Shown here: positions 1-64,000 of the stretch, piece by piece
Layout of the letters: every line of letters begins with the position of its first letter
Position numbering within the stretch: position 1 is the stretch's first letter
From: Bugula neritina
Taxonomy: Eukaryota; Animalia; Bryozoa
Direction: 5' to 3'
Assembly: GCA_964035545.1 (NCBI GenBank)
Contig: OZ037765.1
Coordinates: 30,999,504 to 31,063,503, forward strand
DNA length: 64,000 bases
Notes under the pieces: model-generated
The model's input: the letters and a program-made list of their open reading frames with translations, nothing else
Databases searched by the model: none
What the model was told of the DNA's origin: nothing
Program-made: the position numbers and the translations under genes

Positions 1-1800
1 GGTTTTGAGTTGGTGATAAAGCAGCGATCAGCATAATGTAGTAAATAATCATTACACTGCTGTTGTACCAGCACATCGTGCTGCCACTGAAACTAGTCTC
101 CAAACCTTGCGTCATGGTTATGTAGCGGGCAGCCACGCAGGCCAACCAGTATTATGATGAGCACAAGCACTTAGACTAATTCAGCTGCATACTTGGATAA
201 ATTAACACTGCATCAGGCACAGGGTGCACTCTTTAAACTGCTGCTTGGAATTATTCTTCTCTATACTCCATACTAGCAACCACCTGGGCTTTGTGGTTAC
301 TGATAACACTGTTCCTTAATGTTCACTAACCTTTTTTGTCCTACATTTAGCTATAGGAGTCTTGATGCTAGACCTAGCTCCTAACAATCTAATCTTGTTG
401 TGAGAGAAAACTAAAGAATGTTATGCAATATCTCTCACTAGCCAATGTTCCAGTAACTTTGTGTTACTTATAAGGGTTATGATTTTATTCCCTATTGAAT
501 TGAAAGGTGAAATAAGATATATTCAGTTACTGCAGGCGTACTTTGAATGGGGGTCAGCATTACCTTCACACTATATTAGCTTACTAGAGCATGGCATATG
601 AAATACATCCTAAACCACATTTGCACACAAGATGGAGTTACTAGCACTATGTATTAGCAAACAGCAAAAAAGCTATGTTAAGCATATTAGTGTGAGATAG
701 CCTTCAATACTATTCATATGTTAAGTCACCCTCTAACATTCTCTGAGAGGAATATAGCACTAATTAGGCAAACAATTATGAAGGGGGAGGGGGGACAGTT
801 GAGGTAACCTCATTAGCTCCCAATTATTTTCAATAATGTATATAGTTGCAGAGGTGGGTACTCGGGCATTCTTGACTCAAACCAATTTTCAATAAACCTT
901 GACTCAACTTGTTTAAGTATTAGCTATAATATTGAACATTTTGAATGACTTGAACAATAAAAAAGTTATTTCAATGTTTCAGGTTACTGCATCCATTTTA
1001 ATGTTATTCAATTATCAAAAATATAAAACTATTATAAGATAGCTAAAATCTGAGCCATTCTTTATTATTTTTAATTAACTATTTAATTTCTATCAATTGG
1101 ATGTAAAACTTTAGACTGGGAATTGCCACTATTAAATTGCATCAATTACTTGCAGGTCAGTATGACTCAACTTGAGTAAAATCTCAAGTCATTGCTTGAC
1201 TTGAATTTATTTATTGATTGGACTTGGGTTATTATAATAATAATTATTATTACTATACGGGTCTGCATATTTCATTATATGTACTTCAATTTCTTTTACT
1301 ATAGAAATATATAATAAACATAATGGCAGCAGCTAACGTTACCAACGCTGCAAAATAGTTGCAGCTGGACAAAGAGTATAATTAGTAGTATTACCAAACA
1401 ACCATAATCATTACTTTTTTCAGAAAAGAAAAATAAATAGTTACAGTGAACTGTGACGCTATCACTCATCACCATCACTGTCAGTATTACTACTACTATT
1501 AGATACTTGATGATTTATTATGTTCACTATTACTATTAGTATTACAGTTCCATTTTGACTTAAAATTACTATTTGACTTAGTATTAGTGTGGCATCAAAA
1601 CAATGCCATTTAATTTTATAATATTATAATTATACTGAAACTAGTTTTACATTTAGAGTATTTAGCAAGATAATCATAAATCAGTATAATTGTTATAATT
1701 ATTATTTGTTGTAATAATAATAATAATATTGACAATCATAATGATAATAATCCAAGTATGAGTATGAATATTACAACACCAAAATAAAGCATTAACATAC

Positions 1801-1817
1801 CCCATTAGCCAATCCAT
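1801..1817 (-). CDS. MOB2: First coding exon (MDWLMG-) of a probable MOB kinase activator 2; rest of gene lies left of this point or outside the window
   Basis: Minus strand reads ATG GAT TGG CTA ATG GG|GTATGT, downstream of a pyrimidine-rich acceptor (ctcttctattcag, ~1876). MDWLMG matches the MOB2 N-terminus as I remember it (MDWLMGK...). A probable non-coding exon donor (CCAAG|GTGAAT) lies at ~2500. Only 6 codons are visible. Confidence 0.6.
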
Positions 1818-3769
1818 TGTTTCTCGAAGATATTCTTCAAGTTTCTCCAGGGTGAGGGTGATTGTCTGGATGAAACTGAATAGAAGAGCTTTTAGCCCTA
1901 GAACTAGTTTTAGCAATCTATTCTATTTCGATAGCTGTTACACTTAAAAGGTTAAAGTTGATGCTTTATGATTGCTATGATATATTGACTTTGAGTATCG
2001 GTATGTCAATTACAATCACAATCACAATGTGATTGTGCAGGACTATCACTATGAGTTTGAGAATAAATAAAATTTTTCAGTTTTTAATCCCTAAAATTTT
2101 AACTATGATCTACTATGAATAAAAATTACTAAATTGTCATATAATTATAAATTAATTATATGATTTAATTATTCAAATCAACTTTCAAGTTTAGGATGAA
2201 ACTGAAGGTGTCAATTTTATAATTTTGACCAACTAATAGTAATACTAATAGTAACACTATGACTATGAACTAAAAGTAAATCTAATGCAATAACATTAAC
2301 TTTCACTCTAACCCAATCGACGCTACATCATGATCCCATTACTATTAGTACAGTTCTCAGTAGTTTGCAACGTTAGCATGTGCAAGAGATGATTATATCA
2401 GTGAGTAATGTTCAAGTCATCCAAATAAGTAAAATCTAATACTAATAGTAATAGCCATAGCAGTTCTGCTGCTTTTCACAATCGTAGTAAACTTATTCAC
2501 CTTGGAAAATTTTAACCCACGTTCTAATTTGTTGATGAACAGTTAACGGAGAGCCGTCTTTAGTTCTCATTGTTAAAAATGCTGGGATCAGCAGCAAGTT
2601 ATAGCTTTACGCATGTGCGTTGTGGATTAGGCACGGGTTGAAGTGCGAGAGAATAACCCTTATAGCAGATGCTGAACATGCATACATTTTGTATACAGTT
2701 TGTAAATTATATATTTTTATACCAATACAGTAGGCCATAAGTCTGCTGTTTTTACATCATAGTTGTATATGTAGACTGAAATCGTGCGACACACTATTTA
2801 AAATTTGTAAATGCTATAGCCATTTGAACAGGCAGGTGTTGTATTTCAAAGATATCAACTGTTATTTCAAAGTAAGTTACTGTTAGCATAAGCTGTTTCA
2901 ATATTAAACAGATTTATATCAGTTGAAAATTTTGTGTCTACAGCTCATTAAATTTAATCATTCGCAAAATATTAATGACAAAATAATTCTTGTAAATCGA
3001 TTTGGATCATGTGTAATGAAGTATCTGTCAGCCTCTTGATCTAGGCTAGCCAACACATCTGTTAGATGGCATAAGCTTGCTGATATTAATGCTATGTTCA
3101 AAGTTTAATAGATTACTAGAGTTGCAAACAACAGCAGTAAATTGATATCGATTACAATACATTAGTTGTAGAATTGTAAGAACTGCAGTCTGCATATATT
3201 ATGCAAAGCAATTTAGATGCATTTTGTAATCCATCTAGATAGCAGAACCACCTCTTGTGATGAACTGCTAAAAGGAAGCCCAACTACTGCATAGGCCATG
3301 ACTACATTCTGTGCAAGTGTTGTTGAACCAAGAATTTATAAGTGTAACAACATATAAACATAACAATAACTTTGAAACCTCAACTTGTACACCACCTAGT
3401 AGATATATAAAATGTAAGATAATGTTTTAAGGTCATAGGTTAGAACAATAATGGAATATTATACACCTGAGCAACTTAGTTATACCTCATGAAATGCTTT
3501 GTGAGATCTTTACATGTGAGTGACAATAGAAAAATTGATTGGTAGTAAAAATGAACTTTTCACAGTAACAACTTTGACCAAAAAAGTATAAGATCGTTTT
3601 TTTTAAAAAATGAACCATTATAACATGTTGAAGCAACAACTACAATAAATAACACTTCAAGCAGCAAAATAATGCAGAAAATTGTCAGTAATAATTTAGT
3701 CTGTCACAAAATATATAATTGATGGGCGGAATTGAATGGCTGTAATGGAAGCACAAAGAGAAGATAATT

Positions 3770-4385
3770 TCAATTCTCACTTCTTGGACGGCGGAATAGT
3801 AATATATGTGGCTCTAAAAAACAAGGAAAGTAAAATTATATATTAGATATTATGCTAAAATTTACAATATATTTATTTCGAAAAAAAATTATTAAATACT
3901 ATTAGTCTCCAACACCAAAAATACAGGATGGCTTAAGGAGAATATTACCAATCATTTAGAAATTACATATACAATATCTTGTACCATAAGTATGCATTAC
4001 AGCTAGCTGAAGTGATATAGTAATTGGGAGTTCCTACCAGGTTTGTGTAGCATGTAGTGTATCCAGCCAGGCGACTGCTGCACACCAAGATTTCTCCACT
4101 CAGTTTCAGTCATTAAATGGGTTTTGGGAACAAGCCTTGCGATATCACTTGGGAGTATTACATGTCTACAAAGAGGATATACTAGAGAAATAATGAGAAG
4201 CACACTAAAAATGCATGTTATAGAAAAATCAAAGTACTAGAAACAACAGTGAATCTATATAGTAAGATTAAATTTTCGTCTCATTATTTAATATTAGTTT
4301 TCAAAAGTGCTACATTTTACCTGTACTCATACGTTGTGTCATGGTAACGCTCTGAATAGCATATTTGTGTTACATGAGATGGCAT
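3770..4385 (-). CDS. CKS1: Cyclin-dependent kinase regulatory subunit (CKS1/CKS2/suc1 family), 3 coding exons: 4385-4321, 4165-4038, 3813-3770
   Basis: Spliced product [78 protein letters not shown] carries the hallmark [19 protein letters not shown] and [11 protein letters not shown] motifs. GT-AG introns are in phase. Confidence 0.97.
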
Positions 4386-5792
4386 TTTACAGAACTTCTG
4401 CAAAATACAAATAAAATATTTTCACATCATCAATTAGCAAAATCAATTTAAAGGAAGTAATAAAAATAGAAACATGTTTGAAGAGTGTAAATGTGGAACA
4501 GTCTCTGCAAACATTGTATATGCTGACAGAGCAGATGCTATGAACAGTGACGTTACGCAGGTGTGGCCTGTGTGGTTGTAAATATGATGTATATATACAA
4601 AAGGGTGTATAAGAAATAAATAGAAGAAATTGTGCAGTAGAGGAGGAGCGATTGTACTAGAAGAGTGCGAGTGCATTGAGAAGGAATGCATTAGGGTCTA
4701 GTAGTGAGAAGCAAAGAATATGGATATTTACTGATATCCTAATCTAGACAGTCTTGCTTCCCCATAGACGAATAACTCAACATACGAGATACTTTTAAGC
4801 TACAGATTAAACTATAATAACATTGCAGTCAATTGAAAACAGATTTTTGCACCAACCACCATGCTGTCTAAAAACTAAAAAGCTAAAAAGGACAATAATT
4901 CCCTAGTTGATAACAAATACAAGGCACAAGTGTCAACAAAACATGACTGAACAACTCGAATCAAACATTAAGACTAATAGTCATAGCCAAAGTTGTAGCC
5001 ATACTCATAGTGATAATGATTCTATATTTTGCTTGAGTTTTTATTTTAGTATTATAATTACTACTTGGTAAATTAGTAACTCCCAAAACTATAACTTTTA
5101 GTAAATCTAAATCTATAACGTTAGTATTAAAAATTACAAGTACTAGTAGTAGTAAGTAGTACTAGTCGAGTATAAGTATTAGTAGTACAACTCTAAGAGT
5201 AAGTATAACAATTACTAAGGAGAAAATTAGTTTTAGAAGTAGAATGATTGAATTTGATTAAATTTAATTAATAAAAACTTCAAGTTTCCTTTTTTGCACT
5301 CCTTAGTCTTAGTCTCAGAAAATAAAAGTGAAATGAGTGAAAGTTGAATGTAATACTTATACTAATAACTTTATAGTAATATGTATTGGCATAGTAATAC
5401 TGATAGGTTATACTAATAATAAGTTTAAGGGGTTCAGGTCAATTCGTACACAAGTTGCTTTGTACCCACTTTTTCAGGTCGCTTCAGGCACATCTGATAG
5501 GTCATTTCGCACAAATCAATATAAATTAACTAAAATAAATATTTTGTTAATATTTATTTTTTCCTTGATGTATGAGTCATACAGTACTGCTCACAAGTAA
5601 CTTGCACATTTCAAAATAGATAATAGATTAATATAAAACATTAATCAATGTGTGAAAGATACATGCTGGGATGCAATCAATAAGTAGTACCTGTACTGAC
5701 TGTAGTAGTAGCAGTAGTAGTAATAACACAAATTGTAAGTATAAAATTTAAAATTAATGTATTACTATTAGTACTACTCTGTCTCTTAAACT

Positions 5793-5919
5793 GGGTTACT
5801 GTCGTTTCGTATACAAAACGGTCATTTCGATTTCATACACAAACTGCTGTCTATTTTGTACACAAACTGCTGTCCATTTTCATTTTGTACACAAACTGCT
5901 GTCCATTTTGTACACAAAT
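5793..5919. repeat. Short tandem repeat of (T)TTGTACACAAACTGCTGTCCATT; related GTCA(A/T)TTCG(T/C)ACA motifs also at ~5430-5520
   Basis: Three near-identical ~22-bp units plus degenerate flanking copies are visible. Confidence 0.7.
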
Positions 5920-5971
5920 GAATAGTAGAGTAATCTACTAGATAACCACTTGAATGATACTAGTTTACTTA

Positions 5972-6125
5972 TTCAGTATCACTATCAGTATCACTATGAC
6001 AGTATGAGTATGAATATGATAGTGAGTATGACTATGAGTATGAGTCAGTACGAGTATCACTATCAGTATGAGTGTCAGTATCACTATCACTATCAGTATG
6101 ACTATGAGTATCAGTATCACAATGA
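5972..6125. repeat. Degenerate hexamer repeat (CAGTAT/CACTAT/GAGTAT)
   Basis: Directly visible; it produces the spurious ORF 5950-6159. Confidence 0.85.
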
Positions 6126-8548
6126 TTCACACAATATCATAGTTATTTTCATTAGTTAAACTTAATATCAGTTTAAAAATTATGCTTTAATTTACACAAA
6201 TAATTAGTAGGTCTAGGGGGCATGCAATTTCTTGCACTCTACAGTCAATAAAAGAGTTTAAAATTCGTGTACAATCACAATGGCAGATGAAGCGGAAACG
6301 TAGAGCTTGCTCCGATTTAGATGGAAAACGCTCACGTCGGGGAAAAGACTAACGTCTGGTATAAATTGAAAAAGATTTGTAAAAATTTTGGACTATATTT
6401 AAAAGGATGGTCGCACAAGTATTTATAAAATAAAAAAATTGTTAGAAATTACAAATAGAAACTATACAATTAAATTGTATTATTTTAATTTTTAATCTAA
6501 AATGCTTCATTGAAACTTTAGTTAGGAATTGCGACATAAAGAATTGTTTTTGCGATTATATTTTACAGTGAATCAAAATATAACCACGTGCACTACACGT
6601 GGTGTGTTGAGTGAGAAGGCGAGTATCATAGGTCTGCATACCCGTGTTGGTAGATCTCCTCTGCGTTCTGTAAAGCTTGATTGTCTCAATTTCTATTTCT
6701 ACGTATAGTTCTAGTTAAATAAGGTTTGTGATTTCTAGAAGCTTGTTTCAAAATTTATGCTTTCAACAGTTGCTGATATTTTCAATAATCATTTTGAAAT
6801 ACTTAAAGTTGACTGTTATATTATAAATACTAATAGTAATAGTAATATTAATACTAATAGTAATACTAATAGTAATAGTAATACTAATAAGTAATAGATT
6901 AATACTCACTAATAGTAATACTAATAGTAATAGTACTAGTAGTAGTAGTACTAGTACTAACTTTAATACTATTACTCATACTATTAGTATTAGTAGTACT
7001 AATAGCAATAGTTATAGTAATACTAACAGTCATCAGATTCAGTTTCAGATAATCATTATCAATGACAATATATAATATTGATTATGATAATCATAATGTA
7101 AAACTAAATGCTTGTGTTTAGCTTCAAGTTTAAGACAAGTTTGATTCTAGGTTTACTTTTGCACTTTAGTTGCCATTGTAATTGTCAGTGATTTTAACTC
7201 AACTAAAAGTCATACTAATACTAAATAATACTAACAGTAATAGTATAAGTATCACTATCAGTCATATAGTGTGATACTGGTAGGCAATTGTAATTGTATA
7301 AACCTAGTCTTGCACACAATTTTAATTTGTTTTTCAATCTGTATTGGTGTATGTTACTGTTAGTCATAGTTGCTAGACTTTTAGTTTTTTGGTAAGTCAA
7401 AGCATAACAGTAATATTTAATATCGTTTACATTTATGTATTCATAAAGTATAATTAAAATTATGAAATATTATTATCAATATAGTTATAATAATAACTTC
7501 GTTAGTTTTAGTATTTATCATAATTTAATAGGCTATATATTTTCCTTTTTAATTTGATGTAATAAAAACTTTTAATTTCAAAACTCATAACTTTTTTGGT
7601 TTATGCCGTTAAGAATAAAATAACAATAGACTGATAGTTTTAGGCTTAGGTTTATGTTGGTGTGAATCTGAGTTGAATTTTGCTCAAACTTACACTTATT
7701 TTAGCTTATTACTATTTTTGCTGTAAAATTGTATGTTTTGCCAGTTTAAATTCGATCTTTGTTTCTTCATAAATTGTAACAATTTTGGTCATGCTCATCG
7801 AAATTGATGGTCAGGACTTGCAAAATCTAGCATTACCTGCTCCTTTGTTGAGTTTTGTTAATTTTACTAACCTCAAACCTTTGACCAGTGTAGTAGAGCG
7901 TGCCTCTGATAGGAACAGTAAACACACTGAAACAGAGTTTAAGTTATCTGTAGTGATATTCGATAATAGAAGCTAAATGCAGTAAAGAAGAAATATTTCA
8001 ATTTCTTACATACATAATGAAAATTTAATATTTGATAAGGTAGACAATAGTAAACTAAAGAAATTTTGTCTTTGAAAGAAAAATTTTAGTTTTAGAGCAT
8101 TTCAACACTAAACTTGATGCTTTAAAGTATTTTAATTTGAAGGAGCACTTTTTCTCTGTACATGTGATGGTATTCAAATATATACAGCATTCATTTTTTC
8201 GTTTTCCTTCTTTAAGACCTTTATTTGTGGTTATTCTGTCAATTCATTTGAAATCATTTGTATTTTATACATAATGACAATGCAAATTAACTTTTTCTTA
8301 GAAGTTGAACTCAATTTCAAGTGCATATATGCATGCATCATCGACTGCTGGTTTTCCTAATATATTTGCTTACTGATAATCTTAAAAAGTTCTTCCTTGT
8401 GTAGATATGCCAAGCAGGCTTCAGTGAAAGCATGAAGTTGGTTTTTCAAAGGTAGTAATAATATCTAGGAGTTCACAAGTGCCAAGTGTATTACTAATAA
8501 GTGCCTATCTCTAATATGCTGTAGTCATTGTCCTGTACTATATAGTAT

Positions 8549-8562
8549 GTTACCATGGTTAC
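8549..8562. promoter_or_regulatory. Candidate RFX X-box GTTACCATGGTTAC
   Basis: One mismatch from the palindrome GTTACCATGGTAAC, about 210 bp upstream of the myosin ATG. Confidence 0.4.
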
Positions 8563-8770
8563 TCATTTGTGTTTCAACCATTATGATTATAAATCCATCA
8601 ATTCTTAATGAGTTTTAGTCACATTTAGTTGTGGATATACAATCATACTACAGAGATTTGTTATATACTGTTACAGTGGTAAGTTTTGAACACTCTGATT
8701 ACTTTTTAGTGGCTTCTACTGGTGAAGATATGACTGCCAGTACTCCTGAGTGGTAAAGTTCTGTGACAGC

Positions 8771-11700
8771 ATGGAGGCAGGTACTGGAAAAGTAGATGAC
8801 TTGGCAGCTTTAGCCAAACTCACCGAGCAGACATTACTCAAAGAGCTGGAGTTACGATACGGTCAAGGACAGATTTATGCAAGTTTATTCTCCAAACTTA
8901 TTCATCCATTTCTGATTTACGATCTCTTTTGCTGCACAAATACTAAACATGCTTTCATAAAGTCGACATTTTTACTTCACTTATGCTCACATAATGTTAA
9001 TGTAATATAATATGTGTTTTAGACCTACATTGGTGATATTCTTGTCGCTGTGAATCCATTCCAGCAACTTCCCCTTTATGATTCCCAGGTACATTATTTA
9101 TATAAATGTTAATGTGATGAAACAAAATTGATTATTACTTATTGATGCTAGAATATAGAGCAACCTGTTCTGTATTTGGATTTCTTGTTGGTATACTTTC
9201 ATTCACACTTTGCTGTAAATTAGAATTTCCTAGTTTATTATAAAAATACATAAGCAGTCTCTATGCCAGCTATATTTACCTCTGCTGTTTTATGTATGAA
9301 CAGAGAAACACTGAGAGGGGGTTGATGTTGGGGGTACACTGAGTAGGGGGTTGATGTTGGGGGTAGACTGAGAAGGGGGTTGATATTAGGGGTATACTGA
9401 GTAGGGGGTTGATGTTGGGGGTATACTGAGTAGGGGGTTGATGTTGGGGGTATACTGAGTAGGGGGTTGATGTTGGGGGTATACTGAGTAGGGGGTTGAT
9501 GTTGGGGGTATACTGAGTAGGGGGTTGAGGTTGGGGGTATACTGAGTAGGGACTCCTAGTAGTTTATAGATCTCAGGAACACTAATGATTTTGTGTTGTG
9601 TTATACAAGATTGAAAATAAATCCTAAATTTAAATTCTGCACTTTGTCATTATTAGCCATCACCACAAAACTAGTAATTCATAAATATTGTCAACTGTAG
9701 TGAATGCTACAAGTTTGTTCTGCATTTGTAGATTTTACTTGTTAGAAAAATTCTGTCTATTATATTGTTATAGCAGTAGTATTTATACTTTATAAACAAT
9801 GTTATCTACTGGTATCTGTATGCAGAGGCCTGCATCAACTCTAGTGCACCTGCATTACATGTCCCTTACTACTGGCTATAGACTATAGAGTGTAGAATAT
9901 AGAGTATAGACTATAGAGTATAGAATATAGAGTATAGATTATATACTATAGAGTATAGAATATAGACTATAGAGTATAGACTATAGAGTATAGAGTAGTA
10001 CATAGAGTATAGGGTATAGAGTATAGAATATAGAGTATATAATATAGAGTATAGAATATAGAGTATAGAGTATAGTATATAGAGTATAGAATATAGACTA
10101 TAGAGTATAGAGTATAGATAGTGAGCATTCCTTGAAGTTACCAGGGTAGTAGTGTGCTGCTGCATAATTCCCCTCTATATGTATCTATTCTCTGTCCTTC
10201 CAGCTAAAAGAATCACGATAATAATGAAAAATGTGATTATTATTAAAAGATAAGCTAATTTATCTATTAGCTTTTCCATTGCCTTACTTTTTGGTAGTTA
10301 ATAACAATTCACATAGGCTGGATATATCATTTGCTTGAATTGCTAATAGTTAGTATTGCTAAACACCAAGAGGTTAAATTTGTTCTAAGATATTTGTTTT
10401 CGAATTACTTGCCAAATAAGTGTTAGCCAATCACCTGTGAAAGGTGCTGCCTCTGTCATTTCAAGTCAAAATATTACCACAGTATTATACATTGACATGA
10501 TGGCTCAGGTGCTTTTACTATACTTACATTCAAGATACATAGATAGAATGAATATACTTACGAATATACTTACACTCACTCACTTACTTACGAATGTACT
10601 TACACTCAGACACGTACAATAAATATACTTACAAATATAGTTACACTCACTCACTTACGAATGCACTTACACTCAGACACATATAATGAATATACTTAGA
10701 TTCAGACTGACTCTTGGTGAAGCATAGCAGGTGCACTAGCTTTTTGAAAATGATGAATAATTTTAATAGCTGAGGTGCATTTGTTACTTTTTGGGGGTTC
10801 AAATAAATATTAGCAATACTAATTCAATGACTCAAATATATCATATATTGATAACTCCACAATCATAAGAATGCAATGTATATATTATTATTATTATCGT
10901 GAACAAGTTATGCTGAAACACATGTATGTAAATTTCATTCAAATTTTATCCAGTGTGATTATTTAGTTTGTGTCATAAAATTTATTTTTCCATTTTAATA
11001 GTTGCCCGACATTACCAAAGTGTAAACTTATTTGTGCTGCCTTTGTTATAGCATTCAAAGGAATACAGAAATATAAAAGTCAAGTCGCAGTTAAAGCCAC
11101 ACATTTTTGCTGTTGCTGACTGTGTATACCAAGACCTGTTGACAAACAAGGAGCCTCAGTGTTGTGTAGTCAGTGGAGAATCTGGAGCAGGTCAGTAGCC
11201 TGTTTTGATTGCTGTTATAGACATCAGTGTTGTGACCAATGCTTAATATTGACACTCACTAAGTCGTAATATTTTATTCGATCTTCTCTTTCTTTCACTT
11301 GAATTAACCAAATGTGGCAATTTGACAAAAACATTTTCACAGTAAAAACTTAGGTTGTTCATGTTTGTTAATATTTAACACTCGTTTACAACCGCACCAC
11401 GTATGCAGTCAGGATGGCCGAGTGGTCTAAGGCGCCAGACTCAAGGCTTGCCTTTCATTGTGTCAATGAGTTAGTGTTCTGGTCCACGAATGTGGGCGTG
11501 GGTTCAAATCCCACTCCTGACAAATTTTTTTTTATAGTGTTCATGTTTTTACATACATGTGCATTTGGCTGTGTGTAACACAGCATCAGCTACACTTAAA
11601 TTTTTTGTTGTTTTTCAAGGAAAAACTGAAACAACCAAGCTGTTGGTTCGACAAATTGTTCAATTGTGCACAAAATCTGGCTCAGTGACTGCTAGCAGTA

Positions 11701-14700
11701 AGCTGCACGATGCACTTATTGAAATAAACCCTCTAATGGAGGCATTTGGAAATGCCCAGACTAAGATGAATGGCAATTCAAGTAGATTTGGAAAATATAT
11801 AGAGCTTCTGTTTTCAGACCAAGGAGAACTATTTGGAGGTAAAATTAGAATAATTTCTAACCGAATAGTAACATATATAAATGTCTGCAATATACTAGAT
11901 TTTCATTTCTGAAATCGGAAAATGCTTTTTATGCAATCATATCTTAACCATTGATTGGTTTTAAAGTCATAATTTTTAATTAACTTTAGGGCGGGTTAGT
12001 ATATTTCTGCTAGAAAAGACCAGAGTTACCGGTTTTAATAAGGAGGAGCAAAACTTTCACATATTCTATCATATGTTTGCTGGACTCAGTGAAAGACAGC
12101 GGACTAGTGTATTGCTCACTAACCCTGACCGTCATCGGTAAGTGTGTATATTAATAATATCATTTAGGTAGATAAGCGTAATATGTATAAAAGTGTAATA
12201 TGTAGAAAAGTGAAATATTTAAAAAAGTGAAATATGTAGAGCAGTGTAATATGTGAAGATGAGTGTAACATGTATAAAAGTGTAATATGTAGAAAATTTT
12301 ATTATGTAGAAAAATGTATTAGGTTCTTTTGATCTGCAGGTTATAGTTATATTTTAATTAGTAAAGAAATATAGTTTTTTTAAGACTATGTTAATATATG
12401 TAGCTAGTAAATTGCTTCTCTAAGAATATGTTATAGCTCAAGTAACTTCCTTATCAAATAACATGTGTATTTTATTGCTACAATAAAGAAGTTAAAGGTA
12501 TTATCAGGGTAACAAAAGAGTCGCTGTGCTTTGCTACAACTTTCTTATTTAAGGTACTCACTCTGTACCACCTTGTAATATACTATTATGATATAATATA
12601 ATCAGGGAGATGATATATAGTTTCTGTTACTATTTATAGAATCCTGAAGTCAGGTGACAGCTGTTCTATATTTACCAGCAAGGCTCACCAGCTTCACCAC
12701 AAAGCGATGTTCATCAAACTTCAGAAGATTTTGACCAATACTGGCTTTTTGCAAGAGGTGAAAATTTTCACCTTTTGGAATGTCTTGTAGACCATCGATT
12801 TTGATATTTCTTTTGTAGAATCTTAGATTGGCAAAATAAATTTTTTAGAATTTTTTCATTTGAGTTTAAAGTTATATAAAGTAAGTTTTAGAATGATATA
12901 TTGAGTAAGTCTGAAATGTTGCAAATACATACCATATTTTATCAATCTTTACAGGACTGTGAAATGATATATGCGTACCTATCAGCTATTCTACACCTCA
13001 CCGATATACAATTTGAACCTGACCAGGAAACTGATGGGGTTTTTATAACTGATGAATACCCCCTTCACGTCTGTAAGTATTTCTTGTATAATTAAGGGTC
13101 TCTTGTAGTTCCTCCCAACTTGATCTTCATTCAGTGTCAGTGAAGGATCTTTTGTTTAATTTCTATGGTTATCTAATAAATAAATCTAATGAATATTATG
13201 CTGTCATGTGATGAACAAGCATAAAGTGGAAAGAATTCACTATTGTACTATATGATATGTATGACTGGTATCTGCTAGCACCTGCTATCCAATTCCAAAC
13301 AGAAAATTGTTTCAAATTCTTTTTACATTGAATTTGGAAAAATATCTGTCGCGACATGTTTAGAGCTGAACAATAATCAAATTGTTGATTTATTTAAATG
13401 TTTACATTCTTTGTGTTTTTACATTAGCTACTGAGCTACTGGGCGTGTCTGCTGAAGAGATGGCCACCGCACTGATATCTAATGTACATTTAATTAGAGG
13501 TTTGTGAATATCATTACTCTAACAGTTAAATTTGAAAAAATCAGCCCTTCTTGATTAATTTCCTGAGTGTCTTGCATGTGATAAATATCTGCACAAGGCA
13601 GTTGGAATAAAATAAACACCCAATTTAGACAGCAACATTAGACACCAACTGGCATACGAGATCTGGATTTAAACAGATTAAATTTTTACAAATCTCATTG
13701 AAACCAGCTGCACACAGCTTTTAGTGACTGCTGAAGTAAAGGTATCACTATCTCTAGGCACTGTTGACTAAGCTAATAGGTGGACAAATTATTGTGTAAA
13801 TAATTATACTCTCTGTCAAATCTGCATTTGTAAGCAAAGGAATGTGAAGATGAAATAGCAATCCACTTGTGTACATATCTGTAAGGATATAATAATGATT
13901 TATGTAAGTTATATATCTTGGCAGAGGTTCTAATCATCTCTTAGTCATACTGCCAGGCCAGTTGGACAGGTTTATCAAGTTCAGTGAGTCATTTTGGGCA
14001 ATCTTGACAGATATGACAGTCTCTACCACAAAATGCAATATTTTAGCATAGACTATAAATTGTAGATTGACTAAAATAGAGTCGCACTGCCTAGCAATGA
14101 GAGCGGTGTATGTATCATTTCTAGGCATTAAAACAGGATGGGGCATATAACAGCTAGTAGAATATAAAGACTGTATTGTATTTCATGAATATAGATAGCT
14201 CTATCTTATTATAATTGGTCCTTTGTTTAAATGAAATTCCATGTATAAATACCAGAACACTGATGTAGGTATAAATTAGTAGTTTAGAAGACAGAAGGTT
14301 TTCACTCGCTGTCATTATGCTACCACGCTATTGGCTTCCTAGTCTATAATAAAGCGAATAGCATGCCTGGATAAATAACATAAACTGATTATACAAACAT
14401 GGACTTTGCCCTGACTCTAAATAAAGTATTAGGTAGTATTAGGTCGTAGAAGCTATCATGGATGACATCCAGTGAGAAATTTGCTGCACACATGTTCAAA
14501 CACTATTATTCTTATTTGTAAAGATGAGTTTAATAATTTTAAGTAATATTATAAAGCATACAATCACTTTATACACAGTCTAAGACAGAAACTTTACTTA
14601 TCAATAGTTTATTTAGAGCGTTTCACATAATAGAAAGGGTAGAGTGACTTTTTGCATACAGAATAATATAAAAACATTGTAAGGGTTTGCTTTAGGTTGG

Positions 14701-16546
14701 TAACTAAATATAAGATATTATTGATATTCAATAAACTCTTGCTTAGTATGAAGAGCAGTTTATAGTGTAAACATACTAAGTGGTGTTACAGTAGTTGTAT
14801 ATTACTAACTGCTGGTACTAACATGCCTGCAGGAAGTTGTAGCATACTAGACAGTGCATAGATGTTATCACCATGCATATTGGCCATTATATAGAGTTAT
14901 AGACTATGCCGTGTATAACTTGCACAAAGTAGCACATGCACGCACCTGCTGACTATCCTCAACTAGCAGTGTCAATCAACTAGTCAGCTGTTTAGTGTAT
15001 ACAAGCTGGTGTCATTAGGGTCACGATTTCCTGTTAAATGAAGGCTATTGTATTCTTGTCATGACCAGACTCTGCATTATATCACTCCATTGCTATTTAA
15101 GCTGGAATGTCAGAGTATTTCTACTGTTTATAGTATTTGATATGCTCCTAGTCCGTTTAGGTGCATTAACTGAGAAATTCCAATAGCCCAAGTTCTTTAA
15201 TTTGCTTTATAAAATTTCATTTGCTATATTTTTCATCTAGAACACAAGCTTTTTTCATTACTGCACCTACCCCTCCTAGTTTAACTGATTTCTAACTGGC
15301 CTATAGTTATATAATCGTGGATGCTGCATAGTTTTGACTTGCACTGTCACAATTTACTCTCTACTTTGTATTCAATCATGCTTGTAGTGAAACCTGATGA
15401 CATTTATGCAATTCTATACGATGTAGTGTCATGTTTTATTGCTATTATTAGCTACAATAAACGTAAAAAATGACTAATATCTTTTCTTTTAAAATTGCTT
15501 GTCATCCTATTTTAGGTGAAACAATTGTGAATCTGAAGAACTTAGTTCAAGCTGGTGATGGAAGAGACGCCTTAGCAAAAGCTCTCTATTCCAGATTATT
15601 TGGCTGGATTATCAGCAAAATTAATAACAAGTTGAAACCTGACCTCTCTTATGCGTAAGTGTCTGTTGGTATGGTAATCATATTATAATCTCTATTGAAA
15701 TACCATCAGATTTGCATGCAGTTGATTCATAGCAACATGTATATCTGCCCTAAACTTAGTTTTTAGAACAATTCATGTTACCAGATAAATTGTACTATCT
15801 AAGTTTAAGAGCATTTTTTCAAATGAAACCATTCCAACTGTGACTTATAATATCTGCCTGCAGGCTTTACATTATAAACAGAGCTGCGAATGAATTATAT
15901 TTGTTGAATTATGTTGAAATAATACTAGCTAAGCTTTCAGAGATAAAGCTTGAAACCAGAGTAACTACAAGAACACAAAGAGCCTTGTCAATTATAAATA
16001 TATACTTTTGATGTAGTATTAATGTGCTTTTGTGCTTTTATATTTCGTATATTGAAATATAGTAATAATATAATCAATATATAACATAATATAATCAATA
16101 TAATATATAACATAATATTGTCTCAGCTATGTACTTTTGACTGTAGGCCGAAGAAATCATCCTGCCCTGTTATTGGCTTACTGGATATCGCTGGTTTTGA
16201 GAATTTCACGTCTAATGGTTTTGAACAGCTCTGCATCAACGCATCCAATGAGCAGCTACAGCACTACTTCAATCAGCATGTCTTTGCATGGGAGAAGAGA
16301 GATCTGGACAAGGAGGGAGTTAAAACTAGTCACATTTCTTTCACTAATAACTCAGAAATCCTTGGCATGTTCATTGAGGTAATTCAAGCAGATTGGGCCA
16401 TATTTTAATATATCATAGTGTAATAATAATTGTTTGGAGCTATTTTTGTTGAGACACCCTGGTTAGTGAAAGTGCTACTACTACTGCTACTGCTACTGCT
16501 ACTACTACTACTACTACTACTGCTACTGCTACTGCTACTGCTACTG

Positions 16547-16635
<89 letters not shown>

Positions 16636-19600
16636 GTTACTAATACTACTTCTGCTACTACTACTGCTGCTACTACTGCTGCTGCTACTGCTGCTGCTAT
16701 TGCTACTAGTACTACTACTAATAGTACTACTACTGATAGTAATAGTGGTGGTAATTGTGATATATAGTAGGTGGTGGTACTGGAGGTAGTGATGCAATAT
16801 ACTTTTGGTGCTGCTCTTTATTGTAATGTTGCTGTTGTCTACTTGATATTGAAGAGACCCTTAGGACTCTACGCACTGATAGACGAGGAGAGCAAGTTCC
16901 CTAAGGCTACAGCTAACAGTTTACTGGAGAAGGTCAGGAAACACTTGGTTAAATATTCATGTATAAAAAAGGAGAAAGGAAGAGAACCCCTGTTTACTAT
17001 TCAACATTACGCTGGACCAGTATGTACTATTAAATCATATGCTGAAAACTGGGTCCAACTTTGTGGTCCCTCAATTGTATTATTTTGCCGGTAGTAATGT
17101 AATTCACTTGGTTAATTTGATCATTATTTGACATCACAATCCCTCAGTATTCATACATATTGTATGAGATTATTTAATATTTAATTTAAGCAGATTGTGG
17201 TGTTGTGTGAATAGTTGTGTGTACATTATCTAGTGGAATAGAGCTGTATTCACCAGGTGATAGAAGTAATCTAATGATTATTATGACTCTGAAATTAGTC
17301 CAAGTGGTTTGCCTAGCTTAATGAATATTGCATATACTATATGCAAATTACATGTTCTAAGATAATTAAGATCTGTTTTTACTACACATAACAGTTGCCT
17401 AATTTAATAGAATGTTTTCTAAAGTTATAATAGATAAATGGTAAATTTTCAAATTATTATACTATGCATGTAGTTACTAGTTATTACAATAATATATTAC
17501 ATAAACAATATGCACTATAGTGGATTTATCATATTCAAGTTTATTATACTTGGATCCTAATATACTTACTATATACTCACTATGTACATACTTACTATAT
17601 ACTCACTATATACTCACTATATACTTACTAAATACTTACTATATACTTACTATATACCAGTTGAACCTGCTATAAATTATCTGCATCCTCTGCCCACCAG
17701 GTCACCTACTCTGTCTCTGGGATGCTGGAAACTAACAGAGACACTCTCAGTCAGAACATTCTGGAATGTTTGGAGCGCAGCGAGTCTGGCATGATCTATC
17801 AGCTCTTTTCTGCTCGATTCTCTGATAATGGGGAGTTGTCCACACCGTAAGTTCATCAAAGATGGTATAAGTTTACAGTCTGAGGCAGACTCAAAGCTTT
17901 ATTAGCATGAGCACTTAATTTTCTACTCATGAAAATCTTTAAGCAACATCTTTTCCCTGTAGATACTTGAAAATATAAAAATAATTTAACTAGTAATGAA
18001 ATAGAATATACATTGTAGGGGTACACTGAATAAGATATAAATGTACATGTATCAGAGGTATAAGGTTATCTATCAAATGTTTTATATGTTACTACTATGC
18101 ATCATCACCAAGTAGTACTAGACAGCGGTAAGAGTTTATATAAACAGAATTTAGGTTGTATAGAAATGTGTTGCAATTATGTAGTCATATTACTTGATAA
18201 TTTGCCAGACCTTTACAACAGGGAAGCTACAGTAAGTATGTAAATACGTTGCTAAGTAAGCTACAGCAAATATTTAAATACATTACTAAGTAAGCTACAG
18301 TAAGTATGAAAAAAGTAAGTTGGTAAGTTAGAATTTTAGCTCGTACACAGGCAAAATATGTAACTCTACTAATAGTTATGGTATCTTTATAAAAACAATA
18401 TGAATCACAGTGTGGTGTTGACAAGTCAGGCCATAACATGTCTGCATGCTATGGTGAAACCCTGCAAGCTTGCTGCACAACATGTCTTACAGAACTGACA
18501 TGCATTCGTATCATTATCATACAGCAATGTGTGACCTACATCACTGTATGATGGAGGGAAACTTGTCATCATAAATTATAATATTTTTTTTAGTTATTTA
18601 TTAGTCTGTGACAGTAAACATCAAGGTCACAGATGATTGGATGATTTATAATCACGGTGACTGCTATTGGTTGAATACTTTTTTACACAAATTATTGCTA
18701 CTAACTCTTGTTTTAATAGTTTGTGCTTATTTTTTATGCTACTAATGCCAATATGATATTAAATTTACTGGTGAAATATGCTGTAGGAACCAGGAGCTAC
18801 GCAGAAAGAAGTCTATTCTGATGTGTAAGCAGCCGACGTTAGAAAGAGGAAAAAGTCTTTCGAAAACAGCTGGCAGAAAAGTTAGACAAAAGTAAGCATA
18901 ATTTTCTCTCAAAACCTCTATGACGAACTTCTTTTTCATTTTCACCTTTTTGATATAAGGTAAAACTATATTCAGGATACCGACATGTGGAGTGTTGATG
19001 TATTGATGCATTAGTAAAAGCTGTGATGGATTTTGTTGACCTCGCTACACTTGTGTTTTCACCAGCTGTTGCCATTTTGAACTGCTTTAAAGAGCTTTGA
19101 CTGCATCTTGATATTGTGAGGTTCAAACGTTCAGTTCATTGGTTGGTCTATCAATGAGATTTTTATTGAACTTTGCATAATTTTTTGTATGACTTGCAGC
19201 ATGAAGAGAGCGCTTAAAGAGATCCAAGATGATTCTTTTTATAAGCACAGGACTGTTGGCTCGCAGTTCCAGGTGAATTAATTTAAATATGTTTGAAGTC
19301 ATTGATTCTATTAAACTCTGTTATTAGGCGTTATCTTCTTTTGATATATTATAATGGATATTGCTAACTTTAATTAGTATATTCACAAATTAACAAATTA
19401 AATAAGAAATATCTACTTCTTATAATAGTGGCTATTTTTTAGTTATTTGAGAGATTGTTTTGAAAATCCAGGTCTGCATAACAAAAATGGTTTTGTATTA
19501 TCTTAAATTTAGGAGATGGATTGCAGCAAAATTTTTGAATGTTCATCACCATAGGAGTTACTTTCTCATGTTGTAAGCTTTGTTTCTAGGATTCCCTGAC

Positions 19601-22600
19601 TGCTCTGATGACTAAGCTAATGCAATGCCAGCCTCATTTTATTAGATGCATCAAACCTAACAACTCACAGGCTAGTCAGTTGTTTGAGAGGAAACTGGTT
19701 GCCCAGCAACTGCGATACACTGGCATCTTAGAGACTGTAAGGATAAGACACGAAGGGTTTCCCGTCCGTCTGCCATTTCAAGTATTTCTAGACCGGTTCG
19801 TAGTTTTCACTTTCCAATTTCAAACTCGTTGAGGTTAATTGTGTAAAATTTTCAAAATTTTGAACAAATCTGTGTTTTAATTTTCATTTATTGCTTTATT
19901 CTTAGTCTTAGCCATATTTTACTGTAAAAACTTGTCTCATTGTTAGTGTACACATGTGGTTGTATTAAGAGCAAAACGCTTTATAGGTTATATGGGATTT
20001 ATCTTCTCTTGTGATCAACCACTAATCTTCATTATTAATGTTAGCAAATTTTTTTCTCTTAGGTACAAGTTCGTAAGTTATCCTCTCACAGCAAAAGTGG
20101 AGGCGGGGACTGCTGCATGCCACACGGTATTAAGAGAAGCTGGTCTCCACAAGTGGGAGCTGGGCACTAGGAAGGTTGGCAGTTTTACCATCCCATCATT
20201 TCTTTCTAAGATGTGTTAATATATTATATTGCGTGGCTTTCACCTTGGCGTAATAAACTTATGTATTAATTGACTCAACTTTTAGGAAGATTTCCTACAG
20301 GTAGGAAATCTGAAAGCGCCCTTAGTTTGGCTGATTGTTTCTGATATTGCTAGTTGATGCTTTTTTTCTAAATTTTGCGCATACACATGTCTTTAAAACT
20401 TGAAATATTTTATATTGAACAAGTTTGCAAATAAATTTGCTTTGCATTATTGTGAATTATTTATAGTAATGTAGTCTTTTTTCTCATTATTTGTTTTTTT
20501 TTTGTCATTTTTCATTGTTTGTTATTTAATATATGTAAATATTTCAGGTGTTCCTAAGGTACTGGCACCCGGAGCAGCTGAAACTGGTGATGGAGAGGAG
20601 GGTGAGGCAGGTTGTGCTGGTGCAGAGTCTAGTCAGAAGGTTCATAGGATGCAGGAAAGTGCAGCAACTCCGTCAAATACTTGAGGCGAGAAAACAAGCT
20701 CAAACGAAGTCCTTCCTCATGATGGTGGCAGAACGGAGTCAGCAAATGCACGCTGACTTGAAAGAATTACATAACCTGGATGTGACTAAACACAAGCAGA
20801 ATGTAAGATATGTGTAACACTAATAAAGTGTGTATGATGTAGACTAACGCATTGAAATTGGGTGACTTTTCATTTTGATGCAGTTGAATTATTTTGATTT
20901 CAAATGTGAGACAATAGCTGTAAAATTATAAGTGCATTTATTTGAAATGCCTAGTATTGCAAATATAATAGTATATTACATGATAAAACTGCTTCAATAC
21001 AGTTTATATTTTACTGATAAACGCATGTTACAGTTTATAAGGCTGCGTAGAATTACAAAAAAATTTGCTAATTCTGTATATCACTGACTTGAACTGAAGT
21101 GCCTGAAGAATTCAAGTTTTTTAAATATTAATATATACATTTTTTATGGATACATCAGTTTGACTTAATGTAATAATTCATTAAATTAGGCAATGTGCTG
21201 TTCAAATTCAGTTACCTTTTATACAACTATCTATAATATACGTATGTATACATGCACAATATACAGTATACATATACTAGATATTTCTAATGCCAATATT
21301 ATTCACTGCCAAATGTTTAGTTAAATGACTTGGCGAGGGAGGCTGGAGAGTCTAAAATTCGTGAGCAAATGATTGAAGAGAAAAGACGAAAGTTAGCCTT
21401 AGCCGAAGCGGAGCGGGAGAAGAAAGCTGCTGAACTAAGGCTGGCCGAGGCTCAGAAGCGAATACAAGAATTAGAAACAACTCGTAAAGTAGAAACTCCT
21501 TCTTCCATTAGTTCTTCATCTTCAAGGTTGGGGTTGAAACAGTAATTTTATAATATTACTTTGCATTCGGTTCAATAAATGCGCCTTTTTTATAAGAATG
21601 ATGATATGACAACTCCAGAATTAACACCCAAATATGTCATTTGACTACACATGTAATGCTACTTCAGCTGATCTCAAACCATTATGTTTCTGCAGTGGGT
21701 TTGAAGATGATCTTCCTTCACCTGAGTTGAGTAACGAGGAGCCTAAACACACGTGGCGTAAGCAGAGAGCCAACCATAAAGATCACGTGGCTGGACTCCG
21801 GAATCTTCTGGAATCGAAGGCAGAACCACCTGAACAGGAGAATGTGAGACTCAATAAACAAAAATGGGTACCAATCAATGAAAGACTGTACGCCACACCG
21901 GTTTGTCATTATGTTTAGTTAAATTTTGATTATTATAGGCTAAAAATGGGATTAAACCATTGCATTTAATTTGAACTTTAACTTGCTTTTTGTTGCATTT
22001 GTGAGTTTTGATAGAGTCAGAAGTGATTAGTTTCCATTTAATATTCAAATTTAGACTTTTGATGATCATTTTCATTGTTCCCAAATTGGCTACTCTTGTA
22101 TATCTTTATCATGGACATATTGGTACCTATTTCATATTTGTAAACAATGTTTTGTCAGAGGTGCCAAATATGATCTCAACTTTTTAAATCCTGGCCTTCT
22201 GAAAGCAAATTCAAATTTAATTAATATTTCCTCAAAATGCAAATTAAATTTTTTATGTAGTAGTGTGCATGATGAAAATTAGGTACTGAAATATCTGTCC
22301 AGCTGTTATAAATCCGCTTAAAAGAGACATGGTCATTTTTGATAAAAATGTAAATCAGTCAAGTTTTACTATCTCATAAAGCTATAAATCTGAAAACAGC
22401 TCCAAGCATAATAATGTTGGCACCCCTGTATTTTGCATTTGTTTATTTCAGGCATGTCCTTATGGCGTTGCTAGAAAGTCTCCAGCAAGACCCCTTCATT
22501 TACGAAGGTAAGTTTTTAGTTATACCGAAAATTTCACTCCTAACAAAAAAAGTTCAGAGAATGTTTATTTAAATAATATACTAAGTTGCTTTGGAGTTTT

Positions 22601-25600
22601 ACCATTAACTGCACTCAAATGAGTGGATTTTAGAAGTTTTGAAGAATTCTAGAATTCCATTATAAGTAGTATTGTGAGGTTGCTCTAACATTTGGTGATT
22701 ATACCTCCAAATTTTTTCGAATAATGTTTTTCAATTTTTCAAGACATTAAATGTTATACTACACTGTCAGTAGTGTTTGGGTATGACAAGAATATTTAGT
22801 AAGGAGTTAGTTATATCATTGGAACACATGAATGCTTTTTATTTTAGCATCTTTTCAGACCCTAGTCATGGTCAGGTCTATGATCCTGAGAATGTATCTC
22901 ATTACGCCAGACAATCAAGTCACAGCAAGATATTAGTCAACAAAGTGGAACACTATAATGTAAGTGTTATTCTCTTGTATTTACAGGTGTATTGTCATTA
23001 TAAAGCTGTATGTACACCTATGAAACTGTACGTACACCTATGAAACTGTACGTACACATATGAAACTGTATGTACACATATGAAACTGTACGTACACATA
23101 TGAAACTGTATGTACACATGAAACTGTATGTACACATATGAAATTTTATGTACCCTTGTGAAGTTGTATGTACCCTTGTACCCTTTTATGTACACATATA
23201 AACTTGCATATGCGTGTGTTAAATTGTCTGTACCCAGGAAATTGTATGTACACATATGTAAGTATGTACATGTATGAAGTAGTATGTACAAATACCAAGG
23301 CATGTCTACATGGGTAGCTATTCCTTGCGATAATAGTATTGTCACTAAATTATATATCTTTTACAAATAGACTGTGTTTCATTGTTTTTTTCTGCTTTTT
23401 AGGGACTAATTCAGGAAGCGTTACAAAGTGAATCAGAAACCCAGAATAAAAGCAATTGGGGAAAACTTGTATATATGGAGAAATCTCAAAGGTTAGTGTA
23501 CAAGTTATACTATCATGCAAAACTACTGCATATTTCAGCTACAGAATGTATTATTATGAAATTAATGAACAAAATTTTTGAAGGTTACCCTTTATTAAGA
23601 TTTGCTGATAATATAAAAATTATATAATACATTTGTATTTCAATATTCAGCTTATAAATAATTCACACAATAATACTTTTGATCTTTATTTCTGATTTAC
23701 CTTTTTAGTATTAGTTTTTTAAATACCATAATGCTTTGGTAATCGTGGTAAAGCAACTGTTGTGAACATTGTTTTATCTGTGAAAAATCTAGATATGAAA
23801 CTTTGTTATTCTAAAGTTTTTGTCTCTTGCTTAAATTTTGCCTCGGACGCAATTGAACCCAATAGTTTGACTGTTCATTATCTGCATAGCTGTTTCTTTC
23901 ACTTACAGGTGTGCAAGCTTCATTCTAACTGAGCCAGTTATAAAGGTAGATGGAGCACACTACTCCTCTGACCCTTCTAATCATGTGGCTTTAAACTCCG
24001 TTGAAAATTTATTTCGAGACGAGCAAGTTGGAAAAATAAGAGAATACATCGGGAAGGTAAATTTCAAACTACTGGTATTAGTTGAAATATGAATATAATG
24101 AAATATTGAAAATATAAAAATAAATAAATGAATGTTATAAATACATAAATATTATGAATATGGAGTATTATAAAGGAATACATTTACTAGTCAGATTTGG
24201 TAAATTGATTGTAAAAGAAGCGAGCTAATTACTAGCCACTTGCTGGTTTGATGTTTTTTTACGTGCCTTTGGCTAACTGATACTTATATGCTTGTATTAT
24301 ATTGTAATGGGTGACATGCATGTTGTTTTGTACATTATTTAGGGCATGCAACTCCAAATAGACACCGAAGGTGACATATGGGCCAAGAAACTAGGAATGA
24401 ATGACATAATAGTTCAAGATCACAATGATCCGTCATTGAGTTGTATATCAGAAGAGGTTATTAAAGATAGAGGGAGGTTGCAGAAGGATAAGAGGGTTAA
24501 GGTAATCTTAGACTCCTGTAGCTTCAGTTAAAATTTATGCTAAAATAACTAGATTGATTTGATTTGTTTAAAACTTGCTTGTCAAGCTAAATTTACGCTG
24601 ACATTAGTCTGATGAACTAGGGACTGTAGTTAGCAGCATTGATGATAATCATAGGTTAAGGTAGAATGACTTATGTAGGTATGTAATTTAATGAAGGAAT
24701 GTATTTACGTTTATTCAAATTTGCAGATTTTTGTATAATTGTCATGCTTTTATTTTATATTTAATTTTTTTGTAGATTTTTGATATGAAAGAATTTCGGA
24801 GTCATGTGATCTTGGAAATGCACAAGGCAGGATTAGGCAGAATAAATCTTAAAGATCTTTATTCTCGTTGCTGCATTGTATCCTTGACATTGGTGAAGTC
24901 TTCGATAGATATTATGGAAACGCCATGTTGGATCAACATAATAAACTTAGGAGCTCTTCGAATGTTAAGAGATGAAAATGGTAGGTCATTAGTCAACGTG
25001 AATAAAACATATACAGCAATATTTTCAATTGTCAAATTATTTCAATTTATGATGTTAACATTTCAGTTATGGCAGACTTTGAAAATGAGTTGAAGAAAAT
25101 CATGAGGTCAAACATTGACTTCACCAAGATTAGTCAACTGGTAAGAACTCTCTTACAACTACAGTTATCGCTTGTTGCAATATTTTAGGCAAATTCATAA
25201 TGTTTTACTTTTGTTTCCTTAATATGCGGTTAGAATATTTTATAGCCTCCAATTGCTAAACAAAAGCCGAAGAAAACAGATAAAAAAAAGGAAAAACTAC
25301 CTCAACGAAAAGATCAAGAAGCAGGCAAGGTCTTTGGTTAGTTGGTTTTTAAAATTATCGAGTAATAAGAGTGTTCTTACATAAATAACTCTGCAAAATT
25401 CTACAATGCTGCAAAAATCGGAACTACAAGTCTTATCGTGAAATATTGGAAGAGTCTCTTGAAATTCACCTTCTGTTCCGTGTTATTGTTATGATTATTA
25501 TCAGTTTGCGTCGCAGATTATAATTCTTAGCTTCATGCAAGTTGCAATATGTTTGCTTTCACATAAAAAAAAAATATTTATAACAATTCAAACAATATTT

Positions 25601-25786
25601 TTGCTAATTTTCATCCAATTTAAATATTTTTGAAAACTAAGATTGATTGTATGACTTTCTGTTTGTTCAGTCCTGCCTGAGCCTGTACTGGATAGAGCAT
25701 CAAAGCCGGTCGGTGATTTCCAATTCAAAAGTCCTAGGAAGTGGGCCAAGTTAAAACAGAATAGCGTGAGCCAACTAACCGAGTAG
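8771..25786 (+). CDS. Unconventional myosin: class-III-like motor without kinase domain, 1 IQ, charged helix, C-terminal Smad MH2-like domain. Exons: 8771-8878, 9023-9088, 11052-11190, 11620-11838, 11990-12137, 12640-12757, 12955-13072, 13428-13499, 15516-15654, 16147-16378, 16855-17019, 17701-17846, 18787-18891, 19200-19272, 19590-19795, 20063-20174, 20548-20802, 21321-21526, 21696-21900, 22452-22507, 22848-22959, 23403-23491, 23909-24056, 24343-24501, 24776-24980, 25067-25140, 25246-25336, 25671-25786
   Basis: Motor motifs: DDLAAL...IY|TYIGDILVAVNPF, PHIFAVAD, P-loop GESGAGKTE, switch I NGNSSRFGKY, LLEKTRV, QNFHIFY, switch II DIAGFE, FEQLCIN..NEQLQ, PHFIRCIKPN, QLRYTGILETVRIR..GFP, KVFLRYWH. 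IQ motif VQSLVRRFIGCRK. An in-frame TGA at 8747 precedes the ATG. All exon phases join. The donor of the second-to-last exon is uncertain. Confidence 0.92.
9310..9551 (+). repeat. G-rich 29-bp minisatellite (ACTGAGTAGGGGGTTGATGTTGGGGGTAT) x~8 in myosin intron 2
   Basis: Directly visible; two G5 runs per unit. Confidence 0.95.
9876..10118. repeat. 7-bp tandem repeat (NTATAGA)n
   Basis: Directly visible; it produces the spurious ORF 9911-10165. Confidence 0.95.
10550..10698. repeat. ~65-70-bp dimer built from ATATACTTAC/CACT subunits
   Basis: Two imperfect copies of ...atatacttacactcactcacttacgaatg..cttacactcagacac. Confidence 0.8.
11408..11522 (+). tRNA. trnL-CAA: tRNA-Leu(CAA) with 31-nt intron (11446-11476), nested in myosin intron 3
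   Basis: GTCAGGATGGCCGAGTGGTCTAAGGCGCCAGACTCAAG[intron]TTCTGGTCCACGAATGTGGGCGTGGGTTCAAATCCCACTCCTGACA. Acceptor stem GTCAGGA/TCCTGAC, A and B boxes, long variable arm, CAA anticodon at 11442-11444. Confidence 0.95.
11525..11533 (+). terminator. Pol III oligo-T terminator of the tRNA-Leu
   Basis: T9 run immediately 3' of the tRNA. Confidence 0.8.
16474..16737. repeat. (CTA/CTG)n trinucleotide microsatellite in a myosin intron
   Basis: Directly visible; it produces the poly-Leu and poly-Ser pseudo-ORFs. Confidence 0.97.
17559..17657. repeat. 11-bp tandem repeat (ATATACTYACT)n upstream of acceptor 17700
   Basis: About 9 copies visible. Confidence 0.9.
18224..18308 (+). repeat. 34-bp repeat x2.5 (AAGCTACAGTAAGTATGTAAATACGTTGCTAAGT) spanning a candidate microexon donor
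   Basis: Copies start at 18224, 18258 and 18292. Confidence 0.8.
22156..22428. mobile_element. Non-autonomous hAT-like element (MITE)
   Basis: Termini CAGAGGTGCCAA...TTGGCACCCCTG. The 8-bp flanks TGTTTTGT / TATTTTGC match at 6/8, consistent with a decayed TSD. Confidence 0.6.
23003..23290. repeat. 20-bp minisatellite (TATGAAACTGTAYGTACACM)n, decaying rightwards
   Basis: Directly visible, just after donor 22960. Confidence 0.9.
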
Positions 25787-26143
25787 CTAATTCTACACTG
25801 AGCACAATAACTGTGTTGATGCTACTTCAGATGGCTTGCAGCTTACCTCAGCAAAATATGCAAAATTCCCATATATTTTTGGTACATTAGGCTTCAAATT
25901 TTTTTCTATTTTACAGTTTTATGCATAACTGACTATGCATTGTGCTATTATCAGAATGTGATACAAATTATTGTGCAATAGCTTTGGCAGTCTTTAGGCA
26001 GCTTGCTAATGAGGTATGTGTATTCTAGTTCTATTTATTGTCTCATAACAATACTCAGCTTTTCATTATTTATTTATTTTTTATAAGTTATTTACAAGTT
26101 AATTCTCATAATAAAAATGAAACTCATCATCTAAAGCTCTATT

Positions 26144-29100
26144 TCATGAGTTGGTGAACACAAAGGTGGACCAGCCACCACACTTGACAGACTTAAACTT
26201 AGTGTTGGTTGCAGTGTACAAGTTAGGTCTGTCCTGGACTATCACATCCTTTGGTAGTAATAACTGTCCATAGCCATTCCATCCCCAGGAATATAGTTTG
26301 CCATCACCTGTGACAGAATGTGGGCATTACTATGTGGTGCTACTATTAGCAAGTATATAGGCTATGTGGTGTATACATATATTTCAGAATATGATGTTCT
26401 AAAGTTATCCGTGCATTTCTGTAAGTAACAAGTCACACATTTTTTAATAGCAAACTGAGATGTGAGCATATTTTAAAGTATTGCTAACACATAGTATGCT
26501 GCCATTTTATAATATTTGAACTAAGACATGAAAAATGCCATATTTGTGGATAAAATGGCCTCTTTTTAACTCTATCATTTAACTATATACTACTCTGCTA
26601 CTACATTCAGTTTTTCATTTCCAATAATGAGAAAAATAAATTAATACTAACTCGTCACGGCCGCAGAGTGTCGCGAACCACAGGATATGCTAGTAATAGT
26701 GATGTCACAGTTGTCTTCAAACAACAAACTGGGATACATAATCATGCTGTGACCAACTCTGTCACCACACTGAGGTTCACCATGAGAGTCCTTCAGGCAA
26801 GGCTTCCCAACTTGACCACTCTCATTCCAACCCCAACTGTACACATCTCCTGTATCTAAACAATAGAGTATAGACCTCATCAGAAGGCATGACAGGATTC
26901 AAAGAGTGGTGTGAGTGACATCTAGTTTAACATGTGACCTTTTCAAGCAACTTAGTAATAAATGAAAACATGTAATCTTATTATAATTGTTGTGTTTTAA
27001 GTGTATAGAGATATTTATTGTCGAAGACTGAAAGAAAGTAGCAATGTGAAAAAGGTTATATCATAAGTTATAAGTTTCAAGTTACAAGTGTGAGACGCAA
27101 GTGTAGATAAGTGAAAAATGGGGGGCGGGTTTATACTAGTCAAATAGGTTAGCTTTTGTGTAGTAGCTATAATAAATGTGGAAAAAGCATAATATAGCTG
27201 GCCTAGCTGAGATATGTGAAAAGCTATCATGCATTAGGGAAAAGCTTTCCCAGCTTATGTAAAGTCCCAACAATCATTTTACATACTCAATAAAATAAAC
27301 TGTGAAATGTTTGACAACTTTAAAATTTATACAGTATTGAATTATTCATGTTTACATTATTGAAGCTATTCTAATACTTGTTTCAAGTTAAATAAGATAT
27401 AGTAACACGTATTACTTGCCGCTAATCACCATTTAACAGGACTATTGCAATCAAAGTGTTCTGCAAAGTCAATTTAGATCCTGCTAACTCTGTTTCTTTT
27501 CAAATCTTAACTTCACCAAACATATTGCAAGTTTAAAGTTTCAATCCAGAAAATGCAGCTTATTTTAACCAGAATTTTCTTTCTGATCTATTATAAACAC
27601 CAACTGTTAAGACATACCACTTAATACTAGAGTATGCCATCCCCCAGCAACTGCGTCTACAATGAATACTCCAGAGAGGGCTTCAACAAGTCTAGGTTCA
27701 GTCAAAGACTCCAGATCTCCGTGTCCAAGCTGGCCTCGGCTATCGAGATTAATTATATTTTAAATGAGAAGGAAAGTTCTCAATTAGGAGAAAGAAATTA
27801 AACTTTTTTATCACAAAATGAGAAAAGTTACAAAAGAAACCTATTGCTGGTTACGCCCAGCTACACAAGTATAATATTTGTCCTACTAATCAGTATGTGA
27901 TGACTAAATTTCCTGTTTTAATCATGTAAAGCAAAGATTTCCAGTTAACTCAAGTCTTGTTGATAAATGTAGCTGACAAAAGTCCCAAAACTATCCTCTC
28001 CTTTATGGTGAAAAAAAACTTTCATTATTTAAAAAATAATGTAAAAAGCAACAAATAGTTATTTGATCAAATTAAATTACTGGCACCCTGTCCATACAGC
28101 ATGCCTGTAAACATCTAGTGTTGAAAATAAAGTTAATTGCAAACCTTTTCTAAATACAAGCACTGCATTACATGACAAGAGGTTGCAGGTGTGACCTGGA
28201 ATGAGAGCACCTGGTCTACATGCTCTTATGTTTTACAGCTTCAACATAGTGAAGCATTTAAGGAAAGAATATGAGTTCTCAGTCCCCAGTGGCCTTGGAG
28301 ATGAAGGCTGTACATAGTGCCTAAGTATTCATTATTTATCAGTACTAACCTTCCTCCACCAAACGTATAGACATGCCCAAGTGTAGTCAATATGACTACA
28401 TGCTCTTTACCACAAGAGACACGTCGTACCTTTATATTTGACAACAGAATCTTCTCTGGCTGAGCAGTGGATAAGTTGGACAAAGTCCATAAAGATCCCA
28501 CATCTAGCAAATAAGTTTTCTGGTTAGATTAGCACAATTTTTACAATAAAAACTCAAAACTGACAGCAATAACTAACCAATACAACAATAAAATATACTT
28601 AATTTAACATAAATTGATAAAAAAACTACAGCTATTAATTTTAAATTATAATGTAGAGTTAACACTAGCTAGCAGTTATTTGATTGAATCTATATTGTGT
28701 TAAAAAGTGTGATTCAATACATTTCTTAATGGTCCTTGATGATGGCACGAAGGGTATTTAATGAAGGGTTTTTTTAGTTACTTAATGAAAATTTAAATCT
28801 GACTGTACATGCTCAAAGTAAGAAAAGCACATCATATTTTTTCAGATGAAAGAAATTTCTCTGTAGCTCCTAACACAAGAGAGGATGTGTTGAATAACTT
28901 GAATGGGCACCTGGCTTTTCATTAGGTTTGAAATATATGAGAAAAAAATCATTGAAATAACAAATAATACCTGTATAAAAATAGAGCGATTTATCTGTAC
29001 AAGACAATCCTTGTATGTACTCAGGTAGGTTCAGTTCCACTACATCTAATTTACAGCTACTTTCTCCAGCTTCAAGGTCTTTGAAACATAGCAGAGTGGA

Positions 29101-29394
29101 TCTGCTATTATCTTCGGCAATGCATATTCTTTTATCAAAATACGTAACACTGAGATTGCAAGTAGAAGATTGTGTCAGCATGCTTGTAATTATCATTCGC
29201 CATCCGACATACTGTAAATCTTTATTACACAATGCATATAACTTGTTGTTAAAACTTTTTTCAATGGCTAAAGTTAGATTACAAACATTTGAATCAGGCG
29301 GTGTGACATCTGAATCACTAGCAGACACTTGCTTCTGAGTGACATGTAGTGTAAGACAGTCCTGCTCTATAACTCCACCATATATGTTATTCAT
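26144..29394 (-). CDS. RCCD1: RCC1 domain-containing protein 1-like; exons 29394-28971, 28503-28350, 27739-27618, 26855-26652, 26307-26144 (start codon uncertain)
   Basis: RCC1 repeats: [106 protein letters not shown]. Exon phases are consistent. Confidence 0.85.
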
Positions 29395-30869
29395 ATTGAA
29401 TAGTCGGAAATAACTAGCTTTTGTTAATACGCATTAGCACATATAAGTCCAAGAAAAAATGAGCTGAGTTGCATCCAATGCCTATTTGCACTCGTGCTTG
29501 CCATCTATAAATATAAATACATGAAATTCTGAAATAATTTAGAGATGAGCATCAGCAAACCATTACAACTTGACAGCCGATATTGGGAGCTTTCTCTAAA
29601 TGCTAATGTTGGGGGTAATAAGTTTCAGCCAGAATAAGACTATGCTTGTTAACTGGAAAACCGTATCCAATTGCAATTTTTCATAAACATAGCAAACTAT
29701 TTACTTTCATTTCATGTAAGCAGATAATTTGTACAAATGTTAGTACTTGAAGGTGATTATTTATTAGTCTATTGAGTGACCAAACATTCCTGAATGCAAG
29801 TTTCATTCTTATATTATTCAAATAAATATTGCCATAACTTTACTACGATTGCAGCTCCAAAAAATAAATGAAACATAAGTTGAATGATATGACAGAAAAG
29901 TATTAGTAATGCCTACAGTTACATAAAGAAACTTTTGATAAGTTTATAGCTATTACTATTGTTAGTAGTAATAGTATTAATAATAGAACTTTATAATAGT
30001 ATGAATACAAAAATAATATATTATTAGTCATAGTTATAGTGTGTAACTAACATTCATTATGAATATGTCATAATTAACTTGTATCACCATTTTTACTAAT
30101 AGTAATAATAATAGCAATTGATGAATTAAAATACTCTTAAAACTAAGAAATATCAACTACAATAACTATAAGTGAATATCAATAACAATATGTCAGCAAG
30201 CTGCAGTGCAACAGTATAAATTTAAAACTGAGTTTAATGTCATTATCATTATGATAATTATTATATTAAATATTTGAGCATTACTATTTAATTTTACTTT
30301 TTAGCTTTTAGTATTGACTGAATTTAATATTTATATTACTAGATTTACTTTTACTTTTAGTGTATTATTATGATTATAACAATAATTATTATTACTGATT
30401 AGTTATTAGCTTAGGAATCTGAATACGGAATAGCAACAATTCCAAACTTATACTTATAGTCATTACCTTTCTTTTAAAACTGATAAATATTAGACTTAGA
30501 GAATGTATTAATTAATTACTACTTGTCAAGTACAAAAAGAAACTGCAAAATATTCACTTTTGTAATTGAGTATAACTGTATAAGTATTTAGGACTGACAA
30601 TTTTGTTGATAAAACTAGAACATGCCCTGTGGATCTTTTTCCTTATTTCTTTTATGTTTGATAATTTAGTTCACAATCAGTGTACCACATGCACAAAAAA
30701 ATATATTTGTTTATTGATATAAATTTACCTGCAACTTTATTGCTAAAGTGCAACAAAACAAAACCAATCATGATGCATAAATATTATAAGTATTTATCAA
30801 GTTTGACCAATCCCTAAACGTGGAAGCACGTGCTAGACGATCTTCACCCTAATACATTCTTGTTGATAG

Positions 30870-30882
30870 GTTGCTTAGTTGC
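30870..30882. promoter_or_regulatory. Candidate RFX X-box (GTTGCTTAGTTGC) in the divergent RCCD1/KIF19 promoter
   Basis: Resembles GTTGCYNRGYAAC. It lies between probable first-exon donors at ~30728 (-) and ~31267 (+). KIF19 is a ciliary gene. Confidence 0.35.
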
Positions 30883-32564
30883 GGTCCACCCTAAGTTACT
30901 TCTCATAAAGTACCTAACTTGTGTGTGACAATAACGATAGTTTGTTTTTATTTAAGAAATATAAAAAAAGTTATTTTTTTAAATTTTTAAATAAAAATTG
31001 TTGCAAAATGTAAACTATACAAAGAAATAAACGTTTACGGCTATTTTAATTTTTATGCGCACTTATATTAAATGTTATTGCATTTCCGCGCACACTAGTA
31101 AAAATGTCTTGCTGTATCGGAGTAAAACTCATACAATAATCATAATGATACAATTACAATTAAAGGCGTGCAAATATTGGTTTATAGTAGAACTGAATAG
31201 ACAACACTAGCTGTTTTTGTCGCTGTGCTACTTTTCATTCTTAATATTTTTTGTTGAACACGGAAGGTATGGTAAAACATTGAAGTTTTTTTTTACTCAA
31301 TTACTATTACTTATTAGTATTACTATTACTATTACTATTGGTAATACTTTATTAGTATTAGTATTAGTATTACTATTAGTATTAGTATTACTATTAGTAT
31401 TAGTATAACTAAGTATTACCATTTATGATTTAATTTATTAATATTACATTCAGTGATTTACTTTTAGTTTTACAATTACTGTAAATGTAATTCACCAATT
31501 TAATGCTAATAGTAATAGTAAAAGTTTTAATAATTATTATTGTTTTACTAATAGACTAATGCTAAACCTAATAGTAATGTAGTAATACTAATAGTAATTG
31601 TAACACAAAGTCTAACTCAAACTGTAACTGTTGCATTTGAATTAGTGAGTAAGTCTTAATGTTATGCCTTAAACTTGGAGTGTTACTAATTATTTGTGGT
31701 TGTTGCACTGTCAGCATACTTACAGAATGATTGTAAAGCAGTTTAGTAAGAAAAAAAGAGAGGCTGGTTTAAATTTTAGTTTATAGCATTATTTATTTAT
31801 TATGATTATACTCAAAGTGTAGTCAACAGACTCAACTGCAAAACTAATTGCTACAGTTCCAATTTTGATTTCAGTTTATCATTATGTCAAAAAGCTGAAG
31901 ATCAAGTTTCTATGAGTCAACTCAGTCAGTGTTACTGTTGAACTTGTTGTTACATTTAAAAGAAGAGTAAAAATATTCTAAAAGCTTAAAACATAGTTTC
32001 AGTCAATGTTGATCTCACTGTTGCATTTTATCACCAGGCTGCCTGATCAATCATAGTTGTTTTGGGATGATTTTTTATTTATTTTCAAGCTGGTGAAAAA
32101 TTTAATTAATTGTTAAGCAATAGCTTTCACATTTTATTTTATACAGTTTTATGTCAAGTTGTTATATTTATCAAGCAATTAGTAGCTACTCAAGGTTATA
32201 TGATAAAGTGCATTTTTATCAACTATTTTAGGATTTGGCTCTCTGTGCAAGTTTTAGTGAGCCAATTTGAAAATGTTGGTGAGTACATGAAATATTGCTT
32301 GGAAGCGTGTATTCTATCTACTTGTTTAACTAAATTAAAAGCAGTTGTAGAAAAGTTATTAACAATTCTAAATAGATAATATATTTGTTTCATATTTATA
32401 AATATAAACTATTTGCTTCATATTTAATATGCCTTAAATGTTAATGTAATGAAAGAAATATTTCCTACAGCATAAAATTATATTTTTAATATACGTTTAT
32501 AACTGAAAGTTTTATTGAAACTTGTAGAGTTTTGGAACATAGCCTGCAAATCCTAAGCGCAGCT

Positions 32565-35500
32565 ATGAAGCCTCAGGGAGGTGAACACCCCCTCACAGTG
32601 AGTTTACTAGTTAAAAATTGACCAAGTTGACTAACTTTTTTAACATAAATTGTTTTACATTTTTTCTAAAATTTAAAGTTCTGTTTGGACATTGCTAAAC
32701 TCTTATGTTGTAACATCAGTATGTGTAGCCTGTGATTCTATTAAACAGGTTGCGGTGAGGGTGAGGCCAATGACGGAACATGAGATTTTGTCAGGTTGTA
32801 CACAAGTTGCCCATACGGTGGACAACCAGGTTTGTTGAAAACATTTTTTTATTTAACAATTATGTGCTTTAATTTCTTTTTCATAAATCAACTGCTTGTC
32901 ATTTTCTAATATAAGTGTGTTTCTAAACAGCTTTGCTAGTTTTATTACTAAACTTGGCAAAAGTGAATTGCTGCTTTATGCATTTTAAAATTGAAAAAGA
33001 AAATGTTGGAATCGTTGTTTATGGTTTTCTGTTGAAAGTTATGTTTTGTATATCATCAGATGGTGGTGCTGCTGGACCCTACGGAGGACCCTGATGATAT
33101 CCTTAGAGTGAATCGCTCCAGAGAAAGAAGATACATGTTTGATCACGCCTTCAACGATATTGCTGACCAGGTATAGCCACTGGCAGCGTAGAACCAGCAC
33201 TTCTCTTATTTATCTTAAGCTAATATTAGTATAGAAGTTGTATTGCTACAAACTAAGCCAATCTATCATATAAATGGCAGGCTGATAGTGTTTTGTTTGC
33301 TCAACAATTGGCTCTAATGACTGTTGTGGAAATATAATATATCTTTAATGAGAAAGTCTACTTGACATAATTAAATGTTTGCAGCCTGTTGCTGTCACGT
33401 ATTATGAGAAATTATGTTGCGTATTTGAGGCAGCGTCAGCACCTATTTCGTCTTCTCAACAAATGGAATTGCATTGTCTGTGAACAATTATTGAATATTG
33501 ATATTAATTAGCAGTTGTTTATTTGTTTATTTCTCCATGGTGCTCTTGTCTTACTATTGTTACAAATAACAATGTGCCTTGCTCTGCACAGCTCATAGCT
33601 GTCACCATCGTATTATACTTAGTTAATTACTTGATCCTATTACGCCACTGGTTCACACAAAGTTCATATTTTCACATGCTATCAGAGGCAGTGAAATAAG
33701 ACCATATATGATGCCTTATGATGAGCTATTGCTATTGCTATTGCAGTGCTAGCTTCTTATTTCTGATTTATTCTTCAAAGTTTCATAGTCTAATGTTTTA
33801 CCTACTTTAGGAGGAGGTGTACCAAGTCACTACTCGATTTCTCATTGACCAAGTTATAAATGGATATAATGGAACCGTGTTTGCATACGGAGCTACTGGT
33901 ATGTATCATGTTTGTGCCACACTCATTTCTAATAACTGCAATAATTGTATCTTTACTAATCCTCTTATTTATTGGTTACTATTTAAGTCAATGAAATATT
34001 GCAAGATTTATTATGCCATATTATACAAAATTTGAGTTTATTTGTTCTATAACCAAAGTTAAGACATATTAGGCTGTATACTTGATGAATATCAAGTCTG
34101 TGTTTATGTGTATACTTACAGTATTACACTATTATACCTATACATGCTGAAAGCGTAGTGTTGTTTGCAAAACTCATATTAAATATTCTCATACATTGAA
34201 TATCCCAGGTGCTGGAAAAACATACACAATGCTGGGCACTCAGGATAATCCTGGTATATACTCGAGAGCTCTCAACGATCTCTTCTTGCTTGTTGCTAAA
34301 TATGAAGAGGAAAATATATACAATGTGTCTATGTCATACTTAGAGGTTTGTTTGTACTATGGAGATGAGAACTCATAACTTCTGTATATTATAGGATTTA
34401 GGATTTGATTTTCTAGGAATTGCTTGACTTTAGCCATGTGCTGGTCTGTGTATGTTTGTCTGTGTAACCACTTGAAGTGGCCATCTCTTGGTTACTAATA
34501 ACTTGTTTATTTATATAAATAAATTATCAAGAAATTAGATAATGTCAAGCAGCTAAAATTTATTCTAGTATTTCAATGCATCATGACACAGTTTCTTGCC
34601 GGGCTGATTAATTGAAGTCCTGGGCATTTAGTTGGTTGGCTGTGTTTGAGCCAAAAGACATTTTGAACTACATGTTTTCATGTTTATTAAGCAAAGAAAT
34701 GTATTTATTTATTTATTCTTGTTTTCTAATCACCAACAAGACTTATTGATGGACCTTGACATGTTTGCAGATTTACAATGAAATGGTGAGGGATTTATTG
34801 AACCCATCTTCAGGCTATTTGGAGATGAGAGAAGATGCAAAGGGTGGGGTGCAAGTAGCCAGCCTTTCTGAAGTGTCAACAGCATCAACTGAGGAGGTGA
34901 GGCTATGCTCACAGCTTGTAACAGTTTAATTAGTTTTTTAGTTCTTTTACCATCCAGCGAGTCTAGCATCTATTTTTAGAAAGTTTATAATTTACTAAAT
35001 CTATCTAATATAAAAATAGTAGGCTAGGTATATATAGTAAAAAAATCCTAACATATACATGCGCACGCTCACAATACCACAATATAAATAAACATCATGA
35101 CAGAAAAGAGAAAAAAATGTCATATCAATTCTATCTGTAGAGTTGAATGACGCCTGAATGTAATTTCTTATATTATATAATATTTTTATAATGTACAAAA
35201 AGTTATATTACTTAGAATTAGAAAGTTTTAGGCTTTCTAGCAACACAAACAGGTGTAGAAAATCTTTAAGTAATTTTATTCGTAATCTTATAATGTTTTT
35301 CATGCAGCAATTATACTTATTATAGCATGCAGGGTGAATGTTTGAACATATCTTCATTGTAATAATTCTGTCTAGACACACAATCTGTATAATGAAACAT
35401 TTGCCATTTAGATGCAGGTTTTTGTCAGGTTGCTGTAAATTTAGTATTAATTTTTGTTTTAAGATATACAATTGCTTTGCATACTTATTAAAATCTACAG

Positions 35501-38500
35501 ATCAGACTTGCAGGTGTTTTTGTGAAAGGCTGCCCAGCTTTGTTCAGGTATAAAGTCAATATTTCTGAACAAAAGGCAGCTATGCTAATAAGTCTATAGG
35601 CAGCAATAAACATGCCCCATAAAACCTTTATGAATAATTAGTTGACTTTGAAAAAGACCGAAAGACACACAACTTTTCTGTGAAATAATAATCCAGGTAG
35701 GCTAAAACAATATTCATTGTTAAAATGTAGATAATGGAGCTGCTACAGCAGGGTAATATGGAACGAACCCAGGAACCTACCAAAGCTAATCAAACGTCAT
35801 CGCGTTCCCATGCCGTGCTCCAAGTTACCGTCAAGCAGAGAACTCGGGCTAGGGGCATCAATTCACAGGTAGCACTTGGAGTTGTTAGTAGAAGTTTATT
35901 TACTTAAAAATCTAATAAAATGAATGAAAGTTTAGGTTTAAGGCTTACCCCCTATTCACACTTACCGTATTGTTCGCCGTAACAGCAGATATCAGCCATT
36001 TTTACAAATGTCTGAGCTTCCTGTACGGTATTGCGGTACGGTAGGATCAAGCACTGCTTGATTAAAAAATGTTGCGGCGAACTCCTATTGGACAGAAAAA
36101 CTTTTGCGTTAATTCATTGTATATAATTGTCCAATGAAGTGTGATAGATCGTACCTAATAGCGGACATTGAGAACTTCAGCCCGGACACATTAAAAATGG
36201 CTGATATTTGCTGTTATGGCGTACGATACGGTAAGTGTGAATAGGGGGTCATTATAAATAATAACTTGAAGAGAGTTGAAGTGGTTACACTAGGATTTAT
36301 CATCATATACTTCCTTTGATACAGCTCTCTGTATTTTACTCAAAGAGATTAATAGAGTATATTTACAAACCTGACTTTTATTGTTTGAAGCTGATCAAGG
36401 AAATTAAAACAAACTAACAATGTTTGCTGCCTGCTGCTATATGTGGGTGTTGTGTTATGAGAACTGAATGGTGCTGCTGTTTTAGTTAAAACTATTTTTA
36501 TTGTGGCGAACAATTTCTTGTGTTAGTTCAGTCATCTTGAGTTCAATTTAACAATTATAATTGATAGTTTTGTGCAACATAATTCAACCTTCCAAAAGCT
36601 TTATATGTTATTGTAAATTGCAACTTTGTTTTGTGGTTTTGACTAAAAAGAAGCTAATGGTTATAATTTTTAATAAATTATACTTCAAGAATTTGCTACT
36701 AAATATTTTGCTCCGCTTTGTTAAACTATAACACTAAATAAACAGTTGCAGTACCTATACATATACCTATACTACATAAACTAGATACACCATGTGTGTT
36801 ATTATGCTGCCGCAGGTGAAGGTTGGCCGTCTCTTCCTCGTAGACCTGGCAGGCTCCGAGCGAGCTGCCAATACTCAGAACAGAGGGAAAAGGATGGTGG
36901 AAGGAGCTCATATTAATCGTTCTCTTTTGGCTCTGGGCAACTGCATTACAGCCCTGAGTAGGTTTATTTCAGTGTTCATAATATCCTAAGGCTATACATG
37001 AAGTTGATTCTACATGACGCTGTATTACGCTGGTCTAGTTTTCCCCACGAGTATAAAACAATGCGCTATGTTTAGAATTGCTTGTCACTTTCCTCCATCT
37101 AAAAGTACAGCATGAGTTTCAATGAAGGGCGAGGCATGGAGCTACCTGTGACATTGCGTAAACCTGGGTCTACTTTGCTTCCTCTCAGCTGTTCTATGTC
37201 ATCCGTTTACTCTGGGGGCATTTTTAAGAATACATACAATGCATATTTTGTTATTTGAACTTTTAGCCATCCTTGACAATTGGCATTCATGCAGACAAAA
37301 CTGATTCCTGTGAGAGAATATATTCGATATGAACTATGGTCATAGCTAGCTTTAATTCTTATTGTGTTGTAATAATGTTCAGTCAATTTCAAGCATTTTT
37401 ACTTGTTTTGTGTGTTAAATGTTGCAGCATGTAACATAATTTAAAGTATCTTTTTAATTTGTAATATTGGTCGAGTTTAATTCTGTAGTTATACATATTA
37501 TAATGAATACATTGTTTAATTATATGGTTATATATGTTGGTTGAACTGAGAGTCTATGTACATGCCTAGTGAATATCTTGTGGTGTGTTCGTAGGTGAGA
37601 GTAGTGACAAAGGTGCTAGAACTTACGTAAACTTTAGAGACAGTAAACTCACACGTCTGCTAAAGGATGCACTCGGTGGTAACTGTAAAACTGTCATGAT
37701 TGCCCACCTTGGACCTGCTAGCTTTCACTTTGAAGAGTCTAGAAATACCCTGCTATACGCCGACAGGGCAAAAAGAATAAAAAACAAAGTAAGTTTGTGG
37801 GTCCTAGCCGGTCGCATATCACTTTTCTAAAAAATAAATGCTTTTCACAGGTTATTTGTAGTGTTATGTTGAAGGTCCTGTCACAGCCAGTAGTAAATGT
37901 GAAAGGTTCTGTTGACATTTTCACTTTTTGATGTTTTCATTTTTTTATTACCTAATCACAAAATTAGAATATCTGTTTATGCAAATAGCTTATTGAAAAG
38001 AAAATTTTAGAATCTGCACAAAGTATTTTTATTTGATATTTTTGTTTATTGCTGATGCTTCTGAGGTGTTTTATGCGGGTTTTTAAAACCAAGAAAAAAG
38101 TTGGCAAAATTCAGTTACTGAGTGAAATGCTTCTAGCTGCATTCTTTGTCACTAATAAATCTTCTAACTTTCTTAGAATGGTTCAGAAATTGTAAAGCCA
38201 AGGCTCTAGAAATTGAATTATTTATTTCTTGAAAATATTGCTTAGAATACTTGCTATGTAGTATAATTTTCTTGTCAAATCGTATTATTGTCGTCACTTT
38301 GCAAGCTGTAAACTGGGAGGTTTCAACTGATAAACAAATTACCTGAGGTGAACGCATTGACCTGCTATGATACAAAGTCAAATGGTATACAATGAATAGA
38401 GTGTCACTATCTGCAGGCATCATTGTATCAATATGTGAACGGGTCAGCGATTTCAAAAGTATTGATTGTAGAAGAACTATCTAGTGCAGTGGGATGTCAC

Positions 38501-38615
38501 TTTATGTCCATACTTTAATTATTTATAGAAAGAGACAACCTTATTTTCAGCTGCTATTATTTGTGTCAGCTTTGTAGTCCTCAGCAAGCATATGGCGTCA
38601 ACTCCCTCTTGAGTG

Positions 38616-38672
<57 letters not shown>

Positions 38673-41600
38673 AAAATATACTGTAATGTGTTACAGGTGA
38701 GGAGAAATGTGGAGGATGTCTCCTATCATATTGCGCAATACACTCAGATCATATCCGAACTGAGAAGTGAGATTGAAAGGTTGAGAGCAAAAGTGTCGAT
38801 GACGGTAACAAGGCAGCCCACCTCTGGTATTCAAGCTGTTCAGAATGAGGTGTGACTTATTTAAAGTTCAAATTGATTTCATAAAACTAACCTTTCTTGT
38901 GTATAAAATAGGGGTTAGAGCTTTGCCTAGTAAACACGAGGTCATGGGTTCGAGCCCAGACAAAGGCCATTGGTGATGTTAGGAAGAGCATCCAGTCATA
39001 ATTGCTCCTGTTGCCTTTCCACCAGGGATAGCGACTATAAACTTGCGTGAGTTTTTTTTCCTGTGTATAAAATATTAAGAAATGTCAACGTAACTAAATT
39101 GTATAATTTCCAGGTGTTACGGAGTGCCAACGACCAGGAGTTTTTCAAGCAGAAGGAGCAGCTTATGTTGACTTTCCAGGAGCAAATGGCTCTTCGGAGA
39201 AAGCTGATGGATCTGAACAACTCGAGTACAGAGATTGAGTCAGAGATCAGTCGCCAAGCCTTACTCATCAATGACTGGGAGAGTGAGCAGCTCAAGGCTA
39301 AGGAGGTGAGCTTGTTTCTATGCTTTATTACGTAAGAATATAAAGTTATATGAAAAGTTATTTGACGTGTGTTAAACAGTGTGTATTTCATTGCTAGAAA
39401 TGCTACTTAGAATGTCGTTAGATTTGTACTTGCTAGTAACTTCTAGTGAATTAAATAACTAATAGCATTACAACGTGAAATCCTTTTAGAAACGTAACCA
39501 GATTAAACAGTAAGAAGTTTTATCAATATGTTTATGATATTGGCAATACCTTTCTTCAGTATAAAGATTAATTCTTAATGTATGTTTTAGTAAACATATA
39601 TATATATATACTTAACAGCAAATGAAATTCAAACTGAAGTTATATAGTGTATATATGTTGTGGATTAGATGAAGGAGATGGTGGGAAGTGGTGACAGAGA
39701 GCTGGACAAGCAGCTCGACTTGGAAGGCTACAGTTATGATGAAATAGAGCCCACCAATGTTAAAGATGCTAAAGCAGAACTACAAGTAATTCCTTACAAC
39801 AGAAATTGTTATAGTAACTGAAGGGACTGGCTAATTCGTGACTTCAAAATCTTGTTTTAATGAATTAATTTGTGAATCTTTTCTGAAAAATGTTGTGCAG
39901 TGACTCTACAAACATGAATCTTTCAGAATTAATTTTTTATAATACAAACCCTGCAAAGAAGATTTGAGACATACTTTGTCTAAACTGTAGGGTAAATAAA
40001 TAACCCGGTTTAGTGTTTCATTGCGTGCCATCGGTGTGACCATCTCTCTAATGTTTCCGGTAGGTTCTGCTATCTGACAAGAAGAAGACAGATAAGCTGA
40101 AGATGAATGTGACCAAGGAGCTGGAGATTGCTAGGCACAAGGCCAAGTCAGTGGAAGAGGTAAACCATCTACTCTTCCTAACGTACTACATAATATAATA
40201 GTAACTTCATACAAAATGTCATGTTACCAGATTTAATAAAGATGTTTTCTCAGCCTAAGTTCTTAGTATGTTTTAATGAATTTTGGTGTGAGTTGAAATT
40301 AACACGAATTTGCAACTTCCATTACTACTTTTATTTTCTAGAACACAGGCTACAGCTATCTTTTATAGCAACATAACACATAACACAATACTACTAGCAG
40401 TGCGGTAGATATTCCTACTAAAAATTTCCAACCATGCAATGGTATTAATCTTATAATAAAATAAGGGATGGCGTCACATGCCGTTCGTAATCAATTTCAA
40501 GGACATTACATCATGTCGTGCCACTGCTTCAAGGTGTGTCTTTAGATGGAAGTTTATTGATTGGAATTAATACTCGTGTCATACCCCTGAGCATGCAGTG
40601 TATTAGTTGTGTGTTTAGCAGCTTAACGTAGAATACTTTTAATTTTGTAAATATAATTCATTTCTTCAACAGCATGATCTCTTTACTTTGTACATACCCA
40701 TTCACATTCACAAGAAAAACTTGTTGAAAATAAATATTTATACTCCTCTTTTTAAAAATGTAGAGATTAGGTGATGGTAATAGAGTTTGTTGGTTTAATC
40801 ATTTTTTAGTTGATGTAATTTATTAAACACAAATAATTTGAGGTAGGTGCAGTAGTGGAGAAATTGAAAAAAGCCTGTGTTCTAGATTAGAAATCTAGCA
40901 AAAGAAGTTATGTTCTCGAGAGAATTTTAGCTCGCACCCCTAACTAAAGTTTATATAAAAATTTAAAGACTTTTGGATATCTTAATTTCTACAATACTTA
41001 TCCTAAATGAATAATTTAGTCTTGTTATATTTTATGATTCACACTTGCAAGGGGTTGTGGGATTTTTAAAGCCTATTTCCTCTTCTTGTATTAGTAGTTT
41101 CTCAACAATTTTGATTAATTTATTTTGTTAACAGAAATATCAAGTGTGTGAAATACATTTTTGAACTTTGAACTTTGATGAACGTGTCCATAGTATGATC
41201 ATGTAGGCAACTGTTTGCTTCTAGAACTTACCAAAGTACGTGTCCATAGTATGATCATGTAGGCAACTGTTTGCTTCTAGAACTTACCAAAGTACGTGTC
41301 CATAGTATGATCATGTAGGTAACTGTTTGCTTCTAGAACTTACCAAAGTACGTGTCCATAGTATGATCATGTAGGCAACTGTTTGCTTCTAGAACTTACC
41401 AAAGTACGTGTCCATAGTACGATCATGTAGGTAACTGTTTGCTTCTAGAACTTACCAAAGTACGTGTCCATAGTATGATCATGTAGGCAACTGTTTGCTT
41501 CTAGAACTTACCAAAGTACGTGTCCATAGTACGATCATGTAGGTAACTGTTTGCTTCTAGAACTTACCAAAGTACGTGTCCATAGTACGATCATGTAGGT

Positions 41601-44600
41601 AACTGTTTGCTTCTAGAACTTACCAAAGTACGTGTCCATAGTACGATCATGTAGGCAACTGTTTGCTTCTAGAACTTACCAAAGTACGTGTCCACGGAGC
41701 TACAGAAAGAAATTCTTGATCTTCTGCTGAAAATTCACGAGATGGAAATTCAGAATATTGAAAACACCTCCCAGCTTTACATCAAAGACAGTTTAATTAG
41801 TCAAAAGGATATAATCATTGCACGTTATATGGACTACAAGCTCATAGCGGATCACATTATTTCCCAACAACGAGCTCTTCTACAGGGTCAGTTTACAAGC
41901 GGTTCCAACCACCGGCTTATCGTGTATTTTGTAATTTACAATGGTGATTTTGTTATAAACTCCATTAATTGCTTTTTAGATCTTAGCACATAAACTTGTT
42001 ATTATAGTGAAAATTCATGTTTAACCACATTTTTCGGAACGTTTCAGTTTGGTTTTAACTATTTTCAAATCTCAGGATAAAATCAGACTTGCAATATTTG
42101 TCATATTTCTACAATGAACTTGCAGTCATCCAAGTTTCACCATCACATGTATGTCTGACTTCTCATGAATAATTAGTTGATATCAATTGTATTTCAACAA
42201 AAGATTGAAATCTTTTGGTCTATTAGATTTGACAGAAACTAATTTAGCTGAAGTAATAAAAGAAAAGAAAATTTGGCGCCTGCAACATTTACCTCCTAAT
42301 TGTGTGGCTTATCGATCTTTCAGAATTCAATAGTCTGTTCAATACGCAGTTTTGTTTATTATACAAAGTATTATTGATTTCTTCAACTTGTACTAGAGAA
42401 TCAATATATATATTTGTGTTATATGTGAAAGTGTACAACTGCAGTGTATGTACGTATAATGAATAATAATTACGTTTTGACTTTAAATTCCTTTGAAGAA
42501 AGTTAAGAAATTTAATGTTCCACTGCTCGCCACTTCCTTGCTTTTAATCTTGCATTTAAATTGTTAAACTATTATATTGTGCTGAATGATATTAGCAGTG
42601 CAGGAGGTGTATATCTAACTCACAGCCAGGCACTCTACTATTAAGGTGCTGCCACATGGAGCAGATTTGGCTGCCCGCAAAACAGCAAAATTTGTGCGAA
42701 TTTCATGTGGTCAGCACCTGAATAGATGTACTGTAAAGGTTCCTGTGGTAGTGATCTAATTAACTGAGTACTATTTAGTGATTCCGCTTTTTAAGTTTCA
42801 GTGGTAGTCTATCAATTTCTAGTTATTGAGAATAACTAGAAAGATTTCAACATGAATTAGTTTACATCACTGCGCAGGAAAGTCGTGGGCAAATGCGGTT
42901 TTGCTAACAACCTAATGTTGCATGTGGCAGATAACTCCCGCAGTTGATGTTTCTCGCATTGACTTGTAGAGCAAAGAGATCTGGTGATTCCTGCTGAACT
43001 CAGAGACTCCTACAGTTTATACCAGAATCAGTTGCAGCAGATAGAAGAAGTGCACAATGATTACAGAAATATTCTTCCTCCCATAAAGGTCTGTTCCATA
43101 GATACCAACCAATAAGCTGTTTAGATACAGTATATCAACCAATAAGCTGTCCAGATACAATATATCAACCAATCAGTTGCATTTGCGTTAATTCAGTTTA
43201 GTCTACCTGTTGGCCAGTTAAACTGATTTCTTATAATGACTTTACACTGATGTTAGTATATCTTTTTCTTTTCTATGTATAAAATATTTCCACATCTCAT
43301 TTTGTTGATCTGCTAATACAAACCTGCACCATCTATTGGGTTACGTTTATTAAATAGAAGCATTGTCTGGAATCATCAGTTCTCACTGTATATACTAGAT
43401 AGGCAAAAAAGCCGTAGTCTAGTGGCTAGATCACTGACTTAGTAAACACAGGGCAGTGGTTCGAATCCCAGTAAAGGCTATTGGTGATGTTGGGAAGGGC
43501 ATTCAGTCATAATTACTTTTTTCACAATAGAAAACAAGTCCTTAGCCCGCTTTAAAATTCAGGTTTTCTCACGGGGATGGTGGCTATAAACCCACATGAG
43601 TTTAATTAGGCAAAGGTGAAGATGAAGACTGAAGGCCTTACGTTTTAATTCAAAACAAGCAATTGATTTGGGATAGTATTATGCAAATTGAACTAAACGA
43701 GAGGAAAAGTAAACATTAATGTAATTGCTATGTTTTATGTATTTGCCATTTTTATTCATTTGATACTGGGTCAATGCATCTCATCTTTCAGAGTATTTAA
43801 AGATGAAAACAAATCAAACAATGTGCCACTTTGTAAATCTTACGTTTTGTGCTGAATATTCAGTTCATGGAGCGATTGTTCCCATGTTATTCTAGTCCAA
43901 CTTTTTATACAAAATAATTACATGAATTATAATTCTTGAATTACATATTTTCTAATCAGCATAAACTTTTGTTTTTTAAAGAATATTTTTCATGATAGAT
44001 CTAGTAAATGGTGCTTTTGCATCGTATGGGTTGTTTCTTATTGTACTCGAATCAGATGGCTGTTGAAAAATATATGCAGTCGTTTATTATGTCTTCGCTG
44101 ACATGCATGTTTTTAAGTTGTTTTCAAATTAACTATCAAAGCTGGAGAAAGACTATCTAGTAGAAATGTTGAACAGATGTTATGATTAAGACAAACAGAC
44201 AGACAAATAGATGTTTGGTTATAATGCAAATTTAATTTCAGATGAGTTCCATTGTCAACCTGACAGAAATGAGTTCGTCCAGTCCCAACCTTGACCGTCT
44301 CAGTACTCTAGCAGAAGAGACTCCTTCTAGGTTCACATCCAGTTTCTCCAGACGTAACGTCAATGATCGCTCCCCGTAAGTGTGTCAACTGTTATTATTA
44401 TGCAATATATGGCATATGTATTTCATATGTTGTATCCTTATATGTATTGAATATGTCATATGTATTATACATGTTATAAAATATTTATATGCATCATATA
44501 TGTATTATATGTATTTGGATTATATGTGTTATATGTGTACTTGTTTTTTATGTTATTTTTTTTAATATGTATATGTGAGCTACATTTGTTTTGCACTGTC

Positions 44601-47457
44601 GGCCAGTATGTAAATTTTGAATTTTAAGTAATTCTATTTTATGCTTGGAGTAGAAGTGCTTTAGAGCAAAGGTTTCCGTTTTAGTCCTGCACGTAGTATA
44701 TAAGTGCGGAACACCCTACATTGTGCTTTATGTTCCTAGACTCAGTCTAAAGCTGCCCATAACACCAATGCTAATAGTTAGCCATAGGTAGTATAGTGCT
44801 CAACTCAGTAAAATTATTATTTAGAGTGATGGACTGCTCGGCTAACCATTCAACATTACACATCACACTGTATCTCAATGCTATTTCTGAGTGCTTTGCA
44901 ATACTGCTAAAAGTACAATTTTACTTTGCTGTTTATGTTTTCATGTATTAATGCACTTTTTATGAGATCTTGCAAGTTTCAAAAACTGATGGATTGAAAA
45001 TGTGTTTAGTGTACAAAATGGTTGTTTGATTGAATTTTTTTAATGACTCATTACGTAATATTTTCAGTCCTGACCCCCAAGAGGAAAAATTTTTCTCTGT
45101 CAGCCCGAGATCTTATGGAGTCAGAAGTAACGGAGTTATGCCCCACAATCTCGCCGTTTCTCCCGTAAAAGTCAAGAATAAAGAGGACACAATCTACACT
45201 ATCAGTATGAGATCCAACAGCATGGAATCTGTAGACAAGAGAGTATTTTCTCCAGCTGTGCAGAGCAGAGGGAGAAATGGGGACACTGCTGTGGCACCCA
45301 TAGTCAGTCAGGAGACGAGGGGCATCGCAGCTTTGGCAGCGGAGAAAAAGCGTCGACAACAGCAGGAAATTATGTCGAGTCGAATGAATCTACAAGAAAG
45401 AACATTTGTGTCAACGGCTCCTCCGTACGACGACAATGTGGACAGGAAGTTGACGCCCAGTCGGCTTGCGTCACACAATCTCGCGTATGGTTCGAGATAT
45501 AATTTGAATGATGACCTTGACAGTTATGATAACCGTAGCCAAAACACTGACGCTACTCCATATCGTGGCAGAAACCTCGAATCTTCTGTGGCTAAAGACA
45601 GCAGAGGTCAAAAGTCACAGAAATACAGGCCTCAGCCACTGTTGAGAGTTCTTAACAACGCGGCACCATTAAACAGCTCTAACTCTGACCGCCTTTCAGA
45701 TAAAACAACGGATGCTTCTATCAAGGTACGTGCCTATCGTACAGTAGACAGGGCTTATCAGTGGTTGATTTTCATGAGATTTACTCTTTCTTTCTGATTT
45801 TAAAGCATGGGCTCACTCAAAGCTGAGCAGTTGCTGTTTTTGTGCAGCTTTCAATTACCCCCCCCCATAATTTTCCCCTACTATATTTTTATTGTATTGT
45901 AACTACTTTTGCCCCCTCTCTGTGGTTCTACTTTGCACCCACTATTGACTCTCAACTTTCTATGTAGCATGAATATTGTGTGTTATGTTTGTTTTAAAAG
46001 CATGCATGCTAGTTTCAAAGCATTGGCCACAATCTCTATGCCTTGCCTACATTTGTATTATTTTTATTACATACTCTATTAGTATATTTATATTTTATTA
46101 TATCATGGTTTATCTCACAGCTTCTCCTCTCTCCCGGTGCACGTTATTGGCAGGTATAGTTTCAATGAATACGATACATTACAGCGTATCTAATTCACGT
46201 TTGTCTATGTTGTGCAGTTCTTGAAACTATATATCCTCTACATTATAGTTCCACTTCATATATTTGTATAGCTCTCTTCTCCCACACAAACAAGGAACTT
46301 CTGCTTAAACCCATGCTACCGCCCAACAATTCTCTCAGAACTAATTTCTCGTTGCCAAAATATTCTCTGCTAAAATATTCCATTAGGTCCTTATATAGGC
46401 TGTGTTATACAATATAGTCTTCCGATGTATGTGACGGGCTGTTGGTTAGACTAAATGTTGTTAGTTGAAGACTCGGTATTAGTATCTTGCTTTATACATT
46501 GTGGTGCTCCATGTTTGCTGTGATTCAAACTGTCTACACTTTTCTTTTACGAGATTTATTTTAAACTGTAAAATGCTCTATTGTTTTCTCTACTTCTGGT
46601 AATAATTGTTATAAATTTGAAGTAAAGAAGTGACTAAACTTACATAAATGGTGTAGCTATACATGCCTTTGTTTTAAAACACAATTTCAGTTTAAGAATC
46701 TAATATTATATTAGTCATTTAGTGTTGACTACTTTGTTGTACTTTGAGTAGTATCCTGTTTATGTTTTAGGCGGTGAGACACACGAAGAAGGCCCCAGCT
46801 GCGAGTAGAGGGAAGCAAGCAGCCTGGAAACCTCAAGAACCTAACAGACGAGCTCCTGGTAAACCAAGAACAAGTAAAAGTAAGTTTTACCACACTTCTC
46901 ATGACTAAGTGACCTAATTTTCTGGCAACTTAGTCGTCAGCTTGTTGCGTCAATTGAATAAAAATTGCTTAAAGCTATTTGCGCACAGTACAAAATGTTT
47001 CCATTTCTCTTTATGTTTCCAGACGTGTTCTTTTAACTAGAAAGACATCTACATGTTGTATTCACCCACCATTTTGTTCAAAAATTATTGTTATTTTTGT
47101 ATTGTGTTATGTTCTAGTTACATCACACTATTTAAAGACATTGGGAAATGCTTCCCTCAGTGAAACCCCACCTTATAAACCCGTCTCCAAAGCTGGTTAG
47201 TTATACATATCACATTATTCACCAGTATTCACTGTACATACATCTTGTAGTGTAGAAGAAGAACTTTTTAGTTTGTTTATTAGCCTTATGAAAGTAACTA
47301 TTTACTTCTATATCCTAAGTTTAGACCTTGGTATGTTTTTCTCATTTTAGGTAATGACCGAAGAAACGCTAAAGGTCAAGGTAAAACTCGACCCACAATT
47401 CCTTCCTCTTATCACAAAGGAGACATTGCTGTGTCTGGTTTCGGTCTCAGATATTAG
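32565..47457 (+). CDS. KIF19: Kinesin-8 family ciliary-tip kinesin KIF19. Exons: 32565-32597, 32749-32829, 33060-33170, 33811-33898, 34209-34344, 34771-34896, 35731-35868, 36816-36957, 37595-37788, 38697-38849, 39114-39305, 39670-39785, 40065-40159, 41673-41886, 42970-43088, 44242-44375, 45068-45725, 46771-46879, 47118-47195, 47351-47457
   Basis: [29 protein letters not shown] (KIF19-type), [106 protein letters not shown]. Tail exons are less certain. Confidence 0.93.
35948..36248. mobile_element. MITE with long TIRs, PIF/Harbinger-like
   Basis: CCCCCTATTCACACTTACCGTAT...ATACGGTAAGTGTGAATAGGGGG, with imperfect pairing extending ~60 bp. Flanks TTA / TCA resemble a TNA-type TSD. Confidence 0.85.
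38616..38670. repeat. (TA)n microsatellite
   Basis: Directly visible. Confidence 0.97.
38909..39051 (+). mobile_element. tRNA-Thr(AGT)-derived SINE, copy 1 (internally deleted)
   Basis: GGTTAGAG..TGCCTAGTAAAC..GGTTCGAGCCCAG head, shared core TGGTGATGTTAGGAAGAGCATCCAGTCATAATT and tail GACTATAAAC..GCGTGA. Confidence 0.8.
41184..41693 (+). repeat. 56-bp tandem repeat x9 containing the KIF19 3' splice site and the first codons of the exon
   Basis: Unit GTGTCCATAGTAYGATCATGTAGGYAACTGTTTGCTTCTAG|AACTTACCAAAGTAC starts at 41184+56n. Confidence 0.97.
42644..42719. mobile_element. Tiny inverted-repeat element (MITE remnant)
   Basis: AGGTGCTGCCACATG ... CATGTGGTCAGCACCT. Confidence 0.4.
43410..43603 (+). 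mobile_element. tRNA-Thr(AGT)-derived SINE, copy 2
   Basis: GCCGTAGTCTAGTGG (A box), TTAGTAAAC anticodon loop, GGTTCGAATCCC (B box), and the same core and tail as copies 1 and 3. Confidence 0.85.
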
Positions 47458-49117
47458 AATTACGCTCTTTAGATATTCTTTTGTGCAAATGACTTATTAG
47501 TATAGTTACTAGCTCTAACAAAACAGTCAGCTACTTTGTGATTCGCTAAGTTGAGTCACATGACCAACAGCAGATACCTATAATACTCGTAGTCATACTT
47601 TTATAATTTGCAATAAATTATAATCTTTATTAGTCAGGGTTTTTATGTCATTTGTAAATATTTTTCACATGCAAAACTGTTGTTTAATTACCGTCCTATT
47701 TTTAGCAGTATTGTTAACTAAAATATGCAAGAGAGATTAAATTTTACTTCTGTTTTTAAAAAAATATGTTATAATAATTTTGTTAACTTGAAATAATAAA
47801 GTTTTTATTAACAATTAAGTCACAAATTACAATGTACTTTTGCCATAAGTTGTAATAATTTATTTATAACCTGGCAATGAAGCTGTAAAGTTTATGCTCT
47901 AAATATATATACATTTATATATTATATTCCACGAGCAAAAAGTACTTGACCTACACATTAAAGCCAGCCTAACAAGTGAACTCAAGCAAACAGAAAATAA
48001 TATTCTAGTAGTAGGGCTTGAGCTCTTGCCACACCAACTCACTTGAGAATGAGCAGTGAAGCCATATTCCCAAATCTTTATACTAAGCAGTGTGGTGATA
48101 AAAAATAACAAAGTCATAATTTTTATTACAAAAGACTCCTTTGTATGACATTCAAAACATTTACAAGGCTTTCCTCCCTGCTGCAGAGCTAAGAAAATTC
48201 AGCTTGTACTCTGTAATGACCAAATAACATTATAGTTGCCTTCAATTAACCGAGATGGTTCATTATAATCATATAAGACAATTACAGCGCAGAAAACATC
48301 AACCAGTGGGGTCCAATGAACGGAAATTATTTTTTAACAGAAGAAATCCTTACAAAGCTACAGCATTCACAGCCTTTTCTTATAGCGGCTCCTCTTCTTT
48401 TGAAGTCAGAGGTTTTAAGGGCTAGAGACTGGGGTAAGATGTAATAGTTTATGCGAGAAAGTATAAATAGTTAAATACAATTACGCTGCATATTTGCCAT
48501 GTATGCATGGAGCTGGGGTCTGCAATAAATTAGATATGTCTGCAAATTTATTTTTTAGTGGTTGCTCATTAGCTAATTTCAACTTTTTATAAAAATTGCT
48601 TTGCTGTTAGCTTTGTTATTTTCTTGTGGGCAATCTAAAATATATACTGATGATAACATTTTGTAATAAAGCCAAGAGTTATTGAAATAGTGTTCTAATG
48701 AACGAGTCGCACTAAAGAAAAGACAACTCGAGCTTGTATCGCGTTTCTAGTTAATTAGGTAAACATCCGGTGATAAGAGGCTTGATTTTGAAATTTTGCC
48801 CAATAAAGTGAAACTAAAAGTAAAAGTATAATATTAATAATAATATAAATATTAATAATTATTATCATTCTTATTATATGACTCAGTACTGTATTGTTTT
48901 TGATTTTGTTTAGTGATTTGACATTCATAGCTTTGCAATATTATAAATAAAGGCTGGACTTTGAAATTTTCAATATTGCCATTGTGATTGGAAACTTTTA
49001 TTCCGAGACTCAGACTGACTCTGAGACTAATTCAAACAGTTTGGGTTTTATACATATGTGATACTCATATTGATATTCCTATTTAACTTTCTATTAAATT
49101 TGATATTGGTTATGCCT

Positions 49118-49337
49118 AACTCTATGCCTAATACACATGTTTTTTCTTATTTACAATTTTAATTTAGTTATACTTATATTAACTTATTCATTGCCTATGA
49201 GTATGAGCTATGCCCATTGCCCATTGGCATTACATTTATTTATTTATTAAATTTAAATAAGTAATCAGCATAGCCCATAGGCATAGCTCATAGGCAATAG
49301 CTAAATAAGAATAGCCATGTGCATTAGGCATAGAGTT
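49118..49337. repeat. Fold-back inverted repeat (~220 bp) upstream of the CEP131 start
   Basis: AACTCTATGCCTAATACACATG pairs with CATGTGCATTAGGCATAGAGTT; inner arms ATTGCCTATGAG..CTATGCC / GGCATAGCTCATAGGCAAT. Confidence 0.75.
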
Positions 49338-49870
49338 ATTAATGTTGTCTATTGGTTATTGCATCGGGCAACTACAATGTGAATATCATTAATGGTTACT
49401 ATAACCTAAATTATAATAATTATATTTGTTATACTTAATCTTATGCTACCTTATAGTTATAATTTAATTTTAGTGAATAATATTATAATAATAATTTATT
49501 TTTAATTATATCTATTTGTTTATTCAATTTTATTTTTCGTTTTCTAAGTCCAAGTCATAATCATACTGAGTCTGATGATCATGAGTGGACTGCTACCTCG
49601 ACTTATTACTTTAAGTTTAAGTTAAAGAGTTGAATGACTGAAATCTTATATGAACCACACTTGTTAGTTTCTCGTAAACTATTCTTAGAATTGCTACTCA
49701 TTGCCAGTGTTGGTCAAACTAATAGTGAGTCAAGATAAAAAAGACATGGTGGATTATTTCAATTAGCCTTAGACTTATTCACTTCCATTGCAACTAGTCA
49801 CAAATACTATGACTTTCTAAGAATAAGTTTAATATATTTTTAGGTCATCAAATTTACTCGAGCTGTGTCC

Positions 49871-52800
49871 ATGGCCAATCGGGTCAGTTCAAATGACTTG
49901 GACTTGAGTCTCTCTGGTTCACAGATTTCCTCTGCTAGATCAAGTAAACCCATAAATAAACGCCCTGCTTCTAGTGGAGGACGTGCTGTAGCCAATACAG
50001 CTTCACTGGCAAAGGAAACTGTAAGTCCATTACTTCTGCACTTGTATTGTAAAGAAACCTGTAAATTGATGGGAATTTGCAAAACCTCAAACATTTTACA
50101 GATATTTTATTCTTTGCTTCATGTAATTTGAGTCAACTTTTTAGCTGCCCTGTTTAAAACTTATTTTATGATTTACCTTCAAAATACTATTTTGCAGTTT
50201 TGTGCCAAACCTTTTTCAGTTGTTATAAGAGTTGCCAATCTTTTCATAAATGAATAACATAAAACATTAGGTTTAATTTTAGACTTCTGTTTATAAACAT
50301 GAGCCACGGAAGCGCACAAACTCTTGCGGCAACAGAACGCCAAAACTAAATACGAGTAAAGCTAGCAACTCTTGCAGATCACAGCCAGTTACAGCGGCCG
50401 CAGGTATTGCTGTGAGGTGAGTTTTCTTTCAGATATTCACACCATGTTGATGCATTTTCTGAACTCATTTTTGTGACTTATTTTTGCATTACAATTTGTA
50501 GTGACGACTTTCTAGCGTTATTCGAATCTCAGGGTGCTAGACCTAAAGTCCGAAACAACAAGACTCCCCCAGTTAAACAGTTCCTAACCAGCAACCCTGT
50601 AAGTTTTTATATTTTATTGAAAAGTTCTCTATTTAGATATAATTAATGCAGTGTTCAGTTTTATATAAAGATAGCTTTATCCATAAAACCATTTTGCCAA
50701 CATGGTTTGGGACACAGTCATTAAGCCATCAAATAATGTTGTTAACTAATACAAGATTTAAGCTAAAATTTTTCTTGCAGTTTATTCTAATTTTGCAGCA
50801 ATAAATTTCAATATTCAAATATAAATAAATATGTATAAAAGATTTTTAATTCCTTCATTTAAAAATCTGTATTTAATTTTTTGCTATTAGACCGACTATT
50901 ATTATAAATGAATTTTACTATTTGCAAGATTTTATCGGATCAGATTGTAATATAAATGATCAATACTTTTGCCTCCTATACCTCCAGACAGCAAAGAATT
51001 CTACGGCCTTTCCTGGAAGTGCTGAATCAACTCCCAGATCGTACAGAAGTAAGAGGACCAACAGTGCTGTGAGTGAGCACACTCGTCATAGCATATTCCG
51101 CTCTGACAGCCCTTTGAGCATCAGCACTGCTGGAGATGGTGACTCAACAGCATGCTACACGCCTCAGTCCACTGCTAGATCTACAGGAAGCACCATTGCC
51201 GATAGACTGCGCGCTCTGACGCCTAGAGAGGACAACTCTAGCCCGATGAATAATGAGATAGATATGGTTCGTAACTCTAGTCACGGTTTAGAAAATGGCA
51301 GCATGATTCATAACAGCGTCACTGTCTCTCCCAGAGCCCAGGTCTCGTTAACTAGAGCTTCTACCTCCAATCACAAAGATCTGAATGCGACAAACAACAT
51401 GCTTCCTCAAACTTCAGAATCTAGAAAACCGCCAAAACTACATTTGCGTACTATGCAAAATTCGTATCAAAACCCTACTTACAATGTAAATAAAACTCCG
51501 GTGAATGAAGTGCATTCTTTCCAATCTCCGGTGTCCAAGAATCAGGCTGAGGATTATATTAAAAAAGTAAATATGGCTGCCAGTGTGATACAAACTGCTT
51601 TTAGAAAGTTTGTTAGAAAGCGAAAAGCTCTTCGGGCGAGTGAGGCAGCTATGAAGCGTCTGCTAACTCAAAAACGGGAAGATTTCACTCAAAAACAAGA
51701 AGCCGCACTGCAACAAGCTAGTTATAATAAAGAGGTCGAGCGACAACGGGCGCGGGAAGAGAAGGCTCGACAAGCTCGTAAAGATGCAATTGAGGTTAGC
51801 AGAATTTGTTCTTGAAAATGCTGAGAATAAAGTTTCTCAAATCATGTTGTATACAGATGTTATATATGTAGTACTTCGGCTTAAGCTTTAACTCAAATTT
51901 TTCTCATTGTATAAGCCTTTCTTATTGGTGAGTTTTCGGCTATGTCTAGGAGTTGAATAGGCGGAGAGCAGAAGACAAGCAGCGGGCTAAGGAGGAAGCT
52001 GCTTTGGTTGTAGCTGAGCTGGAATCTGCCGGTAAAGTCGGCAGCACCTCAAAGAAGAAGTATGTCACCAAATCCGTTGCTCAACGAACAAAGAAGCAAA
52101 CCAACTCTCCTAAGATGAACTCACCAAGACAAGTAGTGGCCTCTCCAAGACAGTCAAACCAGGATCTGGTTACCTCTTCCCACATTGGGGGTGGAGATGC
52201 AGGGTCACCCGCTTCTTCCCTTCAGGTAATATTTTATAACCTTCAGCTAACAGCCAAAACTAAGAGTTTCGCATTAGTTGTTTCTTACTAACAGTTGTAA
52301 TCTATAAATAGTTTCTGTGATGAGTCGTCAAGAAAAAAATCTATAAAATTTTGGGTATTTCAATTTATAATTGTATATTTTTATCTATTATAATAAAATA
52401 ACTTGAAATAACTCAAATCAACTTCTTGAAATAAGTTTCAGTTAGGGATAGTTATGTATTAATGGACTTGAGGGGATGAGAGAAGTAGAATTTTTACTCT
52501 AAATCATGAGGTTTTGGACATGAGTCTGTTGGCAAATATTTGTCATAGTTCACGATTTCTGTTCACCTAGTTTTACCTTCTCAATATGCAAACTTTACCA
52601 ACTGTACCCTCTGTTTAAGGTGTCCATTGTACTTTCTATTTAAGGTGTCCACTGTACCAAATATAAATGGTGTCTACTGTACCCCGTGTTTAAGGTGTCC
52701 ACTGTACCTTCTATTTAAGGTGTCCACTGTACCAAATATAAATGGTGTCTACTGTACCCCGTGTTTAAGGTGTCCACTGTACCTTCTATTTAAGGTGTCC

Positions 52801-55800
52801 ACTGTACCGAATATGAATGGTGCTGACTTATCTCCGACATCACCGAGTCACACTGGTACTCGAACTACTCTGGACGACTTGATGAGTACGCTCAAACTTT
52901 TGGAAGAAGAAGAGAACTTACCTCCTCCACCAGAGAAAAAGTTCAATGCATGGAGTGTCGAGCAAGGTACTTGAATGCCAGCGGTAATGTAGCAACACAA
53001 TGCATTTTGGGAATAAAATAAAATGCAATAGACAATAGTTCACTAGTGTTAGAACTAGGACTATTTGTTGTAGAAGTATTTTCAGTTATACGAGGAGTAT
53101 TCAATGAATTAGTTTGCTAGTTTATCTTGGTGACTTTAATTTAACTCGTTTTGATGGGAATAAAACTGCTAAACCAAACAGAATATTTTTCACTGTATCA
53201 GGGTTTATACCCTAGGCTAATTATTAGTAACTACACAAGAACATGTTTCTACAAAGTCGTCTCCTCATTGCACTAAATTAATTTTCATTTTATTTTTCAG
53301 CTACTTTATCTTTCATTCGCTTAAACAATTAATATTTAAGAAAAGAAATTTATTTAACATTAAAGCTGGCTTGCTTTCCTCAAAACTGGAAATAGTATTT
53401 TGTGTTTGTTATAATTTTATTAGATATATAGACAACTGTATATAGATGTGCAAGAAAGTGTATTCATAAAAATGTTAGTCATGTTCAATGCATATAAAAT
53501 TACTTGTTTTCTAACATCGAGAATTTTTCTGATATACATAAAATGAAGTTTAGCCTTCAATATTTTTAGTTCTGAAAACTACTGAACAAAATCATATTAT
53601 AGGTTAATGGTTTTAATAGTTGTAGCTAAATATTATTTCAACTGTAATCATTACAAATAATCAGATATATAGCAGGTGTAGTGACTGGTATTATTTTACA
53701 ACTCTTTGTGCTGTCACTCTAGTAATTGATTGGCTGAAATGAAATGAGATTTTTCTTCAACAGCAGAAGGCAGTAATGGCAGCCAATTCAGTTCTAAAAG
53801 GCTGACGGCAGCATCTCTGGAGCAGCATGAGCAGCAGGCACTCACCGACTCTAAACTGAAGAATATCCTCTCTTTCCTTGATGATGTGGAAACTGGAGAT
53901 AGGCTGGAAGAACTTGATCAGGTGATGTTTATACTTATATTTATATTTATCTTTATATTTGTAATTATATTTATGTTTTTATTTGTATTTATATTATTTT
54001 CTAAGCAAATCAATTGGTTTTGTTGAGAATGTTTGCTGACAAAATAAATTATTTACTAAAATTGTTACAGAGTGATAAAAATATCTGTGATGTTAGTAAT
54101 GCAATGGTTTTTGTGTCAGTATGAAAGAGGCCGAGTTTAATAGGCTTTGATAACTGATAATTCATGAATTACTGTCTCATCTTGAAGACATTATTGTGCA
54201 ATGGAATTGAAAAATAACATCTTTTTATTTTAATGTTGTAGCAGTACTGTTTCTTGTTTAGAGAACTTGTTAGGAGTTAGCGGTGCTGAATTCTAGAGAA
54301 GTAGAGCGTTTACTTCATACAATTTGTATGAGTTGGCTGTTATAAACTGGGAGTTGTCCCCTCATTGTGACTTATCCTCTCTTTGCAGGGTGTAGAGCGT
54401 ATAGAGCAATACAGCACTAGCAGAGATATGCCTGGTTTACTGGTGCCGACAGCTGAAGAGTTGGAGAGCATGGAGCAAGCATCGGCAGCGGCTAGTGAGG
54501 TCACCAACACTGTGCTCCAGCAGCGTCTCAAGATTGAAGAGAAATCTCGATCTGTTCAAATGCTACAAAAAGCTCTGGTAGGCAGGGAAATTGAGTCACA
54601 AAAGTTGAGATTTGTTCGGAATTTCTAAGCAATTTATAAATCAAATAAATGGGTCTGTTGTTGCAGAACCAGCAGAGGGAGCTGACCATCCGTCATGCTC
54701 GGGAAACTGAGAAGGAGATGAATCAGCGTCTCGACGTGCAGAAAAATGAGTACGAGGAAACCGTCCAAAGACATCTGAACTTCATAGACCAACTCATAGA
54801 TGATAAAAAGGCACTCAGCGAAAAATGTGAAAAACTAGTCACCGAGTTGAAGCAAGTCGACAAAAAGTATTCTGAAAAAATCAAGCAAATGCAAGAAACG
54901 TAAGTTGCTAGTCGGTAGTTTTACAAATTAGACTATACAGGGCTTTGTAATTTTTGTTGATTAATCTCATCTGTTGGTTTTCATTCTATAGACATGACCG
55001 AGAGTTAGCCAAGGTTAAAGAAATGATTACCACACAAGAAAAAGTCAAGAGAGAACGCTGGATTGAGGAAAAAACTAAAAAAATTAAAGTATGTTTAATC
55101 TCTACTTGGTCTATCGTGTAACATAATATGTGTATCTGATGCAGGAGATTTTGTAGAAGTTTTCATAATAAAGTAACAGTAATTTGCAAATAGGGAGCAG
55201 TCATGGTGTAGTGGTTAGAGTGCTTGCCTAGTAAACATGAGGTCAGTGGTTTGAGGTGAGGTGATGTTAGGAAGAGCATCTAGTCATAATTGCTCCTGTG
55301 CCACATATGAATAAGTCCTTAGCCTGCTTTAAAAAAAAGTCTTTTTTATCAGTGTTTCTCACAGGAATAGTGACTATAAACCCGCGTGAAAATTTGCATT
55401 ATGCAAACATTTGAGCTAATTCAAAATAAGAGTTTATGTATATTTCTATCCGAATGCTTAATGTTGATGCAATTTTTCTGCCGTATTCTACTTATACTCT
55501 GCAATGTTGTGTGTAGGACCTGACAGTGAAGGGTCTGGAGCCTGAGATACAGCGTCTCATAGGCAAACACAAGAGTGAGCTGAAGAAGCTGAAGACTATT
55601 CACGAGGCTGAAATGCTGCAGGCAGACGAGAGGGCGGGTCAGCGGTATGTCAGCATGACGGAGGAGTTGCGAGACCAGCTGGCCAGGGAGAAGGAGACAG
55701 CCTGTCAGCGAGAGAGAGAATTGGCAGCTCAGCGGTAATATCTAAATTATGGTATAATGCTCTGGCTTGTGTTTAGTTCTAATATTTAAAAATGGACAGC

Positions 55801-57943
55801 TGTATGCATTTTAATCAAATTACTCATTGATGAGTTACTTTTGACTGTCCTTGACATAGGTAAATGTACAGGTTTTCCTATGTTATGGAGTATATATATA
55901 TTGATTTCACAGAATTGTGAATATCTCAGAAAACTGATGCCCCTGTAAACTACAGATGTTTTTCCGCTCCATCATTCTTATGTTGTAGAAGACATATTTA
56001 TTAATTTTACACAGATGCATGACTGAGTCTCTCAGAAAACTAATGTATCTGTAAACTACAGAGGTATTTCCATTCCACTCTGTAGGTACGAGAAGCAGCT
56101 GCAGGCGGAAGAAGAGGCATACCAACAAGCCCGCAGACGTCTCTACCAGGAGATCCAGGATGAGAAGGAGAGACTTGCGCAGCAAGCTAGTCGACAAAGA
56201 CAGGAAATGGACAAGTTACAAAGACAGCTGGAGGAATCGCATACTAGTAGTGGGGAAGTTATGAGACGGGAGTATGAGAAGACGAGAGAGGAACAGGAGC
56301 GTAGACATGAGGTGTGGTGAATATTGCATGTTACTGTTGGTGTTCAGTAACCGATATTATTGATAGTATAAGTGATCTTTTACTGGAAAACCAACTGGTG
56401 AACCCTCTGGCCATTCTTAAAACACACAATAAGACATTAATTAAATATAAGCACTCGCATGCACGCCCACGCATGCACACACATACAAAATTATGTGTAT
56501 ACATACACAATATGTACACATGTATATTTTACGTATACACATATACACAATATGTGCACATGTATTGTGTGAATAGGCTGAACTGGCTGAGGTGAAAGAA
56601 AGACTTACTATTGAGAAAGAGGCCTGGGAACAGAACTACATGAAGAAGCAGGAGGCGTGGCTATTGGCTAAAGAGAGAGAGGTGAAGGAGAAGGTGAAGG
56701 TCGAGAGAGACAGAGAAATAGAGTTGGTTATTGGCAGGCTGGAGGACGATGGCGTACAGGCGAGAGAGGAATGTGAGAGAGCTGCCGAAAACAGAATCAA
56801 GTACGACTGAATTTGAGTTCATAAGTAGTCTATGTTTCTGTATACATCATTTTATTGTAGTAGACCGTCCATTAGTCACACTCCCAACACTTTTAGGAAT
56901 AAAATAGCTAAAGTTATACCAGCTTGTCATACAAACTTTATATATATATATAAAGTTTCCATTCTTATTATGGAGGGAGTCGAGTCGCTAGCAGACTTGG
57001 TTTGAATTGGGAATAATTATGTTATCACATTTTCCGTTGCAGACGTATACGAGAGAAGTACGAGACTGAACTGGATGAGCTGGAGAGATCAGAGAGGCAG
57101 GCCATAGAAAAGTATAATCAGATGAAAGCCGAACTGTTAGAGGCTAAGGGGGACCAGCAGAGGTTGAAGGTGCTGAACAGACAGAAAGAACAGGAAGTGG
57201 AGGATATCAAGAGAGTGAGTCGTGTCTCATCATTTTGATAATTTTCCTGATTTTTTTCGACATTTATTGTAGAATAAGGTTCAGTATTTTACGGAAAAGC
57301 TTGTGTTTTATGCCATCCATGTGTATTTTATAGCTCTCGGAAAAGCTGCATAAAGAAAGAGATCATGTACAGGATGTAGTGAGGCAGGAGTTTGCCGATA
57401 AACTTATCGCGACAGACGAAGAGAATAAACGAGTAAAACAAGAAATGGCTGAACAAATATCTCGCCACAAACTGGAAATTGAGCGCATGAAACAGGAAGT
57501 AGAAGTTGTAAATAAAGCTAAACAGGAGGAAATGGATGCAGTGCACACTCGGTAAGTTATTGTCAAATGTTTTGGCGATTGCTGTTTCTTCACGAAGTTT
57601 GTTTTAATACTAAGTTATTTTCTAATGATTGTATTTCATTAAGTTTATAATAGTCATTTACATATAAAAACCATAGTTTTGGAATTAATACTAACATTCA
57701 TTTGTTGGTGAAAAACAGCTCACTTACTGTTTGTGATAGGCACAATGATGAGCTCTCTTAAGTCAATTATTTGTGAGAAACTTATTTGTAAAATTGATTT
57801 GTAGAGTGAAACAGGCTATAGCCAAGAAGGAGGAAGTAGTTAGTCAGGTGAAGCAGCAATATCAGGCAGCTTTGAAGAGAGCTGACCACTTGGAGAGTTT
57901 GCTGGAGCAGCAGCGAAAGCAGCTATTGGGCAACAAGAAGTAG
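49871..57943 (+). CDS. CEP131: Centrosomal/centriolar satellite protein of 131 kDa (AZI1). Exons approx.: 49871-50020, 50283-50416, 50502-50598, 50988-51794, 51950-52225, 52795-52966, 53764-53921, 54389-54577, 54667-54900, 54992-55088, 55517-55734, 56086-56311, 56577-56800, 57043-57214, 57334-57551, 57805-57943
   Basis: N-terminal DLSLSGSQ, IQ-like AASVIQTAFRKF, KLKNILSFLDDV, YEETVQRHLNFIDQLIDDKKALSEKCEKLV, WIEEKTKKIKDLTVKGLEPEIQRLI, and C-terminal RVKQAIAKKEE...KRADHLESLLEQQRK. Confidence 0.93.
52601..52822 (+). repeat. 25-bp monomer / 75-bp higher-order repeat spanning a CEP131 acceptor
   Basis: TTTAAG|GTGTCCA(C/T)TGTAC recurs with AG ending at 52619, 52644, 52694, 52719, 52769 and 52794. 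Confidence 0.92.
55193..55390 (+). mobile_element. tRNA-Thr(AGT)-derived SINE, copy 3
   Basis: TGGTGTAGTGGTTAGAGTGCTTGCCTAGTAAAC head, GGTGATGTTAGGAAGAGCATCTAGTCATAATTGCTCCTG core, GACTATAAACCCGCGTGA tail. Confidence 0.85.
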
Positions 57944-58870
57944 CTTTATGGCCACCTGCTACATCTACCAGCACTTAATCTCATTCAACCGTCCAATATA
58001 AATTCCTTACAATGTTACAGTTTTTCTTACTTAATTCTTTTTTGGTAGAATTGCATTTAATAAGCAAATCAGCTTTTTCCCACAAATTATCTTTTTTATT
58101 CATTTTTATTTATAAATGTTAAAAATGCTAGTATAGATAGTGCCGAAATTGAGATTGTTGTGACAGGCAATAGAAAACTGCAGATAACAATTTCACAATA
58201 TAATATCATTGTGTAAGCAACTCAAGACTTTTACATGGAAGATTTGATAATTATGCATATTACTGATATGCCATGTTCTTTCACCTAACACAGCTATAGC
58301 CAGGAATAGCAGCAGTGACTGCTACAACTATTAAACTATCAGTAGAAACGTATCACCTAAACAGCAGGTGCTTTTATATTTAATATCTAATCTACACTTT
58401 AAACACATCATTAAATTAGAGATTTCTATATTTTTGATACAAAATTAATACTAGAGATTATCAGTAGAAACATTATTTTGAAAAAGGACCCAGAGAGTGA
58501 AGCCAGTTAAAGAAAAATTACACCAATAATATAAAGCTATAGATGAATAATATTGTGCTTAATGAGTAAAATTGGAATATTTTTATCAATGTTTATCTTG
58601 ACAACTTTGGAAAATTTAAAAGAGTAAAATGATGGAACGCTTGATCAACTGTAATAAAAGTGTCAAATAGGTCTGCATTATTTATCCATTCAGAAGCTAT
58701 AGATATAACAACACTGACTTAAAATGTTTACCAACACAAAGTTGATTGCATAACAACAGCACACTTCAGCTCATGATAATAGGGGAATATTGGATACAGT
58801 GACATCAAAATACTAGATCATGGAAACTAGGCTAAAGTTACCATCACAGAGTTTATATAAATAATATTAA

Positions 58871-61800
58871 CTACAAGCTTTTGATCTCGAATAATTTCAC
58901 TTCGGTATCGTACCATATTGGTGGATCCACATTCCTAAAAAGGATAATTTACACATCTGATTTTTCGATTTGAACCAGTAAAATGTGCATATTCTACATC
59001 ATGTCCCAAATGAAAACATTTATGATGCAATGAAATAATGTAAAAACTGCTGTGTTTCTATTACCACAAATATTACCTGAGGTAGATTATGCCCCACATG
59101 TATGTCCTGAACCACATTGTAGTGCCACTATTAGCCTGGTATTTCCTAATGAGTATGGGGTGGGGCACGGGCAGCAGACCAACCAAAGTACCATGCTGAA
59201 GGAACTTCAAAATCTCTCCTTCATCAGTCAGATTCCTGCACCATTATATAAACGAGTGTATTGAGTGACATAGTAGTCAGTTGCGTAAGAAATGTGTATA
59301 TTAATCTAAAACCCACTTTGACAGTTATCCTTGAATAGTAAAAAATAAACATTAAAATAAGGTTACCATCATAGCTTTCCATCTGAATGCTTTGTTTTTT
59401 ATACCATATTACATAATAGTTGTGAACACTTGTCATAACATTGCTGCTGCATAGCAACAATTCTCCTTTATATAGTTGCCATAAAATTGACATTGCATAT
59501 TAACAAACCCTCTTACGGATATCATACAATTATTGCTGCATCAATTTAATTCAACTGTTGTAGAGCTGTCACTGCATAGTATCAACCTACTTGTGGTAGA
59601 ATTGTCACTGCATAGTAACAACCTACTTGTCAATGCAGATCTTTTCCACTTGAGGTACCAGCACCTGCAACAGTCTCATAATAGTCTGCAATGGTAGCTT
59701 CTGTTTCCAAGACATGACCCACTCGGAGGTGGCGGTGAAGTGTGCTGCCGTCTCTTGAGAATACATATCTGGAACTCTGGCTACACCCTCCTGACCAACA
59801 AAATCCACACTAACTGACCATTCAGTATGGAACTGATTTTGGCTTCAGGGAGCAAAATTTATTGATTCAAATACTACTTTCACCCATTTCAATGCATCCC
59901 TCAAATAAATTTAAAATGTAATTGGCATAATTGTATACATATTGCAGCCAAAGAGATGATGTTGGACAAGGGTTGTATTCCCATGTTGAGTAGCCTTTCC
60001 AATAAGCTGTTAAGTGTTCACCCTAAACTCAAGCACATCAAACTTGAATTAAGACCTATAATTTCAGTTAGACCCCACCACTGTCCATCAATCCTGGGTG
60101 AAACATTAAATTGCTATCAACAACATTACTGTCAGCTACCAAAGATGAGGCTATTAGGGCATGTAATTAGTAAAACCTGTAAATGGTGTCGAGGTGGTTT
60201 TTCATGAGAAGATTTATCGTCGTCATCTTCACCTTCATCGACCCCAAAATCTTCAGCCATATTATCCCCACCTGCCAGTTAAGTAGTCAGAATAAATACT
60301 GTTTGAGTGAAAGACAGATCAAGCTTAAAGTTTGCACTTAATGATTAAAATATAAATTAGATATGTTATTTTTAAAATTAAGAACAAAAATTCATTGCAT
60401 AAAATACTATTTCCTTATTAAAAATTTGCGTGAATTTTCTTCTTAAAATCATGTATAATAATAACATCAAGCTACACTGACTTTAAATAGACTGGGAACT
60501 ACGCAGTCACTTAAGTTTAGACTGGGAACTACGCACCAGCTGTCTCTTCAGATAGTGGTTTAGAAGAGGTTTGATCGTCATGGTTACTGCTATCGGCAAG
60601 AGTGGATGTAGGAGATTCTGCAGAGAATTCCATGCTAGCACTAGGAGTTGTCCTCTTTCCTCTTTTATTCAGGACTTTGTTTATGGTAGCCTGATCAGTG
60701 GAGAGATTGGCGAGCTGATGAAATGTTGCCCTTTTACGAATCAGCTGGTATATCAGATTACTGTTTCCTGGTAACACAGAGTACATTGCATGTTATAGAC
60801 AATATACCATCGAACTGGTACTGTATTATAGACAATATACCATCGAACTGGTACTGTATTATAGACAATATACCATCAAACTGGTACTATATTTTAGACA
60901 ACCTACCATCAAACTGATACTGTATGATGTTATTGAAGACCTCCAGCAAGAAGAAGACGTGGTGGTGATTAGCTGATTTGGCATAAAGAAACCATGGAGT
61001 GCTGAAGGCTTCAAGTAGATGCAGTAACTTAGCACTGGCCACCATGGATAGTGTCTTCAGATAGGGAGACACTGCAGCATAATAGCCAGAGATAAACAAT
61101 GACTACACAGCAGTATAGTGATGACGGCTTCCAGTGGTTTTAAGTTCTGCCAGCCCAAGGCTTTGTATTATTAAAAACTTGACTCACTAATCACAATCAA
61201 TATGCAGTTTTTTACATTACAAAAATATATTCTACAATAGAAATGGACAATAATTTATAAAAAGTATAAATGAGGTACTGATTTTACACAGCATAGAGTT
61301 TGGAAAATATGTTCAAAAATATAAGAAAAGATGCCGAGACCTTTTGAATTTCTTACAATTATACAAAGTTTATCTTCAGACGAACTGTGGTAGTAGTAGC
61401 AGTATTTAATGCAAGAAGAAAAACTATTCTAAAGCATCGGGTGTGTTTTAAATGATTTCAACAGATATAGTTATAACATGTGTATATTTATGTGTCTGTA
61501 TAAATGTCCATTTTTTAGTAAAAATTGAAATTTTCTTCAAGAAGCTAGTGATTGGTTAACAATTAGAAGGATGACATAAGTTCCTCTATCAGAGCAAATA
61601 ACTAGTTACACCCAACTAGACCCGAGTTCTCAGAATTTTTAACGTGTTTCACACCTTGTGAAAAATACAAATATTACTGTAGTAACAGTTGAAAGCATCA
61701 AACAACATATAAGATAAACTAATATAAATATTAAAATACTTGGTTATGAATAAAAGTAAATCATTAATGATTAGGTAAATATCTCTGCATAAAACAAGGA

Positions 61801-63878
61801 AAAGAGATACGAAACACTACATACTACATACCATTGACTATTATGGTTAGTAGGCAGTCAAATAAGGGCTGTAACTTAGGGTGCCCCACAGTAATTATCT
61901 TGTGGAAAACCTATAAATTAATAAATAAACTTATATTCAACAGCGCTGTAAGCTAAAAGAAAAGGTCTATGAGTGTTACTGTAGCGTGTGTTCTAAAATG
62001 AAACTGCCTTACTATGATGAGAAGGTCAGCATGCGTCCCCGAGAACACTGGAATGTCCATAGGAACTCGGGTGGTGTACGGTTTATTCAATCTCACACCA
62101 AAGTTACGCTCTCCACTCAAAAGAAGAATGATGAAGACACCAATATGCATCATACCGACTCGAGCTGCAAAAGATAAACGTGTGACCGACAACAGAGACA
62201 AAACTAATGCCGATAACTGTCCTCAACTGAACTTGAGTTTAATCCTGAAAATTTTTCGAAATCAAAATTGAAAAATCTGATCAAAGGCCACCACTGTAGT
62301 TGACGAATACAAAACAAACTTAAATGTCTTAAAGTTAAAGTTTAAAAGTTTAAAACATTTAATACTCATAGATTTTATTTCAGCTACGGATTTAAATTAA
62401 CAAGATTGAAAATTTATGGTTGTAATTAAAACACATTTGAGTCAAAAATTTAAGATGATTGAAAAGAGAAGATAACTATAATATAATAAATATCCTACAT
62501 TGGTCAGCTCTGGCGTCATTCAAATGATAGAGTATGGGGACCAAGACCTCTAGAACATCACTACTCTTTAGCACATAGAACATGAAAGTCTACAAATCAT
62601 TGTTATACAAGTCATTACCATAATGCTGTGTATTTATAACAAGACATGCTTGCTTACATTGAACGTTGATAACATGTCAAAGAGCTAGTAATATACAAAT
62701 GAAGCAAACAGTGATTTCAGAGTAGTTTTTATAACTTAAACTGTTTATCAACAAAAAAAATTCATCCTGAAATAATTAAACTAAATGGATATTATATCAA
62801 ATATTAGGCAATGAATAAAATTTTATGTAAGATTTTTTTAATTACAGTACAGTGTTACAGTGCAGTGTTACAGTACAGTGTTACAGTACAGTGTTACAGT
62901 ACAGTGTTACAGTACAGTGTTACGGTACAATGTTACGGTACAATGATACAGTAATGTGTTACAGTGCAGTGTTACAGCGCAGTGTTACAGTACAGTGTTA
63001 CAGTGTAGTGTTACAGTACAGTGTTACAGTGCAGTGTTATACAGTATATCAGTACAGTGTTACAGTATATCAGTACAGTGTTACAGTACAGTGTTACAGT
63101 ACAGTGTTACAGTACAGTGTTACAGTACAGTGTTACAGTATATCAGTACAGTGTTACCTTGTTGATGTCACACATCTTCCAGAACAGGACGAGCATCTCC
63201 TGGTAGAACTGAATCTTCTTACAAGAACCTGGAAGATACGTCTGAGTCAAGGGGTTGTTTAGCAAACGTGTCAGTCCTTTCAACATAAACGCAAAATCCT
63301 ACAACATAAACCAATCAAAACGTCTAAAAACAAACCAACACAAACTCGTAATTTATTCTGTCAAATAACTTTCCTCTATTAGGACATACTTATTCACCTC
63401 TACTAAGACATATTTACCTTTACCAAGATATACTTACCTCTACTAAGATATACTTACATCTACTAAGACAACTTACCCTTACTAAAACATCTTACCTCTT
63501 CTCGGTGAATTCTGGATAAATAGTTGACAAAGAGATTCTTAAATCCGGTTTCCTAAAACATGAATTAGAAAACTTACAGCTGACAAAACTTCAAATGTAG
63601 CACCTGTATTCAGATGTCAGAGTGCAGCAGGTGTCTGCCAGGTCATAACATACTGTATACGTAGAAAGGTGTCATGATATCTCACCGAGTTTTCAGAGCC
63701 ATCTTCTGAGTGAGACTCGAGGTCGTTCTCGAGACAGACACACATCACCTGGATGGCCACTTCAACCAGAGGCTCCCGTATATCGGTGACCATGAGATGG
63801 TTGTACGGGACTCCGTAGCCAACAGGATCGTAGGAACAGATGACATTGAGTAAAGAGGTGAACAATGGCAGAGCATGT
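58871..63878 (-). CDS. HID1: Protein HID1 (Golgi/dense-core vesicle), 5' part outside window. Exons: 63878-63686, 63552-63496, 63298-63158, 62589-62499, 62164-62013, 61910-61832, 61071-60907, 60767-60537, 60271-60177, 59790-59627, 59236-59077, 58934-58871
   Basis: HALPLFTSLLNVICSYDPVGYGVPYNHL, NLFVNYLSRIHREEDF, LLSGERNFGVRLNKPY, SPYLKTLSMVA, NNIIQYQFDGNSNLIY, WKQKLPLQTIMRLLQVLVPQVEKICIDK, GLLPVPHPILIRKYQAN, and terminal NVDPPIWYDTEVKLFEI. Confidence 0.96.
60793..60923 (-). repeat. 33-bp repeat x~4 copying the HID1 exon 3' end plus donor
   Basis: Unit (plus strand) TTATAGACAATATACCATCGAACTGGTACTGTA; the fourth copy overlaps the real junction at 60907/60906. Confidence 0.92.
62843..63157 (-). 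repeat. 13-bp minisatellite (GTAACACTGTACT)n starting at a HID1 donor
   Basis: About 24 units; the array begins at AAG|GTAACACTGTACT (63158/63157). Confidence 0.95.
63385..63500 (-). repeat. ~20-bp repeat multiplying a HID1 5' splice site
   Basis: Plus-strand TACTTACCTCTACTAAGATA-like units give serial AG|GTAAGT-like motifs on the minus strand. Confidence 0.85.
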
Positions 63879-64000
63879 CTGCAATACAACATGGCACAAA
63901 CTTGATGTCAGGGGAAGCAACTTCGCAATGATCAATTTTATAATTACGTGCATTCCTAAAAATCTTGGCTAAAATTTCCTTTTTTGTCTTGACGTATTCT

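Follow-up and report, generated by a model that had tools for sequence, protein, structure and literature searches.

The window, a 64,000-nucleotide stretch of the Bugula neritina genome, carries a gene for a myosin with a C-terminal MH2 domain which, judged from its sequence, is a lophotrochozoan member of the already catalogued myosin-MH2 (class-80-like) group. The tail of this protein and Expansion/Rebuf (Exp/Reb) share an N-alpha-MH2 domain by homology, a conclusion well supported by fold, L3 loop and intron positions. Our analysis established the structure and splicing of the gene, the motifs and the placement of its motor, and the type of its tail (N-alpha-MH2), with the helix modelled on the Lingula orthologue. 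With a probability of about 0.6, we propose that the product may be an active, probably single-headed motor whose monomeric N-alpha-MH2 domain would hold a membrane or secretory complex on apical actin or carry it there.

Gene structure and splicing

Exon joining and a frame check gave one open frame of 1293 aa in 28 exons on the + strand, running from the ATG at 8771 to the TAG at 25784–25786. Database searches were run exon by exon; checking the frame, cutting out domains and building trees relied on the joined translation. The protein contains, in order, a motor, one IQ-like motif, a charged helix, a linker, the MH2 domain (about residues 1000–1197) and a basic tail of 93 residues. On the basis of open frame and motifs, the motor was assigned to 16 exons: 8771–8878, 9023–9088, 11052–11190, 11620–11838, 11990–12137, 12640–12757, 12955–13072, 13428–13499, 15516–15654, 16147–16378, 16855–17019, 17701–17846, 18787–18891, 19200–19272, 19590–19795 and 20063–20174. 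Pfam Myosin_head was matched by single exons of this region (8771..20174), which also match the myosin-MH2 proteins of Acanthaster and a sea cucumber when compared exon by exon. Inspection of the translation found the P-loop, switch I, switch II and SH1 motifs intact. An N-terminal kinase is absent: an in-frame stop lies just 5' of the ATG at 8771 and the offset from the start to the P-loop is that found in Lingula and Owenia, both of which argue against such a domain. Intron 1 of the coding region has an apparent GC donor at 8878–8879, as read from the genomic letters.

The end of the motor, the IQ-like motif (residue 747) and the helix following it are encoded in 20548..20802, as assigned from frame, homologue matches and joints. 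The charged helix (21321..21526; 46% E/K/R over 61 residues) resembles in composition a single-alpha-helix or short coiled-coil, from which its role is presumed. It is followed by linker exons supported by joints and frame (21696–21900, 22452–22507 and 22848–22959), whose product is probably disordered. The first-pass annotation had proposed that four exons, spliced and in frame with the motor, IQ and helix, encode an MH2 domain, and this was borne out by AG/GT ends, compatible phases (0/2, 2/0, 0/0 and 0/1), the joints seen in RNA-like contigs and the 1293-aa frame. Exon 1 of the domain (23403..23491), located by alignment, intron position and the joint 22959/23403, encodes the N-alpha helix region and the first strand; exon 2 (23909..24056; Pfam, joints and intron comparison) ends at IGK, with a phase-0 intron there; exon 3 (24343..24501; Pfam and alignment) covers the H2 region, with a length as in myosin tails and Exp; and exon 4 (24776..24980; Pfam and PDB match) encodes the helix bundle and a short L3 loop with no Smad GWG motif. 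The MH2 domain is not terminal, as three further exons (25067–25140, 25246–25336 and 25671–25786), placed by joints and frame up to the stop at 25784–25786, add 93 aa with a basic stretch and an SPRKWAK motif common to other myosin-MH2 tails, with no SSxS.

Splicing was examined with RNA-like contigs from 4 runs in 4 studies, which are assembled sequences presumed to derive from RNA, mostly 95–99% identical to the window, and were aligned on 5,941 letters covering the myosin exons from 19200 onward. GT..AG joints lead from the last motor exon via IQ, helix and linker into the MH2 domain and tail. Overlapping spliced contigs cover all junctions from 19795 to 24056 and those from 24980 onward; one contig (run X9, record 17) extends from 21360 to 24980 and crosses 24501/24776, and a second covers the motor up to 20703. 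The joint 20802/21321 is spanned in runs X1 and X9, its exact cut being blurred by sequence differences, and is also supported by loose contig ends in runs X2 and X3. Twelve of the exons, in the same order and followed by the same RCC1-repeat neighbour, were found in a metagenome contig (L061) of a probable second bryozoan. That a myosin gene and a neighbouring standalone Exp-like gene have been misread as one is extremely improbable. Such a reading would suit the fact that no single contig or molecule among the RNA-like contigs of the 4 runs extends from motor to MH2, as well as the 494-aa Gigantopelta protein, which is a tail without a motor; it conflicts with the overlapping spliced contigs across the junctions (including record 17 of X9 over 24501/24776), with a frame open along the whole model, and with more than 20 full-length orthologues that carry both domains.

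Placement of the motor among myosins

The combination of myosin and MH2, which had been put forward as possibly new, is already catalogued (PMC5583752, PMC3942036). Class-80 myosins are defined by a C-terminal MH2 domain and, as defined, occur in echinoderms and hemichordates only, while lophotrochozoan orphans have the same layout (Kollmar and Muehlhausen 2017, PMC5583752); the orphan motors branch next to, or intermixed with, those of the class-36 myosin-chitin synthases, with a placement unresolved in the authors' trees (PMC5583752). Myosin-MH2 proteins have also been described from Salpingoeca and Oscarella and proposed as the origin of the Smad MH2 domain (Sebe-Pedros 2014, PMC3942036). 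These choanoflagellate and sponge proteins, myosin-III-like with the same two-domain combination, are likened here from their published description and lie outside our trees. We found myosin and MH2 together in echinoderms, hemichordates, a brachiopod, annelids, molluscs and corals, the full-length relatives coming from echinoderms, hemichordates, Lingula, Owenia, a chiton, bivalves, gastropods and Montipora and being mostly annotated as myosin-III-like. Two proteins (P0001 and P0014) proved to be repeat artefacts.

In the motor tree, all myosin-MH2 proteins form one clade (99/97), within which the window protein groups with Lingula, Owenia and molluscs (95/93); the tree comprises the motors returned by the search for relatives, which yielded none of class 36 or class 16. 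Grouping of the window protein with myosin III was rejected (p-AU 0.0003), and class III was ruled out by this value together with the absence of the kinase. Class 36 was also ruled out, there being no transmembrane segments or chitin synthase domain in a protein whose tail ends at 25786; the motors of the class-36 myosin-chitin synthases of molluscs, annelids, rotifers and brachiopods have been published as sister to, or intermixed with, the myosin-MH2 motors. The window protein thus shares with the class-80 and orphan myosins a kinase-less, myosin-III-related motor with a C-terminal MH2 domain, membership of the same clade (99/97) and a C-terminal W[AS]K motif of the family SPRKxWAK type, and its identity to Lingula XP_013418100 is 53% in the motor and 43% in the MH2 domain. 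Its tail beyond the MH2 domain is shorter than theirs and has a single W[AS][KR] motif where they have two, and it falls with the lophotrochozoan orphans.

Some family members have altered or missing motor motifs, namely those of Littorina (P0034) and Montipora (P0015 and P0059), and a protein from Gigantopelta (P0192) is a 494-aa tail only. These may represent repeated motor decay or, for Gigantopelta, a split annotation.

The tail domain is of the Expansion/Rebuf type

Three of the four MH2 exons match the Pfam MH2 domain (PF03166) in single-exon searches, in colinear order: exon 2 (23909) at positions 22–64 (E 0.028), exon 3 (24343) at positions 65–91 (E 0.079) and exon 4 (24776) at positions 115–173 (E 3.5e-5), which upheld the MH2 assignment of the first-pass annotation. 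Exon 1 (23403–23491, 29 aa) gave no Pfam match. Against PDB, exon 24776–24980 matched 4R9P (Expansion) with E 4.8e-7 and SMAD4 with E 0.44; exons 23909 and 24343 gave no MH2 match there, only spurious repeat-protein matches. An Atlas search with exon 24776 returned unrelated matches, all under 0.9.

The Expansion domain is defined by an N-alpha helix that blocks Smad-type trimers and by a short L3 loop (PMC4388265). The L3 loop of the window protein aligns with 4R9P without a gap, but with a six-residue gap to SMAD4 (11 vs 17 residues). The fold was predicted for the tail of the Lingula orthologue as a stand-in for the window protein (pLDDT 95, with a helix at residues 6–23), and this model matches 4R9P with TM 0.91 and Z 30.9 over 205/210 residues, N-alpha included. 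Against Smads, the same model gave TM of about 0.7 and Z of about 20–21, with the alignment starting at about residue 22 and N-alpha uncovered. The structural part of the expected Expansion likeness was thus obtained on an orthologue, the window tail being represented by this proxy. The window N-alpha exon scored weakly (14 bits against the profile of myosin tails, 2 bits against that of Exp); it aligns at the N-alpha position, where it has one inserted residue and shares an intron, its fold being taken from the Lingula proxy. Every MH2 exon of the window scored higher on profiles of myosin tails than on those of Exp, and higher on Exp than on Smads; the identity of the domain is 43% to Lingula, 25–35% to Exp and 19–28% to Smads.

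Three phase-0 introns are common to the window gene and Exp genes, one where the N-alpha helix begins, one following IGQ (IGK in the window) and one ahead of FDMK, and each is present in several Exp-type loci. Only the last of them is common to the Smad4 gene of the Bugula genome and the window gene, and the Smad introns of this genome near the middle (IGK/IGQ) site are in phase 1 and lie either five bases before it or one base after it. In addition, an Exp intron within the DGFR stretch is absent from the window gene, and a window intron after KSQ is absent from Exp.

A tree of MH2 domains, strictly cut so that tail sequence was excluded, set the Smads apart (100/98) and placed Exp as a clade inside an unresolved group with the myosin tails. 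The phylogeny separates the domain from Smads and leaves Exp and myosin tails in a polytomy, in which nesting of Exp within the myosin tails is neither shown nor rejected (p-AU 0.28 for monophyly of the myosin tails). Neither of the two proteins returned by a homologue search with a mixed alignment was a named Exp or Smad, so the Exp rows are mostly unnamed metagenome sequences, from loci verified as Exp against 4R9P (E 7e-96), and the Smad rows come from the Bugula genome itself.

By sequence and by fold, 4R9P of Expansion/Rebuf (PMC4388265, PMC4305360, PMC9894549) is thus the best PDB match of the myosin-MH2 domain, and the suggested likeness to these proteins proved correct in the short L3 loop, the length of the H2 region and the three phase-0 introns and, as judged on the Lingula model, in the position of the N-alpha helix. 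Exp/Reb proteins, described from arthropods and nematodes, differ in being motor-less, with the domain near the N-terminus, and in having CM2, whereas the window domain begins at about residue 1000, behind a motor. The DDPYYCGL-type motif, which we took as CM2 from its conservation in Exp homologues, occurs in most Exp-type transcripts, but was found neither in the window protein nor in any of the 24 myosin-MH2 proteins compared. With a motor and no CM2, the window protein is by its domain make-up not an Exp/Reb protein.

Relationship to Smads

The window protein has the MH2 fold and one intron position in common with Smad4, but its identity to Smads is 19–28% and it branches apart from them (100/98). 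MH1 is absent, the N-terminal part being filled by motor and linker, and so are a GWG-type L3 loop and the C-terminal SSxS of R-Smads; the earlier view that it is no R-Smad therefore stands, and as far as its letters tell, it is not a Smad. The genome holds four Smads of its own, of which the Smad1/5 gene (L058, contig 2 at 31.43 Mb) has an apparent GC donor one base after IGK. We consider it very improbable that the protein is a cytoskeletal regulator of TGF-beta/BMP signalling whose MH2 domain binds receptors or sequesters Smads. The fold, the shared Smad4 intron position and the proposal that myosin-MH2 was the source of the Smad MH2 domain (PMC3942036) would agree with such a role; however, the short L3 loop without GWG, the lack of SSxS and MH1, the predicted N-alpha helix over the trimer face and the presence of four Smads in the genome do not, and Exp takes no part in TGF-beta signalling (PMC4388265).

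Possible function and history

In the reading favoured above, the motor, with its one IQ motif and charged helix as lever, would act on apical or microvillar actin. The N-alpha helix would cover the Smad trimer surface, which points to the MH2 domain as a monomeric docking module rather than a part of TGF-beta signalling; in Exp, this helix clashes with Smad trimer formation, and the protein acts at the apical membrane (PMC4388265, PMC9894549). At the apical cortex, the N-alpha-MH2 domain may carry or tether a protein complex of membrane or secretory type, and the apical matrix secretion machinery is the leading candidate for this cargo. For oligomeric state, direction, location and cargo, this proposal draws on myosin III-like motors and Exp/Reb.

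It is unlikely that the protein is instead a signalling scaffold on actin, with an MH2 surface that tunes RTK or other membrane signalling and little transport. Exp has been reported to regulate RTK signalling, in work cited in PMC4388265, and myosin-III-like relatives bear SH2 and phosphatase domains (PMC3942036); moreover, the degenerate motors of Littorina and Montipora suggest that the tail of some family members may work without motility. On the other hand, the motor motifs of the window protein are intact, and its MH2 domain has no phospho-binding basic L3 pocket.

The first-pass annotation had linked the gene to chitin. That the product is a motorised equivalent of Exp/Reb, which positions or licenses chitin synthase at apical microvilli during cuticle formation, appears doubtful, even with a tail of the Exp type. 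Chitin translocation in the fly requires the N-alpha-MH2 part of the protein, and CM2 merely aids apical localisation, a task that a motor could do (PMC9894549); published trees also set these motors beside the class-36 myosin-chitin synthases (PMC5583752). The Bugula genome contains five chitin synthase loci, all on chromosomes other than that of the window gene, and no myosin head was found within 30 kb upstream of any of them in a search whose positive control worked. No standalone Exp was found in the genome either: an Exp query matched only the window gene convincingly, which is therefore the only N-alpha-MH2 protein detectable there. Against a chitin role, CM2 is missing, and good conservation of the family extends to echinoderms and hemichordates, animals not known for chitin cuticles; this conservation would point to a more general job. 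Furthermore, Kkv and Reb failed to co-immunoprecipitate in the fly (PMC9894549), and fly midgut and fungi produce chitin without Exp (PMC4305360). The genome facts allow a chitin role without demonstrating it, and the putative shared function, neither shown nor refuted, is the weak step.

We think it likely that Exp/Reb of arthropods and nematodes descend from a myosin-MH2 gene that lost its motor and kept its tail. A broader scenario is speculative: Exp/Reb would be headless class-80 myosins, the motor-bearing form being the ancestral apical positioning factor for chitin synthase, of which ecdysozoans kept the tail alone and lophotrochozoans the whole protein, and in the latter a sister motor would have fused to chitin synthase, giving class 36.

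Our search of the literature, in a collection without most subscription papers, found no link between myosin-MH2 and Exp/Reb and no functional study of class-80 myosins, which are named there only in their defining paper. The word "myosin" is absent from the Exp papers (PMC9894549 and PMC4305360) and from the structure paper (PMC4388265), and together with the single naming of class-80 this makes the link look unreported. Two literatures are thus joined here, one describing Exp/Reb as a protostome invention and the other crediting class-80 myosins with a generic MH2 domain. Should Exp/Reb be myosin tails without a motor, the way they act on chitin synthase would best be understood as cargo adaptation on apical actin. 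The myosin-MH2 proteins would then be candidates for shaping chitin on microvilli, as in chaetae, shells and the bryozoan cuticle, and the relationship bears on the proposal that the Smad MH2 domain arose from a myosin tail.

Neighbouring genes and other observations

A tRNA gene lies in a myosin intron at 11408–11522 (+) (Rfam RF00005, 52 bits); it was missed by ARAGORN and reads as tRNA-Leu(CAA) with an intron. A long ACT/GCT trinucleotide repeat occupies 16470–16760 in another part of the myosin introns, and further simple repeats occur at about 9310–9550, 9880–10120 and 23000–23290. An RCC1-repeat gene (26147–28528, −) is situated tail-to-tail with the myosin gene and is followed by a kinesin gene (33811–37827, +), a neighbour order similar to that on contig L061. 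The window also contains a CKS gene (1677–4236, −), a HID1 gene (59076–62222, −) and a long coiled-coil gene (49844–57940, +), which may resemble CEP131. Two open stretches, 28873–29433 (−, 187 codons) and 45182–45499 (+, 106 codons), have no Pfam match. Another myosin gene is located about 45 kb before the window start (contig 1 at 30942319–30954054, −). Three assembly contigs (C101, C126 and C127) encode near-complete myosin heads with many in-frame TAA and TAG codons but no TGA, which fits a ciliate code, and they are probably contigs of a co-sequenced organism.
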